A stretch of DNA of 64,000 nucleotides from an uncultured Chloroflexia bacterium. Its GTDB lineage: Bacteria > Chloroflexota > Chloroflexia > QHBQ01 > JADMIH01. Location of the stretch: contig CAWINE010000017.1 of NCBI GenBank assembly GCA_963837315.1, positions 342,549 to 406,548 on the forward strand, in the 5' to 3' direction. This document shows positions 1 through 64,000 of this stretch, in pieces. The notes below the pieces were generated by a model. The model ran no database searches. It was given only the letters and a program-made list of their open reading frames with translations, and was not told where the DNA came from. The number at the start of each line of letters is the position of its first letter. The stretch's first letter is position 1. The translations under genes and the position numbers were made by a program.

Positions 1-1272
1 GCGGCTCTGGTCGAGGTTCAGGTCGAAACCGAGTTGGGTCTGGTCGTTGTTGAAGCCGACAAGCGACATATTGAGGTCGTTCTCGAATGTATCGCTCAGA
101 TAATCGCCGCTCAGGGCATCCGCGCCCTTCAGAACCACCCAGGCGGCCAGACCGTTCTTGTAAGCGCGCAGCTCTTCCTCGATGCTGCAATTGGACTGTT
201 GTGATACCACGCCGCTGGTGAAGTCATATGCATGGGTGGCTTCGTGGGCGAGCACGCTGGCAAGCGCTTCGGGAGGCTCGTTGCGGTACTGCTCAGGAAT
301 AACGATGAGGTAGGGTTGCCTCCTGTTGCCTGTAGTGATGAAAGCGCCCCCTACGTCCTGGTCCTGTATCTGAGTGAACTGTACCACGACCTTGTTCTGG
401 ATTATCACGGCGGGAACCCACCTGAATTGCTGGGTGTGCCCCAATTCCTTTATGGCCGGCAACAGGCCGGCGTCCACCAGGTTCGCGAGGCGCGGGTCGT
501 CGCTCAGGTCGGTGTCGGCAGCGGGCAGGGGGGCCGGAAGCTCTATCCGGGCGAGCGGGTCTAAGGCGCTCGAGCGGGCGTATTCCACGCCGAGGAGGCC
601 AAGCTGGACGTTATCGGGCGGATTCAATTCGGGGTGCCATTCGAAGCGGTTGCGCTCGAAATACTGGACAGTATATTGCTGCCCGTCGGCATCGTTGGTC
701 TCGGTGAACTCTTCCGAGATCGGGTAGCCGAATACTGCCAGCCCGCCGTTCTGCTGCCAGTAAGCCAGGAAGCCATTGGCGAGGTTATGGCCGGTCTGCG
801 GGAAGAAGAACGAAGTAGCGGTGTCGCTGCCCGAGGGTTGGGGGTCGAAGGACTGGGATCCCGTCACTGAGAGGCCGCGCTGCTCAGCAAGTGTAACGCC
901 CAGCCGGGTGAGGAGCACCTTCTGCTGGCCGGTGCCGGGGATCTCGGGGTGGTACTCCAGGCGAGCGCGCTCGAGGTATTGCACGGCGAGGCCGTCCTCA
1001 AGGGTCGGCTCGGTGATAGGCAGGCCCAGCACGGCGGTGCCACCATGGCTGTTCCAGTAGTCGAGGAAAGCGCCCCGCAGGAAATGGGCAGTTTGCGAGA
1101 AATATCTCTGCTTGCCCTGGCTTACTTCGGATGGTGCGGGAACTTCTGATTGGATGGAGTATTGCTTGCTGCCTACTGCTTCGGACGTGGTGGACGCGTG
1201 CGCCGCCTCCGGGCTTGGAGCCCAGGCGGCGAGTGTGCTCACTATAACTAACAATAGGAGCAGGACGCGCAT
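1..1272 (-). CDS. Secreted protein, 3' end cut by window edge: signal peptide, two tandem LGFP-like ~65-aa repeats, distal HExxH-containing region
   Basis: Absent from the ORF track because it runs off the window. My translation from ATG (complement of 1270-1272) stays open for 424 codons: MRVLLLLLVIVSTLAAWAPS... Repeats are FLDYWNSHGGTAVLGLPITEP..VQYLERARLEYHPE and FLAYWQQNGGLAVFGYPISEE..VQYFERNRFEWHPE, followed by VLAHEATHAYDF. Confidence 0.75.
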   Translation of the reverse strand, partial: MRVLLLLLVIVSTLAAWAPSPEAAHASTTSEAVGSKQYSIQSEVPAPSEVSQGKQRYFSQTAHFLRGAFLDYWNSHGGTAVLGLPITEPTLEDGLAVQYLERARLEYHPEIPGTGQQKVLLTRLGVTLAEQRGLSVTGSQSFDPQPSGSDTATSFFFPQTGHNLANGFLAYWQQNGGLAVFGYPISEEFTETNDADGQQYTVQYFERNRFEWHPELNPPDNVQLGLLGVEYARSSALDPLARIELPAPLPAADTDLSDDPRLANLVDAGLLPAIKELGHTQQFRWVPAVIIQNKVVVQFTQIQDQDVGGAFITTGNRRQPYLIVIPEQYRNEPPEALASVLAHEATHAYDFTSGVVSQQSNCSIEEELRAYKNGLAAWVVLKGADALSGDYLSDTFENDLNMSLVGFNNDQTQLGFDLNLDQSR

Positions 1273-1346
1273 CTCGTTCTTTCGTCCTACAAGACTAGGT
1301 TGCGTTGCGGGGCGCAAGGGTGCATAATTGTGCCTCTCGACTGATT

Positions 1347-1419
1347 AATTACGAATTACGAATTACGAATTACGGGTTATGCGGATCAATTCGTAATTCG
1401 TAATTCGTAATTCGTAATT
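1347..1419. repeat. Hairpin built from tandem heptamers (TTACGAA x4 / TTCGTAA x4)
   Basis: aattacgaattacgaattacgaattacg - ggttatgcggatc - aattcgtaattcgtaattcgtaattcgtaatt. The same unit recurs at 43758-43825. Confidence 0.9.
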
Positions 1420-1447
1420 GACCTAGCAGGATCTCCAAAATTATAAC
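1418..1447 (+). promoter_or_regulatory. Candidate sigma70-type promoter of the amidohydrolase gene
   Basis: TTGACC (1418-1423), 18-nt spacer, TATAAC (1442-1447). It lies ~20 nt upstream of the GGAGG RBS. The -35 overlaps the last unit of the hairpin. Confidence 0.4.
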
Positions 1448-1468
1448 GTTTTTTATTCGGAGGTAGTG

Positions 1469-2665
1469 ATGGGCAGGCTAATACTGACCAATGCTCGCCT
1501 GATCGACGGTACGGGCGCGCAGCCACTTGAAAGGGTCACCGTTGTTATCGAGGAAGGGCGCATCGGCGCGGTGCGCACAAGCTCGAACGGCGTAGAGCAC
1601 AATGGTGCTCAAGTGATAGACCTGGCGGGACGAACTCTCCTGCCTGGGCTCATCAATGCTCACTGCCACGTCTGCATGGACGCTGGGCCCGACCCAATCG
1701 CCGCATTGGCGCACCTGACCCCCGCTGAAGCGGTGCTGAAGGCGGCAAAGCGGTGCGAGCGAATGCTGCGCAACGGCATCACCATGGCCCGAGACCTGGG
1801 CGGCTACGAGTATTGCGAGCTTGCCCTCAGAGATGCCATCGCCTCGGGCGATTTCTCTGGCCCCCGGCTGCTTTGCGCGGGACGTTTTATTACTATGACC
1901 GGCGGCCACGGCTGGCTAACGGGGCTCCAGAGCGACGGGCCGGACGAGGTGCGCAAGTCGGCGCGCCTGAACCTGAGGCATGGAGCTGATTGCCTCAAGT
2001 TCATGGCGACGGGTGGGGTGCTGACGCCGGGGGTCGAGCCGGGGTCGCCGCAATTGTCTGAGGCTGAATTACGAGCCGGGGTGGAGGAGGCGCACAACGC
2101 GGGTAAGAGGACCGCCAGCCACGCCCAGGGCACTACCGGCATCAAGAACTCCTTGCGGGCCGGAATCGACACAATAGAGCACGGCATCTACCTCGATGAC
2201 GAGGCTATCGAGATGATGCTGAAGCAAGGCACCGTGTTCGTGCCGACCCTGGCCGCACCCTACCAGATAGTAGAGGCAGGGGAGGCGAAGGGCATACCCG
2301 CCTACGCGCTCGAAAAGTCGCGCCGGGTGATGGACGCGCATCGCAAATCGTTCGAGCGGGCCGTTGGCGCGGGCGTCACCATCGCGGCGGGCAACGACGG
2401 CGGCACCCCCTTCAACCCATCCGAAGACCTCGTTACCGAGATGCGTCTGATGGTCGAATACGGCATGAGCCCCACCGGCGCTATCATGGCTGCCACCCTC
2501 GGCTCGGCAAAAGCAGCAGGCTTATCGGAAGAGGTCGGCACGATACAGCAGGGCAAGCAGGCCGACTGCATCGTGCTGGCAGCAGGGGCCGACCCACTGA
2601 CCAACATGGACGATATGGCGCGCGTGGAGCAGGTTATCAAGCAAGGCAAGCTCGTTAATTTTTAA
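1469..2665 (+). CDS. Amidohydrolase-superfamily metallohydrolase
   Basis: ORF 1466-2665, with GGAGG just upstream of ATG 1469. It has the LPGLINAHCHV HxH metal motif, followed by ASHAQG, IEHG and AAGNDGG. Confidence 0.85.
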   Translation: MGRLILTNARLIDGTGAQPLERVTVVIEEGRIGAVRTSSNGVEHNGAQVIDLAGRTLLPGLINAHCHVCMDAGPDPIAALAHLTPAEAVLKAAKRCERMLRNGITMARDLGGYEYCELALRDAIASGDFSGPRLLCAGRFITMTGGHGWLTGLQSDGPDEVRKSARLNLRHGADCLKFMATGGVLTPGVEPGSPQLSEAELRAGVEEAHNAGKRTASHAQGTTGIKNSLRAGIDTIEHGIYLDDEAIEMMLKQGTVFVPTLAAPYQIVEAGEAKGIPAYALEKSRRVMDAHRKSFERAVGAGVTIAAGNDGGTPFNPSEDLVTEMRLMVEYGMSPTGAIMAATLGSAKAAGLSEEVGTIQQGKQADCIVLAAGADPLTNMDDMARVEQVIKQGKLVNF

Positions 2666-2682
2666 CAGCCGCTGTGAAAATA

Positions 2683-2807
2683 GGTGTGCAGGGATCTCCC
2701 TGCCTGGGGCATGGGGTCTGTCATCCCCAAACTAACTCAGTTCTCACAAGTTGGGGACAAAGGGGGTGCAGGGATCTCCCTGCCGGGGTTTGGGGTGTCC
2801 CCAATAC
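2683..2807 (+). repeat. Pair of ~45-nt GC-rich repeats (GTGCAGGGATCTCCCTGCC...GGGGTGTCCCCAA)
   Basis: Copy 1 is 2683-2731 and copy 2 is 2762-2807. Each has GCAGGGA/TCCCTGC and GGGG/CCCC stems. The same pair, in the same orientation, recurs at 25944-26055. Confidence 0.85.
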
Positions 2808-3011
2808 TCCCTCCTTTATTTTCATTGCCGCTGGTGGCCCCGGGGCCATGCTTACTCAGAACAACAAGCTCAAAGAGATACACCAGAGACCGACATTGCG
2901 TTCGCGCTGCCATTTCCGCTGAGTTTGAGGGATGCACTCTTCGGCAATTGTGTATACTTTAACGTTGCACAGCCGAGGGCAAATAGCCCAGGTGCTCAGG
3001 AGGTAACGGTA

Positions 3012-3644
3012 ATGGATGAAACCGGCGCGACCGGCGCGAACGATGCCACTGATGATCTAAAAGGGCCGCACGAAGTCTATGAGGGTGATGAGACGGCAGA
3101 GACAAACGAGCCTGCCGTCATTGAGGGGAGTGGCGATCCCGACCTTGATATAAGGCCGGAGCTGATAATCGCTACCTTTGCTGATGAAGCAGCCGCCAAA
3201 GCGGCATACGACGAAATCCGCGAGGCCGAGAAGCAAGGGATCCTCTTATTGATCGATGCAGCGGTGGTGAACCGTGACCATGCCAATAAGCTGCATATCA
3301 AAGAAGAAGCAGACATGCGGGGCGGCGAAGGTGCCGTCTTCGGAGCAGCTATCGGAGCAATACTCGGCATGATCGCCGGCCCGCTTGGGCTGGTAATCGG
3401 CGGAGCGGCAGGCGCAGCAGTGGGCGCGGTAGCCGCGGAAAGCAGCGACGTAGGCATGTCCGACGATCGCCTCAGAGAGTTCGCGAATTCGCTCACGCCC
3501 GGCTCCTCGATGGTGATTGTAGCTGTCGCGCACTATTGGAGCGCACTGGCCTCCGCATTCCTCACTCGCGCCGGCGGCGAAGTCAACACCATCATTCTCA
3601 CCGACGACATGGCCCGCCAGTTAGATCTGAATGAGATCACCTAG
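3012..3644 (+). CDS. DUF1269-like membrane protein with glycine-zipper segment
   Basis: AGGAGG RBS followed by ATG 3012. The ORF-track start at 2751 reads through the upstream repeats and is unlikely. Acidic N-terminus, then GAAIGAILGMIAGPLGLVIGGAAGAAVGAVA. Confidence 0.65.
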   Translation: MDETGATGANDATDDLKGPHEVYEGDETAETNEPAVIEGSGDPDLDIRPELIIATFADEAAAKAAYDEIREAEKQGILLLIDAAVVNRDHANKLHIKEEADMRGGEGAVFGAAIGAILGMIAGPLGLVIGGAAGAAVGAVAAESSDVGMSDDRLREFANSLTPGSSMVIVAVAHYWSALASAFLTRAGGEVNTIILTDDMARQLDLNEIT

Positions 3645-4004
3645 TTGTCAGTGGGTGACCAAGTTGTCAGTTGTCAGTTGATGAGCGAAGCGAACTATTG
3701 TCAGTAGACGACCGGCGACGGTATTTTTCAACGCCAAGACGCCAAGACGCCAAGGATTTACGGTTTGAACCACAAAGGCACAAAGAGCACAAAGGGCACG
3801 AAGATTACGAAGGTTTATATGGGTTTGAATCACAGAGACCACAGAGGATTATTATGGTCTAAACCCATAGAAACCTTGGCGTACCTTAGCGTTCTTTGCG
3901 TCTTGGCGGTTACGTCTTACGTTTTACGTTTCAGCCGGTGGTCGTCGGTCGTCCGTCTACTGACAATTGATCGCTTCGATCAACTGACAACTGACAACTA
4001 CGTC
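3645..4004. repeat. Mosaic intergenic element, full-length copy, inverted orientation relative to 30380-30747
   Basis: It starts with GTTGTCA units directly after the stop codon and ends with CTGACAA units. The reverse complement aligns module by module with the 30380-30747 copy (gatgagcgaagcgaactattgtcagtagacgaccggcgacgg..., ccaagacgccaagg, cacaaag arrays, GGTTTCTATGGGTTTAGACCATAATAA core). Confidence 0.9.
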
Positions 4005-4006
4005 GT

Positions 4007-4035
4007 TTGACGCCCGGTAGGCAATCGCGTATAAT
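4007..4035 (+). promoter_or_regulatory. Promoter of the rpsP operon
   Basis: TTGACG (4007-4012), 17-nt spacer, TATAAT (4030-4035), ~85 nt upstream of ATG 4121. Confidence 0.6.
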
Positions 4036-4120
4036 GCTAGGCAGGCTTGTTTGCCGGCAGGATTTATAGAGAACCGGAATGTGGTCCGTCCATAATTTAT
4101 AGAGGAGTAACAGACCAGGA

Positions 4121-4699
4121 ATGCTCAAGATTAGACTGCGCCGCATGGGCGCTATCAGGCAGCCGCACTATCGTATAGTGGTAGCTGACTCTCGCGCACC
4201 CCGCGACGGCGCGTTTATCGAGTTGCTGGGTCATTACAACCCACTCACTAACCCGGCCACCATCCAGGTGGACGTTGCGAAGTATGAGGAGTGGAAGAAG
4301 AAGGGCGCACAGCCCACCGACGCTGTCGCCAGCCTGGTGAAGCAGTTCAACAGGGCTAATAGGGTCGCAGACGTCGCCCCCGCCGACAAGCGCACCCGCA
4401 CAGCCTCCGGCAAACGCCGCACGCCTGCGCCCGCCACTGCGCCTGCGGCCGAAGTAGCTGAGACTGCCGAAACTGCCCAAACCGCCGAAGCTGCCGGCAC
4501 CGCTGAGACCTCTGATAGCGCCGAGGCTGCCCAGAGCGCGCAAGCTGCCGAGGCCCCCGCTGAGGCTGCTGAGGCTCCTACCGAAGCCGCTGTCGCAGAG
4601 GCCCCCACTACTGAGGCCCCCGCAGATAGCGCTGAAGAGTCTGACGCCGTCATAGCAGAAGCCGCCGAGAACGGGACTTCCGCCAATTCCGGTCAATAG
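4121..4699 (+). CDS. rpsP: 30S ribosomal protein bS16 with long Ala/Glu/Thr-rich C-terminal tail
   Basis: [42 protein letters not shown] ~110-aa low-complexity acidic extension follows. Confidence 0.95.
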
Positions 4700-4779
4700 A
4701 CGATAGTGGTTGGTGGTCAGTATTATTTTTGCGGATACTAACCACCAATCACTAATCCTAACCTGCCCCCGAGGTATCC

Positions 4780-5007
4780 ATGAAAGAACTGGTAGAATAT
4801 CTCGCAAAGAACCTGGTGGACAAGCCGGAAGCCGTGCGTGTGCGCGAGCATCGCGGCGAATACGTTGTACGCGTTGAGCTGGCAGTCGACCCCGAAGAGA
4901 AGGGCAAAGTCATCGGGCGAGAAGGCAAGATCGCTCGCGCCATGCGTGCCCTGGTCAACGCCGCCGCCGCCCGCGAGGGCCGCCGAGGCGTGCTTGAGAT
5001 AGACTGA
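4780..5007 (+). CDS. KH-domain RNA-binding protein (YlqC/UPF0109 type)
   Basis: 75 aa with GKVIGREGKIARAMRAL. It occupies the conserved position between rpsP and rimM. Confidence 0.85.
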   Translation: MKELVEYLAKNLVDKPEAVRVREHRGEYVVRVELAVDPEEKGKVIGREGKIARAMRALVNAAAAREGRRGVLEID

Positions 5008-5008
5008 C

Positions 5009-5079
5009 GGCATTGCGGATTGCGGATTGAAACGCCACGGCGATCAATTCACGATCCGCAATCCGCAATCCGCAATGCC
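5009..5079. repeat. Hairpin of GCGGATT / AATCCGC heptamers spanning the rimM start codon
   Basis: Left arm ggcattgcggattgcggattg (5009-5029). Right arm gatccgcaatccgcaatccgcaatgcc (5053-5079). ATG 5075 lies inside the right arm. Confidence 0.85.
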
Positions 5080-5698
5080 AGAAGAGCCTGAACACCTTAT
5101 AGTCGGGCAGGTGGTCGCCCCGTTCGGGGTGAAGGGTGAGATGAAGGTCAATATCATGACCGAGTTCCCTGACCGTTTCAACAAGCTTGAAACGGTCATT
5201 CTTGCGCCTTTCGATACGATCGCCCCGGCCGATGTGCCCACAGCTTCGCTCTACCCGGTCACGGTGCGGCCCGCGCCTGTGCGGGAAGGGCAGACATTCC
5301 GACCGCCCAAAGAGCCGGTGCCGTTCACTATCGAGTCCACACATATTCACAAAGGCCAGCTTCTGCTGAAGGTCGAGGGAGTGGACGACCCGGAGAGCGT
5401 GCAGGCGCTGCGTGGGTACTGGGTGCTGGTGCCAAGAGAGCAGGCGCGTAAGCTGCCGCGTGGCGCATACTATCTCTACCAGGTGGTGGGGCTTGAGGTT
5501 TATACTACTAAAGGCGATTTTGTGGGCAAAATCGAGGATGTGATAACGTCGACGGCAAACGATGTCTATCTGGTTCGAGGGCCGGGCGTGACCGACCCTA
5601 CAGGCGAGCTGCTTGTGCCTGCCGTCAAGCAAGTCGTGCGAAAGCTCGACGTAGCGGGCGGACGCGTTGTGATAGTGCCGCCATCAGAGTGGACCTAA
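5075..5698 (+). CDS. rimM: 16S rRNA processing protein RimM
   Basis: MPEEPEHLIVGQVVAPFGVKGEMKV..., with a PRC-barrel-like C-terminus. The ORF-track start at 5027 would add residues encoded only by the heptamer repeat. Confidence 0.85.
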   Translation: MPEEPEHLIVGQVVAPFGVKGEMKVNIMTEFPDRFNKLETVILAPFDTIAPADVPTASLYPVTVRPAPVREGQTFRPPKEPVPFTIESTHIHKGQLLLKVEGVDDPESVQALRGYWVLVPREQARKLPRGAYYLYQVVGLEVYTTKGDFVGKIEDVITSTANDVYLVRGPGVTDPTGELLVPAVKQVVRKLDVAGGRVVIVPPSEWT

Positions 5699-5708
5699 AG
5701 GGGTTTCT

Positions 5709-5852
5709 ATGATCTACGTGATGATTGCTTCCATAATACTGTTTGTGGTCCTTCTAGGCTATCTGGACGCCCGCGTAGGCTGGCCCGGCCCCACAGAAAA
5801 AGTTGACCGCTACGTGAGCATCACCGAGCGGAGTAAGACGCTGCGACGATAG
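5709..5852 (+). CDS. Small hypothetical membrane peptide (47 aa)
   Basis: Own translation: MIYVMIASIILFVVLLGYLDARVGWPGPTEKVDRYVSITERSKTLRR. It starts 11 nt after the rimM stop and falls below the ORF-track length cutoff. Confidence 0.3.
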   Translation: MIYVMIASIILFVVLLGYLDARVGWPGPTEKVDRYVSITERSKTLRR

Positions 5853-5864
5853 CAGGCTGCGCCT

Positions 5865-6133
5865 CGTAAAACGTAAAAGACGTAACCGCCAAGACGCCAA
5901 GGTCCGCCAAGGTTCGCCAAGGTTTCTATGGGTTTAAACCATAATAATCTCTGTGACCTCTGTGGTTCAAACCCATAAAACCTTCGTGCTCTTTGTGATC
6001 TTAGTGCTCTTCGTGATTAAACCCATAAAACCTTGGTGATCTTGGTGTCTTGGTGGTTCAAACCGTACAAATCTTGGCGTCTTGGCGTTGAAAACGTCCG
6101 TCTACTGACAACTGACAACTGACAACTGACAAC
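5865..6133. repeat. Mosaic intergenic element lacking the left GTTGTCA arm
   Basis: Module order: CGTAAAA units, ccgccaagacgccaagg, ggtttctatgggtttaaaccataataa, ctctgtga units, aaacccataaaa + cttcgtg units, aaacccataaaa + cttggtg units, cttggcgtcttggcg, CTGACAA x4. Confidence 0.9.
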
Positions 6134-6150
6134 TATGTAGGAGAATTTCC

Positions 6151-6774
6151 ATGTTAGCCGGACATTACGGCCTGGCTGCTATCGTGAAGTCGCGGCAGCC
6201 ACAATTGCCGCTTTGGGCGTTGATGCTGTGCGTCGAGCTGCTCGACATAGCGTTTCTCGTGCTCTATTTCCTGGGCACCGAGAGCTACAAGGCGGTGCCA
6301 GGCACCGGGGGCGGATATGGCGAGAAGATATTCTCTGCAGACTACTCTCATTCGTTGGTGGGAGCGCTCGTCATCAGCCTGGTGGTGCTGGTCGTAGCCT
6401 GGATATTCTGGGGGCGTGCCAACGGGCTTGTTTTAGGCTCGGTGACTTTCTCCTCATGGATCCTTGATTTCGTCACACACAGGGGCGACCTGGCTATTAT
6501 GCCGGGCGACAGTGCCGGCTTGCATGTGGGGCTTGGCCTCTGGAGCATCCCATGGGCCGCCATTCTGCTGGAGCTTGCGATTGCACTGGTGGGCACCTAT
6601 CTTTATTACCACGCATCCATGCGCACCGCAGTGAGGCTGGAGAGGCAGCAAGGCAAGACTACCGGGGCTACAGCCACTACTCCAGCAGGCTACCGGCAGA
6701 GCGCGCTGGTCGCCACTCTTACGCTATTGGTATTGTTGGTAGGCACGCTGGCTGCGGATTTCCTGATCGCCTGA
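6151..6774 (+). CDS. Polytopic membrane protein of unknown function
   Basis: 207 aa with about 6 hydrophobic segments. GGAG RBS before the ATG. I did not recognise a family. Confidence 0.6.
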   Translation: MLAGHYGLAAIVKSRQPQLPLWALMLCVELLDIAFLVLYFLGTESYKAVPGTGGGYGEKIFSADYSHSLVGALVISLVVLVVAWIFWGRANGLVLGSVTFSSWILDFVTHRGDLAIMPGDSAGLHVGLGLWSIPWAAILLELAIALVGTYLYYHASMRTAVRLERQQGKTTGATATTPAGYRQSALVATLTLLVLLVGTLAADFLIA

Positions 6775-6795
6775 TCGAGATCCAGCAATATTCAT

Positions 6796-6845
6796 AAAAA
6801 GAGGCCGGCTGAGCGTCCGTGGTGCGCTCAGCCGGCCTCTTTTTA
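6796..6845. terminator. Bidirectional stem-loop terminator between convergent genes
   Basis: aaaaagaggccggctgagcg - loop - cgctcagccggcctcttttt, with A/T tracts on both sides. Confidence 0.8.
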
Positions 6846-6857
6846 TGCACCTACGTA

Positions 6858-7898
6858 TTACGGACCCCAGCTCAAGGCGGATGGCGCGTCTATGTTTGCG
6901 CCATCGGTTAATTGCTGGGGCTGCATGATCGAAGGACTGTTGCTCGCATCGATCGTAAACGCTCCTGCATAGAGGTCGAACGAAGTGCTTTTGAGCGTGA
7001 TATAGGCGAGCTTGGTGCCATCGGGAGACCATGCAGGGGCGCGTGATGCTCCATCTGTGGTTAGCTTTATCGGAGTGGGATATTCGCCGGTCCACTTCGT
7101 CGCATCGGTTGGCACGACGTAGATATTGGTGGCACCATTCTCGCGCATTGTGAAGGCTATCCAGGCCCCGTCGGGTGACCAGGATGGGTCGTAGGCTCCT
7201 TCTTTCGAATCGGTGAGCGCAACCCAGTGCTCTGTCGAGACATCGTAAACCCAGATCTGGCCGATGTTACTGTTGGTGCCCGTGTAGTTGGCGACGGCTA
7301 TTTTGCTGCCGTCTGGAGACCACGTTGGGTGCTCGACAGTCTGCTGGCTGAAATCGAGGGTGCTCGGCAATCTGCTTGCCGCCGTGCCATCCGGGCTCAT
7401 CACCCGCAGGTTGGGGTACTCTGTGCCCACATCGGATGTGAAGGCTATTTGCTGTCCGTCGGGCGACCAGGCCGGGTAATCGGCCCAGAGCGCAAGCTCG
7501 TTGTAACCTTTGCTCACGCCTGGCACGCCTGCCTGCCCAACTTCGACGTCGGGTTTGTGATTTGTGAGCGCAATAGGCGTGGAGGGGTTGGCGATATCCA
7601 GCTTGTAAAGGTCCGAATAGCCTTCGTCAACGCGGGTATAGATCACCTGCGTGCCATCGGGTGAGATGGAAGGGAAGGCGTCGCGCTTGTCGTTTCTGTC
7701 TTTGGGCCCGGCGGTCAACTGTTGCTGGTTGCCGCTCGTGTACATCCAGATCGCGCCGCTGCGTGCGTAGACGATTTTGCCGCCCATGTCAGGGCTTGCC
7801 GCCACGCTCGCCGGTTGTCCGGTGCCATGACCCCAGGCCGTTGCCGCAACCAGCACCGCTATCACCAGAACGGATAAGAAGACGATTTTTCTCAGCAT
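6858..7898 (-). CDS. Secreted TolB-like beta-propeller (PD40/WD40-like repeat) protein
   Basis: Signal peptide MLRKIVFLSVLVIAVLVAATAWG. Repeated SPDG..I(A/V)(F/Y) blades: WSPDGQQIAFTS, WSPDGSKIAVAN, WSPDGAWIAFTM, WSPDGTKLAYIT. Confidence 0.8.
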   Translation of the reverse strand: MLRKIVFLSVLVIAVLVAATAWGHGTGQPASVAASPDMGGKIVYARSGAIWMYTSGNQQQLTAGPKDRNDKRDAFPSISPDGTQVIYTRVDEGYSDLYKLDIANPSTPIALTNHKPDVEVGQAGVPGVSKGYNELALWADYPAWSPDGQQIAFTSDVGTEYPNLRVMSPDGTAASRLPSTLDFSQQTVEHPTWSPDGSKIAVANYTGTNSNIGQIWVYDVSTEHWVALTDSKEGAYDPSWSPDGAWIAFTMRENGATNIYVVPTDATKWTGEYPTPIKLTTDGASRAPAWSPDGTKLAYITLKSTSFDLYAGAFTIDASNSPSIMQPQQLTDGANIDAPSALSWGP

Positions 7899-9057
7899 TT
7901 AGCTCTCGTTTACCCCCCAGGTTGGCGCCTCGCCAACGCATCCAAAGCTTGTAGAGCAGGGGGTTATAGATATAGTCGTATGCGCCTGGGTACTCTATTT
8001 CTCTGCCGCCAAATCCTCGTTTGAACCAGTATACACCACGCAAACCCGAGCGTGTATTTGTTGGGGAAACGTCCCCACCTTCCTTGCTTTCTTCTCCATC
8101 GTCCGCCGGGGGATCAGGGATGCCCCAGAAGTCGTATAGAGTGCAGCCGTGCTCTTTGGCCCACCTGATCGCCTCCCACTGGAGGATATAGTTGGGCATA
8201 TGCTCGCGGCCCCGGTTGTCGGACGCGCCGTACATGTAAATGGCTTCGTGCCCAAACTTGAAAGCGAGCAAGCCCCCGATCGGTCCCTTGTCGCGCTCGG
8301 CCACGTCAGGGTGGTCGGCGAGCAGCACAACCATACCTGCCTCCGCACCTGCACCTGCCCCTTCGCCATCGGGACCGAATATGCGCCATAGCTGTTCATA
8401 ATATGAAAACGTATGAATGCCGAATTCGTCACGCTTGCCCGTTACATCCAGCAGCGTATGGAACGCTTTGATATCATCGAGGCCCGTGGCGCGTCGGACG
8501 GTCACGCCGCGCTTGCCCGCAAGGCGCAGGTTATACCGGGTCTTGGGCTTCATGGCTTTCAGGAGGTCGTCTTCACTTTTATCGATGTCGAGAACCCAGG
8601 TGCGGGCCGGCTGGAGGCGTCCCGATGGCTGAAAGCCGAGCGCAGCCATCCTCGCGCTTACAAAGCTTCTGGGCATGGCTTCACTTATAGCGATATTAGG
8701 CTCGACCTTGAGAAAGATGGCCCCGCGCTTGCGGCTCTCGTGGTGGATCGCCCTCCAGAACGACTTTTCGGCCTCTTTATCGTCCTGCGAGCCGGGGAAA
8801 TAGACAGGCCCCCTTGGTAGGTAGCCGATTGACACAGGAAGTGGCAGACGCGGGACAGCGCGATATAGCACCTGCCCGTAAATGGTCGGATTCGGCTCCG
8901 CGCCTATGCCAAAGCGAAAGGGCAACCAGCCGGAAGCCCGCTTGAACTCGCCCCAGCGCCACGACTGGAGCAAGCTGGCATTTTGCTCGGAGATTAAGGG
9001 ATCCCAGTCCGTCGTAAGTTCTGAGCTCTGAGTTCTGAGTTCTAAGTTAGATGCCAT
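7789..9057 (-). CDS. FemAB/FemX-like peptidoglycan interpeptide-bridge aminoacyltransferase family protein
   Basis: LLQSWRWGEFKRASGWLPFRF... with GNAT-like duplicated domains. As written it overlaps the next gene by 110 nt. One fewer C in the C6 run at 7913-7918 would give ...RGANLGVNES-TAA (7899-7901), abutting the TolB-like ATG. The first 15 aa are encoded by TCAGAAC heptamers. Confidence 0.7.
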   Translation of the reverse strand: MASNLELRTQSSELTTDWDPLISEQNASLLQSWRWGEFKRASGWLPFRFGIGAEPNPTIYGQVLYRAVPRLPLPVSIGYLPRGPVYFPGSQDDKEAEKSFWRAIHHESRKRGAIFLKVEPNIAISEAMPRSFVSARMAALGFQPSGRLQPARTWVLDIDKSEDDLLKAMKPKTRYNLRLAGKRGVTVRRATGLDDIKAFHTLLDVTGKRDEFGIHTFSYYEQLWRIFGPDGEGAGAGAEAGMVVLLADHPDVAERDKGPIGGLLAFKFGHEAIYMYGASDNRGREHMPNYILQWEAIRWAKEHGCTLYDFWGIPDPPADDGEESKEGGDVSPTNTRSGLRGVYWFKRGFGGREIEYPGAYDYIYNPLLYKLWMRWRGANLGGKRELNAEKNRLLIRSGDSGAGCGNGLGSWHRTTGERGGKP

Positions 9058-9092
9058 TCTACTGGTAATAACTCATAACTCAGAGCTCGTCT

Positions 9093-9917
9093 TTACTCGT
9101 GCCCATTGGTTGAGTTGGGCTGTGCGGCAGTGGGGTGGGGTAGGGGAATGGAGTGGGTGTCCAGGCAAGGCTCGGCGTCGGGAAGGCCGTAGTCCTGATT
9201 GGCGGCGAATTCGTACGCTGCCGCCTGGGTGCCGCGCTGCTCCTGGCCTTCCATATGCACCTGCGAGCGCTGCTCGCGGTTCTCCCACTGCTGGGGGCCT
9301 TGAGATCGCTCGGATGGAAGCTGGTAGGTGGCATTGTAGGTCACCGAACGATATGCGTAGACGCCACGCACGTCACCATTCTGATGAGCTCCGTTCGGCT
9401 GGGCAGGGCGCAGATGTATGCTGGGGCCGGAAGGGGCATTACGGAAGATGCCGGGCAGAGACGTGATCTCGGTGAACTGGTCGGCAGCCTCTATCAGCTC
9501 GTTTGACGTGCTGATGCCGAACGAAATAACCTCGCAGCGCACGCCTTTCATCTGCACCGCCTCTACCAGGCGCACGAAATCGCCGTCACCGCTCACGATC
9601 ACCACCACATCCAGGTTCGCGGAGAGGAGCATGATGTCCACTGCCATCTCGATATCGAGGTTGGCCTTGATACGTCCGCCTTCGTACTTGTGTATGTCTT
9701 TACAGACAACCTTATAACCGTTAGCGCGCAGGAAATCTATGAATTTGCGCTGGTTGGGATTATCGGGATCGACGCCTGTGTAAGCGCACGCCCTGATAAG
9801 ATCGCGCCCTGCTACCGACAGGTCGAGCAGGCGACAGTAATTAACTTCCACCCCGGCGGACTTCGCCGAGTAAAAGAGATTTGACACGTCTACAAAGACG
9901 CCTATGTTTTGTGACAT
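9093..9917 (-). CDS. NYN-domain (LabA/DUF88-like, PIN-fold) protein with low-complexity C-terminus
   Basis: IGVFVDVSNLFYSA...ANLDIEMAVDIMLLS..VVVIVSGDGDFVRLVEAVQMKGVRCEV. Confidence 0.8.
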   Translation of the reverse strand: MSQNIGVFVDVSNLFYSAKSAGVEVNYCRLLDLSVAGRDLIRACAYTGVDPDNPNQRKFIDFLRANGYKVVCKDIHKYEGGRIKANLDIEMAVDIMLLSANLDVVVIVSGDGDFVRLVEAVQMKGVRCEVISFGISTSNELIEAADQFTEITSLPGIFRNAPSGPSIHLRPAQPNGAHQNGDVRGVYAYRSVTYNATYQLPSERSQGPQQWENREQRSQVHMEGQEQRGTQAAAYEFAANQDYGLPDAEPCLDTHSIPLPHPTAAQPNSTNGHE

Positions 9918-10287
9918 TATATTTCCCCCGTTATCGTTCTACCCTTGCATACAGCTTACTGTTATGATTCCTCTTTATACCCGAATTATACCTTAAAACT
10001 GGCGACATCGCATCACCGTATCAGCATAAAACCCGAAAATAGGCAGAGCTTGAGCTTGCCTGCTTGAGCTTGCTTGCCTGAGGATTGGCGCGTACGCCGA
10101 CTAGGATTTGTCCGGTCCTCTGGGTGTCTAAAGGAACATGCCCAAATTCTGAGCGAAGGTTAGGCCTGACACGCTCAGCAGCCACGTTGCCCCCACCGCG
10201 TAAGGTCCCGCGTGTACAACCTAGCCAGTCCAGATAGTTGGCCTCCGAGAGCATAAAGCGTGGGTAATTCTGTTAGAATGGTGTTCC

Positions 10288-11178
10288 ATGATCAGGGTTC
10301 CTGACGAATTTGCCGTTACGACAATAGAGAGGGAAGGGGCCGCGGGACGCGAGTGGAATCGCTCGCTGCCACACCTGGTCGAGACTTCTATGCGACCGGT
10401 GGGACCTTGTCCTGGACGGGCCGGCAATGCATGGCTATCTCAGCCTGGTAGCCCCTGTGCGCCGGGGAGACGAATTGTGTGTGCTCAAAGTTTCCTGGAT
10501 CAGCGAGGCTGATACGGGACAGGCCGCCGCCCTCTCAGCCTGGGATGGGCGAGGCGCGGTTCGGCTGCTTAAGTCGGAGCCGTCCGATGGCGCGATGTTG
10601 TTAGAGCGACTGGATTTTAGCCGGTCGTTGAGCGACGTGCCAATCGGTGATGCTCTTACTATAGCCGGTCGCTTGCTCCGCCGCCTTGCGATAGATGCCC
10701 CGGACGGATTGCGTACTCTGCCTGCCTGGGCACCGATATTTCCTGTGGCCTGCCCGAGCGCTGGGAGCGATACGGTCGCCCGATGCCACGGCGTTGGCTC
10801 GACCATGCCCAGGAGCTGGCAATCCAGCTTGGAGGGGAGTGCGAAGCCAAGCTGCTGGTCAACTACGATCTTCATTATGGCAATGTGCTTGCGAGTTGGA
10901 GAGAGCCGTGGCTGGTTGTGGACCCGATGGTAGTGGTTGGCGATCTTGAGTTCGGTATCGCGCAACTCCTCTGGCGGCGGCTGGAAGATATCGAGGCTCA
11001 AGGCGGCCTGGACCGTTATTTCCGCGTTTTGACCGAGGCAGCCGCGCTGGAACCCGCTCTCGCCCGCGACTGGACGCTGGTGCGCTGCGTGGATTACTGG
11101 CTTTGGGGTCTGAGCGTCGGCCTCACTTATGACCCAGCCCGGTGCGAGCGAATCATCGAATGGCTTACTGCAGCTTGA
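10288..11178 (+). pseudogene. Aminoglycoside/streptomycin 6-phosphotransferase-like kinase, split over three frames
   Basis: ORFs 10288-10512, 10427-10933 and 10783-11178 together give an APH-type protein (AVRLLKSEPSDGAMLLERL..., LVNYDLHYGNVL, WLVVDPMVVVGDLEFG). Frame goes +1 near 10383, then -1 somewhere between ~10690 and 10790. Confidence 0.75.
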
Positions 11179-11193
11179 GGTGGCATGCCCGAG

Positions 11194-11381
11194 TGGATTA
11201 CGGTAACTCACCGCAGAGGCGCAGAGGGTACGCAGAGACGCAGAGTTACGCAGAGATTATTGTGGTTTGTGGATTACGGTACCTCATCACAGAGGCGCAG
11301 AGAATGTTATTGTTTCATTACTCTAAAAACTTAAATTACTCTCTGCGTAACTCTGCGTACTCTGCGCCTCTGCGGTGAGTT
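11194..11381. repeat. Large palindromic element built on CGCAGAG units, with partly duplicated left arm
   Basis: taactcaccgcagaggcgcagagggtacgcagagacgcagagttacgcagag ... ctctgcgtaactctgcgtactctgcgcctctgcggtgagtta. A second copy lies at 14546-14669. Confidence 0.9.
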
Positions 11382-11509
11382 ATGGTCGTACTGGTTTGCG
11401 ATGTGGGAATCACTGCAGATAAATATCTTGACAGAGCAGCTATCCTTCCGGTTATTATTTAGAAGTATTCTAAATAAATATCCACACGAAATAGATAGAG
11501 GTTCTAATT

Positions 11510-11990
11510 ATGGCCGGACATTTTCCTCTTACACTGACCGAAGACGACCTGATCGCCCATTTGCGCGATGCCGGGCTAAGGGTGACGCCGCAGCGGCTGG
11601 TGATTTACGAGACGCTGGTCAAGGACAAGCACCACCCGACGGCTCAGAACTCTTTTCGAGCGTCTCCAGAGCGTCCTTCCTTCGCTCAGCCAGGCGACTG
11701 TCTACAACACCCTTGAGACCATGGTGGAGATGGGCCTGGTGCGCGAGCTTGGCACCGCCGGCGATGGCACAGTGCGCTACGATGCCGATGTCAGTCCACA
11801 CGCTCACCTGGTATGCACAGGCTGCAATTCGATCGAGGACTTCGCGGCTGTGGAAGTGCCTGTTCCCCCCTTTTCCGTCTTTGAAGAGAGGGGTTACACG
11901 ATACGCTCCGTGGGAGTCTATTACTACGGACTTTGCCGGGATTGCTATAAGCAGCAAAAGTCCCATGAAGGAGGGCGCGCCGGTGAGTAA
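11510..11990 (+). pseudogene. Fur-family metalloregulator (Fur/PerR/Zur type) with one frameshift
   Basis: LRDAGLRVTPQRLVIYETLVKDKHHPTA, then after a frame change LFERLQSVLPSLSQATVYNTLETMVEMGLVREL...HAHLVCTGCNSIEDF. The shift is at the T4 run near 11650. With T3 the frame is continuous. Confidence 0.8.
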
Positions 11991-14622
11991 CTCTCCACTC
12001 AACGCCCCCCACGGAACTGCTGCCGGCATTGTCCAGGCTCCCGCTTCCGAGGCCAGGGATACGGCCTGTGTTGATTTGCTGCGCGAGGCCACGGACGACA
12101 AACCGGGTATCGTCAACGTCAACCTGGATACGCAGAACAAAGTAATGTCCTTCGGATATATGCCTGAGCTTGTTGCTCAGCCCGACCTGGACAAAATCGC
12201 TCAGGAGCTTGCGCCGACCCTTCACCAGAGGATGGAGACCTGCACCCTACGCGTGGGGCACGTGGGTGGGCGCGCCTGCAAATCTTGCGCGCTCGGCCTT
12301 GAGAGGCGTATGAGCCGCGTTCCGGGCGTGCGGCACGCCTCCGCCAGCTATCTGGGAGGCGTACTGAGCGTCACATACGACGGCGCGCTCCTTTCACCCG
12401 GCGCAATTGCCGATCGAGTAAAAGAATACGGAGTGCCTCTGTTACCGGCGTCAGTTGACGAAGAGGATGCCGCACAGCCGCGCACGCTGCGGGCGCGCCT
12501 GCAAAGCCGGCTCACGACCGACAACCTGGCCGTAGTGCTCACAGTGATTACTCTCGTGTCGATGCTGTTGGCGTTAGGCATCGAAAAGATCGTGGGTGCC
12601 TCGGGCGAGGATGTAGCCACAGGCCTGTACGCGGTGGCTTATGTAGCGGGCGGCAGCTTCGCGCTGAGGAAAGGCGTCGAGGCGTTGTTGCACGGCGTCA
12701 TCGATATTGACTTGCTGATGGTGCTGGCGGCGCTGGGCGCGGCCTTTGTAGGGTCCTTTCTTGAGGGGGCAGTGCTGCTCTTCCTCTTCTCGTTCTCCAA
12801 CGTTTTGCAGGCTTACGCCATCGACAGGACGCGCAATGCCATCAGGGCGCTGATGAAACTGCGGCCCAAGCAGGCGTCGGTGCGACGCGGCGATACCACT
12901 GTTGTGTTGCCTATCGAGCGCGTGATGGTGGGCGACTGCATCGTCGTGAAGCCGGGGGACCGCGTGGCGCTGGACGGCATGGTGTCGGCAGGCGAGAGCA
13001 CCGTCGACCAATCCTCCATCACAGGCGAGTCGATGCCCGTGAGCAAGTGCCTGGGCGACACAGTATTCGCGGGCACCATCAACAAGAACGGCAGCCTCGA
13101 CGTAACGGTGAGCAAGCTGGCGAAGGACTCGACGTTAGCGCAGCTCATCAAAATGGTGGAGGAGGCACAGAGCGAGAAAGCCCAGACCCAGCGCTTCATA
13201 GACCGGTTCGAGCAGTTTTACGCGGTGGCTGTGATCCTGATAACCGCGCTGGCGATTGTGGTGCCGATATTCATCTTTGCCGAGGTATTCCATTCGGCCT
13301 TCTATCGCGCCATGACGATCATGGTGGCAATGTCTCCCTGCGCGCTTGTGATCAGCACGCCCGCCTCGATCCTATCAGGAATCGCCAACGGAGCGCGCCG
13401 TGGCGTGCTGTTCAAGGGAGGCGTCCACCTGGAACAGGCTGCCCTCATCAAAGTAGTTGCGTTCGACAAGACCGGCACCCTGACTGAGGGCAAGCCGAAG
13501 GTGACCGATGTGGTGGTGCTGGCGGCGGACGAAGGACGAAAGACGAAGGACGAAGGACGAACCACGGCCGACGAAAGCGAGATACCTTCGTCCTTCGTCC
13601 TTCGTCCTTCGTCGGTCGACCGCCCTTCGCCCATCCTCACAGCGAGCGACCTTCTTGCCCTGGCTGCCGCTGTGCAGAGTAAATCCGAGCACGCTCTGGC
13701 GCGGGCCACCTTGGCGGCGGCGGCTGAGCATGATACGCAGGTGTCTGAGGCATTCGCCTTCCAGGCGACTACGGGCAAGGGCGTTCGCGGCCTTGTGGAT
13801 GGTCGGGATATCAGGATAGGTAACCTGCGATATTACGAAGGGTTCAAGTGCATAGGAAGGGAAGAGGCCGAGTGCGAGGTGCTGCGGCTGGAGCACGAGG
13901 GCAAGACCAGCGTGATTGTGGGCGAACTGGGCGACGACGGCGAGACCGCCACCATGCTCGGCGTAATTGCGTTCGCAGACCTGTTGCGGCCCGAGGTGGC
14001 AAGCATCGTGCGCGCCATCAAGGCGGCGGGAGTTGAGCACGTAGTGATGCTAACAGGCGACAACCGCCACGCAGCCGAAGCCATCGCACGGCAGGCAGGA
14101 TTGGACGATTTCTACGCCGAGCTGCTGCCTGAGGACAAGGTGAGGGTAGTCAGAGAGATCGGTGAAAAGTATGGCCCCGTGGCGATGGTGGGTGACGGTG
14201 TGAACGATGCGCCCGCCCTGGCGACCGCCCGCCTGGGCATCGCGATGGGCGCGGCGGGCACCGACGTAGCTCTCGAGACAGCCGATGTGGTGCTAATGGG
14301 TGACGACTTGCGCCAGATCCCGTACCTGATCGCCCTCAGCAAGCAGACCCGTCGCACCCTCGTGACCAACATCGGCTTTGCGATGTTCATGATCTTCCTG
14401 ATGCTGTTGGGGATATTCGCGATACAGCTGCCCCTACCTGCGGCCGTAGTGGGCCACGAAGGGGGCACAGTGCTGGTGTCTCTCAACGGCCTGCGCCTTC
14501 TTGGGTATAAATACCGCCCATCAGAAAGCAATTACTGGGACGACCGTAACTCACCGCAGAGGCGCAGAGGACGCAGAGTTACGCAGAGATTTCTTTGGTT
14601 TTGTTACTCCTGCAAACATTAA
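11965..14622 (+). CDS. P1B-type heavy-metal translocating ATPase, SPC / HEGGT signature (P1B-4-like)
   Basis: DKTGTLT, TGES, GDGVNDAP, TM motif AMSPCALV, HEGGTVLVSLNG, and an N-terminal HMA-like CKSC. Start chosen at ATG 11965, because the ORF-track start at 11401 overlaps the fur gene. The last ~20 aa and the stop lie in the CGCAGAG element. Confidence 0.9.
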   Translation: MKEGAPVSNSPLNAPHGTAAGIVQAPASEARDTACVDLLREATDDKPGIVNVNLDTQNKVMSFGYMPELVAQPDLDKIAQELAPTLHQRMETCTLRVGHVGGRACKSCALGLERRMSRVPGVRHASASYLGGVLSVTYDGALLSPGAIADRVKEYGVPLLPASVDEEDAAQPRTLRARLQSRLTTDNLAVVLTVITLVSMLLALGIEKIVGASGEDVATGLYAVAYVAGGSFALRKGVEALLHGVIDIDLLMVLAALGAAFVGSFLEGAVLLFLFSFSNVLQAYAIDRTRNAIRALMKLRPKQASVRRGDTTVVLPIERVMVGDCIVVKPGDRVALDGMVSAGESTVDQSSITGESMPVSKCLGDTVFAGTINKNGSLDVTVSKLAKDSTLAQLIKMVEEAQSEKAQTQRFIDRFEQFYAVAVILITALAIVVPIFIFAEVFHSAFYRAMTIMVAMSPCALVISTPASILSGIANGARRGVLFKGGVHLEQAALIKVVAFDKTGTLTEGKPKVTDVVVLAADEGRKTKDEGRTTADESEIPSSFVLRPSSVDRPSPILTASDLLALAAAVQSKSEHALARATLAAAAEHDTQVSEAFAFQATTGKGVRGLVDGRDIRIGNLRYYEGFKCIGREEAECEVLRLEHEGKTSVIVGELGDDGETATMLGVIAFADLLRPEVASIVRAIKAAGVEHVVMLTGDNRHAAEAIARQAGLDDFYAELLPEDKVRVVREIGEKYGPVAMVGDGVNDAPALATARLGIAMGAAGTDVALETADVVLMGDDLRQIPYLIALSKQTRRTLVTNIGFAMFMIFLMLLGIFAIQLPLPAAVVGHEGGTVLVSLNGLRLLGYKYRPSESNYWDDRNSPQRRRGRRVTQRFLWFCYSCKH
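13528..13613. repeat. GACGAAG-heptamer hairpin element inserted in frame inside the ATPase coding sequence
   Basis: Left arm is gacgaag x5 (13528-13562). Right arm is cttcgtc x4 (13586-13613). It translates as DEGRKTKDEGRTTADESEIPSSFVLRPSSV, between the KPKVTDVVVL and SDLLALAAAVQSKSEH blocks of the nucleotide-binding domain. Confidence 0.85.
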
Positions 14623-14669
14623 ATAATCTCTGCGAAACTCTGCGTACTCTGTGCCTCTGCGGTGAGTTA
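14546..14669. repeat. Second copy of the CGCAGAG palindromic element
   Basis: gtaactcaccgcagaggcgcagaggacgcagagttacgcagag ... ctctgcgaaactctgcgtactctgtgcctctgcggtgagtta. It contains the ATPase stop codon. Confidence 0.9.
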
Positions 14670-14689
14670 AACGTAATCACCGTAAGCTA

Positions 14690-15916
14690 TTACTCTGGAA
14701 GTAACGCCTGGATAACATGTCCCAGGCGCTTTATCGCTTCTTCTATCTCCACCACGCTCAAAAGGCTGTAGCTGAGGCGGATGTAGGTGCCTGGCAGGGC
14801 GGGAGGCTGCGCGAAGCATGACTCGCCGGGGAGGTATTCGACGCCTTCTTCGCGGGCCAGCGCGGCCAGCTTGTGAGGGTCGACGGTAGGTGGGAGCTTA
14901 ACCCAGACGAAGAAGCCGCCTGACGGGCGGGTCCATTCGACACCGGGCGGGAAATATCGGTCGAGGGCCGCCAGTGCGGCATCACGCTTGGCGCGGTAGG
15001 CGTCGACCAGAGTAGCGATGTGCCGCGTGAGCACGCCGTCACGAGCATATTCGACTGCGACATACTGGGAGAATGGCACCGTGCCTCCTTCTTCTTTGAG
15101 AAGGAGCATTTTCCGGATAATATCGGGTTGCGCGATGGCCCAACCTAGGCGCATACCGGGTGTCAGTATCTTCGAGAAGGTGCTCGTGCGTATCACGCGG
15201 TTTTCACGGTCAAGAGCGTAGAGTGAAGTGGGCAAGGGGCCGTTGTCTGCGTCGTAATAAAGCTCGCGGTATGGATCGTCCTCGATTATGACGAGGTTGT
15301 AGCGGCGAGCCAGGGCTAAGAGAGCCACGCGCGAGGCTTCGGGTATGGTCAGCCCGCTGGGGTTCTGGAAAGTAGGGATTGTATAAAGGATTTTGGGCCG
15401 GACGCCGCGCAAGTGCAGCGAATCGAGCAGGGTTTCGGTAGCGGCAACGTCTATCCCCTCGCGGCCCATAGGCAGGTTGACCAGGTCGCCCCCCGCCCGC
15501 TTCAAGACGCTGAGCGCGCCTGGAAACGATGGTGCTTCAACCAGCACCACGTCGCCTTCGTCGATCAACGAGCGTGTGGCAAGTCCGATGGCAGCCGACG
15601 CGCCGTTGGTGATTACGATATTCTCCGGCGTAACGTGGATGCCTTCCTCACGCTCCAGCTTTTCAGCCACCAGCGCCAGCAATTCAGGCTGGCCCCGCAC
15701 CAGGCCATATTGGAGCGCGACGGCGGCCCTTGCAGGGTCGGAAAGGACGCGGGAAGCCGCCGCCGCGATCTCCTGCGCAGGGAAGAGAGCCGGGTCGGGG
15801 TTGCCGTACGCCATCGAGAAAGGTGCGCGCACCCCGCCAACGAACCACGCTTCGCCCCCGTCCGCGACATGCCGCGACCATTCGGGTGTGAAGAGGTTTT
15901 CGTACGTGATGTTCAT
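14690..15916 (-). CDS. PLP-dependent aminotransferase, class I/II
   Basis: 408 aa with TFSKILTPGMRLGW (PLP lysine), TNGASAAI and IIEDDPYREL. Confidence 0.85.
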   Translation of the reverse strand: MNITYENLFTPEWSRHVADGGEAWFVGGVRAPFSMAYGNPDPALFPAQEIAAAASRVLSDPARAAVALQYGLVRGQPELLALVAEKLEREEGIHVTPENIVITNGASAAIGLATRSLIDEGDVVLVEAPSFPGALSVLKRAGGDLVNLPMGREGIDVAATETLLDSLHLRGVRPKILYTIPTFQNPSGLTIPEASRVALLALARRYNLVIIEDDPYRELYYDADNGPLPTSLYALDRENRVIRTSTFSKILTPGMRLGWAIAQPDIIRKMLLLKEEGGTVPFSQYVAVEYARDGVLTRHIATLVDAYRAKRDAALAALDRYFPPGVEWTRPSGGFFVWVKLPPTVDPHKLAALAREEGVEYLPGESCFAQPPALPGTYIRLSYSLLSVVEIEEAIKRLGHVIQALLPE

Positions 15917-16038
15917 GTTGGGCTTATTGCTCAGTCAATTGTCCACCGCAAGCATAGGACAAGGAGCCCGCGCAGACAGACTTTGCACATGACGCGCGGA
16001 TTACTCCGCTGTGCGCTGCTGATCCCTGACCCCGATCC

Positions 16039-16951
16039 CTAAATCGGGGTGAGCGGATTGGCCGAAAAGGCGATCTCCTGCAACGCCTCCTGGGCTGCTT
16101 CCTTCATGGCGGGGTCGTTGCCCTGGATAACCTCGTTGAGAGCTTCGGCTGCAGGTTTGCCGCCTATCTGGCCGAGCGCCCATATGGTTGCCAGGCGCAC
16201 TTCGGTGTCGTCGTCGTTTATCAGGTGGGCTAGCTGTGGCAAGGCATCTTCGAGGGTCATCTCGCCCGCGGCATGAGCAGCCTCGTAGCGCATAGCCGGG
16301 CGCTCGCTTCGTAGCTCGTGGAGCACGATAGGCGACCACTGGTTGTCCATACTGCGGCCCATCGCCAGCACGGCGCTTTCGGCGTTACGCCCACTCTGCC
16401 GGTATTGGTCCGCGATAAGCTGCTTCACCTCGTCGTCGCCGTGCAGGTAGCCAAGGCTCTCCACGGCGCGGCGACGCACGTCGCTTTCCTCTGCTCTGTC
16501 GTTGGCGCTCTCCATGAGGGCGTCGCGGAGCCTGCCGGCCTGCCCGTTCAGCTTATTGCATTCCGCCAGGTAGGTAAAGCGGCCCAGGGAGGTAGCGGCG
16601 GCCTCGCGCACGTACTGGTCCGGAGTCGTTGCGGAGTATATTGACCAGCCTGCCCATCAGCAAGCTACTGGTGTCTTCGACAAGGCCCTCGATAGCCGAG
16701 CGGCGCACGTCCGCGTTGCTATCTTCCAGGGCAATGAGGAAGACATGGCGGAAATCGAAGTCGATGTTGTCCTCGATGATATCAACGAGGGCATCCACGA
16801 TGCGGATGCGGCGGTCGAGCGGCAAGCCCGGCCAGACTTCTCGAAGGATAGCGCGGTCCTCGCTACCAGGATCCGAAAGGAACTTGAGCGCCTTGACGCC
16901 AGGAGTACCGCCCTGTTTGAGGTCCTGCAGGTTCTCTCTGAAAGTTGCCAT
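16039..16951 (-). pseudogene. HEAT-repeat protein, one frameshift
   Basis: ORFs 16553-17017 and 16039-16611 join as ...LVNILRNDS/DQYVREAAATSLGRF..., with D..VR..A...LG HEAT motifs throughout. The shift is near 16633. Start ATG 16951 (MATFRENL) or 17017. Confidence 0.7.
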
Positions 16952-17126
16952 GCTGGTTGTTTCTCTTCTTCTATCTTTTATGATTTGCTTCTTTGGGTTT
17001 TGCTGTGTGAATGTCATATTTAATTATGCCAAACCTGTCAAGGGGAACGCATCGGGCAAAGGTCTGAACCAAAGTCGAGAACATGCCGGGGAAGGGTTTC
17101 CCACTTGTCTCTCGACTTTGCATCAG

Positions 17127-17186
17127 CGCCCAATAAAAGAGCGAAGGTAGGGCCCGCGGGCCCTACCTTCGCTCTTTTATTGGGCG
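17127..17186. terminator. 60-nt perfect palindrome after the 609-aa gene
   Basis: cgcccaataaaagagcgaaggtagggcc-cgcg-ggccctaccttcgctcttttattgggcg. Confidence 0.75.
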
Positions 17187-17191
17187 AAAAA

Positions 17192-19021
17192 CTATGACGG
17201 GCGTTTGGAGGCATCGTAAAAGTACGCGCCCTCGGTGGTCTCGTCGGGGTAGAAGAAAGGATAAGCGCCGGAGACGAGCGTGCGAAGCCAACTCCGAGAG
17301 ATCGGGCGCTCGATGTTCACGATCGGGTAGATGTCGTCGAAGATTGCCCAGAGCTTGCCGTCGTTGTTTTCGCCGATGGCCTCGAAGGCGTTAGTGATGA
17401 TGACGTCGGGGCGGCGGCGCTCGGAGTCCTCCAGCTTCTTCTGGTTGTGCAGCTTACCGAACTTCTCCTGCGTGAGGAGCATTGCAGGGTCGGTTGCGAC
17501 CGCGAACGAGACAGGACGGAACACGTAGCGGCCCTTCCTATCGTCAAGCTGCAGCAGGTTGTCTTCTTTCTCTTCTGCACGGGTGAAGTGTATCTCGAAG
17601 ACATCCTCACCGCGGTCGGTAGGGGTGATAGTGAACCTCGCGCCGGGCACCAGGTGGTCGGTGAAAAGCTCGCCCATGCCCATGAGGAAGCCGCCTCTGT
17701 TGCCTGTGGGGTAGCGCAGCTCGGCCAGCAGAGAGCCATATAGCTGCGGTATCTCGAAGCGGATTAGAGACGAGCGCTGGTCCTCGAACACCGCGCCTGG
17801 GAAGACACGCTTGAACCGGCGGTCGTAGGGGAGCACGCCGTTCTCGTATTCGTAATAGGTGAGGGAGTAGTCGATGGGGCCGCCGCTGTAGTCGCGGGCT
17901 GCTTCTTCTTCGTCCTCGGCCCAGGAGGTTGCGGGGTCTTCGAGGAATCGGTAGTCCTGTCCGATTTCCGCAGGCTTGCGTGCGGGCGGCAGCACAGGCG
18001 ACGTCCCGGCATTGATCCAGAGCCGGTCGGTGTCTATGCCTACAAACTCGAAGTCTTTCTTCTCCTTGAGCATACGGTAATTGAGAGAGAAGCGAAGCCG
18101 CTCGTAATCGGGGTGGTCCATTCGACGGCCTAGCACGTAGTCCATGATGTCGCGGTCGGAGGCCACGCCGCCTGTCTCAGGCTCTTCGAGGTATTCTTTG
18201 ATGCGACGATAGTCGCCCTTGCTGAAGCGCTCGGTGGCTTCTTCAGGGAATATATCGGAGCCGAAGCGGATCAAGCGGGTGTCGTTGGCCGCCACTGCAT
18301 CGCTTATCAATGCTTCGAGGGCAGCAGCCGCCTCTTCGTTGGCCAGTATATCATCCAGCGGCTCGACCAGGTTGACGGTCACCGGCCCGTTATCGGAAGG
18401 AATGCTCACCTCTATAGGGCCTGTAATGACGGGCTGGGGTGGCGCGACAGGTGCAACCGGCCGCGGGGGCGCGGTTGGAGTAGCCACAGGCGGTTTCTGG
18501 GTGGTGACAGGCGCCTGAGCGGCTGCTTCTACGGGTGGCGGGGGTGTGGCGGCCTGTGCCTGTGTAGCAGCAGCTCCCTCGGCTGGAGCGACAGGCGTAG
18601 GGCGGGCCTGGGCAGGCTGTTGCGGCTGCGCCTGGGGAGCCGTCTCGGCAGACCTGCGCGGCGGGACTTCTTCGGCGGGCCTGGTTGTGGGCCTTACAGC
18701 CGGGGTCGTTGGTGTGGCTACCGCCGTGGGCTGGGCCTGAGGCGGTGCGGTCACTGCGGGCTGAACATGTGTGGTCGGGGCTGCCGGCGCTGCAGGTGTA
18801 GCTGTGGCGGCGTGCGCTGCCGGTGCTACCGGAGCGCTGGGAGCTGCCGTCGCCTCCTGAGGGCGTGCGGCCGGAGTAACGGGAGCGGGTGGGGCCTGGA
18901 CTTCCTCGGGCTCGCGTTCTTTAACCAGATGAGCTTGGGGGATGAGAGTAGGGATCTCGTTGCTTCGGGTGTATGGAGTGCTGACAGGCGCGGGATAGAC
19001 CGGGCGAATGGGGGACAGCAC
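17192..19021 (-). CDS. Hypothetical 609-aa protein: ~200-aa Pro/Ala/Thr-rich N-terminus plus uncharacterised globular C-terminal region
   Basis: Long ORF with no family recognised. Last gene of a three-gene minus-strand operon. Confidence 0.7.
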   Translation of the reverse strand: MLSPIRPVYPAPVSTPYTRSNEIPTLIPQAHLVKEREPEEVQAPPAPVTPAARPQEATAAPSAPVAPAAHAATATPAAPAAPTTHVQPAVTAPPQAQPTAVATPTTPAVRPTTRPAEEVPPRRSAETAPQAQPQQPAQARPTPVAPAEGAAATQAQAATPPPPVEAAAQAPVTTQKPPVATPTAPPRPVAPVAPPQPVITGPIEVSIPSDNGPVTVNLVEPLDDILANEEAAAALEALISDAVAANDTRLIRFGSDIFPEEATERFSKGDYRRIKEYLEEPETGGVASDRDIMDYVLGRRMDHPDYERLRFSLNYRMLKEKKDFEFVGIDTDRLWINAGTSPVLPPARKPAEIGQDYRFLEDPATSWAEDEEEAARDYSGGPIDYSLTYYEYENGVLPYDRRFKRVFPGAVFEDQRSSLIRFEIPQLYGSLLAELRYPTGNRGGFLMGMGELFTDHLVPGARFTITPTDRGEDVFEIHFTRAEEKEDNLLQLDDRKGRYVFRPVSFAVATDPAMLLTQEKFGKLHNQKKLEDSERRRPDVIITNAFEAIGENNDGKLWAIFDDIYPIVNIERPISRSWLRTLVSGAYPFFYPDETTEGAYFYDASKRPS

Positions 19022-19080
19022 AGGCGCTTCGGGAACGCTGTCGAGAACGGTACTTCTTTCGGCCCTGGTAGTGCTGCGAT

Positions 19081-19476
19081 TTACGAGCGACGATTTGTAT
19101 TCGTTGGCTGCTTCGGCATCGAGCGCTTTGGCCTCGGTGTTAAACGCTGCTTGAAAGTATGAGTGTTCTGGGACTGGCCGTTATTTGGGGCGTGCCCCGC
19201 CTTGGTGGTGATGAATTCGCCGTTATCGCCTTCCGCGAAGACCGCGCTGTTGTGGCGCAGAGCTGCTTCCAGCTTGCGGGCCACTGCGTCCGGCTTGTTG
19301 CCCGCCATTGCTCCGCCCGTCTTGGTAAGGGCTTCCACAATGGCCGACAGGCTCATCTTGATGGGGACATTGACGCCATGCAGAATATGCTTGCGCTTGA
19401 TCACGTCGAAAGCGCGCGCGGCCAGTTCCTGCTCTTCTTTTGTACCTTCATACGCTATTTGCGTCTCTGTTGCCAT
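19081..19476 (-). CDS. Hypothetical protein (~131 aa)
   Basis: ORF 19081-19515. I prefer the MATETQIAYEG start at 19476. Basic C-terminal tail. No family recognised. Confidence 0.5.
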   Translation of the reverse strand: MATETQIAYEGTKEEQELAARAFDVIKRKHILHGVNVPIKMSLSAIVEALTKTGGAMAGNKPDAVARKLEAALRHNSAVFAEGDNGEFITTKAGHAPNNGQSQNTHTFKQRLTPRPKRSMPKQPTNTNRRS

Positions 19477-19501
19477 AATTAGTGATGCTCCAGAATTCAA
19501 T

Positions 19502-19654
19502 TTACTTGCTATCACGAATGCCCCGCTCTTCGCGCAGCATTTCCAGATAGCGACGGGCCATGGTCTGCACAGTCTGGGGGCGGCCTGTACGCCGCATCCA
19601 GTCTATCAGGCGCTCCATATCGCGCATACTTATCGAAATCTCTTTACCAGCCAA
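19502..19654 (-). CDS. Small hypothetical protein (50 aa), first gene of the operon
   Basis: Own translation from TTG, preceded by GGAG: (M)AGKEISISMRDMERLIDWMRRTGRPQTVQTMARRYLEMLREERGIRDSK. Below the ORF-track cutoff. Confidence 0.35.
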   Translation of the reverse strand: MAGKEISISMRDMERLIDWMRRTGRPQTVQTMARRYLEMLREERGIRDSK

Positions 19655-19804
19655 GCTCTACTCCTTTGTGTTCTCGCGCTCATCGTCCGCTTTGCATATT
19701 ATTACAGAAGTTATGATGCTTACCTATTTTACAGTAAGACGTCTGGAAACACAAACAGATTCGCCACAGTTACAGTTCAGAGTTGGGCTGGAGGAACGGA
19801 TGTC

Positions 19805-19879
19805 GGGGCAGACCCACGTGTCTGCCCTGGTCGGATTAGAACTCCGTGCCCCACGAGGGCAGACACGTGGGTCTGCCCC
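19805..19879. repeat. Palindromic element with 24-bp perfect arms and CACGTG cores
   Basis: ggggcagacccacgtgtctgccct - 27 nt - agggcagacacgtgggtctgcccc. A second copy lies at 34683-34763. Confidence 0.9.
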
Positions 19880-20129
19880 TACAACCTTAATCTGAACGCT
19901 TACTCGCCACAGCCGGGCATCCCCACATAACACCGAACAGTAACGGAATGAACCACAAACCCTTATCATTCTCAGTGCGTTCCTTGTGCCCTTTGTGCCT
20001 TTGTGGTTCATTTCGTCAGGGGTCGTTGTGATTGCAGCTATGAGTGGGATATCAGGCCAACGGAATTGACAAGCAGGGGTGCCTCGGATAGAATGTGGCG
20101 ACTCCATCTTGTTCAGGAGCCTGGGCGGT

Positions 20130-20618
20130 ATGTCGTTGAGCGAAATTGCGGCCTGGGTCGGGCTAGTGTTGGTATTAGCTCTAGGCACATTCTGCCTGGG
20201 GCTTGGTTCGCGTCTGAGTAGGGTTGAGCGGCAATACAAGGCACTGATGCGCGGCTCCATCGTGCCGGGTGAGCAGACGCTATCGATTGGCGAAGCCCTT
20301 GTCCGTCAGGGCGAGGGGCTTGAGCTGGCGCGCTCAGATCTGGCGGCCCTTCAGAAAAGGGTCATCGACATGAACGTGCTGGTCACTCATAGCGTGCAGC
20401 ACGTTGGCCTGGTGCGCTATAATCCGTTCCAGGATACAGGCGGCGACCAGAGTTTCGCGCTTGCCTTGCTCGATAAGCAGGGCGACGGCGTTGTAATCAG
20501 CAGCCTGCACAGCCGCACCATGACCCGTTTCTACGCGAAGCCGATCAAAGGCGGCGTTGCTGTAGTTTCCCTGTCTGAAGAAGAAGTCACAGCCGTACAG
20601 CAAGCGTTCGGCAAATGA
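20130..20618 (+). CDS. DUF4446-like membrane-anchored protein
   Basis: MSLSEIAAWVGLVLVLALGTF TM segment, then GLVRYNPFQDTGGDQSFALALLDKQGDGVVISSLHSRTMTRFYAKPI. Confidence 0.7.
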   Translation: MSLSEIAAWVGLVLVLALGTFCLGLGSRLSRVERQYKALMRGSIVPGEQTLSIGEALVRQGEGLELARSDLAALQKRVIDMNVLVTHSVQHVGLVRYNPFQDTGGDQSFALALLDKQGDGVVISSLHSRTMTRFYAKPIKGGVAVVSLSEEEVTAVQQAFGK

Positions 20619-20633
20619 TGCTTAGTGTGTAGT

Positions 20634-20813
20634 GTTTTCACCGCCAAGACGCCAAGGTCAGCAAAGGTTCGCCAAGATACCTATTGGATTTAATCGATAT
20701 GATCCGATGATTCCAACCCGATAAAACCTTCGTGATCTTCGTGATCTTCGTGAATTCAAAACAATAAAAACCTTGGCGTCTTGGCGGTTAAGGTAATCCG
20801 CAATCCGCCAATC
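20634..20813. repeat. Degenerate or short copy of the mosaic element
   Basis: caccgccaagacgccaagg ... aaaaccttcgtgatcttcgtgatcttcgtga ... aaaaaccttggcgtcttggcgg, followed by aatccgcaatccgccaatcc. Confidence 0.75.
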
Positions 20814-21014
20814 CATTGAAACTTGAGCTCGGTTTCGTTGTATTTAATGATGGGGATCGCTCGTTTTATTTGATAGCAGTTGATATGCGCGGGCTGGGCC
20901 CGTCGCGTATAATGGTGGATGGAAGATCACCTCAATCAGGAGCCAGAATAATCCGTACCGCCGAGGCGTAATAACAAGAAAAGAGCAGCACCCGCCTCGA
21001 CAGGAGCCACAAAT

Positions 21015-22064
21015 ATGAGCATGCTTCGCAACTTACGTGAGAGAAAAGGGCTGACAGTGTCGCAGTTGGCGGCTAAAGCCAGCATCTCCTCACGTGTGAT
21101 ACTTGATTACGAAGATGGGCAGAGCATTCCGCTGGCCCATGCGAAACTACTTGCCAAGGCACTATACGTCAGCATCGAGGAATTGATGCCCCCGGCAGGC
21201 TCGGCACCGCCTCAGCCTGTTGGGGCCTCTTCGCAAGCTCCGCGTCCCGCGGCGGTGCAATCTACCGCGCCCCAACCGGTCCCTGCGCCGCGGCCGCAAA
21301 TGACAGCAGAGACTGCTGTCGCCCCGCCTCCCGTTCAGAGACCCACGCCGGCTTTGGCGGCGCCGCCCAGGTATGACCCACCCCGTACCGTCCGCCCAAT
21401 CAGCGGAGACGGCCAGGGGCCGCGTGCCGGCTCGCCCGCGCCCGGAGGGGCCGGGGCCAGGACTAACAGGCCCACCCGACCTGCTCCTCCGCCTCCTGGA
21501 CCGATCACGGAAGGGCAACTGGAAGAGCTGCAGCGGTTGGCAGTCAAGCTGGAGATAACCGGCGAGCAGCTTGAAGAGCGAATCGGCAAGAAAATGGCGG
21601 AGCTGAACAGGCCGGAAGCCAAGGAGTGGATAAAGCGAGTGCGCGGCATGGCCGAAGAGATCGCGCCTGGCCGCAAAGTACCTTACGGCCAGTGGCCTGA
21701 GGGGCGCGAGGACCAGGAAGCGGCCTATCTCAAATCGCAGCAAGACGCCGGCTCATACTTCCTCTTCAAGCTCTTCAACGGAGAGGCATTCAGCGGAGCG
21801 ATTACCGACTTTACGCCCTACACCATCACCATCAAAGAGCATGGCAACGGCGTGGAGACGGTGCTTCGCAAGCTGGCTATCGCCTATTATCGCCACGCAG
21901 ACGCCCCTGCCGAGAAGGCGGCCCCCAAGCCAAGCAGAGCTAAGGCCCGCAGCCAGACCGCTGAGGAGCAACACCAACCTCTCGCTACCGGCATCGATTC
22001 CGACCGTGCAGACGAACCCAGCGGTCCGGAAAAGGACAATATGGACGAGGACCGAGGATTATGA
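21015..22064 (+). CDS. XRE-family HTH protein with Pro-rich linker and Hfq/Sm-like C-terminal domain
   Basis: N-terminus LRERKGLTVSQLAAKASISSRVILDYEDGQSIPLAHAKLLAKAL. C-terminal YFLFKLFNGEAFSGAITDFTPYTITIKEHGNGVETVLRKLAIAYY parallels the Hfq pattern v.iyLvNG.kL.G.i.sFD.f.ill.....q.vyKhAIs. Confidence 0.7.
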   Translation: MSMLRNLRERKGLTVSQLAAKASISSRVILDYEDGQSIPLAHAKLLAKALYVSIEELMPPAGSAPPQPVGASSQAPRPAAVQSTAPQPVPAPRPQMTAETAVAPPPVQRPTPALAAPPRYDPPRTVRPISGDGQGPRAGSPAPGGAGARTNRPTRPAPPPPGPITEGQLEELQRLAVKLEITGEQLEERIGKKMAELNRPEAKEWIKRVRGMAEEIAPGRKVPYGQWPEGREDQEAAYLKSQQDAGSYFLFKLFNGEAFSGAITDFTPYTITIKEHGNGVETVLRKLAIAYYRHADAPAEKAAPKPSRAKARSQTAEEQHQPLATGIDSDRADEPSGPEKDNMDEDRGL

Positions 22065-22531
22065 GCCTTAGCGATTACATCAAATACCAGCGCGCTCTCA
22101 AGGGTGGCTTGACCCCCTGGGAGATTGCCGAGGGTTGCGGCGTGCCGGCGCGAGAGGTCCATCTGATAGAAGTGAAGCACCGGCGCATGGGCGAGGATGA
22201 CGCTATTTTGGAGCGCCTCGCGTCCTATTTCGGCGTATCCATGCAGGATCTGGCGGGCAGGCGAGAGGCTTACCGTAAGAGGCTTACCTATTTCCTGGAA
22301 GAAAGCAAGCACGATTCGATGCCTGTCGAGCTAAAGCTGGAGAACGGCGAGGTGGTCGGTGGGTGGCCTGAGTGGTACTCGCGTGAGGCGATAGCTCTCA
22401 AGGCCGATGGCGCGGACGCCGATGATCTTTGTGTCGTGCAGCGCCCCTGGGTAGCCGATTGGCGGCGGGGCGGCTCTTCCGATTGGGAAGTGGCTTCTGC
22501 CCTGGCAGGCTCGGGCGATAGCGCGAGCTAG
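22061..22531 (+). CDS. Second HTH-like / Sm-like protein, translationally coupled (ATGA overlap)
   Basis: N-terminus LSDYIKYQRALKGGLTPWEIAEGCGVPAREVHLIE. C-terminus MPVELKLENGEVVGGWPEWYSREAIALK...LCVVQRPWVADW. Confidence 0.6.
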   Translation: MSLSDYIKYQRALKGGLTPWEIAEGCGVPAREVHLIEVKHRRMGEDDAILERLASYFGVSMQDLAGRREAYRKRLTYFLEESKHDSMPVELKLENGEVVGGWPEWYSREAIALKADGADADDLCVVQRPWVADWRRGGSSDWEVASALAGSGDSAS

Positions 22532-22572
22532 CCTGGTTTCTTCAGAGTGCATGACCGGCACGATGTCCTTGA

Positions 22573-22618
22573 GAAGCAAGCAGAAAGGTCGCCCGCGGGC
22601 GACCTTTCTGCTTGCTTC
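22573..22618. terminator. Perfect 46-nt palindrome terminator with GGTCGCCCGCGGGCGACC tip
   Basis: gaagcaagcagaaaggtcgcccgcgggcgacctttctgcttgcttc. Confidence 0.75.
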
Positions 22619-22659
22619 CAGGAAACGAAGATCATTCTCCACCAGGGATTAATTGAATC

Positions 22660-23826
22660 ATGAACACTACGAGCGACAGCCAAACGCCAACTTCCTCGGA
22701 AACCAGGATCAGCGAGCTTGACCCCGAGCGCCAGCGCGTGGCGAAAGAATACGCAGGAGTGCAACGCCGGCTTTTCTTTGTGGAGCTGGGATTGTCGGCG
22801 CTCGGGCTGTCCGTGCTCCTCGTTACAGGCTGGTCTATGGGTCTGCGCGATTGGGCGGAGGGATTCTCGCGGGATGCGTGGGTGGTGGTCGGGCTCTATG
22901 CAGTGGCGCTCGGCGTCATCTTCGTGGCGCTGACGCTACCTCTCGACTTCTACTCCGACTACCTGCTGCCCAGGAGATATGGGTTGCTGACGCAGTCGCC
23001 TGCCGGCTGGGCCCTCGATCTGCTGAAGAGCCTGGCCCTCGGCGCGGTGTTCGGGCTTGTGGGTATCGAGGTGCTTTACTGGCTCCTGCGAGCCTTCCCC
23101 GATTGGTGGTGGGCTATCATGGCGGCTTTGCTCTGGCTCTTTACGGTAGCGATGGCCCAGCTTGCGCCCGTACTTATTATGCCTCTCTTCTACAAGTTCC
23201 GACCCCTCAACGACCCCGACCTGACGGCGAGGCTGACCTCGCTGGCCGAGCGGGCGGGTGCGAGGGTGCGAGGTGTTTATGTGATGGAGATGAGCAGCAA
23301 AACCACCACGGCAAATGCCATGTTAGCGGGGCTGGGCCGCACTCGCCGCATTATCCTGGGGGATACGCTGCTGCGCGACTACACCCCAGATGAGATAGAG
23401 ACGGTGCTGGCCCACGAGCTGGCGCACCACGTCCACAACGACCTTATCAAAGGGCTGGTTGAAGAGGCAGTGCTTATCCCTCTCACTTTGTGGGTGGCCT
23501 CGCTCCTGCTAGCGTGGGGCGTGAGCGCTTTCGGTTTCCGCGGCATAGACGATGTGGCCGCGCTGCCCCTCTTTGTGGCCGTAATGTCCATTTTCGGCCT
23601 GGTAACTATGCCCGCAGGCAACTACCTCACGCGGCAGATGGAGCGCGCTGCTGACCGCTACGCTCTTGAGACCACCCACAACAATGCCGCCTTCAAATCG
23701 GTGATGCTCAAGCTGGCAAGCCAGAACCTTTCTGATGCGGACCCGCCCGCCTGGGTGCGCTTCCTCTTCTACAGCCACCCGCCTGTATCCGAGCGCGTGC
23801 GCATGGCCGATGTATCGCAGCCATAA
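22660..23826 (+). CDS. M48-family (Ste24/HtpX-like) zinc metallopeptidase, membrane bound
   Basis: VLAHELAHHVHND HExxH motif, multiple TM segments, YSHPPVSERV near the C-terminus. Confidence 0.85.
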   Translation: MNTTSDSQTPTSSETRISELDPERQRVAKEYAGVQRRLFFVELGLSALGLSVLLVTGWSMGLRDWAEGFSRDAWVVVGLYAVALGVIFVALTLPLDFYSDYLLPRRYGLLTQSPAGWALDLLKSLALGAVFGLVGIEVLYWLLRAFPDWWWAIMAALLWLFTVAMAQLAPVLIMPLFYKFRPLNDPDLTARLTSLAERAGARVRGVYVMEMSSKTTTANAMLAGLGRTRRIILGDTLLRDYTPDEIETVLAHELAHHVHNDLIKGLVEEAVLIPLTLWVASLLLAWGVSAFGFRGIDDVAALPLFVAVMSIFGLVTMPAGNYLTRQMERAADRYALETTHNNAAFKSVMLKLASQNLSDADPPAWVRFLFYSHPPVSERVRMADVSQP

Positions 23827-23827
23827 G

Positions 23828-23856
23828 TTGCGCAATGCTGCATTGCGCAATATAAT
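23828..23856 (+). promoter_or_regulatory. Promoter with embedded 9-bp inverted repeat (operator candidate)
   Basis: TTGCGC, 17-nt spacer, TATAAT. The spacer plus -35 form TTGCGCAAT-gctgc-ATTGCGCAA. Confidence 0.55.
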
Positions 23857-23942
23857 CCAGGCAGCATGAGACGTAGTGGGTGATGCGTAATAATGACAAG
23901 CAGCAAAAGACGCATCAGGCACGATAGAACGAGGTGGAATGA

Positions 23943-24659
23943 TTGGACAAGATTCGTGTCGGGTTGATAGGTGACTATAGCCCCGATGTGGTGGCGCATA
24001 AGGCTATACCTCTGGCGTTAGCGATGGCCTCAGACAGGGCCGGGCGGGCTGTCGGCTTCGAGTGGCTTCCCACAGACGCGCTGGCAACCGGCGCTGTGCA
24101 CGCGGAGGATTACGACGGGCTCTGGTGTGTGCCAGCCAGTCCATATGTAAGCATGCAAGGCGCGCTCAACGCGATCACCTACGCCAGGGAGAGCGGCACG
24201 CCGTTCCTGGGCACCTGCGGTGGGTTCCAGCACGCCCTCATCGAATATGCCCGCAATGTGATAGGGATTGGGGAAGCGGACCATGCCGAGTTGAATCCGG
24301 ATGCATCAGTGCTCTTTGTAACACCGCTCACCTGCGCACTGCGCGGGGTGAAAGGCATCGTACGGCTTATGCCCGGCTCGATGGCGGCACATTTCTATGG
24401 CGCTGAAGAGGCGCTCGAAGAGTACAATTGCGGCTTCGGCTTGAACCCGGTCTATCGAGATAGCCTCGAAAAGAGCGACCTTCATATAACAGGCGTGGAC
24501 GCTGATGACGAGGTCCGCGTGATCGAGCTTCAGGGGCATCCATTCTTCCTCGCCACTCTTTACCAGCCGGAGCGGGCCGCCAGAGATGGCAGGGCTCATC
24601 CCCTTGTCGACGCTTTCGTGCAGGCGATAATAGACGAAGGACCGGCGACCTATAGCTAG
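23943..24659 (+). CDS. Class I glutamine amidotransferase-like protein (homolog of the CTP synthase GATase domain)
   Basis: TTG start after GAGGTGG. LGTCGGFQHALIEYARNVIG contains the nucleophile Cys. HPFFLATLYQPE. Confidence 0.7.
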   Translation: MDKIRVGLIGDYSPDVVAHKAIPLALAMASDRAGRAVGFEWLPTDALATGAVHAEDYDGLWCVPASPYVSMQGALNAITYARESGTPFLGTCGGFQHALIEYARNVIGIGEADHAELNPDASVLFVTPLTCALRGVKGIVRLMPGSMAAHFYGAEEALEEYNCGFGLNPVYRDSLEKSDLHITGVDADDEVRVIELQGHPFFLATLYQPERAARDGRAHPLVDAFVQAIIDEGPATYS

Positions 24660-24660
24660 G

Positions 24661-24714
24661 GTCTACCGACAACTGACAACTGACAACCGACAACTACGTC
24701 AAACAACTGACAAC
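24661..24714. repeat. Isolated right arm of the mosaic element (CTGACAA-type units)
   Basis: gtctaccgacaactgacaactgacaaccgacaactacgtcaaacaactgacaac. Confidence 0.8.
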
Positions 24715-24735
24715 GGACCGAATAGTGAGCATCAT

Positions 24736-25863
24736 ATGACCGAGACAACGAGCGATCTGGAGACAACCATCGACCCCCTTGCAGCAGTATTGCAGTGGGA
24801 TTGGGGCACTGCTTACGAAATGCTCAATAGCCTGCACACGATATTGCGGCCTAAGGAGCATGGTATAGCCGCACCGTGGGCGGCAGGGGTGCGCAAGAGG
24901 CTGTCCCAGCAAGGGCAGACCGACCTCAAACTTTTCTTCAGCCTGCCCTTCGGCTATCTCGGCTACACACCTATGCACCTCATTCAAGAGATGAAGGGTA
25001 CGAAAGATGTGAGACGGTTCCTCGAAATGCTCGAAGCTATCCCCGAAGAGGACTTCTTGGGCCGCTTGCACTTGCCACTGGACGACGCAAGCTTGTCGCA
25101 CATCACAAGCAAAGTGACCGCAGGCAAGCCTCCCACCGATCTGGAGGTTGACGAGTACCGCCGCATTATTGCCCACTCCAACCCGAGAACCCTGCCCAGT
25201 GCCACCGATATTCGGCGCCTTCTTTCGGATATGGCCGAACCGGCGAACACCAAGAGAAGATACCTGGCTCTGCTGCATGAATACCAGGCGGTCTTCTTTG
25301 CCGAGGAAGAGCAACGTGTGAGGCCGGTGCTGGAGAAAATGCTGTCCGACGCAAAAAAGCTGTCCAGGAAGACTAGCGTGCCCGATCTGCTCGAGCGGCT
25401 CTCCAACGGCTTTACCATCAGCCCGGATATAGGTCTCAAGAAGCTGGTGCTGGTGCCTTCGATATGGCTACACCCGTTCGTGTTGCGGCTTGAGCTAAAC
25501 GACAGCGATCTATTCGTCTGCTGGGGTGCTCACCCGGCGGGCTACAGGCTCGTGCCCGGCGAGAGCGTGCCGGATGACGCGCTGCTCGTGTTACGCGCCC
25601 TGGGCGACCCAACCCGGTTGCGCCTCCTTCGCCTGCTGAGCGCCGAGCCCCGCTCCCCGCAGTCTCTCGCCGTGGAGCTGAAGCTGAGCCTGCCAACGGT
25701 ATCCCATCACATGAGAGAGTTGCGCGTGGCGGGCCTGGTCCGCATCGAGCTTGCAGGCAAAGGTCGCGAAAGCAAGTACACAGTGCGCTGGCCCAGCGCC
25801 CAGCGCGCCTTCCAGCAGCTTGAAGAGTTTGTGTTGGATGATGGTGATGGTAAGGAAGGGTGA
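24736..25863 (+). CDS. ArsR/SmtB-family winged-helix regulator with large N-terminal domain
   Basis: C-terminus LRALGDPTRLRLLRLLSAEPRSPQSLAVELKLSLPTVSHHMRELRVAGLV. The ~270-aa N-terminal domain was not recognised (possibly DUF5937-like). Confidence 0.8.
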   Translation: MTETTSDLETTIDPLAAVLQWDWGTAYEMLNSLHTILRPKEHGIAAPWAAGVRKRLSQQGQTDLKLFFSLPFGYLGYTPMHLIQEMKGTKDVRRFLEMLEAIPEEDFLGRLHLPLDDASLSHITSKVTAGKPPTDLEVDEYRRIIAHSNPRTLPSATDIRRLLSDMAEPANTKRRYLALLHEYQAVFFAEEEQRVRPVLEKMLSDAKKLSRKTSVPDLLERLSNGFTISPDIGLKKLVLVPSIWLHPFVLRLELNDSDLFVCWGAHPAGYRLVPGESVPDDALLVLRALGDPTRLRLLRLLSAEPRSPQSLAVELKLSLPTVSHHMRELRVAGLVRIELAGKGRESKYTVRWPSAQRAFQQLEEFVLDDGDGKEG

Positions 25864-25864
25864 G

Positions 25865-26100
25865 GCGTGAAGCGTGAAACGTAAGGGGCTAGGGGCTAGT
25901 GGCTAGTGGCTAGTGCAGGTTCACGTAGAGGTCTTGTGCAAAGGGGGTGCAGGGGAGCTCCCCTGCCGGGGCCGGGGGTGTCCCCAGCTTCCCTCGTTCG
26001 TCATAGATGGTGCAGGGGATCTCCCCTGCCGGGGGTTGGGGTGTCCCCAAACTTCCTATTCCCCAATATCTCTCATGAACATGCACTAGGGGCTAGGCGT
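25865..26100. repeat. Repeat cluster: GTGAARC units, GGCTAGT units, and a second pair of GTGCAGGGG...GGGGTGTCCCC repeats
   Basis: ggcgtgaagcgtgaaacg, ggggctaggggctagtggctagtggctagtg. Copy 3 is 25944-25993 and copy 4 is 26007-26055. It closes with cactaggggctagg. Confidence 0.85.
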
Positions 26101-26124
26101 AAAGTGTGATGGGCACTGTGGCGT

Positions 26125-28161
26125 GTGGTGGTTAGGCGCTGCTTTCAGAATGTGAGGGTAGGCATAAACGGGCAATTAGTGAGTGATGAGTTGGACCAGG
26201 ACCATTTACGTTTTACGTTTTACGTTTTACGTTTTCGTCGTCACAAGGTAGCTCTCGTCGCTCTTCTGGTCATCGGTGTCCTTTATCTCGCCGGCCTGGT
26301 GGTAATGCCGCCGGATGCGCTGACTCACCACGATACCGGGGCCAAGTATCTGCAGGTTCGCAACCTGCGCATCACGCCCTCCGGGCTCGATTATTCCATC
26401 AATTATCCGGCCCGCCCCCTCGACCCCAATCTGCAATACGTACCGTTTCGGGATAAGCAGTTCTATATCGACGGGCACGAACATATCTATCTCCAGTGGC
26501 CGATCTTCCTGGGGCTGCTCACGCGTATTCCATGGAAAGTGCTCGGCTTCTGGGGACTCTATCTGGTGCCATTACTGGCCGGGCTGGGGGCGTGCTGGGC
26601 CACTTACCTGCTGGCCATGGCGGTGGGAGTGCCGAAGCGACTGGCCTGGGTGGCGATACCTTTGCTGGGGTTTGCTACTCCGGTGGCGATCTATTCGCTC
26701 CTCTTCTTCGAGCATACGCTGGCCGACATGCTGGTGGCGCTCAGTCTGCTCTTTGCACTGCTGGCTATTCCTCTGGAAAATAATCCTGAGAAGACCCTTA
26801 GGGTCTTCTCAGGATTATTTTCCAACAATGATAAGCGGAGAATGGCCGCCAGCGCCGTGCTGCTGGCAGTGGCGATCTACTTCAGGTCTGAGCTATACGT
26901 GCTGGCGGCGGTGATCGGGCTGACGCTGGTTGTCATGGCCTGGAGGGCGGCAGCATGGCGGCGGCTCTTAGCAGCCTGGGCAGTCGCGTTTGTGCTGGCG
27001 CTGGTGCCACTCTGGTCCTTCTACATGATCAGCGACGGAACGCTCCTTCCGCTGCACGCTATCTGGTATTTCGCTGGAAGCGAAGGCGCGAGCTTGCCGG
27101 GCGAGCCTGTGCAGTTTCAGCTTCCTGCCCTCCGCTATATCGTGCAGGCGGGTTGGGGCACCGTGCCGGACTTCCTGTTCGGGCCGCAAAGTTTCCCCTC
27201 ATCTCCCATCTACCCATTGTGGGCCGGAGCGGTTGGTCTCATCGGGACGTTACTGTGCGGAGTGTCGGCGCTCTTGAGGCTGGCTCGCGGCACGCTCGGC
27301 TCTATCAGAGTGAGATTGGCCATCTTCGCAATTGGGCTTGCCGGTGTAACTCTGACATCAGCCTATATCCTGCTGATGCCCCAGTATTACCACAACCTGC
27401 ATGGCTTTCTGCTGGCAAGCCCGTTCGTGGCGTTGGCTCTCTGGCCGCCCACAATTATTACAACTCGTGATGGGCTGACACGGCAAGGCTTTCTCTACGT
27501 GGTCACGCTGCTGCACGTGGGGCTTCATGCCCTCGTTATCAGCTCGTTGAGCGGGCTTGGACCGATCAGCAGGAGCGAATGGGGGCAGCGCTACCTGCTT
27601 GCGGCCTACCCGGCCCTCGTTGTGCTGGCTTTGCTTGCTGCCTGGCGCATCTGGACCGAGTACCGGCCTATGCTCGACCTCAGGCGGGTGGCGGCGTTTT
27701 CACTATCGTTCGGGACTGTGCTGATGCTGGTGGGCTTCTTTTTCACCCTGCGAGGCTACGGCGCTCTCTACGACGAGCGGACGCAGGTGAAATCGTGGCT
27801 CACCCTCTCAGAGAGCTTGCCCGACCGCGAGCCTCTCGTGACGGACGAGTGGTGGCTCCCCCTGAACCTGGCGGCGGACTTCTATACGCGTCCGATCATG
27901 CTCGCCGTAGGCGATGACAAGCTAATGCACTGGGCCAGCGATATGCGCACCCTGGGCGTAATGCAGTTCGGCTTCATGACCGACAAGCCGGCGACATTCA
28001 CGAGCGCCTGGTTATCCCACGTCCCAGGCCTCCGCGCCGACGGCCCGCCCATGGAAGTGCGAGGTATCTGGATGCAGAAGTATACGTTCGCAGGGCCATC
28101 TTCCACAGGCTCAACGCCACCAATCCGTGTGCCCGATCCACTTAGCCCCAAGCAACACTAG
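26125..28161 (+). CDS. Large polytopic membrane protein, GT-C (ArnT/PMT-like) glycosyltransferase candidate
   Basis: 678 aa with more than 12 hydrophobic segments. The start is uncertain (GTG 26179 or TTG 26191 are also possible). Residues LRFTFYVLRFRR are encoded by an ACGTTTT heptamer array at 26205-26235. Confidence 0.6.
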   Translation: MVVRRCFQNVRVGINGQLVSDELDQDHLRFTFYVLRFRRHKVALVALLVIGVLYLAGLVVMPPDALTHHDTGAKYLQVRNLRITPSGLDYSINYPARPLDPNLQYVPFRDKQFYIDGHEHIYLQWPIFLGLLTRIPWKVLGFWGLYLVPLLAGLGACWATYLLAMAVGVPKRLAWVAIPLLGFATPVAIYSLLFFEHTLADMLVALSLLFALLAIPLENNPEKTLRVFSGLFSNNDKRRMAASAVLLAVAIYFRSELYVLAAVIGLTLVVMAWRAAAWRRLLAAWAVAFVLALVPLWSFYMISDGTLLPLHAIWYFAGSEGASLPGEPVQFQLPALRYIVQAGWGTVPDFLFGPQSFPSSPIYPLWAGAVGLIGTLLCGVSALLRLARGTLGSIRVRLAIFAIGLAGVTLTSAYILLMPQYYHNLHGFLLASPFVALALWPPTIITTRDGLTRQGFLYVVTLLHVGLHALVISSLSGLGPISRSEWGQRYLLAAYPALVVLALLAAWRIWTEYRPMLDLRRVAAFSLSFGTVLMLVGFFFTLRGYGALYDERTQVKSWLTLSESLPDREPLVTDEWWLPLNLAADFYTRPIMLAVGDDKLMHWASDMRTLGVMQFGFMTDKPATFTSAWLSHVPGLRADGPPMEVRGIWMQKYTFAGPSSTGSTPPIRVPDPLSPKQH

Positions 28162-28258
28162 TGCCGATTTCAGAGGTTCGTGTTGCGGGCTGCCACCCCC
28201 CTTTGCCTCAACGAATCGAAATAACAGGCTAAGTTATCGTGCCGGTTGCTTGATCACC

Positions 28259-28618
28259 TCAGCAAGCTTCGTAGCCATCATATTCAGGCATCACCAAAAA
28301 CGTCCCATCCGCCTCTCGCAACGCAACCCTCTTGCCCACAATCGCGTCGCGGTTGAGAGGGCCATAGATATGCGGGTAGATATGGCCGGGGTCTTCGTAC
28401 TTGATAGGGCTTTTCACCCGCTCGGTGTCGATGTCTAGAAGGTAGAAGTCGCGCGGGTCTTCTCGGTAATGGCGATTGCCCGTTGCAGCCATATTCTCGG
28501 CCCCGTCGGTGCAATGGATGAAGCCATCCTGCTCGAAATGCGGAGGGAGATAGTCGGCGCTAGGGTCGAGGCTATCGAAGTAAGGGACGGGGGAATAGTG
28601 GAGGGTGTATCGTGGCAT
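28259..28618 (-). CDS. DUF952-family protein
   Basis: FEQDGFIHCTDG...IYPHIYGPLNRDAIV. Confidence 0.75.
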   Translation of the reverse strand: MPRYTLHYSPVPYFDSLDPSADYLPPHFEQDGFIHCTDGAENMAATGNRHYREDPRDFYLLDIDTERVKSPIKYEDPGHIYPHIYGPLNRDAIVGKRVALREADGTFLVMPEYDGYEAC

Positions 28619-28620
28619 GG

Positions 28621-28692
28621 CTGATATTGCTTACTGCTTACTGCTTATTCCTTCAAAAATCTTGGCGACCTTTGCGTCTTGGCGGTTAAGAA
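28621..28692. repeat. Repeat fragment: TGCTTAC units plus CTTGGCG module
   Basis: gctgatattgcttactgcttactgcttatt...aatcttggcgacctttgcgtcttggcggttaag. Confidence 0.7.
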
Positions 28693-28704
28693 GCTCGCTC
28701 GTCA

Positions 28705-29373
28705 TTAGTCGGTCGCCGGTCGTCGCTCGGCTATTATCTCAAGTGTCTTCTGCAAGATGGTGGCGGCGACCATGCCTATTGCCAGCCTGCCGTCAATGGT
28801 GATGATGCAGTCGCCGGACTGGCGATCCTGCTCGATGAGCTCCAGGTAGTTGGCGTAGATGGGGGCGAGGCGCTCTTCGGTCTCGTACATCTCGATATAG
28901 CCGCCCCTTGATTTGATGCGCTGCTGGCTCACGTCGGGCGGTACATCAATGAAGAAGGTGATGTCGGGCGCGATAGAGCGCTTATTGAGGGCGCGCACCC
29001 ACTCCTGGCCCAGGTTGAGGCCCTGGTACGCATACGATGAAAGGCGGTAGCGGTCGCATACTACATTGATGCCTGCTTCCAGGCGCGGCACAATATCCGC
29101 ACGAATATGGTCGAGACGGTCGGCGGCATAGAGTAGGGCCATCACATCGTCGCCCACCTGGCGGTCAGGGGGATAAACCAGCCTGTGGGTGAGGGCCTGG
29201 CGAACAATCGAGCCGATAGGCCCGTTGGTAGGCTCCTTGGTGGCTATAGCCTTGATATCGTGCTGTACAAGCCCTGAGTGGAGCAGCGCCGTTTGTGTGC
29301 TGATGCCCGCTCCATCCGGCCCCTCAAGCACGATGAATAATCCACGCTTTACCGGAGCACCTGCACCTGCCAT
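28705..29373 (-). CDS. tmk: Thymidylate (dTMP) kinase
   Basis: FIVLEGPDGAGISTQ P-loop, DRYRLSSYAYQG. Confidence 0.9.
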   Translation of the reverse strand: MAGAGAPVKRGLFIVLEGPDGAGISTQTALLHSGLVQHDIKAIATKEPTNGPIGSIVRQALTHRLVYPPDRQVGDDVMALLYAADRLDHIRADIVPRLEAGINVVCDRYRLSSYAYQGLNLGQEWVRALNKRSIAPDITFFIDVPPDVSQQRIKSRGGYIEMYETEERLAPIYANYLELIEQDRQSGDCIITIDGRLAIGMVAATILQKTLEIIAERRPATD

Positions 29374-29413
29374 GGCGAACCCCCTTGTGGGATTATAGCT
29401 AAACGGATGCGAA

Positions 29414-29560
29414 AAGCCAAGACGACGGTTGTCAGTTGTCGGTTGTCAGTTGTCAGTTGACCGGAGCTATCAGCTATCAGCTATCAGCCGGCCTTCGCTC
29501 TTCGTCCATCGTCCGTCGTCCGTCTACTGACAACTGACAACTGACAACTGACAACTACGT
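29414..29560. repeat. Short form of the mosaic element (outer arms only, with CAGCTAT units in the centre)
   Basis: gccaagacgacg, gttgtca x4, gagctatcagctatcagctatcagcc, cttcgtccatcgtccgtcgtccgtctactgacaa, ctgacaa x4. Confidence 0.9.
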
Positions 29561-29628
29561 CCCATTTGCTCCTAACGCCGTACTGCTTTATACTTCACTA
29601 CAGGTGGATTATTGTAGAGGGGTGGCTG

Positions 29629-30369
29629 TTGCGCCGGGTGCGGATACTTGGAGTGGGAATAGACAACTGTGATGAGGCGGGGGCGGTGGAGGCTATCGAA
29701 GCTTTCCTGCGCGAGCAACCGGCCCGTGTGCACCAGGTGTGTACGGTCAACCCGGAGTTCGTGATGGAGGCCCGTCGCAATCCGCTCTTCCGGCGATTGC
29801 TGAATACCGCCGACCTGGCAACACCCGATGGTGCGGGTATTATTGCCGCGGGAAAGCTGCTACGCAGACCATTCAAGGGTAGAGCCACGGGCGTTGCGCT
29901 GGTGGGCCATCTGGCCGCAATCTCGGCCCGCGAGGGCTACGCACTCTTCCTGCTGGGGGCCGCGCCAGGCGTGGCGCATGAGGCCGCTCGCGTGCTGGCC
30001 CGGCGTCACCCCGGAGTGAAGATCGTTGGCACATACGCCGGCTCGCCACGCGACGAGGATTGGCCCGACATTCTGGAGAGATTGCAAGCTGCACGGCCTG
30101 ACATACTGCTGGTGGCTTACGGTGCTCCCAGGCAGGACCTGTGGATCGATGCCCACAAAGGCGAACTGCCGGACAGCATAAAGCTGGCGATGGGTGTAGG
30201 CGGTGTATTCGACTATCTATCAGGGCGAGCGCCTCTGGCACCGCCCCTCGTGCGCCGGGTGGGACTTGAATGGCTCTACCGGCTGGTAACGCAACCCTGG
30301 CGCTGGAGACGCATTCTACGTGTATTCGCCTTCGGCGCGCTAGTATTGAGGCAGGCGATGGGACGGTAG
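29629..30369 (+). CDS. WecB/TagA/CpsF-family glycosyltransferase
   Basis: ILGVGIDNCDEAGAVEAIEAFL..VCTVNPEFVMEA..ADLATPDGAGII..GAPRQDLWI. TTG 29629 after GAGGGG is preferred over ORF-track 29566. Confidence 0.85.
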   Translation: MRRVRILGVGIDNCDEAGAVEAIEAFLREQPARVHQVCTVNPEFVMEARRNPLFRRLLNTADLATPDGAGIIAAGKLLRRPFKGRATGVALVGHLAAISAREGYALFLLGAAPGVAHEAARVLARRHPGVKIVGTYAGSPRDEDWPDILERLQAARPDILLVAYGAPRQDLWIDAHKGELPDSIKLAMGVGGVFDYLSGRAPLAPPLVRRVGLEWLYRLVTQPWRWRRILRVFAFGALVLRQAMGR

Positions 30370-30379
30370 TTTGGACCGA

Positions 30380-30747
30380 GTTGTCAGTTGTCAGCAGACG
30401 GGCGATGGACGATGGACGACCGTCAGTGTAAAACGTAAGAGGTAAAACGTGAAACGTAACCGCCAAGACGCCAAGTTCCGCCAAGGGCCGCCAAGGTTTC
30501 TATCGTTTTAACCATAATAACCTCTGTGATCTCTGTGTTCTCCGTGCGCTCTGTGATTTAAACCCATAATAACCTTCGTGGTCTTCGTGACCTTCGTGAT
30601 CTTCGTGTTAAAACCCATAGAAACCTTCGTGATCTTTGTGTCTTTGTGGTTCAAACCGTAAAAACCTTGGCGTCTTGGCGTTGAAAAATACCGTCGCCGG
30701 TCGTCTACTGACAATAGTTCGCTTCGCTCATCAACTGACAACTGACA
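30380..30747. repeat. Mosaic intergenic element, full-length reference copy
   Basis: All modules are present in order, from GTTGTCA x2 to CTGACAA x2 (see the first finding). It fills the whole gap between two genes. Confidence 0.9.
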
Positions 30748-30756
30748 TAGGAACCA

Positions 30757-31329
30757 ATGACAAGAACAGATTTTAGCCAATACGATCCGGAAATACCGAT
30801 GTATTGCGCGAACCACCCGGATACACAAACGTTCTTGCGCTGCGGCAAGTGCGAGAAGCCTATCTGTGCGCGGTGCCGGGTGAGTACGCCTGTGGGCTTC
30901 CGCTGCTACGATTGTGCCAACATGCAGGTAGTGCCCACTTACGCGGTCAGTGCCGATTACTACCTCAAGGCCGCCCTCATGGGTGGGGTGGCTGCCGCGA
31001 TTATAGGCGCGCTGATGGGCATCTTCCCGGGGTTCGAGTTCTGGGCTGCGCTCATTATGGGCATAGCGGTGCCTGAGGCGGTTGCGGCGGCAGCCAACCA
31101 GAAGCGTGGGCCGGGCCTGCGAGCAGTAGCAATAGGTGCTATCATTTTCGGTTTTGTACTGAGCCGTGTGGTGCTGAACGCCTTTCCCGGTCTGCTGTTG
31201 CTCGGAGGCATAAACTACCCGTCGCCGGGAGGTATCTCCTGGCTTGATCACCTGCCTATCTACGTAACCCAGTACACCATTCTATGGCTGGCAATGGCCA
31301 TTTTGCTTGCCTACCAGCGGCTTCGATAA
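30757..31329 (+). CDS. Membrane protein with N-terminal B-box-like zinc ribbon
   Basis: CANHPDTQTFLRCGKCEKPICARCRVSTPVGFRCYDC, followed by 4-5 TM segments. Confidence 0.7.
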   Translation: MTRTDFSQYDPEIPMYCANHPDTQTFLRCGKCEKPICARCRVSTPVGFRCYDCANMQVVPTYAVSADYYLKAALMGGVAAAIIGALMGIFPGFEFWAALIMGIAVPEAVAAAANQKRGPGLRAVAIGAIIFGFVLSRVVLNAFPGLLLLGGINYPSPGGISWLDHLPIYVTQYTILWLAMAILLAYQRLR

Positions 31330-31349
31330 TGCGAAGTGCGGAGTGAGTG

Positions 31350-32372
31350 ATGGAGAGCGTAAGCCGGTATTCGGATAGCGAGGAAGAGCAGAGGCTCACA
31401 GCCATCATGGCGCGCTTCTGCAGCGTGTCTGTGCTTGTAGTGGGCGACCTCGTGCTGGATAAGTACACGGTGGGCAAGCCTGTGCGCATCTCGCGGGAAG
31501 CGCCTATCCCGATCCTTGAGTTCACACGCGAATATGCTCTGCCTGGCGGCGGCACCAGCCCGGCTTGCACCGTAGCCTCCCTGGGCGGGCGCTCGTACCT
31601 GACCGGCGTGGTCGGTGTGGACGATGCGGCACACGAGCTGCTTCTGGAGCTTGCCGGCTACGGCGTGGACACAGGCGGCGTGGTGGCCGACCCGTCGAGG
31701 CCGACCATAGCCAAGAGGCGTATCGTGGCGCAGGTGACGTCCACTATTTACCAGCAGGTGGCGCGGGTGGACCATATCGACAGGCGGCCTGTGACCGAAA
31801 GTGTGGAGAGAGCGTTGATCGCCTCTATCGAGGATAGGCTGCCTCATTGTGACGCTGTGCTGCTGAGTAATTACCAGAGCGGCACGCTCACCCCGGCGCT
31901 GGTCGAGCAGACGCGCTTGCTGGCGTCGCGGCTCGGCAAGATTTCGACGGTCGACTCGCAGGGTGACCTGGCGCTTTTTCATGGCTTCGACATCGTGAAG
32001 TGCAACCAACCCGAAGCCGAGGATGCCCTGCGCAGGCCCCTCAGGAACGAGGCCGACTTCGAGGAGGGCCTGGTCCAACTCCTCAGCGAACTGAAAGCGA
32101 AAGCTGTAATCGTGACGCGCAGCGCCGAGGGGATGTCGGTAGCTACGCGTGATGGCGACTACGCGCATATCCCCGTCACCAACACCTCAGAAGTGTTCGA
32201 CGTGACAGGCGCGGGCGATACCGTGATCGCGCTGGTAACGCTAGGCCTGGCTGCCGGGGCCGACCTGTTCGATGCGGCCCGCCTGGCCAACTACGGCGCG
32301 GGCGTGGTGGTCCGCAAGTGGGGCAACGCTGTCCTCAAGCCCGATGAATTGCAGGCGGCGCTGAGTAGATGA
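31350..32372 (+). CDS. PfkB-family sugar kinase, RfaE/HldE domain-I-like (heptose-7-phosphate kinase type)
   Basis: VLVVGDLVLDKYTVGKPVRISREAPIPILEF...DVTGAGDTVIA. Confidence 0.8.
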   Translation: MESVSRYSDSEEEQRLTAIMARFCSVSVLVVGDLVLDKYTVGKPVRISREAPIPILEFTREYALPGGGTSPACTVASLGGRSYLTGVVGVDDAAHELLLELAGYGVDTGGVVADPSRPTIAKRRIVAQVTSTIYQQVARVDHIDRRPVTESVERALIASIEDRLPHCDAVLLSNYQSGTLTPALVEQTRLLASRLGKISTVDSQGDLALFHGFDIVKCNQPEAEDALRRPLRNEADFEEGLVQLLSELKAKAVIVTRSAEGMSVATRDGDYAHIPVTNTSEVFDVTGAGDTVIALVTLGLAAGADLFDAARLANYGAGVVVRKWGNAVLKPDELQAALSR

Positions 32373-32382
32373 GGCTGACGGA

Positions 32383-32665
32383 GTTGTCAGTTGTCAGTTG
32401 ACCGGCGACCGAGGACGAAACGTAAAACGTAAAACGTAAGACGTAACCGCCAAGACGCAAGAACCTCTAAGGTCGCCAAGGCTTCTATGTGTTCTAGACC
32501 AACAAATCCTCTGTGATCTCTGTGGTCTGTGTAATTCAACCATAATAACTTCGTGATCTTCGTGATCTTCGTGATCTTCGTGATTAAAAAGCCGATAGCT
32601 GATAACTACCGTCTACTGACAAATAGTGCGCTTCGCTCATCAACTGACAACCTGGTCCGACAACT
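32383..32665. repeat. Mosaic intergenic element, intermediate-length copy
   Basis: gttgtca x2, cgtaaaa x3, ccgccaagacg, ctctgtgatctctgtgg, cttcgtgat x4, ccgtctactgacaaatagtgcgcttcgctcatcaactgacaac. Confidence 0.9.
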
Positions 32666-32674
32666 GGAGCAAAC

Positions 32675-33862
32675 GTGAATAGAAACGGCAATCGCAAGCT
32701 TGGGATCCTTTACTCTCTTTTCGCATGGACGCTACTTGTGCTGCTGGCGGCGTGCGATGGCTCCGGGGCTGCTCTGTCCAACGTGACGGGCTCTACAAAC
32801 AGCATCGTGCCGGGGTCCACAGGCATCGGCAAGCCTGCGGGAGTGGTCGAGGTGCATTATACGCTCGGCTCGAAACAGTCTGTGACGGCCATGCTCGACG
32901 GCCCTGTAAAGGCTACCCTCTTTTCGGGAGATCAAGCGGCAGGGGACCACCTGTTGCGCTTCAACGGCGTGATTAACACGAGCGAGCCGTCAGGCGATAC
33001 ACAGGTAGTTCGCAGGGTGGTGCCCGCTGGCGATTACAAGATCATCGTGCAAGCCGGGGGTATCCAGGGGAGTGCGAGCTTCAACGTGAGCCAATCCAAG
33101 CAGGACGTCCCGGCTATACAAAGTGTGGTGGTACACCCTGACACCATCTCGCCCAACGGCGATGCGGTCGACGACGTAGCCGAGGCCACCTTCCGCACAA
33201 CCCAGACCGCCACTCTGCGGCTGGACCTGTACGACAAGACGGGCAACAAGACGCCTGTGCTTGCGCCCATCAAGAAGGGGCCGGGCGAGCAAAATGTGGT
33301 GATAAACGGTCAGGACGAGCTGGGCAATCCGCTGCCTGATGGCGTTTATACGGCCACGGTCCAGGCTACCGACGACGTGGGCAATCGGATAGAGGCGACC
33401 AGGCCCATCACCATAGAAGGCGGGGGCAAGCCCGATATATCGATATTGAGCGTAGACTTCGCTCCAACTCAGATCATCGAAGGCGACACAATAAGCGTGA
33501 CCATCAAAGTGAAAAACACGGGCAAAGTACCGCTAAGGACGCAAGGCCCGGACCCCGGCTACACCTACACGACCAACGATACATATGCCTCCATCGCGAA
33601 CGGCCAGTTTACCGACAAAGCGGGCCTCTGGCGTGCTGGAGTAGATTGGGATGGTAATAGTGGAGGTGGCGGGGCATATCGCTATCCCTTCCGCTGGGGC
33701 TTCGGCCATACCCTCGTGCCCGGCGAGGAGGCCGTAACGGGCGGGACGATACGCATCCTCAAGCAGGAGCGCACCATGTGGTTCTATGGGGGAGTGCTCC
33801 AGGAAGGAGTGCGCATAGTGCTCGATCGCCTGGGCCGCACGCAGATCAACGTGAGCTTCTAA
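32675..33862 (+). CDS. Lipoprotein with FlgD-Ig/CARDB-like beta-sandwich domains
   Basis: Lipobox LLAAC. ISPNGDAVDDVAEATFRTTQTATLRLDLYDKTG... GTG start. Confidence 0.65.
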   Translation: MNRNGNRKLGILYSLFAWTLLVLLAACDGSGAALSNVTGSTNSIVPGSTGIGKPAGVVEVHYTLGSKQSVTAMLDGPVKATLFSGDQAAGDHLLRFNGVINTSEPSGDTQVVRRVVPAGDYKIIVQAGGIQGSASFNVSQSKQDVPAIQSVVVHPDTISPNGDAVDDVAEATFRTTQTATLRLDLYDKTGNKTPVLAPIKKGPGEQNVVINGQDELGNPLPDGVYTATVQATDDVGNRIEATRPITIEGGGKPDISILSVDFAPTQIIEGDTISVTIKVKNTGKVPLRTQGPDPGYTYTTNDTYASIANGQFTDKAGLWRAGVDWDGNSGGGGAYRYPFRWGFGHTLVPGEEAVTGGTIRILKQERTMWFYGGVLQEGVRIVLDRLGRTQINVSF

Positions 33863-33864
33863 AG

Positions 33865-33924
33865 TTAGCTATGGAAGAGAAATGAGGTCGCCTTAAGGCG
33901 ACCTCATTTCTCTTCCATAGCTAA
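33865..33924. terminator. 60-nt perfect palindrome between convergent genes
   Basis: ttagctatggaagagaaatgaggtcgcc-ttaa-ggcgacctcatttctcttccatagctaa. Confidence 0.8.
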
Positions 33925-33929
33925 GAGTG

Positions 33930-34539
33930 TTAATTTCTGCCGGGGCGGTGGAGGAGCCGATCGCTGAGCCAAAGCGCGGCCAGGCAGAGCACGAGCGAGC
34001 CGACTATGCCTACTATCCAGGCTGCGCCCACCAACTGGGTAAGCCGAGATTCACGGTCTTCTACCTCGCGCAGGGAGCGGCCCGCGAGCACAAAGCCTGG
34101 GCTGGCTTCCCCCGAATTGCGTCACGATCGCGGCTTCTCGCACTCCCTCCTGGGGCTGCCAGGTCAGCCTGTCCTCTCCTGATGCTCGCACCGAGTTGAA
34201 CACTCCCGGCGGTATATCGGGCACCGCTCCGTTCAACTGAGCGGAGGAGGCCAGCACATGGCCTGTCGCGTCGTAGACTATCAGGAAGGGAGCCAGGCTG
34301 CGCGACATGTCCACCTTGCCACTCCCCACTACCGTCTGTGCTTGCGCGCCATCTTGCAACTGAACTGCAGCATCCTCGGCCATCTGAATTTGGGGATCGT
34401 TTGCCCCTTGCCTGAAGTTTTGCTGCACGGCCGTATAAACCAGGCCCGCCAGCACAGTCAAGCAGAAGGCCAGCGGCAGCCAGTAAAGGAATGTACGCGG
34501 CAGCAGATTGGTGCCGCCGGATGTTCTAATGTCGGACAT
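33930..34539 (-). pseudogene. Bitopic membrane protein of unknown function, frameshift at a homopolymer
   Basis: ORF 34051-34539 ends early. With G6 instead of G5 (C5 on the plus strand) near 34095 it continues as ...TQFGGEASPGFVLAGRSLREVEDRESRLTQLVGAAWIVGIVGSLVLCLAALWLSDRLLHRPGRN, with its stop at 33930-33932. Confidence 0.6.
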
Positions 34540-34682
34540 AGAGTTAGGCGCCTCCTATGGACATACTTATATGCACCCATATTCTAATGCATAAGCTTGA
34601 CAGAAAAGATAGTTTGAGGGTTTGTGAATCTGCACCTGAGTGCTTGACCATGAGGCCGATGGCAAGCGTGATGTAGGGGCAG

Positions 34683-34763
34683 ACCCACGTGTCTGCCCTG
34701 GTCGGGTAGAGATTCTGCGCCCCACGAGGGCAGACACGTGGGTCTGCCCCTACCCCCTTTCTT
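34683..34763. repeat. Second copy of the CACGTG palindromic element
   Basis: gtaggggcagacccacgtgtctgccct - 27 nt - agggcagacacgtgggtctgcccctac. Confidence 0.9.
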
Positions 34764-34903
34764 CTGTATCCAACTCTGAACTGTTTCGGCCCGTGGTACA
34801 ATTGTCGCAGGCGTATTCGCTCGCAAATGACATGCAGGGCGACCTTCATAGCGGACCGTCTATCGTTGAACACAGCGCACATTTCGTTTGGAAAGAGGCA
34901 AAA

Positions 34904-36982
34904 ATGAGGCAGAACAAGAGGCCAACGCGGTTGTTGCGGCAGAGCATCATGGCGATGCTGACGATGTTTGTAATGCTGATCCCGGCGACGGGATATATGC
35001 CGTTTGGTAGCCGCGCAGCGCTGGCAGCAGGCTACACAGTCACCATTACGGCCAACCAGTTCCAGAATCCGGCGGGCAGTTCAGGGGGGCCGCTCGGCAT
35101 AGCGGTAGGCGATAGTGTGGAATGGCTGAACCAGAGCCCCGACTCGCAGGACATCGACATTCTAAGCGGACCTGTGTTGAACGTGTCTCCCGAGATTCAC
35201 CCTGGCAAATCCTGGAGCATGACCTTCACCGTTGCGGGCAAATACCACTACTCCAGCGAGTTCCACCCCGAGATGTCAGCCGACATTATCGTGGGCGGCT
35301 CAACGAGCGCCAGCCCAGTGGACCGGGTCGTGCAGACCTTCCCTGAGACCGGCAGGAGCGTGCGCGGCCTCTTCCTCGACTACTGGAATACGCATGGAGG
35401 GCTGGCGCAGCAAGGCTTCCCGATTTCGGAGGAGACGGAAGAGAAGAGCGATACCGATGGCAAGTTCTACACTGCGCAATACTTCGAGCGAGCAGTGTTC
35501 GAGTACCACCCCGAAAACCAGCCGCCGAACGACGTGCTCCTTTCGTTGCTTGGCGTTTTCCGCTACAAGGAGAAGTACCCCCACGGCGCCGCGAGCCAGC
35601 AGCCCAATACCTCGCCCGGCTCGGTCCTCTTTCAGCAAACCGGACACAGGCTGGGCGGAAAGTTCCTCGACTACTGGAATACGCATGGAGGGCTGGCGCA
35701 GCAAGGCTACCCGATCTCCGACGAGTTTATGGAGCAGAGTGACCTTAACGGCAAGACATACAGAGTGCAATACTTCGAGCGAGCAGTGTTCGAGTACCAC
35801 CCCGAGAACCAACCGCCGTACGACGTGCTGCTGTCGCAGCTAGGCAAGTTCCGTTATGACGAGGTGGCCCAAGCGCCGAAACCGGACGCGAACGGCATAC
35901 AGGTAATAGGCATATCGCAGGGACCGCAGCATTACCCGCTGCTGGCGGGGCCGCACGCCGCGCCCGGCCTCAACGTGTGGGTCTACCAGAACGACCCCCA
36001 GCCCGTTATCGGCTGGATGAGCGACCTGGGTGTGAAATATGCAATGCACCAGCTATCGTGGGGCGACCTGGAGCCTCAGAAGGGCGTATACAAGTGGGAA
36101 ATACTGGATAACGCGGTTGATGCCCTCTCGAAGGCGGGAGTGCGTGTTATCTTGAACCCCGTACACACTCCCGGATGGCTTCAGGCCCCCGACGGAGGGA
36201 TGACCGACACAGGCGAGCTCCAGCGGTTCATGACGCTGGTGGCGCAGCGATACAAAGGCAAAGTGGTCGGCTACCAGATATGGAACGAGCCGAACCTGGC
36301 CCGCGAGGTGGGCAAGTACGTCGTTTCGGCCCGCTATGCTGAAATTCTCAAAGCGGGCTACCTGGGAGTGAAAGCGGGCGACCCGAATGCCATAGTGATC
36401 ACGGCGGCCCTCACTCCCACAGGGGTGAATAACCCCGAGCTAGCAATAAACGACGTGACATTCCTGCAAGAGCTTTACGCGTACAACGGCGGCGAGCTGA
36501 AGGGCTATTTCGACGTGCTTGGGGGCCACCCCGGCTCTAACGCCAACCCGCCCAACACCTTCTATCCCACCAACCCCGGCCCCGGCCCCGGCTGGAACAA
36601 CGACCCCAGCTTCTACTTCAGGCGCATCGAGCAGTTGCGGCAGGTGATGGTAGAGAACGGCGACGCGCAGAAGCAGATGTGGCTCACTGAATTCGGCTGG
36701 GCGAGCACACCCAGCCCCGCGCCCGGCTTCGAATACGCCGCGCAGACCAGCGAGCAGGCGCAGGCCCAGTATATCGGCCAGGCCTTCCGCATGGGCCGCG
36801 ACCAGTACCCCTGGATGGGTGCCATGATCCTCTTCCAGCTAAATATGGCCCTCCCCAACGTCTCCACCGACCCCACCGACGAGCGCATCGCCTGGGGCAT
36901 CCTCCGCCGAGACGGCACCGAGCGCCCATCCTATACCGCCGTGAAGCAGTATGCGGCGGAATGGAATGCCGCGAATAAATAA
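34904..36982 (+). CDS. Secreted multidomain protein: cupredoxin-like domain, two LGFP-like repeats, clan GH-A (GH5/GH39-like) glycoside hydrolase domain
   Basis: GAAAGAGG RBS then ATG 34904. Signal/TM segment MAMLTMFVMLIPATG. GDSVEWLNQS...GKYHYSSEFHPEMSADIIVG. Repeats FLDYWNTHGGLAQQG(F/Y)PIS...QYFERAVFEYHPENQPP x2. YQIWNEPN and WLTEFGW catalytic-type motifs. Confidence 0.8.
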   Translation: MRQNKRPTRLLRQSIMAMLTMFVMLIPATGYMPFGSRAALAAGYTVTITANQFQNPAGSSGGPLGIAVGDSVEWLNQSPDSQDIDILSGPVLNVSPEIHPGKSWSMTFTVAGKYHYSSEFHPEMSADIIVGGSTSASPVDRVVQTFPETGRSVRGLFLDYWNTHGGLAQQGFPISEETEEKSDTDGKFYTAQYFERAVFEYHPENQPPNDVLLSLLGVFRYKEKYPHGAASQQPNTSPGSVLFQQTGHRLGGKFLDYWNTHGGLAQQGYPISDEFMEQSDLNGKTYRVQYFERAVFEYHPENQPPYDVLLSQLGKFRYDEVAQAPKPDANGIQVIGISQGPQHYPLLAGPHAAPGLNVWVYQNDPQPVIGWMSDLGVKYAMHQLSWGDLEPQKGVYKWEILDNAVDALSKAGVRVILNPVHTPGWLQAPDGGMTDTGELQRFMTLVAQRYKGKVVGYQIWNEPNLAREVGKYVVSARYAEILKAGYLGVKAGDPNAIVITAALTPTGVNNPELAINDVTFLQELYAYNGGELKGYFDVLGGHPGSNANPPNTFYPTNPGPGPGWNNDPSFYFRRIEQLRQVMVENGDAQKQMWLTEFGWASTPSPAPGFEYAAQTSEQAQAQYIGQAFRMGRDQYPWMGAMILFQLNMALPNVSTDPTDERIAWGILRRDGTERPSYTAVKQYAAEWNAANK

Positions 36983-37126
36983 GCGTGAACACGTTACCTA
37001 TCAAGACTTCAATAGGCCCTGAAACAGTCGAATTGCGCGCAGATTCCGCTTCTCTGCCTGAGAACCTTTATCTATTCGATGAGCGCAACAGGGCGTTCTT
37101 GGAATACCGCTCCAAAAAGCTCTACG

Positions 37127-37444
37127 ATGTTGGCCCTACAGCCCTACAATTGTAAATGGAGGGCCGTTACCGGCGTTTCTATTCTATTCCTGCCAGTTCT
37201 TATTGCAGTGCTATCTTCTTTGTACAGGGACACTGTTATTGGGATAAGAACAGATCAACTTCGGCAAGATGGTGTTACGCCCCATGGGCGCATAACAAGG
37301 CACGATAAATTTGGGGGTGGTAGGAGCGGTCCAAGTTATGAGATATCATTCCAGTTAATAATTAATGGCACGACTGTGATAGTGCCCATAGAAGAATCCA
37401 GGCTTACCGAAGGCTTTGCAGGGTCGAAAAGCATTGTACCTTAG
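37127..37444 (+). CDS. Hypothetical small membrane-anchored protein in an AT-richer patch
   Basis: ORF 37079-37444 with one TM segment (VSILFLPVLIAVLSSLY). No family recognised, weak support. Confidence 0.3.
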   Translation: MLALQPYNCKWRAVTGVSILFLPVLIAVLSSLYRDTVIGIRTDQLRQDGVTPHGRITRHDKFGGGRSGPSYEISFQLIINGTTVIVPIEESRLTEGFAGSKSIVP

Positions 37445-37616
37445 TCTCATCAAGGTCAGGCAGAACCATGACCCGCACCTTCGTGACAGGCTGGCCGCGA
37501 AATAAACCTCGCCTGGAGGTAGGAACTCCAATAGCCCTTCTATTTCAGAATTACAAGAATTTCCAGGTGCTTTAGCTCGGATAAGCAGAAGTGAAGCTTA
37601 TCGGATCCTTCGCTAT

Positions 37617-39495
37617 CTACCTGACAGCGTCGCCTTTGAGCAGGCTCGTGCCGTCGGCTCCCAGCACTTCGATGTTATCGGCGGGGCCGGAAAGAGGGAT
37701 TGTGGCGGGGGTATCGGGGTAGGCGTCGAAGTGGTAACTGGTTGTGCCTGTAGAGGGGTTGGTCACCAGCAGGGTCGCGCCTTCGGTGCGCCTGGTGGGC
37801 AGGACATGAGCGATGTTGCCATCAACCGATACGGTGCCCCATGGGCTTGCCACGCTGACGCCTCCTGTGTGGGCGACGGGCTGCCATTTCTCAGTCCAGC
37901 CGAGAGCGCCGTTCGGTGGGAAGAGCGCATAGTCCCAAAATGTGGGTGTGATGCCGCCCCAAAGCTCGGCGTAAGACGAATCGCCGTCTGTGTAGACTGA
38001 GGGGTTGAGGTCGGGACCCCAGCCGAACATCTTGAGGCCCGGCATATCTTTGTTGGAGAAGGTCTTGACCAGCCCCTCGTCGGCATCGGGATTGTATACC
38101 GCCGCGAAAGCGCCTCGACTTGGGCGCAGGCGGAGCGAAGCCGCCCAGCCAGCCGCCCCATGTGGAGCTATCCGACAGCAGGCGTCCGCTGTAGTTGGGC
38201 CAACTGATAACGCTATGCGCCGCCGGCAGGCCCGTATCACTGGTGCTGTGGATTATCATTTGCGTGGTGGGGATGATGAACTGCATCCTGGTCGAGACAT
38301 GGTTGGTGCCGCCGGGAGCAACCATCGCGTTGGTCCAGAGTTGGCCGCGCTGCTGGGCTGCCGTGCGGTTCTCTATTCGCGCCGATACCGTGTAGGCATC
38401 CTCTTCGGGGCTGAGGGTGATCGTGCCTGTCACCTTCATGCCGGTCAGCCTGTCGGTGGCCGAAACTGTCACGGTGGCCCCACCATCGCCGTTGCGGGTG
38501 GTAGTGGCGTCCCAGGGGAGATATTCCATCAGGCCGTGCTCTTCGGTTGGGGCGGCCCATTCCATGCCGCCAACTCCCAGCCACCAGCCTTTGTCCGAGA
38601 AGGGTGCCGGCTTGACCACGGGGTTGCGGTATAGCTCGTCGTGGCCTGTGGGCTTGTAGATGGCTTCGTAGAGCCGCCCACCAAGTTGCGGCAGCACGCT
38701 CAGCTTGATGTAACGGTTCTCAAGCACGATAAGGCGGTAGGTGTGCACAGTAATCGGCCCCATCTTGTTGAGGTCGAGATGCGGGTATGGAGCGACCGAG
38801 TCGTTCGTGGGAGTGTAGAAACCCTCTTCGTAGCCGTACGTGGGCAGGCTCACGCTGGTCTCGGTTATTTGCACGCGCTGGGCGAGTAAATCGCGCCCCA
38901 GCAGGCCAAGCTGCACCTCGTAAGGCGTGCCCGCCTGGTCGGGGTGTAGCTCGAAGCGGTTACGCTGGAAATATTGCACGGTCACACCGTTCTCCACCAA
39001 CGGCTCGGAGATTGGGTACCCGAAGAGGGCCAGCCCGCCGTTTTGCTGCCAGTAGTCGAGGAACTTGCCTGCGAGCGTGTGCTGGGTCTCAGGGAAATAG
39101 AGGCGCGTGGGCGTGGTGGAGGCGTCTGCGACGGGCGAGGGGGCGAAGTTGCGCCCCGCAGTCTCGATGCTGCCCAGGAGGCCAAGCTGCACTTCGTAGC
39201 CGGTGCCCGCGTTTTCGGGGTGGTATTCGATACGGGCGCGCTCCAGGTATTGCACCATGAAACCGCCCTCGGTCTCCGGGTCGGTAAGAGGGTAGCCGAG
39301 GAGTGGCACGCCGCCGTGGCTGTCGAAGAAAGAGATAAATTCTGGGGCGAGCGTCTTGCCCGTCTCAGGATAGTTTCGCCCCTGTGCCTGGGCCGTTACG
39401 ATGTGCGTTCCGGCGGCGGAAAAGAATAGACCCAGCGCAAGAACTGCCAGGCTAATGCCCGCGATCTTCTTATTTGTTCTCGTTGCCATAATCAA
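37617..39495 (-). pseudogene. Secreted protein: two LGFP-like repeats plus DUF5107/mutarotase-like domain, one frameshift
   Basis: ORFs 37891-39495 and 37617-38240 join near 38105-38160 (...STWGGWLGGF / GAFAAVYNPDADEGLVKTF...). Signal peptide. FISFFDSHGGVPLLGYPLT..VQYLERARIEYHPE and FLDYWQQNGGLALFGYPIS..VQYFQRNRFELHPD. Confidence 0.7.
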
Positions 39496-39689
39496 ATACG
39501 TATCTTTACTTCAGCTTCGTCCTGTTTCGCCCAAAGAAAAGGACGGACACCCATCCGCCCTAGCATACCACAACGTGAAGACGGTTCATTCCTGCTTTGC
39601 ACATCTCGTGCTCTGGTAATAGAACGTTTTAGGCTGAGGCAGGTTGCACGGCGAGGGGTCAGGGGCCGGGAGACCAATGACGAATTACG

Positions 39690-39760
39690 ATAGGTAACTG
39701 CTGCTACTGCTGCTACTGCTTACTACGTTTTACGTTTTACGTTTTACGTTTTGCGCGTTC
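39690..39760. repeat. CTGCTAC and ACGTTTT tandem arrays overlapping the 3' end of the epimerase gene
   Basis: ctgctgctactgctgctactgcttactacgttttacgttttacgttttacgttttgcg. On the minus strand it encodes ...NAQNVKRKT and the TAA stop. Confidence 0.85.
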
Positions 39761-40767
39761 GTCGGTCCCCTCGTCTCCGCCTCCCACTCCATATTCCACG
39801 CCACCGCCCTGGGTATTCCCTCTTCCAGGGGCACTTTTGGATCGTAGCTCAGGAGCTCTCTTGCTTTGGTGATGTCGGCTACATAGTGAGTGACTTCGCC
39901 GAGGAGGGGAGTGGCGAGTGTGATCTTCGGCTCTTTGCCGACGGCCTGGCCTATCAGTTGGGCCATTCTCACGAGAGTGTTGCCCTGGCCGTAGGCGAGA
40001 TTGATGGTCTGGTTCTCGACCCGTCCTTCATGCAGGGCATAGATGCCTGCTGCGATGCCGCTCACACAGTCGTCTATATAGGTGAAATCGAGCACTTTGT
40101 TCTCGCCGAAGATCGTGATGGGCTGGTTGTTGGCGACGCGGCGGATGAAGAGTGGGATAACACGCTCCATCCGCTCGATGTCGTTATCATAGCGCCCGTA
40201 GACATTGGAGAAGCGGAAGACGATATATTTCAGATCATAGCAGCGTGCATAAGAGTAGATGAAGGCTTCGCTGGCAATCTTGGAGGCTGAATAGGGAGAT
40301 TCGGTGTAGGCGAAGTGAGCCGTGATCTCCGTCCTTCGTCCTCCGGTTCCTCCTTCGCCCATTGTCTTAGCGCTCTGGGCCTCGTCCTCGATGTAGCGGT
40401 GGATGTCGCCGTAGACCTCGCGGCTGCTCGAAAAGACTATCGGCAAGCGCGCAAGGCGGCAATATTCGAGCACGTTGTAGGTCATTGAGATGTTTTCCAT
40501 AGCCCGGTGCGGGTGGCGCACAAGCTCGTGCACTTTGGCGTGGGCCGCCAGGTGTACCACCAGGTCTACCTTCGGGTACTCGACGCCGCCGATGCCCCCC
40601 TCGTAGGGTGGGTAGGGGCTGGAGAGGTCTTGCAGCAGGTAGCGGAAGCGGTCGGTCCAGGTGTTGACGCGCTTGTCCACGCCGAACACTTCGTGCCCGT
40701 CGTCCATCAGCCGCAGCGCCAGGTTAGTGCCGATTTGCCCGGACGAGCCGGTGATCAGTACGCGCAT
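39730..40767 (-). CDS. NAD-dependent epimerase/dehydratase (extended SDR)
   Basis: MRVLITGSSGQIGTNL, SPYSASK catalytic YxxxK region, FRFSNVYG. Confidence 0.85.
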   Translation of the reverse strand: MRVLITGSSGQIGTNLALRLMDDGHEVFGVDKRVNTWTDRFRYLLQDLSSPYPPYEGGIGGVEYPKVDLVVHLAAHAKVHELVRHPHRAMENISMTYNVLEYCRLARLPIVFSSSREVYGDIHRYIEDEAQSAKTMGEGGTGGRRTEITAHFAYTESPYSASKIASEAFIYSYARCYDLKYIVFRFSNVYGRYDNDIERMERVIPLFIRRVANNQPITIFGENKVLDFTYIDDCVSGIAAGIYALHEGRVENQTINLAYGQGNTLVRMAQLIGQAVGKEPKITLATPLLGEVTHYVADITKARELLSYDPKVPLEEGIPRAVAWNMEWEAETRGPTNAQNVKRKT

Positions 40768-40773
40768 CTATGC

Positions 40774-41475
40774 TTAGTCCTCTGTTTCACGGTGTCGTAA
40801 GGCCTGGCACGCTTCAATAAACTCATGAGACGTGGATGTATATCCTTCATTGGTCTCGAACAATCTCATAATTGCGTAGCGCACCCAACCGCCTTCAGGA
40901 TTGTGGTTATCAAGGGTATCTGCGAACTCGTTTGTACCTGGCGGACTTGTGCAATCGCGGAGCATAATAACCCGGAAGTTATGCTCCATGGCTCCTATGC
41001 AAGTATGGTAAAGACAAGACCTCAGACTGAAGCCTACGGCAATCAATGTGTCTATGCCCCAGGTTTTGAGGTACTGGCCGGCGAATGTATCTCGGAATCC
41101 GTTGCGGTCAGCTTTCTGAAACTCCGGCTCGGTATCCAGGGGCGCTATGATCGGGAAATAGCTGGGTCTTGAAGGTTTCCAGCCTGATGGGTCGAGGCGC
41201 TCGCGAGCATGCCGCGTTCCGTGTAGCTCTCGTGATATGTTGCGAGGCCCACCTTCTCCACCCGGCGCGTTGTGGAAGTATATGACTTTAGTTCCAACCT
41301 CGCGTGCTGCTGCCAGAACAGGCGCGATATTTTCTTTGATTACCTTGTTATTTTCGGGTCCGCAATCACCATAACAATCCACAAGCATAAGAGCCGTTCC
41401 GACTACGTCAATGTTCAGCGTTCTATAAATTGCTATTTCATCATGGAATTGCACTTGTAACGTCAGTTTGCTCAT
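40774..41475 (-). CDS. Isochorismatase-family cysteine hydrolase
   Basis: ALMLVDCYGD..., TLIAVGFSLRSCLYHTCIGAMEHNFRVIMLRDC. Confidence 0.75.
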   Translation of the reverse strand: MSKLTLQVQFHDEIAIYRTLNIDVVGTALMLVDCYGDCGPENNKVIKENIAPVLAAAREVGTKVIYFHNAPGGEGGPRNISRELHGTRHARERLDPSGWKPSRPSYFPIIAPLDTEPEFQKADRNGFRDTFAGQYLKTWGIDTLIAVGFSLRSCLYHTCIGAMEHNFRVIMLRDCTSPPGTNEFADTLDNHNPEGGWVRYAIMRLFETNEGYTSTSHEFIEACQALRHRETED

Positions 41476-41518
41476 GTAAGTGTTCTTTGGCGCACAATCA
41501 AATACCTTATCAATTCAA

Positions 41519-41743
41519 TCAAGTGGCTGTTTGGTAGATAACGGGGCGATAGCGCGGTTCCGGAATGGGTTTTCCTTCTATCTTTGCGGCCTCCAACCAG
41601 GCGGACTTTGCTATTTCCAGTTCAGCCAAAGCCTCATAAGGCGTCTTACCGAAAGCGGAGCAGTATTCCAAATCAGGGATATCGGCAATATAGCCTTCAT
41701 CCTCGTCGCTATAAAAGATATTGATATGGTAATCTTTCATCAT
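41519..41743 (-). CDS. HicB-family antitoxin-like protein
   Basis: YHINIFYSDEDEGYIADIPDLEYCSAFGKTPYEALAELEIAKSAWLEAAKIEGKPIPEP. Confidence 0.8.
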   Translation of the reverse strand: MMKDYHINIFYSDEDEGYIADIPDLEYCSAFGKTPYEALAELEIAKSAWLEAAKIEGKPIPEPRYRPVIYQTAT

Positions 41744-41948
41744 CTTCGATTAACTTTTGGTCGTACCTCGAAGCTATTCCGCGAGCCATAGAAACAACCA
41801 TCGAATTCAGCGAAGAAGTTTGCCTGGCCAAGTAACAAAGGTACTTTTTCAGAGCGCGTCCAGGCAAATGCCAGTCGAACCGGCTCAAATTGCCCTCGCC
41901 ACGTGCATTTTTGAGTGGGGCATATGGAACGAGTAGGCTATCAGCCAT
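41709..41948 (-). CDS. Small hypothetical protein upstream of hicB, possible degenerate or frameshifted toxin
   Basis: The ORF overlaps hicB by 35 nt. An alternative frame after the A5 run near 41840 ends in ATGA overlap with the hicB start, which suggests a 1-nt indel. I could not see a clear HicA GSH motif. Confidence 0.35.
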   Translation of the reverse strand: MADSLLVPYAPLKNARGEGNLSRFDWHLPGRALKKYLCYLARQTSSLNSMVVSMARGIASRYDQKLIEDDERLPYQYLL

Positions 41949-42156
41949 TAGGTGATTCTACAACGTCTTGCAGCATCTTGTTCAGTTTCGCAGCAGCTTC
42001 CGGCGCATCGAAAGGCGACCAGATTTCATATTGCGCCCCAGGAATCAATAGAGCTTCTTCCTCAGCCGATAATTCTAGCACCAATAGTTGCATGGCCCGA
42101 AGCTTATCGGCCCGATTAAGCTTACGAAGCTCCACAAATAGCTCTTCAGCACTCAT
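41941..42156 (-). CDS. Small hypothetical protein (71 aa), antitoxin-like, translationally coupled to the next ORF
   Basis: MSAEELFVELRKLNRADKLRAMQLLVLELSAEEE... It overlaps the downstream ATG by 8 nt. Confidence 0.45.
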   Translation of the reverse strand: MSAEELFVELRKLNRADKLRAMQLLVLELSAEEEALLIPGAQYEIWSPFDAPEAAAKLNKMLQDVVESPNG

Positions 42157-42184
42157 TTTCGTCGTCTATCTCCTCATAGTATGT

Positions 42185-43120
42185 TCATGCTTCAAGCTTC
42201 TCCAGCACCCCTTGCAAGTCTTCGGGCAGATCGCTCGTGAACTCGCGCCACTCGCCCGTTGAGGGTAGTGTAAACCCCAGGCGCTGGGCGTGCAAGAACT
42301 GGCGTTTGAGGCCGAGCGCGGCTGCGTCGTTCAGCGTCCTTTTGCCGTACACAGGGTCGCCCAGTATCGGGTGGCCGGTGGAGGCCATATGCACCCTTAT
42401 CTGGTGGGTCCGGCCCGTTTCCAGGGTGGCTCGTATAAGAGTAGAGCGTCCCAGGTCGCGCTCGGTGGTGTAGCGAGTGCGGGCATGGCGGCCACCGGGC
42501 ACGATGGCCATGCGCTTGCGGTCGCGAGGGTCGCGGGCGATAGGGGCGTCTATTATGCCCTGGGGCGGGCGGGGTGTGCCTGCCACCAGAGCGACATATT
42601 CTTTCAGCATCGTGCGGGATGCCATCTGCCTGGAGAGGTTTTCGTGAGCCGAGCGCCTCTTGGCTACCACAATCAGGCCGCTCGTGTCCCTGTCCAGGCG
42701 ATGCACGATACCCGGACGCGCCTCGTCGCCCATGTCAAGCTCGATGCCGGGCACGTGTGCCAGGAGGGCATTTACAAGTGTACCGCTGCCGTGGCCAGGC
42801 GCGGGGTGGACCACCATGCCCGCAGGCTTGTCCACCACCAGCAGGTCGGCATCCTCGTACACGACTTTGAGGGGTATCTCCTCGGCGAATAGGCCACTGG
42901 GCTGAGGAGCCGGTATCTCGACATTAACGAGGTCCCCGGCCTTCAGCCTGTGGCTCGTCTTGCTTACTAAGATGCCGTTCACCGTCACCATGCCCGATTC
43001 GATAAGCATAGCCGCATAGGATCGCGATACATCTGCGATATGCATAGCTATGGCACGGTCGAGGCGCTCACCCTCATCTTCGGGCGTAGCTTGCCATTCT
43101 ACAATATTCGGGGTAACCAT
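42185..43120 (-). CDS. rluD: RluA-family 23S rRNA pseudouridine synthase (RluD-like) with S4 domain
   Basis: HRLDRDTSGLIVVAK, GRTHQIRVH. Confidence 0.9.
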   Translation of the reverse strand: MVTPNIVEWQATPEDEGERLDRAIAMHIADVSRSYAAMLIESGMVTVNGILVSKTSHRLKAGDLVNVEIPAPQPSGLFAEEIPLKVVYEDADLLVVDKPAGMVVHPAPGHGSGTLVNALLAHVPGIELDMGDEARPGIVHRLDRDTSGLIVVAKRRSAHENLSRQMASRTMLKEYVALVAGTPRPPQGIIDAPIARDPRDRKRMAIVPGGRHARTRYTTERDLGRSTLIRATLETGRTHQIRVHMASTGHPILGDPVYGKRTLNDAAALGLKRQFLHAQRLGFTLPSTGEWREFTSDLPEDLQGVLEKLEA

Positions 43121-43166
43121 AGTGGAGTTCTAGTTGGGTTCTGAGTTCTGAGGCGAGAGGGCTAAC

Positions 43167-43757
43167 TCATGACTCCCGAAGAGCAGTGCTCTTTGGGTCT
43201 GTCTCGGGCTCCTGGGGAGTGGGCAGGGTGGTGTCCATGGGAGGGACCGTGGTGGCCTCCGGCAGAGCAGGCTCGCTTGTCTTGCCGAACAAGAGGCCGA
43301 CCAGAATAAGTATCACACCCACGGTGATGGCGCTGTCGGCTGTGTTAAATACGGGGAATGTATAGACCGTATTATTGAGCGTCAGTTGCGGCCTGTATAC
43401 TTCGATGAAATCTCGCACGTAGCCAAGGCTGATGCGGTCCGCGAAGTTGCCGAGCGCGCCGCCTATTACCAGCCCCGCGGCCAGCACCGACAGCGAAGAA
43501 GGGTTGCCCAACCGCACGAATGCGACGACTATACCCGTTATCACCACCACCGACACGATGCTGAGGATACCTGTGGCGTCGGAGAAGATGCCGAATGCCG
43601 CACCCGTGTTCTGAGTATAGCGGAGGCGTATATAACCCTCAATTATGGGGCTAGTCTGTCCAAGCTCCAGGCTGCTTGAAATCCAGAGCTTGGTAAGCTG
43701 GTCCAGTACCAGCACCACCAGCGCCGCCAGGGACATCAGGATGAAACTTCGTTTCAT
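43167..43757 (-). CDS. lspA: Lipoprotein signal peptidase II
   Basis: NTGAAFG, FPVFNTADSAITVG, four TM segments. Confidence 0.9.
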   Translation of the reverse strand: MKRSFILMSLAALVVLVLDQLTKLWISSSLELGQTSPIIEGYIRLRYTQNTGAAFGIFSDATGILSIVSVVVITGIVVAFVRLGNPSSLSVLAAGLVIGGALGNFADRISLGYVRDFIEVYRPQLTLNNTVYTFPVFNTADSAITVGVILILVGLLFGKTSEPALPEATTVPPMDTTLPTPQEPETDPKSTALRES

Positions 43758-43825
43758 AATTACGAATTACGAATTACGAATTACGAATTTACGAATTGCC
43801 AACCTTTCATTCGTAATTCGTAATT
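43758..43825. repeat. TTACGAA-heptamer hairpin (same unit as 1347-1419)
   Basis: aattacgaattacgaattacgaattacgaatttacgaatt - gccaacctttc - attcgtaattcgtaatt. Confidence 0.9.
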
Positions 43826-43833
43826 CAAGTAAT

Positions 43834-44226
43834 TTATAGCTTCCCTCTGTCTGCCAGTTGCTGGCAATCTATGTCATAGATGGACGAGGGGCGGGCTTCG
43901 AGGCGGGCAGGGTTGATCGGTTTGCCGCAGTTGGCGCAGGTGCCGTATGTGCCGGCTTTGATCCGGGCCAGGGCTGTGTTGATCTGGTCGATCTCGCGCT
44001 GGGCATTCTGCTGTAATGAGAGCATCGTCTCTTGCTCTGCGGTTTCGTTGGCATCGTCGGCCATGTGGTTGCCGATTCCGCCGCGCTCCGGCACAAGGTC
44101 GTCGCCGTCCTCGGCTACCTGCTTTTCTTTAATCTGAACGTCGCGCAGCAGTTGCGCTTTCATCTTGAGAAGCCGTTCTCTGGCCACTTCCACGTCAATG
44201 GATACTACGTCACTGTCGCTATCCAT
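43834..44226 (-). CDS. DksA/TraR-family C4 zinc-finger protein
   Basis: ALARIKAGTYGTCANCGKPINPARLEARP. Confidence 0.85.
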   Translation of the reverse strand: MDSDSDVVSIDVEVARERLLKMKAQLLRDVQIKEKQVAEDGDDLVPERGGIGNHMADDANETAEQETMLSLQQNAQREIDQINTALARIKAGTYGTCANCGKPINPARLEARPSSIYDIDCQQLADRGKL

Positions 44227-44239
44227 GTATTTCTCCTGT

Positions 44240-44305
44240 TTAGAAGTTAGAAATTAGAAATTAGAAGTTAGAACCAAATCTAACTTCTAATTTCTAATTT
44301 CTAAT
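44240..44305. repeat. TTAGAAR-heptamer hairpin
   Basis: ttagaagttagaaattagaaattagaagttagaa - ccaaa - tctaacttctaatttctaatttctaat. Confidence 0.9.
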
Positions 44306-44343
44306 ATCAATTTTCTGACTTATAATCCTCTGATTATACCACA

Positions 44344-46134
44344 CTACTTGCAGGGAGATATATCGAGGCCTAGCAAGCCAAGAAGCACTTCGGCGTTGGT
44401 GCCCGTATATTCAGGGTGAAGCTCGAGGCGGGCACGCTCTGTGTATTGCACCGTATAGGTCTTGCCGTCTGCGGGGTTCTGCTCGAGCACAGGCTCGGAG
44501 ATTGGATAGCCGAACTGTGTGAGGCCGCCGTTCTGCTGCCAGTACTGGAAGAAGGTCCCGCTCAGCGTATGCTCGACCTGTGGGAAATAGAGCGTGTCCG
44601 CCCCCGGTGCGGGATCGGTGGCGGGCGGGAAGAAGCGCCCCCCTGCCGCCTGTACTCCCAGCAGGCCGAGCAGCACGTTGTTGGGAGGCTGGTTCTCCGG
44701 ATGCAATTCGAAGCGGTTGCGCTCGAAATACTGCACCGTGTATCGCTTGCCGTCCGTGGGGCTTTTCTCTGTGAATTGTTCGGTGAGGGGGTAGCCGAAC
44801 ACGGGTAACCCGCCGTTCTGCTGCCAGTATTCGAGGAATGCTCCGCTCAGGCTGTGCCCTGTCTGCGAGAAATATAATCTGTCCGTGGTGGACGTGAAGG
44901 GCGTGATCGCGTTGCAGGCTACCGGTTTGGGTGTAGGGGTTGAGGTCGGCGTGGGGGGCTTCGGCGTGGCAGTGGCGGGTATGCTGGTTGCCGTGGACGG
45001 CGGGCCGGGCGTGGTCGTGCCGGGCCGGTAGCCCTGAGGGGTGCCTGTGGCGGGGAGGGGCGTTGGAATACCGGCGATCGTATCCCAGATGTGCGGGTCC
45101 TCCTGCCCTAGCCGCCAGAGGGCGAAGCCGGCCATCTTATCACCTGTGACCAGGCTCAGCTTGGCTTCGAAGCTTTGCTCGTTCTCGTACCAAACTTCCC
45201 TTAGCTGCCCGTTGGTCGTGTAGCGCGTCCAGGGAGCCTGGGCCGAGGCGTCATAGCCGCTTTGCGAGCCGGGTTGGTGCGCGATGGCGTCGGCTTCCGC
45301 CCACGTGCGTGGGTCGGCCATGCCAAGCGATTTGCCGTCCGGCCCCTCAGGCCAATCGTAGCCATACACGCCCATACCCCATATTACCTGACGTGCGGGC
45401 ATCTTGGAGAGCGCATAAGTAGCTGTGTCGCGCAGCTTGTTCAACGGTGCTATGGGGCCAGGGTTGCCGCCCGGGTAGGAGTAATCGTAGGCCATCACCA
45501 TAACGTAGTCCACGACCTTGTACAGGGCCGAATAATCATAAACTGCCGCCCAGCCCGTGCTTATGTCGCGGGTCTTTGCGGCCACCACAGCCGTCACCAG
45601 CTTGCCTTCCGCGTGGAGACGGTCGTAGACGCGGCTCATGAAGATGGTGAGTCTCGTTTTGTCGGCGGGGTTGAGAGCTTCAAAGTCTATCGTGATACCG
45701 TCGTAGCCGTTGGCCGTCACCAGAGAATCAATAGAGTTGACGATGGCGCTTATTTTGTTGTCGTCGTTGATGATAGCCGAGAAGGTATCGTACTCGGCTG
45801 AGCTGTTCTTGAGCATAGGCAGATTCTTCGCGCCTGCGCTCCTGATTATCTGGGTGACGTCAGCTCGGTCGCTGCCTGTGACCTGGCCGTTCGCGTTGAG
45901 GTTAAAGTACCAGGGCGACACGTAATTGAGCTTGCTCACATTGGCCTGCAGCGACGCGAGCGAGTTGGCGTTATAAGTCACATAGAAGCCCCACCGGATA
46001 GCCGCCGCGCCTGTGGAGGACAGGGGAGCAGCCCCCGCGCTATAAGACGCGAGGCTGAGGCCGCCAATCGCTAACGTTGTGGCCGTTGTAATCAGAATGA
46101 GCAGTGAATGGACCCGTAGGCTGCGTAGGCTCAT
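44344..46134 (-). CDS. Secreted GH18 chitinase-like glycoside hydrolase with Pro/Thr linker and two C-terminal LGFP-like repeats
   Basis: Signal peptide. YDGITIDFEAL (DxxDxDxE-type GH18 motif), MAYDYS. C-terminal FLEYWQQNGGLPVFGYPLT..VQYFERNRFELHPE and FFQYWQQNGGLTQFGYPIS..VQYTERARLELHPE. Confidence 0.85.
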   Translation of the reverse strand: MSLRSLRVHSLLILITTATTLAIGGLSLASYSAGAAPLSSTGAAAIRWGFYVTYNANSLASLQANVSKLNYVSPWYFNLNANGQVTGSDRADVTQIIRSAGAKNLPMLKNSSAEYDTFSAIINDDNKISAIVNSIDSLVTANGYDGITIDFEALNPADKTRLTIFMSRVYDRLHAEGKLVTAVVAAKTRDISTGWAAVYDYSALYKVVDYVMVMAYDYSYPGGNPGPIAPLNKLRDTATYALSKMPARQVIWGMGVYGYDWPEGPDGKSLGMADPRTWAEADAIAHQPGSQSGYDASAQAPWTRYTTNGQLREVWYENEQSFEAKLSLVTGDKMAGFALWRLGQEDPHIWDTIAGIPTPLPATGTPQGYRPGTTTPGPPSTATSIPATATPKPPTPTSTPTPKPVACNAITPFTSTTDRLYFSQTGHSLSGAFLEYWQQNGGLPVFGYPLTEQFTEKSPTDGKRYTVQYFERNRFELHPENQPPNNVLLGLLGVQAAGGRFFPPATDPAPGADTLYFPQVEHTLSGTFFQYWQQNGGLTQFGYPISEPVLEQNPADGKTYTVQYTERARLELHPEYTGTNAEVLLGLLGLDISPCK

Positions 46135-46296
46135 ATGGCCTCCTGTTAGTTGTCATAACATCCTAGCGCCGATTATAGATGCAGGATCAGCCGAAGTCAA
46201 AATCACCTGACGGCAGATGTGGATTGCCATCCCTTTGTTCTGTTTATTTGCCCCGTATTGAAGTAACGTGCGAAGTCGTGCCAGGTAGCGTGGCCG

Positions 46297-46583
46297 GTTG
46301 TCAGTTGTCAGTAGAACAGTAACCGCCAAGACGCCAAGTTCCGCCAAGGTCGCCAAGGTTTTCATTGTTTAAGCCCATCAAATCCATAAGCGAAGTAGTT
46401 CGCTCATCTCTGATCTACTGTGCACTCTCTACTCATGAGAAGGGTGCCCTCTGGGCTGCGAGCTCTGATTCAAACCCATAAAAACCTTCGTGATCTTCGT
46501 GCTCTTCGTGCTCTTCGTGATTTAAAACCTGATAGCTGATAGCCGATAAGCTACCTGACAACTGACAACTGACAACTGACAAC
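46297..46583. repeat. Mosaic intergenic element with a divergent ~100-nt central insert
   Basis: gttgtca x2, ccgccaagacgccaag..., unique centre 46375-46470, aaacccataaaaaccttcgtgat units, gatagctgatagcc, ctgacaa x4. Confidence 0.85.
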
Positions 46584-46629
46584 TTGGTCATACGAACTAA
46601 GGCCAGGACAAACTAGGCCAAAAGACCGA

Positions 46630-46671
46630 TTGACAAATTACGTAACTATGTTATATATTAGCTAAGCTAAT
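46630..46671 (+). promoter_or_regulatory. marR promoter with palindromic operator candidate
   Basis: TTGACA (46630-46635), 16-17-nt spacer, TATATA/ATATAT, followed by ATTAGC-taa-GCTAAT (46657-46671). Confidence 0.5.
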
Positions 46672-46746
46672 TATTTCTTGCCGGCAACGATGAAAAGATT
46701 GGCTGCGAAGAAACAGGGATTTATGGCTCGATGAAGAGCCGAAGAA

Positions 46747-47322
46747 ATGGAGAGGCATAAAGTGGCATACACACTAAGGATAATGCCGGAGAGCGATCAG
46801 GCAAAGGCGATTCTGGAAGCCGAGTGGCGGCATGCGCAGGCGCTTGAGGAAGCTACGACACAGGTTGTCCGCACCTTGCCCAGGGTGTTCAGGACTCTCA
46901 AGCACCAGATACGAACGACTACGGTGATGACGCCGTACAAGGACATGGGCGAGCAGCAAATGGCAATCCTTCATGAATTGACACGGGGTAAGCTGCTCAC
47001 GAGCGAGCTGGCGAAGAAGTTCGACGTTGCCAACCCCACAATCACCCGTACCGTAGACCGCCTGGTAGAGCTGGGCTATGTCGAGCGTTTGCCGGACGCC
47101 GACGACAGGCGCAAGACCTACCTCCGGTTGACTGCGACAGGAAGTGAGATAGGAGAGATCGCTCAGTTGCAGTTCCGGGCTGCAATGCGTAACCACCTCT
47201 CTCGCCTCACAGACGGCCAGCTATACGACATTGCCCTGGCCTGCCGCCATCTTGGCACCCTGTTCCCCGAGGGTCTCTACGAATACGACGAAGCCTGTCC
47301 GGTGCGACCAGGCGAAAAGTAA
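46747..47322 (+). CDS. MarR-family transcriptional regulator
   Basis: QQMAILHELTRGKLLTSELAKKFDVANPTITRTVDRLVELGYVERLPDADDRRKTYLRLT. Confidence 0.9.
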   Translation: MERHKVAYTLRIMPESDQAKAILEAEWRHAQALEEATTQVVRTLPRVFRTLKHQIRTTTVMTPYKDMGEQQMAILHELTRGKLLTSELAKKFDVANPTITRTVDRLVELGYVERLPDADDRRKTYLRLTATGSEIGEIAQLQFRAAMRNHLSRLTDGQLYDIALACRHLGTLFPEGLYEYDEACPVRPGEK

Positions 47323-47349
47323 AAATAACAATCGAGGAGATTAGAGAAA

Positions 47350-49173
47350 ATGGATAACAGAGCAACCGTATCTCCCGCCAGAACCGGTACCGGGGCGCAA
47401 GCCTGGGGCCAGCCGGCGGAAGAAAGGACCTATATTAAAGGCACTCAGCTCCTGATAGTCATGGTCAGCGTGCTACTTGGTATTTTGCTAGCGGCACTCG
47501 ACCAGACTATCGTCGGCCCGGCGCTTCCCAAGATCGTTGGCGACTTGCAGGGTCTTGATCGCTATTCCTGGGTAGTTACGATCTACCTGTTGACATCCAC
47601 GATCAGCGTGCCCATTATCGGCAAGCTGTCAGATATGTATGGCCGCAAGTGGCTTTACATGGCCGGTATCGGAGTCTTCCTGATAGGCTCGGCGTTGTCG
47701 GGCATCAGCGGCGACATGAACCAGCTTATTATCTTCCGTGGCCTGCAAGGCCTGGGAGCGGGCTTCATTGCCGCCTGCGCTTTCGCAATTATCGCAGACC
47801 TTATCCCACCGGCAGACAGGGGTAAGTGGCAGGGCGTATTCGGCTCGGTATTCGGCCTCTCTTCTGTGGTCGGCCCCACGCTCGGCGGCTTTATCACAGA
47901 CAACTATAGCTGGCACTGGATATTCTATATAAACGTGCCGGTGGGCATCCTCGCCCTGGCCGTGCTTTTCTTCACCTTCCCTGCCGAAGATAAGAAGCAG
48001 GTCCGTAAGTCGATCGACTGGCTGGGCGCGGGCGCGCTGGTTGTCTCGCTCGTACCGCTCCTGATAGCCCTTTCGCTTGGCGGCACGCCCGATTGGGATT
48101 GGGGCTCGGCCAAGGTGATTGGTATGTTCGTGGTAGCGGTGGTAGCCATGGCGGCCTTCATCTTTATCGAGAGCCGTACTCCCGAACCGATAATACCGCT
48201 CGACCTGTTCAAGAACAGTATCTTCACCGTTTCAGTAGGCACAGTCTTCGTGACCGGTGTGGGTTTGTTCGGGGCGGTGCTATTCATCCCGCTCTTCATC
48301 CAGGCTATCCAGGGTGATTCCGCTACCGCCAGCGGTAACGCCATTACACCTCTGACCCTTGCAGTGGTGGTGTCGAGCGTCATCACGGGACAGATAATCT
48401 CCCGAACGGGCAGGTACCGGATTATCGGCATCATCGGCATGGGCCTGGTCACGCTCGGTATGGGCTTACTCTGGACAATGCAGATAGATGTTTCACGCTT
48501 CACCACGATCGTCTATATGATTATCATGGGTCTTGGCCTCGGTGTGGCATTCCCGCTCTACACGCTGGTAGTACAAAACGTCTTCCCGATACAACGCGTG
48601 GGCGTAGTAACGGCGGCGGTGCAGTTCTTCCGCTCGATCGGCAGCACGGTGGGCGTGGCCATCCTGGGCACGGTTGTCAACAACCAGTTCCAGAGCCAGC
48701 TCCCAGCGCAGTTGCAAAACGGCGTGAAGGCCTTGCCTCCCGATGTCGCCAAGAACATTCCTGTGGACAAACTGTTGGCGGGATTCAGCCATGTGTCTAC
48801 TCAAAGCCTGGCGACGGGCGGTGGTGGCGCAGACGCTCTCAAGGCGCAATTGCTGCAGGCCGGCACGCCGCCGTCCGCTGTGGATACAATGGCTAATCTG
48901 ATCAACACCGCCTTGAAGAACTCTCTCTTTGCGGGTATCCAGGAGGCGTTCTTGATCGGCACGATCCTGTTAGGTTTGGGTTTCGTGTTGACTATATTCC
49001 TCAAGGAGATTCCGCTCCGCAAGAGCAACCGTCCTGCACCAGGTGCAGCTATGGCTGAAGGCGGTGGCATTGAATATACGGTTGAGGAAGCAGGCAGGGA
49101 AATGGCAGCCGAGGGCTTGCCCGGGGCAACCCAGCTATCCCCTGAAGAAGAACCGGACCTGGTCCAAAGATAG
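47350..49173 (+). CDS. MFS transporter, DHA2 (EmrB/QacA, 14-TMS) drug:H+ antiporter type
   Basis: LDQTIVGPALPKI, GKLSDMYGRKW, and about 14 hydrophobic segments. Confidence 0.9.
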   Translation: MDNRATVSPARTGTGAQAWGQPAEERTYIKGTQLLIVMVSVLLGILLAALDQTIVGPALPKIVGDLQGLDRYSWVVTIYLLTSTISVPIIGKLSDMYGRKWLYMAGIGVFLIGSALSGISGDMNQLIIFRGLQGLGAGFIAACAFAIIADLIPPADRGKWQGVFGSVFGLSSVVGPTLGGFITDNYSWHWIFYINVPVGILALAVLFFTFPAEDKKQVRKSIDWLGAGALVVSLVPLLIALSLGGTPDWDWGSAKVIGMFVVAVVAMAAFIFIESRTPEPIIPLDLFKNSIFTVSVGTVFVTGVGLFGAVLFIPLFIQAIQGDSATASGNAITPLTLAVVVSSVITGQIISRTGRYRIIGIIGMGLVTLGMGLLWTMQIDVSRFTTIVYMIIMGLGLGVAFPLYTLVVQNVFPIQRVGVVTAAVQFFRSIGSTVGVAILGTVVNNQFQSQLPAQLQNGVKALPPDVAKNIPVDKLLAGFSHVSTQSLATGGGGADALKAQLLQAGTPPSAVDTMANLINTALKNSLFAGIQEAFLIGTILLGLGFVLTIFLKEIPLRKSNRPAPGAAMAEGGGIEYTVEEAGREMAAEGLPGATQLSPEEEPDLVQR

Positions 49174-49192
49174 TCATTACATTCCGAAGCAA

Positions 49193-49230
49193 GACGAAGG
49201 ACGAAGGCAGAAATGCCTTCGTCCTTCGTC
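49193..49230. terminator. GACGAAG-unit hairpin after the MFS gene
   Basis: gacgaaggacgaaggc-agaaat-gccttcgtccttcgtc. Confidence 0.7.
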
Positions 49231-49315
49231 GTCCCATGCAACCATCGCCCCTCTTCCCCGTTATACTTCCAGTCGCTGTCAAAAGGCACCCCAAAATGCG
49301 ACGCGGAGGATACAG

Positions 49316-50978
49316 GTGAAGAAAGTATTTAGCAGGGTTATGATACTTGGCGTCTTTCTCTTGACAATTGTTGGCGGTCCAGGGTTTGCATTCGCGCAAT
49401 CACAAACGGACACGCGCTTTTTCTCCGTGACACAACAATCTGTTTCAGGTCGCTTCCTTGAATATTGGAATGAAAACGGCGGGCTATTGCAGCAAGGCTA
49501 TCCGATCTCTCCTGTGCTGGAAGATCAATCAGCTATAGATGGCAAGACATATACTGTGCAGTATTTCGAGCGGGCCGTCTTCGAGATGCACCCGGAAAAC
49601 CCTCGGCCATACGACGTTGAGCTTGCGCTGCTCGGTGTGCTGGCATACCGGCAGAAATATCCCGATGGCGCGCCCAACCAGGTTCCTAATACAGACCCGG
49701 GATCTGTCTCGTATCCTGCAACGGGCAAGCGGTTGGGCGGCTCTTTCCTGGTCTACTTCAACCAGCATGGCGGCGTAGCCCAGCAAGGCCTGCCTATCTC
49801 CGACGAGTTCCAGGAGAAAAGCAGCCTCGACGGCAAGGTGCGCACCGTCCAGTATTTTGAGCGCGCAGTCTTCGAGTGGAATCCATCCGAACCAGCCTCC
49901 CTACAACGTTCTGCTGAGCCAGCTCGGCACATTCGCTTACAAAGCAAGGCAAACGCCTGCGCCTGCGCCTGTTCCCCCTCTGCCCACTACGATTGTCCCG
50001 CCGCCGGTAGGGGGCAAGGACCAGTACGCGCCCATCGGCAATGACCGGTACCTTGTATGGTCAGAGGGCGAATTGAAGTCCAGCGGCGGAGGCATAGTAA
50101 ACACCTTCGATATACGCGCCCTCGATCTGCGCACAAATAACGTGATCACCGTTACAGATGCACAGGGCGACCAGGGAGACCAGGTCCTCGACGGCAACAT
50201 GGTCGCATGGGGAAGCTATGACACCAGTTGTGCGGGCTGCCAATCTTCTGCATCGGGCGTTTACGCGAAGAACCTTGCGACAGGCCAGGAGTATACGGTA
50301 GCCACAGGCTTTGTGCCTCAAGGAACCATCGGCATATCCGGCAGAAAAGTCGCATGGCTGGAAGGTGGCGCGGCAGGTCAGCAGCTAAAGGTGAAGGACC
50401 TCGACAGCAATGAGATTACGCTGGTGCGAGAGGTCGCCACTGAAGAACCATATCTCACAAACGTACAGATGAGCGGCAACAATCTAATCTGGAGCGAGAT
50501 CGCCTATAACAATACCAAAGGGGACAGCAAGGTGTCGTACATAAAGGCCTACGACCTCAAAACAGGCCAAACACACGACGCGTATTCCTACGTGCTCGAC
50601 CCGAAGGGCTCCCTGCCCAACGTCGCATTGAGCGGCGACAGACTTGTTGTGCAAGACAGCGAGGGCAATGTCTTTGTCAAAGACCTGCCGAGTAACGATT
50701 CGTTCGAGCTTGCTTACAAAGGACTGATGAACAATCTTGTAGTTCAGGGCGATCTCATCCTGTTCAGCAGCAGCCCCGCCCATGCGGATATCAATGGCAT
50801 CAATCTGAAAAGGGCCAACACTGTAGTGCCAATAATCAACTCGGTTCCGGGCAGCTTCAGCCAGTACGAGTTCACGGTGGCCGGCGGCAGACTGGTGTAC
50901 GTGGACGCCAATGGCAACCCCTCAAGGCAAGATCGCCCCCGGTTAGTAGTGCGCGAGCTTCCGGACGCGCTAAAGTAG
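49316..50978 (+). pseudogene. Secreted protein: two LGFP-like repeats plus beta-propeller-like domain, 1-nt insertion; paralog of 51107-52777
   Basis: GTG 49316 (VKKVFSRVMILGVFLL...). ORFs 49043-50044 and 49857-50978. The paralog reads gagtggaatccgtccaaccagccg, whereas this gene has gagtggaatccatccGaaccagcct, with the extra G at ~49889. Confidence 0.8.
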
Positions 50979-50996
50979 GTCTGCCAGGTTGTCAGT

Positions 50997-51032
50997 GGAA
51001 GGACGAAGGTAGTTGGCCTTCGTCCTTCGTCC
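50997..51032. terminator. GACGAAG-unit hairpin between the paralogs
   Basis: ggaaggacgaagg-tagtt-ggccttcgtccttcgtcc. Confidence 0.65.
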
Positions 51033-51106
51033 TCGCCACCGCATTTCTTAGGTTATACTATCAGCCGGTAGCTAAAGCACCCCAAAACTCGGCATGGAGA
51101 ACAACG

Positions 51107-52777
51107 GTGAAGAAGATATTCAGCAGGGTTATGATACTTGGCGTCCTTCTCTCGACAATTGTTGGCGGTCCAGGGTTTACATTTGCGCAATCACAAACGG
51201 GCACGCGCTATTTCCCTGAGACACAGCAATCTATCTCGGGCCGCTTTCTTGAATATTGGACCCAGAATGGCGGGCTGATGCAGCAGGGGTACCCGATCTC
51301 GCCTGAGATGCAGGAGCTATACCCTACAGACGGCAAAACCTACACGGTGCAATACTTCGAACGCTCCATCTTTGAGATGCACCCCGAGAACCAGAGACCT
51401 TACGATGTGCTTCTCGGGCTACTTGGCGTACTGGCATATCGCCAGAACTACCCGCACGGCGCTCCCAACCAGATTCCGAACAACGACCCTGGCTCAGTTC
51501 TATTCAAAGAGACGGGCAAGCGGGTAGGCGGCTCCTTCCTGGCTTACTTCAACGCTCATGGCGGCATAATGCAGCAAGGTCTCCCAATTTCGGACGAGTT
51601 TCAGGAGACGAGCGCTCTCGATGGCACCATGCACACGGTCCAGTACTTCGAGCGAGCCGTGTTCGAGTGGAATCCGTCCAACCAGCCGCCTTATAACGTC
51701 CTTCTGAGCCAGCTTGGCACATTCGCCTACAAGGCGAAATATAGCGCACCGCCGCAGGAGCAACCTATACTCGAGCCGGTGCTCCCGGCGCCCTCCAATT
51801 CCAGAAAGGCCCAGGTTGGCCCGCAAGCATCGAGCGACTATCTCGTCTGGTACGAAGGATTGCAGACAGGCCCGGCCGACAGGGGAAACTACACAGACCT
51901 CGATATCATGGCGCTCGATTTGCACACGAATAAGCCTGTAACCGTCACAACTGCCTCTCAGAACCAGACAGAGGCCAGCATAGATGGCTCGCTCGTGGCC
52001 TGGCGCGACGAGAGCATCGGTTGTGCTGAGTGCTCTCCGCCGGGATTGTACGCGAAAGACCTGGCCACAGGCATGGACTACGATATTTCCAGGGCGACGG
52101 GGAGCTCGTTTCCTCAGAACCCTGTGGTCGCGGGTAGAACCGTCGCATGGCTGGAAGTGAGCGACAACGCGCAGATTATCAAAGCCAAGAACGTGGACAC
52201 AGGCAACACGACAGAGGTGAAAGATTTGATTGGCAACACGTCTCAAATCACCGGCCTGGCGGGACAAGGACGGTTTCTGGTCTGGTGCGAGGTTGACTAC
52301 GATCATTCGCAGACTTCCACTCCGGTGCCAGGCTATCCATACACTCTTGAAGCCTACGACCTGGCAACAGGCAACCAATATCAGGAGCTCACAGCCTATC
52401 TAAGCAGCGGCCCGGACTTCGCGCTCCCTTCCTATTCGCTGAGCGGCACCCGGCTTGCTGTGAGCATGAAATCCAAAAACTCATTCTTGATTAACCTCTC
52501 TACAGGCACAAGCATTGAGCTACCATATACCGGCACTATGCAAAACCTCACCCTTTACGGTGATAAGCTCCTCTTCAGCACAAGCATCGATGCTTCGGAC
52601 CTTTATGGCATCGATCTCTCGTCCCCCGACCTGAAAGCTGTTCCACTGCTCCAGACCCCTCCGAACACCCCCCCGCAGGATGCCCCGAGATACCAGGCCG
52701 CCGTGGTAGGGGATTGGCTCGTCTGGGACAATGCAAAAGACCCGCAGTCCAGGCTAAGCCATAAGAAGCTGGATTAA
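51107..52777 (+). CDS. Secreted protein: two LGFP-like repeats plus beta-propeller-like domain (intact paralog)
   Basis: Signal peptide MKKIFSRVMILGVLLSTIVGGPGFTFA. FLEYWTQNGGLMQQGYPIS..VQYFERSIFEMHPE and FLAYFNAHGGIMQQGLPIS..VQYFERAVFEWNP. Then recurrent ..LVW/..VAW blade-like segments. Confidence 0.8.
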   Translation: MKKIFSRVMILGVLLSTIVGGPGFTFAQSQTGTRYFPETQQSISGRFLEYWTQNGGLMQQGYPISPEMQELYPTDGKTYTVQYFERSIFEMHPENQRPYDVLLGLLGVLAYRQNYPHGAPNQIPNNDPGSVLFKETGKRVGGSFLAYFNAHGGIMQQGLPISDEFQETSALDGTMHTVQYFERAVFEWNPSNQPPYNVLLSQLGTFAYKAKYSAPPQEQPILEPVLPAPSNSRKAQVGPQASSDYLVWYEGLQTGPADRGNYTDLDIMALDLHTNKPVTVTTASQNQTEASIDGSLVAWRDESIGCAECSPPGLYAKDLATGMDYDISRATGSSFPQNPVVAGRTVAWLEVSDNAQIIKAKNVDTGNTTEVKDLIGNTSQITGLAGQGRFLVWCEVDYDHSQTSTPVPGYPYTLEAYDLATGNQYQELTAYLSSGPDFALPSYSLSGTRLAVSMKSKNSFLINLSTGTSIELPYTGTMQNLTLYGDKLLFSTSIDASDLYGIDLSSPDLKAVPLLQTPPNTPPQDAPRYQAAVVGDWLVWDNAKDPQSRLSHKKLD

Positions 52778-52778
52778 A

Positions 52779-52838
52779 CGGACGAAGGACGAAAGACGAA
52801 GGACGAAGGCTAACCTTCGTCTTTCGTCTTTCGTCCGT
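52779..52838. terminator. GACGAAG-unit hairpin between convergent genes
   Basis: acggacgaaggacgaaagacgaaggacgaagg-ctaa-ccttcgtctttcgtctttcgtccgt. Confidence 0.75.
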
Positions 52839-53479
52839 CAAAACGCCGTGAACTCAGGCTTGCCCCGGCAGGCGTCGAAATCACCCGTGGCGCGGGCGAC
52901 CTGCTTGTAGGCCGGCTGAAGCATGATAGCGTCTTTGAGATGGGCAGAGGCGAGGTCGCAGCGGCCCATCATGGCGTTGATGCGTGCCAGGTTGAAGTGG
53001 GCTTCGGCGTACTGAGGCTTGATATCTATGGCGCGGCTGAAGTCTATGGTGGCACCCACCAGATCGCCCATTTGCGCCAGCACTGCCGCGCGAGTGTTGT
53101 ATGGCTCCGGCTGGTTGGGGTTTAGCTCGATGCAGCGGGTGAGGTCGGCGAAAGCTTCCTCCCACCGGCCCATCATGGCGTAGATATTGCCCCTGTTATT
53201 GAGGATATCGGCGTCCTCTCCCCGCAATTCGAGGGCATGCGTGAAATCTTGTACAGCCGCCTCATAGGCGCTGTCTGTGGCGTAGACAATGCCGCGATTG
53301 TATAGATAGCCCGGGTTCTTCGGGTCAAGCTCGATAGCCTTCGTAAAAGAGGCTATCGCCTGCTGAGGCATATTCTGGGTGGCCTGTGTTATGCCGAGTG
53401 TGTTGTAGCGGTTGGCCTCCCCAGCGCTCGAAAGCCCACCATCTTCTGTGCCCGGCTCTGCGGGCTGCTTTTCATCCAT
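52838..53479 (-). CDS. TPR-repeat protein
   Basis: At least five 34-aa TPR units (AIASFTKAIELDPKNPGYLYNRG..., AVQDFTHALEL...). Confidence 0.85.
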   Translation of the reverse strand: MDEKQPAEPGTEDGGLSSAGEANRYNTLGITQATQNMPQQAIASFTKAIELDPKNPGYLYNRGIVYATDSAYEAAVQDFTHALELRGEDADILNNRGNIYAMMGRWEEAFADLTRCIELNPNQPEPYNTRAAVLAQMGDLVGATIDFSRAIDIKPQYAEAHFNLARINAMMGRCDLASAHLKDAIMLQPAYKQVARATGDFDACRGKPEFTAF

Positions 53480-53519
53480 CGTATCCAGGTCCTTTCAGGG
53501 CATTATACCAGACCTGTTT

Positions 53520-53576
53520 ATTCAGTCATTTAGAAGAGATGGACGCGCCGCGTCCATCTCTTCTAAATGACTGAAT
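53520..53576. repeat. 57-nt perfect palindrome in a divergent promoter region
   Basis: attcagtcatttagaagagatggacgcg-c-cgcgtccatctcttctaaatgactgaat. It lies between the minus-strand TPR gene start (53479) and the plus-strand gene start (53725). Confidence 0.8.
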
Positions 53577-53724
53577 ACTTATCTTTGATTGGACGCAGCG
53601 CAGGCAAAATCAAAAGCAGTACGCAGCACGTTGTCGTACCAAAGTCCCAGTGCTATGACCACCTAATAGGCTATTGTTGGGAGGGGTACCGGTTGGTAGG
53701 ATTATTATCGGAGGTATTCCATTT

Positions 53725-55050
53725 ATGAAATCACAGACTCGCTCCATGGGGATAAATCGTATTTTTGGACGGCGCGCCCGGAATGAAGCCGTCGATACTA
53801 ACACAGCTGACGCAACAAATGTAGCCGACAATCCAAGAACGAATATGCAATCGCTGGCCGCCGAGCTTCAACAATCGGCCCAGCAGGGAGAGTTCCAGTA
53901 TCCGAGGAATTGGACGCTGGTGACAAACACGTTTTCTGCGCTGCTGGTGATGCTGTCGGTGGCTCATGCAGGTCTGGTGCTGATACCTCTGGTCGCGGCG
54001 CAGGGCAATTCATTGTCTTCGCTCGTGAACTGGGCCACGCTTGGCGTTGTGCTTGGAGTAGCGGGTGCGAGCCTGGTGGCGGCTTTCCTGACGAACCTGT
54101 TTCCGACGATTCAGGTGACACCCCAGGGTCTGGGCGTGGCGGAGATTACGGGCTGGCGTTACATACCCTGGCAGCAGATAAGCGTGCTGCGGGTGATGGA
54201 GCTACACAATCGCTCGCGCTACGTGGTGCTGATTCCTTTTACGGGTAAGACCAGGCCTTCGACTCCGGCGCCTATGCTCGGCTGGCTGCCTACGCTGCTG
54301 GGAGCGTCGGGCCGGGGCGGGAGAGGGCTGCTCATTACTTCCGACATGAAGAACTTTGACAGGCTGCTCCAGCTTGTGGTGTCGTACCTGGTGCAGTCAT
54401 CCGGGCAGAACCATAACGCAATGCCTCTTGAGGCTTTTGTAGACGAAGATTCCGTGATGCCTATCGCCCAACTCTTCCTGGACCCTGACGCCGAGATTGT
54501 GCGCATTGCAGGCAGTTCCAATAATAAGTCCGATCTTTATAGTGTGAGCAGCGAGGAGACCGACGCGCCTGTCACATGGCTCCCTGTGCTCAGGAGACAA
54601 CTCCTCATTTCTCTGGTGCCGGCCTACTTGTTGCTCAGTGATGTGCTGATGCGCCACAACGAGCGACCTTTTGTGTGGCAGCATGCTGCCTGGGTGATCT
54701 TCATGCTGGTGCTCGGGATAGCCGAGTTGCCGTTCGTCGGGATGCTGGTCAGGTCGGTGGGTGAGCTGATGGTGGGGAGCGGGCAGTTCAACCGCTCGGT
54801 ATGGGCATACCTTGAGTTGCAGGTGCCGCGAGCTATCCTGATCATGGCGGGGGCAGCTCTTGTCGACCTCGGCCTGCCTGCTTTCTTTGGCGAAGCGCTC
54901 TGGTTCGCCGGTATCGTGCTCACCACTTTCCTGACTGTACGCTTCGTACAGCGTCTCTACTATATGCCTTTGAGCCATACCCTGCTGGCCGCGCTGGGCA
55001 CTTTCATCTTCCAGTTCCTTTCGCTCGCACTCTATTTCGGCGTGCGCTAG
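53725..55050 (+). CDS. Polytopic membrane protein of unknown function
   Basis: ORF 53674-55050. I prefer the ATG 53725 start (MKSQTRSMG...). It has hydrophobic segments at both ends and a soluble middle region. Confidence 0.6.
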   Translation: MKSQTRSMGINRIFGRRARNEAVDTNTADATNVADNPRTNMQSLAAELQQSAQQGEFQYPRNWTLVTNTFSALLVMLSVAHAGLVLIPLVAAQGNSLSSLVNWATLGVVLGVAGASLVAAFLTNLFPTIQVTPQGLGVAEITGWRYIPWQQISVLRVMELHNRSRYVVLIPFTGKTRPSTPAPMLGWLPTLLGASGRGGRGLLITSDMKNFDRLLQLVVSYLVQSSGQNHNAMPLEAFVDEDSVMPIAQLFLDPDAEIVRIAGSSNNKSDLYSVSSEETDAPVTWLPVLRRQLLISLVPAYLLLSDVLMRHNERPFVWQHAAWVIFMLVLGIAELPFVGMLVRSVGELMVGSGQFNRSVWAYLELQVPRAILIMAGAALVDLGLPAFFGEALWFAGIVLTTFLTVRFVQRLYYMPLSHTLLAALGTFIFQFLSLALYFGVR

Positions 55051-55055
55051 ATAGT

Positions 55056-55111
55056 ATGTCACCAAAAGCAAAAAGGTCGCCCGCGGGCGACCTTTTTGCT
55101 TTTGGTGACAT
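55056..55111. terminator. Perfect palindrome terminator with GGTCGCCCGCGGGCGACC tip
   Basis: atgtcaccaaaagcaaaaaggtcgcccgcgggcgacctttttgcttttggtgacat. Confidence 0.8.
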
Positions 55112-55263
55112 AGAAGTGCTTCCCACGCCTTACAGATTGTAGAGTTCCTGGTAAAGAAAGTAGATATTTATCCTCTTTCATGGGCGAAGCAAACCGGTAG
55201 CTCCGGCCACCGGCTTGCCTTAGGGACAATTCTACTTCAATCTGAATCGGGAAGTTTGATTCC

Positions 55264-55617
55264 TCAGGTGCGTGCTTCTACAACCAGGCGAATGGCGGTG
55301 CGCTCTTCATCGGCGATCATGACGTCGATGAAGGCGGGTATCACAACGATATCTATGCCATTCGGCTGAAGATAATCGCGGGCGATTGCAATCGCTTTAA
55401 TAGCCTGGTTGGTGGCTCCTGCGCCTATTGCCTGCACATCAGCGCGGCCATGGTTGCGTATAACCGCCGCGATCGCGCCTGCTACTGCACTTGGGCGCGA
55501 GTGTGCGGATACTTTGAGGATCTCCGTGTCGTCGTAAACGTGCACTTCTTTGGGGATAATCTCATCTGATACACCATCGAGACTGATCGTAGGATTTGTA
55601 AGGTTAGTAGGGTCCAT
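55264..55617 (-). CDS. spoVS: SpoVS-family protein with ~30-aa N-terminal extension
   Basis: ILKVSAHSRPSAVAGAIAAVIRNHGRADVQAIGAGATNQAIKAIAIARDYLQPNGIDIVVIPAFIDVMIADEERTAIRLVVE. GGAGGC RBS before ATG 55617. The ORF-track start at 55920 is unlikely. Confidence 0.85.
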   Translation of the reverse strand: MDPTNLTNPTISLDGVSDEIIPKEVHVYDDTEILKVSAHSRPSAVAGAIAAVIRNHGRADVQAIGAGATNQAIKAIAIARDYLQPNGIDIVVIPAFIDVMIADEERTAIRLVVEART

Positions 55618-56077
55618 TAAGTTGCCTCCAAAGGAGAATGTTCTGCCAACATGTCGGGGCCTCAATGTGGGACCACATGCTTCAGACAAGTCTTGAGTAT
55701 TGAATATTGACGATGCGGGTAGTCCAGGCCCAACGCAATAGTCCAAACTCAATGTGTGTAGTACGTGATAATTCGCCTTGTCGCAGCTCCGAGCGCCAGG
55801 ACGAACAGCGGTATCGCACCATTGCCCATGCTGCGGCCGCGGGTGCTGCTCTAAAACGACCTTTTGTATTTGCTTAGTCAGGCACTCATTCAGGCGCCGG
55901 AAGACGCCGCAGAGAACCAATCATAGGCTTGGACTCCTCCCCAGCGAGATTGCTGCCCTACATAACCTCCTGGGCCCCATCTGCTTGCAGGCAACCGGCC
56001 CTCGTGAGGGGGCGGTACAACGCACACCTCCCACATACTCCAGCCGCCTTTCATAATTCCTCAATCCCTCCAAACGG

Positions 56078-56112
56078 CAATCAGGCCGGCTTTATAGGCA
56101 CCGGCCTGATTG
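56078..56112. terminator. 12-bp stem hairpin downstream of rny
   Basis: caatcaggccgg-ctttataggca-ccggcctgattg. Confidence 0.6.
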
Positions 56113-56184
56113 GAATTTAGAATTCCGAATTTTGAATTCTGAGTTAATCGGTTAACTCAGAATTCAAAATTACGAATTATAAAT
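56113..56184. repeat. AT-rich GAATTYN-unit hairpin abutting the rny stop codon
   Basis: gaatttagaattccgaattttgaattctgagttaa-tcg-gttaactcagaattcaaaattacgaattataaatt. Confidence 0.85.
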
Positions 56185-57750
56185 TTACTTGGCGTACTCT
56201 ATGGCACGAGTTTCGCGGACTACGGTTACTTTGATCTGGCCCGGGTATTCCAGGCTTTCTTCGATCCGTTTGGCCACGTCTCGCGCCAATCTCATCGCGC
56301 CGAGGTCGTCTATCAACTCGGGTTTGACGAGCATTCTGACTTCGCGCCCTGCCTGTATGGCGAAGCTCTTTTCAACTCCCTCGAAAGAGTTGGCGACAGC
56401 TTCGAGCGCCTCCAGGCGTTTGATATAGTGCTCCACGCTATCGCGCCGCGCACCGGGGCGTCCACCGGAGAGGGCATCTGCGGCCTGCACTATCCAGGCC
56501 TCCACCGTTTCCGGCTCTTCCTCGTTATGGTGTGCTGCGATTGCATGTACTATCTTCTGCGACCGTCCGAGCCGCTTGGCTAGCTCCGCGCCGATGATTG
56601 CATGAGGGCCTTCGACCTCGTGGTCGACAGCTTTTCCGATGTCGTGCAACAGCGTAGCGGTCCTGGCTACGTTCACGTCGGCGCCGATTTCGGCGGCCAG
56701 GGCTGCCGCGATCTTTGCGGCCTCCACAACGTGGTGTAGCTGGTTTTGCCCGTAGCTGGTGCGGTACATCAGCCTGCCCAGTAGCTTGATAAGATCAGGA
56801 TGTAGTCCCTGAACGTTGGCGGCATAGGCAGCTTTTTCGCCCTCCTCACGCATCTGCGTTTCTACCTCTGCTTTGGCTTTCGTAACCACCTCTTCTATGC
56901 GAGCGGGGTGGATACGGCCATCGGCGATCAACTTGAGCAAAGCTCGACGGGCCACCTCACGGCGAACCGGGTCGAATGCCGACAGGGTAATGGCTTCGGG
57001 GGTCTCATCTATGATGAGGTCGACCCCTGTTGCCTGCTCGATTGCGCGGATGTTTCGTCCTTCGCGGCCGATTATACGGCCTTTCATTTCATCATTGGGC
57101 AGCGGCACAGTGGAAGTGGTGATTTCGGGCACATACTCGGATGCTGCTCTCGACGCTGCGATTGACAGTATCTTGCGTATGCGAGTGTCGGCCTCTTCTT
57201 TGACCTCGGCCTCTACCTCACGATAGCGGCGATTGGCATCTATCCTTACTTCCTCCTCGATTTCGGCAAGTAGGACTGATTTGGCCTCCCCGGCTGTCAT
57301 GCCTGCGACACGCTCCAACTCTTTGCGCTGTTCTTCCTGCATATTGCTTATGCTGGCTTGCAGAGCATCGAGCTCGCGCTCTCTGGCTAGAAGCGTTTTC
57401 TCACGTTTCTCTGTGGTTTCGAGCTTGCGGTCGAGATTCTCCTCTTTTTGCTGGAGTCTTCGCTCCTGGCGCTGCACTTCGGCTCGCCTTTCGCGGTACT
57501 CGGTTTCAACTTCGCTCCTGATCTGGTGCGATTGGTCTTTAGCTTGTAGGACTATCTCTTTACGCTGGGCTTCGACCTCCCGGATGGCTACGCCGGCCTT
57601 CTCTTCGGCGGTCTTTACCCTCTCGTCAGCCAGCTCTTTCTCTCTTGATAGAGCTGACCTCGCTGACCTGAATGCTACGTATGCGGCTACGGTGGCAATA
57701 ATTGCGACAACCGCAACTACAATCCCGATCACCGCAAGGGGATCTAACAT
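56185..57750 (-). CDS. rny: Ribonuclease Y (TM anchor, coiled coil, KH, HD domain)
   Basis: [24 protein letters not shown] (KH) and [27 protein letters not shown] (HD). GGGAGG RBS before ATG 57750 ([15 protein letters not shown]...). Confidence 0.92.
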
Positions 57751-58005
57751 AAGACACCTCCCTATTCTGTTTTTAAGGTACGTCGTTGGACGTGGTAGTA
57801 CGTTGTTTTTCGGGAGGACTACATAACCTCCCGTTCGGATTTGCCTGTGCAAGACCTTCGATACTTTTGGAGTATCGAGCAGTCCAGGTTACAGGCGTAG
57901 TTTATCTAACAGCATAGCCGCAAGGCTAATTTGTATAACTTGTATGATACAGGCGGAACGGTCTACCTGTCAAGGTCTTTACAAGAAAGTTTCGTTGGAA
58001 GCCGT

Positions 58006-58034
58006 TTGCAAACCCTGGGCGTATTTGTTATAAT
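58006..58034 (+). promoter_or_regulatory. Promoter of the tRNA cluster
   Basis: TTGCAA, 17-nt spacer, TATAAT, ~22 nt upstream of the first tRNA. Confidence 0.6.
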
Positions 58035-58056
58035 GACAGAGTTAAAAAAGGACCGC

Positions 58057-58132
58057 GTGGCTGTAGCTCAGTGGATAGAGCGTTGGGTTGCGGACCCAAA
58101 GGTCGGGGGTTCGAGCCCCTCCAGCCACGCCA
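58057..58132 (+). tRNA. tRNA-Arg, anticodon GCG, CCA encoded
   Basis: Manual cloverleaf: GTGGCTG-TA-GCTC AGTGGATA GAGC-G-TTGGG TTGCGGA CCCAA-AGGTC-GGGGG TTCGAGC CCCTC-CAGCCAC-G-CCA. Confidence 0.8.
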
Positions 58133-58172
58133 CACGAGCCGACCTAAAAGGTTGGCCCTTTTTTTAGCAAGT

Positions 58173-58258
58173 GGAGAGGTCGCATAGTGGCCTAGTGCGC
58201 TCGTCTCGAAAACGAGTGGGTCTGAAAAGCCCCGTGGGTTCGAATCCCACCCTCTCCG
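58173..58258 (+). tRNA. tRNA-Ser, anticodon CGA (long variable arm)
   Basis: GGAGAGG-TC-GCAT AGTGGCCTA GTGC-G-CTCGT CTCGAAA ACGAG-variable arm-GTGGG TTCGAAT CCCAC-CCTCTCC-G. Confidence 0.85.
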
Positions 58259-58261
58259 CCC

Positions 58262-58348
58262 AAACGAATGCGGAATGTGGAATTCGGAATGCGGAATAGC
58301 ATTTCCGTTCCACATATCAATTCCGAACTCCGCATTCCACATTCCGCA
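58262..58348. repeat. GAATGYG-unit hairpin in the spacer between the two tRNA-Ser genes
   Basis: cgaatgcggaatgtggaattcggaatgcggaat-agcatttccgttccacatatc-aattccgaactccgcattccacattccg. Confidence 0.85.
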
Positions 58349-58352
58349 ATGT

Positions 58353-58440
58353 GGAGAGGTCGCCTAGAGGCCTAGGGCGCTCGCCTGGAAAGCGGGTACG
58401 GGGAAACTCGTCGTGGGTTCGAATCCCACCCTCTCCGCCA
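58353..58440 (+). tRNA. tRNA-Ser, anticodon GGA, CCA encoded
   Basis: GGAGAGG-TC-GCCT AGAGGCCTA GGGC-G-CTCGC CTGGAAA GCGGG-variable arm-GTGGG TTCGAAT CCCAC-CCTCTCC-G-CCA. Confidence 0.85.
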
Positions 58441-58499
58441 ACGAAATCAGGCTCTTGATTTGCGATCAATATCATCGCAAATCAAGAGCCTGATTTCGT
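58441..58499. terminator. Long perfect hairpin between the tRNA cluster and the convergent RIO kinase gene
   Basis: acgaaatcaggctcttgatttgcgat-caatat-catcgcaaatcaagagcctgatttcgt. Confidence 0.8.
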
Positions 58500-59456
58500 T
58501 TACTGGTCGTCGAGCGTGATGTTGCGCGACCACATCTCCTGCGCCAGCTTTTCAGCGTTCGCCTCGATGCCGTACTTTGAGAAGTACTGGCAGACGCGGG
58601 TGACATCTCGCAGGAAGATTTCGTAGCCGTACGGGTTCACGTCGGGGTTGACCGCCTGCGGGAAGTCTATTATCTTCACCTCTCCTTCCCAGTAGAGGAT
58701 ATTGTGCGCCGACAGGTCGCCATGGATGCGGTTGTTTGCCAGCATCAGGTCTATGTTGTGCATAAGGCGGTCGAAGAGCGGACGAGCCTCTTTCTTGCTC
58801 ACAGTGACGTTCTGGAGCACTGGAGCCGGCCAATCGACGTCGCCAAAGTAGTCCATCAGAATAGCATGGTCGTTGCTGGCATATACACGTGGCACGTCGG
58901 CTCCCGCCTCATAAAGCAGGCTCAGCGTGGCGACCTCCGTGCCGAGCCAGTTCGATTGGCGCAGCTCCTGGCCGAAGCGCGTCTTGTTCTCCATCGCCCT
59001 GGCCTCGCGGCTCCCCACGCGCTTGCCCTCTTCGTTGAGCACCGTCCGGCCCATCCGGTAGAGCGAATCGTTGCGCAGGTTGCGGAAGATGCGCGGGCGG
59101 TAGAGCTTCGCCGCCAGTAGATCGACGCCAATTACCGGGTCGGCCCGGCAGCAGTAGACTGTGGCCTCCTTGCCGCCTTTCACAGGCTTCAGCACGTCCA
59201 GGATAAGGTGCTCCTCGTAGAAGCCGCTCAGATAGAGCAGTATCCACTCGCGCTCGTGCCGAGATACGTTGAACTTTTCGGCAGATTTGGAGCCGAACGA
59301 TGGGTCGAAGCCCGCCTTTGTGTCGTCGCTCTGCTCGACCAGCTCGGCCACGATGTCGGCGCGGCTTCGTTTCGGTTTCGCCCTGGGTTTGTATTTTACC
59401 GTAGCCATATCCGTATATTCTTCTAGTTCGTCCTCATAATTCCATCTGGTAGGCAT
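58500..59456 (-). CDS. RIO-type serine protein kinase
   Basis: KGGKEATVYCC, HGDLSAHNILYWEGEVKIIDFPQAV. Confidence 0.85.
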   Translation of the reverse strand: MPTRWNYEDELEEYTDMATVKYKPRAKPKRSRADIVAELVEQSDDTKAGFDPSFGSKSAEKFNVSRHEREWILLYLSGFYEEHLILDVLKPVKGGKEATVYCCRADPVIGVDLLAAKLYRPRIFRNLRNDSLYRMGRTVLNEEGKRVGSREARAMENKTRFGQELRQSNWLGTEVATLSLLYEAGADVPRVYASNDHAILMDYFGDVDWPAPVLQNVTVSKKEARPLFDRLMHNIDLMLANNRIHGDLSAHNILYWEGEVKIIDFPQAVNPDVNPYGYEIFLRDVTRVCQYFSKYGIEANAEKLAQEMWSRNITLDDQ

Positions 59457-59894
59457 GGTTGGTGAGTGCTCCTTGGGTTTGCTTCATTACTGATGTTTGA
59501 CCGCAAAAAGAGAGGCAGTGGGCTTCCAAAGTCCACTGCCCCCGGAGCATCGCCTACTATGCGGACAACGCAAAAGGCAACACAATAAAGAAGGCCGTAG
59601 CTGCGAGAGTTGCGCTACGGCCTTGCGATATTCAAATTGTCAGCTACTGAAGAGTAGCCTATCTGCACGCAAGCGCGCCCCTCCCACGAAATGGAAGACC
59701 GCTATATGAGCCGGTGGTGACAATTATTCTGCTCATACTGCCTCCCTTGCGCGGTGCTGCGCATTAGCTTACTTGCGTCCCCACTATAGCAGGGTTACGA
59801 TCAGCAAGTCAATACGTCCGGAGACCGATCTTACAGGGCGCTTGAGATGTTGACACTGATAAATCCGCAGGGCACAATGGGAACGTAATCCAAT

Positions 59895-61148
59895 ATGCTA
59901 CGAGCAGCTATTATGCCGCGTTTCGATTTCTCATCACAGGCATTCCGGGCATCCGTCTTGAGCTTTCTCGGCTCACGCCTTGTAGTTCTCACGGCTGCCT
60001 GGCTCGGGCTGAGTAACCTTCCCAGGCTCTATCATGGCGGGCCAATCACCGAGTTCGCTCTCGGCTGGGATGGCGCCTGGTACGCAGGCATCGCAAAGTT
60101 CGGCTACTTTATCCCGCCTGCGCCCTCCGTCTCTAATCTGGCGTTCCCTCCGGTCTTACCTTTGCTGGCGCATCTGCTCGGCGGGCTGTTCAGTGTCTTT
60201 GGCCTCACCATCGACGATCCTGATTATGGTAGTTACGCGCTCGCGGGACTCGTAGTAAGCAACCTGGCGTTCCTGGCGGCCCTCTACTTCCTTTGGCATC
60301 TCGTTGCCGCCAGCCATCCACAATCTGTGGCGACCCGCACGCTCTGGCTGGTCGCGGTCTTCCCGGCCGGCGTCTTCTGGTCAGCCTTCTACACCGAGTC
60401 CCTCTTTCTTTTGCTGGCGGTTGGTTGCGTGCTGGCAGCTCGTCACGCCATATGGCCCCTGGCGGGAGCACTGGGCGCCCTGGCTGTGCTCACCCGCTGG
60501 ATCGGCGTAGTGTTGGTGGTCGTGTTGATCGTGGAATGGTTAGCAGCGCGAGCAAAGAACGATAACGGCCACGATGCAGGAACGACCGCGAGTGACCGCA
60601 AGGATCCCGGTTGGGGTGATCTCGGCTGGGTTGCACTGGTCCCACTTGCGCTCGCACTCTACATGGTCTACGCATGGAGCATATCCAACAACTTATGGAT
60701 TATCGTGCAAGAACACGCCGCCTGGGGGCAATCTTTCACTTTCTTCCCGCTTACATACGCCAGGGGTGTCAGCCTGCTCTGGCAAAGCGTCGCCCAATCG
60801 GGGCCTGACAAAGACCTTGTTTTGACGGTCGGTTATGGCAACTCCCTCTACATGTGGCTCGATCTCGGCTTGCCTGTTATATTCGTTATTCTGGGAGTAA
60901 TAGGGTGGCTGCGAGGCTGGCTCATGCCTGGTGACCTGGCATGGCTTCTGGCCGGCATCATCTTCCTTCTCAGCGCAGGCAATACCGTCAGCATGACCCG
61001 CTTCTTGATGCCCTTCTGGCCTGCAGCCGTTGTGCTGGCGCGAATGGGTATTCGCAGACCGCCCATCATATGGGCATGGCTTGCTGCCTCTACGGTTCTG
61101 CTCGCAGTCTGCAGCTATCTTTTCGCCAATGAGAAATGGATAGGGTGA
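59895..61148 (+). CDS. GT-C membrane mannosyltransferase-like protein (PIG-V / GT76-like)
   Basis: WDGAWYAGIAKFGYF...NLAFPPVLPLL, and about 10 TM segments. Confidence 0.65.
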   Translation: MLRAAIMPRFDFSSQAFRASVLSFLGSRLVVLTAAWLGLSNLPRLYHGGPITEFALGWDGAWYAGIAKFGYFIPPAPSVSNLAFPPVLPLLAHLLGGLFSVFGLTIDDPDYGSYALAGLVVSNLAFLAALYFLWHLVAASHPQSVATRTLWLVAVFPAGVFWSAFYTESLFLLLAVGCVLAARHAIWPLAGALGALAVLTRWIGVVLVVVLIVEWLAARAKNDNGHDAGTTASDRKDPGWGDLGWVALVPLALALYMVYAWSISNNLWIIVQEHAAWGQSFTFFPLTYARGVSLLWQSVAQSGPDKDLVLTVGYGNSLYMWLDLGLPVIFVILGVIGWLRGWLMPGDLAWLLAGIIFLLSAGNTVSMTRFLMPFWPAAVVLARMGIRRPPIIWAWLAASTVLLAVCSYLFANEKWIG

Positions 61149-61159
61149 TGAAAGCAGCC

Positions 61160-61188
61160 TTGACACTATCCATGAGGTCCGGTAAGAT
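61160..61188 (+). promoter_or_regulatory. Promoter of the SRP RNA gene
   Basis: TTGACA, 17-nt spacer, TAAGAT, ~8 nt before the predicted 5' end. Confidence 0.6.
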
Positions 61189-61195
61189 TAACATA

Positions 61196-61462
61196 AGTCG
61201 TGCTAGATGGGGAACTAGCGGTGCCCTGTAACCCGCAAACCGCTCCAGCGGGGTTGAATTCCCTTTCGAGGTCCGACATTGTGGGACTGCGTCTGTTAAG
61301 CGGTGTTGACGATTGGGTCCTGCGCGGCGAAAGCCTACGAAATTGGTCAGGTCTGGAAGGAAGCAGCCATAAGTAGTCCCTTTCGGGTGCCGCAGGGTCG
61401 CCTGATTCGAGCTGGCTGGCAGCCGTAAGCCGGAATGCCGTATCGGAAAAGGGTGCACGACG
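61196..61462 (+). ncRNA. ffs: Signal recognition particle RNA, large Bacillus-type with Alu domain
   Basis: 5' gtcgtgctagatggggaactagcggtgccctgtaacccgc parallels the Alu-domain start of B. subtilis scRNA. Domain IV is ggtcaggtctggaaggaagcagccataag...gtgccgcagggtcgcctga. The 5' gtcgtgc pairs with the 3' gcacgac. Confidence 0.85.
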
Positions 61463-61491
61463 CAATAATTCTCTCCATATGGGGAGCCGGG

Positions 61492-61522
61492 GAGCGAGCC
61501 TGCGGGTTCGCTCTTTTGTTTT
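61492..61522 (+). terminator. Intrinsic terminator of the SRP RNA
   Basis: gagcgagcc-tgc-gggttcgctc followed by ttttgtttt. Confidence 0.75.
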
Positions 61523-61532
61523 GTAAGCTATA

Positions 61533-62207
61533 ATGACACTCATGCAATCGCAACCACCTCTCAAAGCGGTGCTGTTCGACCTGGATGGCACTCTTATAGC
61601 ATCGATCGACCATATCGTGGAGTGCTGGCAGCATACGGTGCGCACCTGCCTGGGGCGTGAGATCACCCGCGAGGAGGTGCTGCCCACGCTGGGGCGCACC
61701 CTTTACGACGCCTTCGAGGAGATCGCACCTGGCAGGAGCCAGGAAATGTATGCGTCTACAGGGCTTACCAGACCATCACACACGATACCGCTATCACCCT
61801 GGTACCCGGCACGAAGGAGACCCTGGCGCGGCTCAGAGAAGCCGGGATGTTGCTTGGCGTCGCCACCTCCAAAGGCATACCGGCAGCCACTCGCGGCCTC
61901 AACCTGTTCGGGCTTACACCATTCTTCGATACTCTCGTCACCATCGAGGACACCGAGCGGCATAAGCCATATCCCGATCCCTCTGCTGGTGGCCTCCCAA
62001 AGGCTCGGCGTGCCTCCAGCCGAGATGATCTATGTAGGCGATGCGCTTGTGGACATCAAAGCGGGCAAGGCGGCAGGCATGAGAACGGCCTGGGTTACCT
62101 GGGGCTCCGGCACCATCGAAGAGATAGACAGCCTGCACCCCGATTATAAGTTCGATAGCATGGAAGATCTGCTCTCGCTGCTTCCGACCGCTGTGCAAGC
62201 GAAGTAA
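61533..62207 (+). pseudogene. HAD-superfamily phosphatase (PGP/PpaX-like) with two compensating frameshifts
   Basis: VLFDLDGTLI (motif I) is in frame 0. The middle (VYRAYQTITHDTAITLVPGTKETLARLREAGMLLGVATSKG...HKPYPDP) is in frame -1 (ORF 61847). The C-terminus (LLVASQRLGVPPAEMIYVGDALVDIKAGKAAG) is back in frame 0. The shifts are at ~61753 and ~61982. Confidence 0.8.
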
Positions 62208-62265
62208 GCGGATATCATGCAATACGCATGGTACCGGGCAGCGGTGCAAGAACCGAAAGCATAGG

Positions 62266-62694
62266 ATGGAGAACAGCCAATATTCAAGTGAATACTCCGC
62301 GGGTGGGGTGGTCTACAGGCACAACGGCGCGCAAAGCGAAGTCGCCCTGATCTACCGCAATCGCCACGACGATTGGTCCCTTCCCAAGGGGCATATCGAG
62401 GCGGGCGAAAGTCGAGAGCAGGCAGCCCTCCGCGAAATAAAAGAAGAGACCGGCCTCGACGTTAGCATAGTGCGCCCGCTCGGAGAAGCCGTCTACTTCT
62501 TCAGAAAGAGGGGCGGCGATCTTGTTCGCAAGACCGTCTACCATTACCTAATGGAAGCTCTCACCACCGAGCTTGGCAAGCCTAACTGGGAAGTGACCGA
62601 AGCCCGCTGGGTCCCCATCACTGAGGCCCGGAGCTTGCTAAGCTATGAAAAAGATCGCGAGATGATAGGCAAGGCAATTGATGTTTTACGATAG
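62266..62694 (+). CDS. NUDIX hydrolase
   Basis: [28 protein letters not shown] Nudix box. Confidence 0.9.
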
Positions 62695-64000
62695 CGCAAA
62701 AATCTGGGTGAAAGCCGGTAACGGCGGCGACGGAAGCGCCTCGTTTCGGCGCGAGAAGTTTATACCGAAAGGCGGGCCGGACGGCGGGGACGGTGGGCGC
62801 GGCGGCAGCGTCTATCTACGCGTCAACCCCGACCTGAACACGCTCCTGACTTTCCACTACCAGCAGCATTTCAAGGCGCAGCACGGCGGTGCAGGAGCGT
62901 CCAACCAGAAGCATGGCAAGGCGGCTCCCGACCTCTATATCGATGTGCCGCCAGGCACTTTTGTAGAGATTCTGGACGAAAAGCCGCTATCAGGTGCTGC
63001 CGCCGAGATCGTACAGGCCGACCTCGTGCGCCCGGGCGACACGCTAATGGTGGCGCGGGCCGGGCGAGGCGGGCTGGGCAACACCCATTTCAAAACCTCT
63101 ACCCAGCAGGCCCCCAGGTTCGCCGAGAAAGGCGAGCCTGGACAAGAGCGCACAATAGTGATGGAGCTGAAGGTGATAGCCGACGTGGGCATCGTGGGCT
63201 ACCCCAACGTGGGCAAGTCCACCCTGCTGTCGGTGGTAAGCGCGGCTCAGCCCAAAATCGCCGATTACCCCTTCACCACCCTCCAGCCTATGCTGGGCGT
63301 GGTCAGCGTAGACGACTATACGTTCGTGATGGCCGACATTCCAGGCCTGATCGAAGGGGCCAGCGGCGGTGCCGGCCTTGGCCTCGAATTCCTGCGCCAC
63401 GTCGAACGGACTCGCCTCCTCGTACACATGGTAGATGGCTCGGCAGGATTGTGGAATCCCGAATGGGGAGTCCAGGAGGAAGAGAACGACAGATGCAGAC
63501 CAATCCGCAATCCGCAATCCGCAATCCGCAATCGAATCATCCTGCGCAGACCACCGACCCCATTGCCGATTTCAAGCGCATCAACGCGGAGCTGGAGCAG
63601 TACGACTCCGAGCTTGCAGCCAAGCCGCAGGTTATCGCCATCAACAAAGTAGATTTGCAGGAAGTGCGAGACCGCCTGCCGTCGCTCATCAAGCAGTTCC
63701 ACGACCTGGGCTATGACGAGGTTTACCCCATCTCGGCAGCTACGGGCCAGGGAGTGCAAGAGCTGATGGGCGTGGTCGCCGCGAAATTACGCGAGCTGCC
63801 GAAGCCTGCATGGCAAGAAGAGCCGGAAGAAGTTTCTGCAGAAGATGTTATCGTGAAGCCGCGCCATATCGCATCCGAGTCTCGAGCGGTTCGAGATCGT
63901 GCGCGAAGGTAAGCACCACTTCCGCGTGGTCGGCGACAGAGTGGAGCGAATGGTCACAATGACCGATATGAGCAACCCGTTCGCCCTCGACCGGATGCAG
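62681..64000 (+). pseudogene. obg: GTPase Obg/CgtA, interrupted by a repeat insertion and two frame changes; 3' end beyond the window
   Basis: N-terminus [46 protein letters not shown], then G-domain [24 protein letters not shown] (frame A). [38 protein letters not shown] is in frame A-1 (ORF 63451-63912). The OCT domain ERFEIVREGKHHFRVVGDRVERMVTMTD is back in frame A from ~63884. Confidence 0.85.
63443..63555. repeat. AATCCGC-heptamer element inserted inside obg
   Basis: ~113 nt lie between ...HMVDGS and DPIADF. The core is aatccgc x4 at 63502-63529, preceded by a degenerate complementary arm ggattgtggaatcccgaatgggg. The length is not a multiple of 3. Confidence 0.8.

Follow-up and report, generated by a model that had tools for sequence, protein, structure and literature searches.

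Many gene boundaries in the 64,000-nt stretch of Chloroflexia DNA analyzed here (hereafter the window) carry a hairpin whose two arms appear to be tandem arrays of a 7-nt word and of its reverse complement, with a word that differs from locus to locus. The questions raised by this locus are whether such hairpins are more than chance structures, how one design with different words comes about, and what the hairpins might do. The original prediction had attributed them to a local generative process and not to the spread of a sequence.

Period-7 arrays and two-armed hairpins in the window

Using TRF and our own scans, 42 perfect arrays with a period of 7 and a minimum length of 15 nt were identified in the window, present where they had been predicted and far in excess of the 0.89±0.96 arrays (maximum 4) obtained in 100 dinucleotide-preserving shuffles. 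Array density was 4.5 per 10 kb in the window versus 0.04 per 10 kb in a control set of 80 unrelated genome loci (1.4 Mb in total), i.e. the control genomes were about 100-fold poorer in such arrays per kb. Non-coding DNA, which makes up approximately 21% of the window, held 35 of the 42 arrays, and spacers with arrays were distributed over the co-directional (15/32), convergent (1/8) and divergent (2/8) classes. Only 16 of the 1,170 possible heptamer words were used, seven of them at two or more separate loci. The commonest word was ACTGACA (= CAACTGA), the (ACTGACA)n arrays stopping 9-17 nt upstream of start codons; some larger composite elements have outer inverted arms built of this word too. 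The host had been described as a high-GC genome, which is a relative term, and the measured G+C content of the window was 58%. Long perfect palindromes without repeats were also plentiful in the window.

The predicted architecture, two-armed tandem-heptamer hairpins with differing words, was confirmed at ten loci by folding against shuffled sequences. The folding energies, proposed as a check in the original prediction, gave z values of -5.4 to -11, and for each of the ten hairpins none of 200 shuffles was as stable as the native fold. The remaining loci of the predicted list did not qualify. Four of them (20792-20813, 63502-63529, 9012-9045, and 43125-43160) proved to be direct arrays with a single arm, three of which were delimited as an AGTTCTG array with no inverted partner (9020..9048, unstranded), a TCAGAAC array in the lspA-rluD spacer (43138..43152, minus strand), and a (CAATCCG)4.7 array inside obg (63501..63533, plus strand). 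The other two, predicted as hairpins of a 7-nt CGCAGAG unit, were copies of one composite palindromic element located 5' of a P1B-type ATPase gene (11194..11381, unstranded) and at the 3' end of the same gene (14546..14669, unstranded; 45-nt arms, 93% complementary). The spacing of the CGCAGAG motif is irregular (8-10 nt) in both copies, and this element is similar in design to the heptamer hairpins yet is no heptamer array. The CGCAGAG elements and the mosaic elements of the window are true multi-copy families with common non-repeat cores.

The ends of the heptamer hairpins fall 0-20 nt from start or stop codons, and the hairpins lie outside -35/-10 spacers. An AATTACG hairpin with four perfect units per arm (1347..1419, plus strand; z -10) is located 46 nt 5' of an amidohydrolase gene. 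Within the rpsP-rimM operon, an ATTGCGG hairpin (5009..5079, plus strand; z -7) spans the gap from the stop codon of a KH/YlqC-like ORF (4780-5007) to the ATG of rimM, which at position 5075 falls within the 3' arm. A GACGAAR hairpin of 87 nt (13527..13613, plus strand) lies in frame inside the P1B-type ATPase gene, where it occupies the variable linker after DKTGTLT, and approximately 36 residues here are absent from the PDB homolog 7qbz. Orthologs of the ATPase were sought for dating this intragenic hairpin, with no homolog above 58% identity and a linker that was variable in all. GACGAAG hairpins were found 19 nt 3' of the stop codon of an MFS transporter gene (49193..49230, plus strand; two units per arm) and 18 nt 3' of a stop codon between co-directional neighbors (50997..51033, plus strand), and a GACGAAR hairpin (52780..52835, unstranded) fills a 60-nt convergent spacer, leaving 2 nt to either stop codon. 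A degenerate GAATTNN hairpin (56113..56184, minus strand) begins right after the stop codon of the RNase Y gene, and a GAATGYG hairpin (58266..58345, plus strand) has tRNA-Ser(CGA) on one side and tRNA-Ser(GGA) on the other.

The dksA locus, relatives, and phages

The two remaining hairpins flank a dksA/traR-type zinc-finger gene (43834..44226, minus strand; Pfam PF01258 (zf-dskA_traR), E-value 1.9e-10) and, as originally predicted, are made of two different words. The TTAGAAR hairpin (44240..44305, minus strand; arms of about 4-5 units around a 6-nt loop; -35.8 kcal/mol, z -11) lies within what is predicted to be the 5' leader of dksA, with a conserved extended -10 element on one side and the Shine-Dalgarno (SD) sequence on the other. 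The -10 element TGTGGTATAAT (44333..44343, minus strand), the function of which is predicted from the consensus, lies 5' of the hairpin, and the AGGAG SD and ATG of dksA (44224..44237, minus strand) follow 3 nt past its 3' arm. This -10 region, TGGTATAAT (TGTGGTATAAT in most), is conserved among relatives sharing as little as 60% DksA identity, with only GCTATAAT in L093. On the other side of the gene an AATTACG hairpin (43758..43826, minus strand; z -6.1), the arms of which are unequal (2.5 and 5 units in mRNA sense), begins 7 nt past the dksA stop codon and reaches, with the end of its 3' arm, the ATG (43757) of lspA (signal peptidase II; 43167..43757, minus strand; Pfam PF01252), a gene that has no SD and whose start codon adjoins the hairpin.

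Column-wise covariation in the dksA leader alignment was uninformative due to the ambiguity of the repeat register, and per-sequence folds and direct reading were used instead. A hairpin is also found at the leader site in L081, L082, L083, and L088, the word being TGAGAAA in L081 versus TTAGAAR in the window. At the dksA-lspA site the AATTACG word of the window is also found in L083, L092, and L094 (85%, 74%, and 60% DksA identity, respectively), and its place is taken by AATTTTT in L081 and by GAGTTAT in L082, a switch that covers every unit of both arms between identical flanks. L085 has a lone AATTACG...CGTAATT pair at a site where closer relatives carry arrays, and loss or decay of an arm was seen in L083, L084, and L088. 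In all relatives down to 74% DksA identity the dksA sites hold a hairpin or a recognizable remnant, with no clean empty site among them.

Unit number and arm balance also vary among orthologous hairpins elsewhere. The hairpin downstream of the MFS transporter gene has 2+2 units in the window and 2 and approximately 4.5 units in its L082 ortholog, and the hairpin at 52780..52835 is retained in L082 with variant units that are mirrored between the arms. The obg array comprises 4.7 units in the window and 1.9 units in the relative L210, a length gap of exactly 14 nt, which indicates growth in place. With this 14-nt difference the obg gene of the window is out of frame relative to the in-frame gene of L210. 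Phase-variable simple sequence repeats (contingency loci) switch a reading frame or a promoter spacing through their unit number; the frame change in obg may be an assembly artefact, and heptamer arrays can break reading frames in assemblies and mislead gene callers. The elements that occupy the GH18/MarR spacer differ greatly between the window and L082, with conserved flanks on both sides.

Hairpins of this kind also occur outside the window. Arrays were found in several relatives (L081-L085, L092, L094, L096, and L110), which employ the same words again at sites that are not orthologous, and were absent from the more distant Chloroflexota and other phyla represented among the 80 control genome loci. 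AATTACG hairpins also occur in phage contigs, and in phage L124 this is the sole word, present in about eight spacers. Most spacers of a compact phage genome carry heptamer hairpins, and a phage phrog_286 gene contains one within its coding sequence. In IMG/VR, ACTGACA×3 was 4-8 times commoner than two composition-matched control words, and a search of the same database for the TTAGAAA hairpin returned zero matches.

Origin and putative role of the hairpins

With moderate confidence we interpret the arrays as STRR-type heptamers that arise by slippage and palindrome symmetrization, form stem-loops in transcripts, and are no intrinsic terminators. Replication slippage would add or remove 7-nt units in place, and changes would be copied from arm to arm by fold-back template switching in the hairpin (quasipalindrome correction), by selection for pairing, or by both, so that units and arms evolve in concert. 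Wherever an array has its reverse complement as a partner, as at the ten hairpin loci, RNA and single-stranded DNA alike would fold into a long near-perfect stem-loop. Occasional conversion between arrays, or limits on which words are usable, could keep the common word set small. From their position in transcribed spacers (5' leaders, intercistronic gaps, 3' ends), the hairpins may, as stem-loops in the RNA, serve to protect transcripts or to punctuate them. Those reaching exactly from stop to start codon (dksA-lspA and ylqC-rimM) would draw both codons together and, again judging by position, could provide translational coupling for a downstream gene lacking an SD.

A local generative process, as originally proposed, is supported by the obg array, the differences in units and arms between orthologs, and the switch of the word throughout a whole hairpin. 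The arms are Watson-Crick palindromes, and G·U pairs counted over 22 hairpins showed no strand bias (37 on the sense and 46 on the antisense strand), which fits symmetrization at the DNA level by template switching. The mirrored variant units agree with quasipalindrome correction, but pairing selection would mirror changes too, and the G·U symmetry neither argues for selection acting on the RNA nor refutes a role in RNA. The argument that differing words speak against the spread of a sequence did not hold, as the vocabulary is restricted, partly recurrent, and reused by relatives and phages. A small word set recurring over loci, genomes, and phages means that the words are also spread or constrained. 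Slippage and symmetrization alone do not explain why the vocabulary is closed, why phages and loci that are not orthologous draw on the same words, or why AATTACG has persisted at one site in relatives with as little as 60% DksA identity, nor do they account for a period of exactly 7. A role in untranslated regions is moreover inapplicable to the intragenic copies, i.e. the hairpins in the ATPase and phage phrog_286 genes and the array in obg.

These intragenic copies suggest that arrays arise wherever they are tolerated and could be taken to mean that the hairpins are a neutral by-product of slippage and template switching, accumulating in tolerant DNA and functionless in both RNA and DNA. 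The missing G·U strand bias, the lost or decayed arms in three relatives, and the abundance of repeat-free long perfect palindromes in the window would agree with this. We nevertheless consider it rather unlikely, since relatives with as little as 60% identity retain a hairpin at both dksA-flanking sites despite the turnover of its sequence, hairpin boundaries lie exactly at start and stop codons, arrays prefer co-directional spacers although divergent spacers are longer, and a compact phage genome carries hairpins in most of its spacers.

The closed vocabulary could also mean that the words, at least AATTACG and ACTGACA, are binding units of a host trans-acting protein or RNA, copied by phages to exploit or evade the host factor. 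The retention of AATTACG between dksA and lspA in L083, L092, and L094, the restriction of phage L124 to this word, the short distance of (ACTGACA)n from start codons (compare the TAACTGA repeats of Beggiatoaceae; PMC4679880), and the enrichment of ACTGACA×3 in IMG/VR point in this direction. Such recognition seems doubtful to us, since in L081 and L082 the word was replaced with the hairpin still in place, making word identity dispensable at the dksA-lspA site. A candidate binding protein was neither known nor found among the window ORFs, and within a hairpin the word is double-stranded and unsuited to binders of single-stranded RNA. It is likewise improbable that this Chloroflexota clade and its phages share their words because every word has a dedicated trans-acting reader or because a dedicated activity generates the repeats; no evidence was found for the dedicated enzyme that the original prediction had suggested. 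If true, the stop-to-start hairpins would constitute a lineage-wide post-transcriptional control and not a mutational curiosity, for example by translational coupling or by shunting over looped-out spacers.

Spread by a transposase as miniature mobile elements (MITE- or REP/REPIN-like), with an incidental heptamer structure, would explain the same words at several loci and genomes, the in-frame hairpins within genes, the mosaic and CGCAGAG families with their shared cores, and the differing elements between conserved flanks at the GH18/MarR spacer. For the simple hairpins this is very unlikely: in the window, copies of the same word share no common loop or flank and no target-site duplication, the dksA sites are never cleanly empty in relatives to 74% DksA identity, and the obg array grew out of a resident 1.9-unit seed. 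A Pfam search of the approximately 57 window ORFs revealed no transposase or RAYT. The MITE reading was rejected for the lack of target-site duplications and of clean empty orthologous sites in close relatives, and the combination of terminal inverted repeats, target-site duplication, and presence/absence polymorphism that characterizes MITEs was not found; neither was the single palindrome conserved in all copies of REPs and REPINs, the words differing by locus.

Identity with ordinary Rho-independent terminators, repetitive by chance, is hardly credible and was rejected by terminator scan and gene context: the hairpins at 49193, 50997, 52780, and 56113 close after stop codons and the stems are very stable, but no U-tract of the kind that follows the G+C-rich stem of a terminator comes after these stems, the scan flagged only a spurious sub-stem (52802-52821), most hairpins lie in co-directional spacers and two inside operons, with locations in the rpsP-rimM operon, at the dksA-lspA junction (where the stem base holds the start codon), downstream of the promoter in the dksA leader, and between two tRNA-Ser genes, and canonical terminators of another design (palindromes with T-runs) occur at convergent gene ends in the window.

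The lineage provides an unusually clean series for comparison, with two sites flanking one small gene over a range of 60% to 100% in protein identity, the growth of a seed into an array in the essential gene obg, exact stop/start bridging, and a hairpin word shared with phages. The series makes testable the origin by slippage and palindrome correction, the stabilizing or coupling of transcripts, and the importance of word identity, for which existing metagenomes, metatranscriptomes, and simple reporter constructs suffice.

Comparison with known heptamer repeats and palindromes

Tandem heptamers have been reported as the commonest intergenic tandem repeat in prokaryotes, with a function that is not known (bioRxiv 10.1101/309039; PMC4692102). 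The closest parallel to the window arrays are the STRR sequences of cyanobacteria (Anabaena, Nostoc, Lyngbya; PMC2670836), which are likewise tandem heptamers with several words per genome, dispersed intergenically. The window arrays share the head-to-tail 7-nt units far above chance and the dispersal, mostly in non-coding DNA, of several unit families in one genome. Some STRR also form inverted-array stem-loops between co-transcribed genes, the structure being kept while the sequence varies among relatives, and the 7-bp STRR hairpins between hupS and hupL have been proposed to stabilize transcripts or couple translation (PMC2670836). This arrangement recurs in the window at dksA-lspA, at ylqC-rimM, and between the two tRNA-Ser genes, a comparison based on the description of the cyanobacterial cases in PMC2670836. 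The original host group, filamentous or heterocystous cyanobacteria, does not extend to the window, which belongs to a Chloroflexota host at 58% G+C and uses other words. The window encodes a large SRP RNA (RF01854) and RNase Y, and the named proteins most similar to its own come from Chloroflexota, Chloroflexia, and Anaerolineae. Beyond what is described for STRR, we observed words that switch in concert in both arms, hairpins that bridge the exact gap from stop to start codon, copies lying in frame within genes, and a hairpin word shared with phages.

In Xanthomonas, GGGAATC heptamers show an intergenic excess and some inverted pairs able to form stem-loops, and as in the window the arrays lie mostly between the same genes in relatives while varying in length and sequence; unlike the window, essentially one G-rich word with G-quadruplex potential is used (PMC4692102). 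In the window the words number at least 16, most of them not rich in G, and hairpins, an occasional arrangement in Xanthomonas, are a major one. The genome of Xanthomonas is fairly G+C-rich, so that the description of the window host as high-GC would cover Xanthomonas as well. The original claim that symmetric arrays in such a genome were new is weakened by the cyanobacterial hairpins (PMC2670836), the inverted GGGAATC pairs (PMC4692102), and the satellites of Chloroflexus aurantiacus (PMC6749651). The latter, (GATAGRA)n, come from the same phylum at 56.7% G+C and are heptamer-derived repeats scattered genome-wide; unlike those of the window they are described as one dominant word in direct orientation, hairpins and gene boundaries not being reported (PMC6749651). 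C. aurantiacus and the window lineage are only distant kin, the best RNase Y match of the window among genome representatives having 65% identity.

The TAACTGA repeats of marine Beggiatoaceae, Cyanobacteria, and Bacteroidetes differ by one base from the CAACTGA of the window, the arrays of which likewise point to start codons and end a few nucleotides before them; TAACTGA repeats are nearly all direct (1 of 170 sets inverted), whereas the window word also forms inverted arms (PMC4679880). REP/BIME and REPIN elements resemble the window hairpins as abundant intergenic palindromes within operons and at operon ends (PMC3116915). REP elements of enterobacteria and pseudomonads are thought to stabilize upstream mRNA, and the window hairpins may do so as well; REPs are, however, fixed sequences of 20-40 nt spread by RAYT transposases (PMC3116915), and the window hairpins are tandem 7-mers of no fixed sequence with growth in place instead of transposition. 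The kind of heptamer repeat described here is thus already known from cyanobacteria, Xanthomonas, and Chloroflexus, and the relatives of the window show its growth and change unusually clearly.

Abundance and placement of the heptamer arrays

The window contains 42 perfect period-7 arrays (two units plus at least one base) compared with 0.89 ± 0.96 (maximum 4) in 100 dinucleotide-preserving shuffles, and the same count at periods 8–10 gave 0–5. For arrays of at least 2.5 units the density was 4.5 per 10 kb, versus 0.04 per 10 kb in 80 unrelated genome loci (RNase Y neighbourhoods, 1.4 Mb). Tandem Repeats Finder reported dozens of arrays of this period throughout the window. Perfect palindromes with arms of at least 16 nt occurred at 2.0 per 10 kb versus 0.32 in the controls (~6 times), and about half of them were heptameric. 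The window has 58% G+C. Its RNA genes include those of a large bacterial SRP RNA and three tRNAs, and among its housekeeping genes are RNase Y, SpoVS, rpsP-rimM, obg, and lspA-rluD. No transposase was found among the about 57 ORFs scanned, and the closest named proteins are from Chloroflexota, Chloroflexia and Anaerolineae MAGs.

True two-armed heptamer hairpins, i.e., an array facing its reverse-complement partner, were found at 10 loci (1347, 5009, 13527, 43758, 44240, 49193, 50997, 52780, 56113, and 58266), with folding energies of -23 to -60 kcal/mol (z -5.4 to -11). The original prediction of tandem-heptamer hairpins at gene boundaries is confirmed in its core and corrected in its details: the loci at 20792, 63502, 9012, and 43125 are one-armed arrays, and the CGCAGAG loci represent one composite palindrome whose spacing is irregular (8–10 nt). 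The two CGCAGAG copies (11194-11381 and 14546-14669) each begin with TAACTCACCGCAGAGGCGCAGAGG and finish with the complementary sequence; they bracket a heavy-metal ATPase gene and could mark a cassette.

Non-coding sequence, roughly 21% of the window, holds 35 of the 42 arrays. On a rough gene map arrays were present in 15/32 co-directional, 1/8 convergent and 2/8 divergent spacers, the divergent spacers being long, and hairpin ends lay 0–20 nt from the closest stop or start codon. The dksA gene (43834-44226, minus strand) is located between two hairpins of different word. The downstream (AATTACG)n/(CGTAATT)n hairpin (43758-43826) starts 7 nt past the dksA stop codon and extends, with its 3' arm, as far as the ATG of lspA, a gene lacking a Shine-Dalgarno sequence. 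The (TTAGAAR)n/(YTTCTAA)n hairpin (44240-44305) is flanked by a conserved extended -10 (TGTGGTATAAT, 44333-44343) on one side and by the dksA AGGAG and ATG on the other, and is hence located in the predicted 5' leader. Inside the rpsP-rimM operon the ATTGCGG hairpin (5009) starts 2 nt past the stop codon of a KH/YlqC-like ORF, and the base of its 3' arm includes the rimM ATG; the GAATGYG hairpin (58266) occupies all of the space separating two tRNA-Ser genes. A small G+C hairpin with a T-run (GCCGACCTAAAAGGTTGGC CCTTTTTTT, 58138-58156) was observed between tRNA-Arg and the first tRNA-Ser, inside an apparently single tRNA operon with a promoter at 58005-58034.

Ordinary Rho-independent terminators were ruled out as an explanation, since no heptamer hairpin stem is followed by a T-tract and a terminator scan (42–59 kb) flagged none of these hairpins except for a spurious inner stem (52802-52821). 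Termination between neighbouring tRNA genes, or ahead of rimM and lspA, would probably also be counter-productive. The heptamer feature is real, strongly non-random and no ordinary terminator.

A separate class comprises long, often perfect palindromes of unique sequence with flanking A/T runs, several, not all, in convergent or end-of-operon spacers. Perfect examples with arms of 23–30 nt and spacers of 0–7 nt are located at 17127-17186, 22573-22618, 26774-26824, 33865-33924, 53519-53577, 55055-55112 (CAAAAAGGTCGCCCG/CGGGCGACCTTTTTG), and 58440-58500 (3' of the tRNA operon), and some resemble bidirectional terminators in having A/T runs. Spacer-less palindromes of this kind are unstable in E. 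coli. An imperfect REP-like palindrome of different type (GGGGCAGACCCACGTGTCTGCCC...; arms of 34–37 nt) is present in two copies (19798-19886 and 34673-34753).

Turnover of words at conserved sites

A graded series of orthologous sites was built from DksA homologues and their contigs, here numbered L081 to L095. Amino acid identity to the DksA of the window was 99% in L081, 94% in L082, 85% in L083, 81% in L088, 78% in L084, 74% in L085 and L092, and about 60% in L094 and L095; third-codon-position identity was 0.84–0.85 in L081 and L082. At the dksA-lspA spacer AATTACG is also used in L083, L092, and L094, with varying unit numbers and arm balance (L083 being nearly one-armed), the units are degenerate in L088 and L095, and L085 has a single AATTACG...CGTAATT pair around a G+C stem. 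The word is AATTTTT in L081 and GAGTTAT in L082, in every unit of both arms and between identical flanks. Throughout the series the 3' arm terminates at the lspA ATG.

In the dksA leader nearly all relatives retain the -10 region (TGGTATAAT, mostly with TGTGG), which is followed by a hairpin in the closer ones; the more distant ones have no more than a small stem there. The word TTAGAAR is shared by the window, L082, and L083, and is replaced by TGAGAAA in L081, AAGAAAT in L088, TTAGGGG/CCCTAAT in L094, and GCGTAAG in L095. The leader hairpin of L085 is interrupted by a G-rich insertion of about 350 nt. This insertion is one of the repeated G-rich and C-rich elements (GGGGTGCAGGGG...GTCCCC...) observed in the dksA spacers of the more distant relatives L084 (3765-4077 and 4468-4616) and L085 (2130-2633). 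The GACGAAR hairpins at 49193 and 52780 are present in L082 with different unit numbers and with variant units mirrored between the arms. Position and architecture thus change far less than sequence.

Larger mosaic elements (3662-3999, 5865-6134, 29428-29556, 30379-30747, 32382-32604, and 46297-46584) consist of outer inverted (AGTTGTC)n/(ACTGACA)n arrays around other 7-, 8-, and 9-mer blocks (CTTCGTGAT, CGCCAAGG, ACGTTTT), with a non-repeat core common to the copies; the (ACTGACA)n arm stops 9–17 nt before the next start codon. The GH18/MarR divergent spacer (46135-46746; 7584-8089 in L082) has well-conserved flanks and unrelated contents, namely a 300-nt mosaic element in the window and a composite of TAGGGGC×3.7, GACCGAC×9.5, TGACCCC×6, and CCCCTAG×3.7 in L082. 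The two elements are of the same design with wholly different words.

Arrays also occur inside genes. The obg gene (62678-63912) carries (CAATCCG)4.7 at 63501-63533 in a variable loop, where obg of the closest relative (L210, 85–89% amino acid identity) has 1.9 units (CAATCCGCAATCG) and is 14 nt (two units) shorter, in frame. This comparison shows a resident seed expanding by whole units. The window's obg is split between two reading frames at the array, and one unit more or two fewer would restore the frame; the split could reflect an error in the assembly or consensus, heterogeneity within the population, or a true frameshift in this essential gene. In a P1B-type heavy-metal ATPase gene (region 13513-13635) an in-frame GACGAAR hairpin of 87 nt encodes about 36 extra residues (ADEGRKTKDEGR...SSFVLRPSS), located in the variable linker that follows the DKTGTLT phosphorylation motif. 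A close orthologue of this ATPase, sought in order to date the hairpin, was not found.

A shared vocabulary and its putative origin

Out of 1,170 possible canonical words, 16 are represented among the 42 arrays, and seven of these recur at separate loci: AACTGAC at seven, AAGGACG and AAAACGT at four each, and AATTACG, AATCCGC, AACTCAG, and AGCTATC at two each. Relatives reuse the window's words at non-orthologous sites. In IMG/VR two-armed AATTACG hairpins were found in 8 stretches, a GACGAAG hairpin in one viral contig, and TTAGAAA hairpins in none, while (ACTGACA)3 was present in 58 viral stretches (35–70% G+C), compared with 7 and 16 for two composition-matched control words. One of the 8 stretches with AATTACG hairpins, contig L124 (IMGVR_UViG_3300020045_012626; 54.5% G+C), belongs to a real phage and has genes for terminase, portal, HNH endonuclease and endolysin; between 3640 and 9120 it carries 12 AATTACG arrays in about eight spacers, essentially the only word used, and a phrog_286 gene contains one of the hairpins in frame (5920-5995). 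The suggestion that a generative mechanism, rather than spread of a single sequence, underlies the hairpins holds in that units are made locally, but since words are common to loci, relatives and phages they must also spread or be constrained, and slippage alone is no explanation. In L082 the word GAGTTAT occurs at two sites 600 nt apart, the dksA-lspA hairpin and the lspA-rluD spacer (10389-10460 and 11040-11075), which hints at conversion between neighbouring arrays.

Among 22 hairpins of known orientation G·U pairs numbered 37 on the sense versus 46 on the antisense strand, and folding energies were similar on both strands. The arms are thus Watson-Crick palindromes, as expected if symmetrisation acts on DNA; selection on the RNA gains no positive support from this result. 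Units would be gained and lost by slippage, and changes would be mirrored between arms by fold-back template switching (quasipalindrome correction), by selection for pairing, or by both. Quasipalindrome correction by template switching is established in E. coli. Occasional conversion between arrays or word-level constraint may limit the vocabulary. In transcripts the stems could serve as stabilising or processing structures, and at the stop-to-start bridges as putative translational coupling devices.

Comparison with known heptamer repeats

The novelty originally claimed for arm-symmetric arrays was overstated, since hairpin-forming heptamer arrays have been published. Short tandemly repeated repetitive (STRR) arrays of 7 bp that form a hairpin between hupS and hupL were described as "not unusual in filamentous cyanobacteria," with the same roles in transcript stabilisation and translational coupling proposed (PMC2670836). 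Among the GGGAATC arrays of Xanthomonas are inverted pairs, and at conserved sites both length and sequence differ from species to species (PMC4692102). In Chloroflexus aurantiacus 22 satellites derive from (GATAGRA)n (PMC6749651), and the TAACTGA direct repeats of Beggiatoaceae lie just 5' of start codons (PMC4679880), as does the (ACTGACA)n arm of the mosaic elements. Heptamers, with function unknown, were reported to be the most abundant intergenic tandem repeat in prokaryotes (bioRxiv 10.1101/309039). The repeats described here are therefore of a known kind in a new lineage. The multi-word vocabulary that also occurs in phages, the switching of words in concert between the two arms, hairpins that bridge stop and start codons exactly, and a seed-to-array case as in obg were not found in the cited heptamer-repeat literature. 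The value of the present material lies in the comparative series, with which the old puzzle of heptamer repeats becomes testable.

Follow-up and report, generated by a model that had tools for sequence, protein, structure and literature searches.

Can the copy number of a seven-nucleotide repeat decide whether an essential gene is read? The question is raised by the obg gene at the end of the window, by which we mean the whole 64,000-nt stretch of Chloroflexia DNA that was analysed. The gene starts at 62681 on the forward strand and is cut by the end of the window at 64000, its last 60 or so codons lying outside. It has no single uninterrupted reading frame: the frame changes twice, and the frame in which the gene starts (frame A) meets a stop codon at 63650-63652. 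Obg is a housekeeping GTPase of ribosome assembly, essential in every bacterium tested, and is not a contingency gene. An earlier sequence-only reading of this locus had placed the first frame change in a segment with a heptamer repeat and had raised the possibility that repeat number sets the frame.

The frames assigned to obg agree between a three-frame translation and a tblastn search with an intact near-relative as query. By tblastn, Obg residues 3-282 fall on 62681-63520 in frame 2 (frame A), residues 265-400 on 63478-63882 in frame 1 (frame B, which is A-1), and residues 401-439 on 63884-64000, again in frame 2, with 100% identity to the full-length Obg protein P0005. Positions 62681-63454 are read in frame A and comprise the glycine-rich Obg fold of the N-terminus (62681-63150) and the beginning of the G domain, with the motifs GYPNVGKS (G1) and DIPG (G3). 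This N-terminal segment is 94.6% identical to intact P0005, which carries the domain PF01018 (GTP1_OBG), and by way of P0005 it aligns to residues 2-247 of the Bacillus subtilis Obg structure 1LNZ. The other two G-domain motifs, NKVD (G4) and SAAT (G5), are found in frame B together with the linker, on the forward strand from about 63533 to 63882. The frame B peptide closes with VIVKPRHIASES at 63882, and frame A picks up again with ERFEIVREGKHHF from 63884, at the start of the OCT (DUF1967) domain. The first 39 residues of that domain, recognized by their identity to P0005, lie in the window (63884-64000), and what follows of it comes from P0007 alone, a gene call of the source contig. The sequence-only reading was right, on this evidence, that obg shifts by -1 and then returns by a compensating change, and that the middle stretch is genuine Obg sequence out of frame with both ends.

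The first break lies in a 113-nt segment (2 mod 3; 63443-63555, forward strand) between the blocks HMVDGS, which ends at 63442, and DPIADF, which starts at 63556. Earlier this segment had been called an insertion into obg, a description that comparison with other genomes of the clade does not sustain. The corresponding loop, of the form AGLW...HPSQTT, has 18-51 residues in about 80 Obg proteins of the clade as against 5-6 in outgroups, and it stands for four residues of 1LNZ between the strand HVIDMS and the helix RDPYDDY. Judged by these alignments, the segment is a hypervariable, clade-specific surface loop, translated and normal for this Chloroflexia lineage, and in intact relatives it takes the form of a translated heptamer hairpin. 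Both loop length and copy number vary among clade members.

The composition given for the segment, a degenerate arm plus four AATCCGC units, holds up in both parts. At 63501-63533 on the forward strand, TRF finds an array of period 7 with 4.7 copies and 100% matches, which can be written as CAATCCG x4.7 or as AATCCGC x4 (63502-63529) followed by AATCG; it is translated in frame B. The pattern AATCCGCAATCCGC has 8 matches in the window, where 0.59 would be expected by chance. The array is perfect here, and the homologous arrays of relatives are degenerate. The left arm (63446-63469, forward strand) is 75% complementary to the AATCCGC array, and the homologous positions in two relatives, L100 and L102, are occupied by genuine arrays of (GCGGAAT)-like units, paired with the right arm. 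From this complementarity and homology, the window's left arm appears to be the decayed arm of an ancestral heptamer hairpin, now coding for the conserved GLWNPEWG. The loop DNA of L100 and L102, which consists of two inverted heptamer arrays, folds at -60.1 and -66.9 kcal/mol, respectively, and is translated in frame. Shuffled versions of the window's own loop fold just as well as the loop itself (z = -0.31), and the idea that this copy is itself a functional hairpin was dropped on that result. The translated heptamer-hairpin loop is nonetheless real as a feature of the lineage, and mildly novel.

Intact copies of the gene are available for comparison at several distances. Among GTDB genomes, a scan found Chloroflexia MAGs whose obg is intact, at 68-78% amino-acid identity, the best match being at 78%. 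Closer still, the N-terminal Obg fragment of the window clusters at 90% identity or more with three full-length proteins from JGI metagenomes (P0003, P0004 and P0005); the cluster has no other NCBI/ENA member. The loci of these proteins, L081, L082 and L083, are syntenic with the window at about 90% DNA identity, in the order SpoVS, RNase Y, RIO1, mannosyltransferase, HAD, NUDIX, Obg. Their obg loops hold one heptamer unit in L081, one in L083, and two plus a CCTTCGT x2.4 array in L082, all in frame. At a greater distance, the intact genes of L100/P0029, L101/P0048 and L102/P0035 each have exactly four units in the right arm, with xTTCG next to them; this arm is translated as xP[QH]SA[IL]xxPxS in a phase identical to frame B of the window.

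The arithmetic behind the idea of a repeat-gated gene is sound. The 45 nt from GAAGAG to AATCG would have to be 1 mod 3 for the first junction to be in frame, and five heptamers, or two, would make them so. A slipped-strand change in the AATCCGC array, from four units to five or from four to two, could then be imagined to toggle obg, the more so since the unit, repeated 4.7 times without a mismatch, has a length that is not a multiple of three, lies inside an open reading frame, and differs in copy number among relatives. The relatives themselves speak against such a switch: with one, two or four units, obg is in frame in all six, so that no off allele is seen at any unit number. Furthermore, four copies appear to be the conserved in-frame state, because L100, L101 and L102 share the four-unit arm in the phase of frame B. 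On the same ground we rejected the idea that a heptamer count off by one had produced the first break. If four copies are in frame, the missing base would be expected upstream of the array, in the spacer at 63455-63500 (forward strand), which is bounded by AGLW in frame A on one side and by the array in its conserved phase on the other. The blastn alignment of this spacer with L081 has a complex set of indels, and the first break is probably one base missing from it (net -1). The sequence-only reading had also offered a mis-called repeat number combined with an unrelated indel; of this, an assembly error with an unrelated indel is the part that we favour, and the repeat number is the part that fails.

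The second break can be placed to the base. At this site the window reads GAGTCTCGAG, L081 and L082 read GAGTCCGAG, and L083 reads GAATCAGAG. Compared with these three loci, the window has an extra T at 63882 on the forward strand, GAGTC[T]CGAG, which returns obg to frame A; deleting it yields KPRHIASESERFEIV, identical to P0005. A compensating change had been noted near 63881 and does restore the frame, but the base responsible is this T and not the C marked earlier. The extra T persists at any heptamer copy number. A change in the repeat alone would leave it in place and could not switch obg between an intact and a broken state.

The substitutions in the shifted segment indicate how long it has been out of frame. 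When this segment is compared with L081-L083, 19-22 of the 26-28 substitutions affect the third codon position in frame B. Read in frame B, the codon changes comprise 15-19 synonymous and 5-9 nonsynonymous; read in the frame of the N-terminus, 20-24 would be nonsynonymous. Translation of the segment in frame B has therefore continued nearly to the present, and the breaks must be either very recent or artificial.

Obg is not the only broken gene at this end of the window. The neighbouring gene for a HAD hydrolase (61533-62207, forward strand) has a -1 change at 61753, where an A is missing, and a +1 change at 61979, where there is an extra C. Pfam HAD_2 positions 1-57 and the C-terminus of the protein are in one frame and positions 98-142 in another. 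The two indels were placed by tblastx and blastn against the intact syntenic loci L001 and L081, and no repeat is involved. When 53614-64000 was aligned by blastn to the syntenic L081, frame-breaking coding indels were found only in the HAD gene (61753 and 61979) and in obg; the genes for RNase Y, the RIO1 kinase, the mannosyltransferase, the NUDIX protein and one hypothetical protein had none. The same region contains a bacterial large SRP RNA (61198-61460, 191.9 bits) and three tRNA genes at 58057-58437, with a GAATGCG x4.6 array (58266-58297) between two of the latter.

Further frameshifts were sought in the rest of the window with a codon-usage frame tracker, followed by Pfam searches of the split and repaired proteins. 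In a fur-family gene (11495-11987, forward strand) with a frameshift at about 11640-11650, FUR profile positions 2-29 and 29-121 are in two frames, and the repaired protein matches positions 2-121 in one stretch with 90 bits. For a HEAT-repeat gene on the reverse strand (16042-17023; frameshift at about 16630) repair raises the HEAT_2 score from 79 to 99 bits, and for a DUF5107 gene, also on the reverse strand (37620-39510; about 38120), it extends the profile match from 8-183 to 8-275. A gene for a repeat-containing protein (48992-50975, forward strand) appears to be shifted at about 49880, and some unnamed open reading frames may be shifted at about 19150 (19084-19200); internal similarity and codon usage point to both, and Pfam gave no support for either. 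Three other candidates, at 6861-9072 (PD40 and FemAB), 20952-22528 and 30751-32369, were rejected as separate neighbouring genes. By these alignments, profiles and codon statistics, the 64-kb window has at least eight apparent single-base indels that break a frame: two in obg, two in the HAD gene, and one each in the fur, HEAT-repeat and DUF5107 genes and the gene at about 49880.

These additional breaks bear directly on the repeat. The HAD gene is broken by a matching pair of changes without any repeat, and at least four more genes are frameshifted. Together with the T at 63882 and the in-frame relatives with one, two or four units, this leaves little room for the proposal that copy number sets the obg frame or that expression is phase variable. 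Phase variation would also be expected in a dispensable surface or modification function and not in a product such as Obg, and we regard it as highly improbable here. Very unlikely too, in our view, is a related possibility in which the indels are real, obg is truly interrupted, and full-length Obg is made through reversible slippage of the array combined with some way of reverting or bypassing the second indel. Were it true, a selfish heptamer element residing in the surface loop of an essential ribosome-assembly GTPase would switch that protein on and off stochastically.

Since obg and the HAD gene both regain their original frame, programmed recoding could also be considered, with ribosomes shifting by -1 in the loop and by +1 near 63882, and likewise in the HAD gene, to make full-length proteins. 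We find this scarcely credible. The break sites are absent from relatives of 90% identity, in which one frame suffices for the same protein; no slippery site of the form X XXY YYZ is apparent by eye in 63455-63500, and the loop has no significant structure. Other genes of the window have single shifts that are not compensated.

The explanation that we consider likely combines two layers, a real, translated Obg loop derived from heptamers and an artefactual scatter of 1-nt consensus indels in the contig. The loop would descend from a heptamer-repeat hairpin, with a (GCGGAAT)-like left arm and an (AATCCGC)-like right arm, of a type abundant in genomes of the clade; it would be translated in frame, and the four-unit right arm of the window would be its conserved state. 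Consensus errors would have hit obg twice, through loss of a base in the spacer and gain of the T at 63882, and the adjacent HAD gene twice as well; the organism's own obg is most likely intact, with about 500 codons. We infer an origin of the indels in sequencing or consensus errors from the comparisons above and from the probable nature of the source contig. This contig (482,784 bp) is probably long-read derived, because it is an unannotated NCBI/ENA entry without protein names and in this resembles the Nanopore MAG behind L005/P0036. Pipelines for Nanopore-only MAGs use one round of Medaka (PMC12313526), and residual indels break up gene calls, above all where coverage is lower than about 40x (PMC9262707; PMC12007338).

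Three observations count against an artefact. The distribution of the indels is uneven: four of the eight or more lie within 2.2 kb (61753-63882), which exceeds the uniform rate of about one per 8 kb. These four alternate as -1, +1, -1, +1, returning both the HAD gene and obg to their original frames, and for random errors a -1 followed by a +1 in both genes would be a coincidence of about one in four. Finally, only some of the indels are in short homopolymers; the T at 63882 and the A lost at 61753, for example, are outside them. The clustering could be caused by cross-mapping of reads from co-occurring relatives onto conserved genes during polishing.

The alternative is that the frameshifts are real and that obg, the HAD gene, fur and others have recently been inactivated in a decaying genome, with a second obg elsewhere or the function lost. 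That several indels are outside homopolymers fits such decay, as does the fact that about seven of the approximately 55 genes of the window are broken; the source assembly itself calls obg in pieces, the N-terminal one being P0002 and the C-terminal one P0007. Nevertheless, we consider inactivation unlikely. Judging by its substitutions, the shifted segment has remained under purifying selection in frame B until the present, and two independent hits in an essential gene are improbable. A tblastn search with the intact relative's Obg found no second obg locus within the 64-kb window, and the 90% cluster offers no other NCBI/ENA member. RNase Y, the RIO1 kinase and NUDIX, all nearby, are intact.

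If the artefact explanation is correct, a false lead has been averted: the anomaly flagged in obg, in which repeat number would decide whether an essential gene is read, most likely has no biological reality. A contig with about one frameshift per 8 kb also calls for caution with every apparent pseudogene on it. What remains is the loop. The tandem-heptamer hairpins of this clade are not only intergenic but are translated in surface loops of conserved proteins, namely Obg in several intact and independent genomes and a P-type ATPase in the window.

In the ATPase, an in-frame hairpin of the form (GGACGAA)x5 ... (CCTTCGT)x4 lies inside the open reading frame at 13523-13613 on the forward strand. 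It folds at -66.7 kcal/mol (z = -7.6) and encodes ADEGRKTKDEGRTTADESEIPSSFVLRPSSV; it serves as an internal control that such elements are translated. Its CCTTCGT unit also encodes PSSFVL in the Obg loop of the relative L082. The 1073-residue open reading frame at 11401-14622 is the ATPase, and the stretch that looks like its N-terminus overlaps, in a different frame, with the broken fur gene.

Heptamer elements are frequent in the rest of the window as well. It has 15 perfect heptamer arrays of at least three copies, 10 of them with exactly four full copies (28 nt) regardless of the unit, which suggests that array length is set by a process rather than by free slippage. Perfect heptamer arrays are present in relatives of the clade and absent in outgroups, and heptamer arrays mark this lineage genome-wide. 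The AATCCGC unit of the obg loop recurs at 5012-5076 and at 20795. At the former site a GCGGATT/AATCCGC inverted pair lies at or just upstream of the start of rimM (5003-5695). RimM has 114 residues over 83 profile positions, suggesting another lineage-specific insertion, and ribosomal protein S16 (rpsP, 4121-4699) has 192 residues for a 62-residue domain, with a long C-terminal extension. Mosaics of tandem arrays of 7-, 8-, 9- and 10-mers occur between genes at 3660-4000, 5895-6134, 29428-29556, 30379-30747, 32382-32584 and 46297-46584. Their units, among them AGTTGTC/GACAACT, CTTCGTGAT, CGCCAAGG, ACTGACA and AAACGTA, are shared between loci; the mosaics have outer inverted arms and were matched to no described family.

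A scan of metagenome contigs with the 21-mer AATCCGCAATCRAATCAYCCT, which comprises the 3' end of the obg array and its flank, gave 16 matches (L084-L099), none of them in obg. These unrelated contigs are from other organisms, and in them AATCCGCAATCRAATCAYCCT marks the 3' end of inverted repeats of the type GCGGATT/AATCCGC, elsewhere than in obg. Hairpins based on AATCCGC thus also occur beyond this lineage. The literature on heptamer repeats in Chloroflexi yielded nothing specific.

Each layer of the proposed explanation has a counterpart among known systems. The indels resemble those of long-read assemblies (Nanopore or PacBio CLR), in which scattered +1 and -1 indels split conserved genes that are intact in relatives and retain their coding signature (PMC9262707; PMC12007338). 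They differ in being partly outside homopolymers and in that four of them fall within 2.2 kb, and the sequencing platform of the window is itself deduced.

Of the four defining features of a phase-variable gene controlled by a simple sequence repeat, obg lacks three and has only a unit in the open reading frame that is not a multiple of three. The NeuO O-acetyltransferase of E. coli K1, described by Deszo et al. in 2005, reportedly has a heptanucleotide repeat in its coding region, with every third copy number in frame. As in the obg of the window, a 7-nt unit lies within an open reading frame and each copy shifts the frame by +1. Unlike obg, NeuO is dispensable and phage-borne, serves surface modification, and has many copies of the repeat and observed on and off alleles; obg, unlike NeuO, is essential and has four units only, a second and unrelated indel, and relatives that are in frame. 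A further source presents NeuO as phase-variable and contains the word "heptanucleotide" (PMC13001214).

The heptamers themselves invite comparison with two families of repeats, to which the Obg loop is likened by architecture, with membership in neither being claimed. The STRR heptamers of cyanobacteria, which Mazel et al. are said to have described in 1990, reportedly occur genome-wide. Like the arrays here, they are tandem heptamers in few copies, often in inverted pairs and mostly intergenic; they belong to a different phylum and have different units. We know of no STRRs that form translated loops of essential proteins. The Rickettsia palindromic elements (RPE), according to what Ogata et al. 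reportedly found in 2000, are inserted in frame in protein-coding genes. Both there and here a repeated palindromic family occurs between genes and inside open reading frames and is translated as an added surface segment of conserved proteins, essential ones among them; the cases seen here are the ATPase and the Obg loops of L100 and L102. The heptamer loop of the relatives is in frame in an intact conserved gene, obg, at a surface loop between a strand and a helix. The two families differ in that they have no sequence relationship, that the arms here are tandem 7-nt units differing by locus, and that the host is probably a free-living member of the Chloroflexia. Translated heptamer loops would thus be a parallel to the Rickettsia elements in an unrelated and probably free-living lineage.
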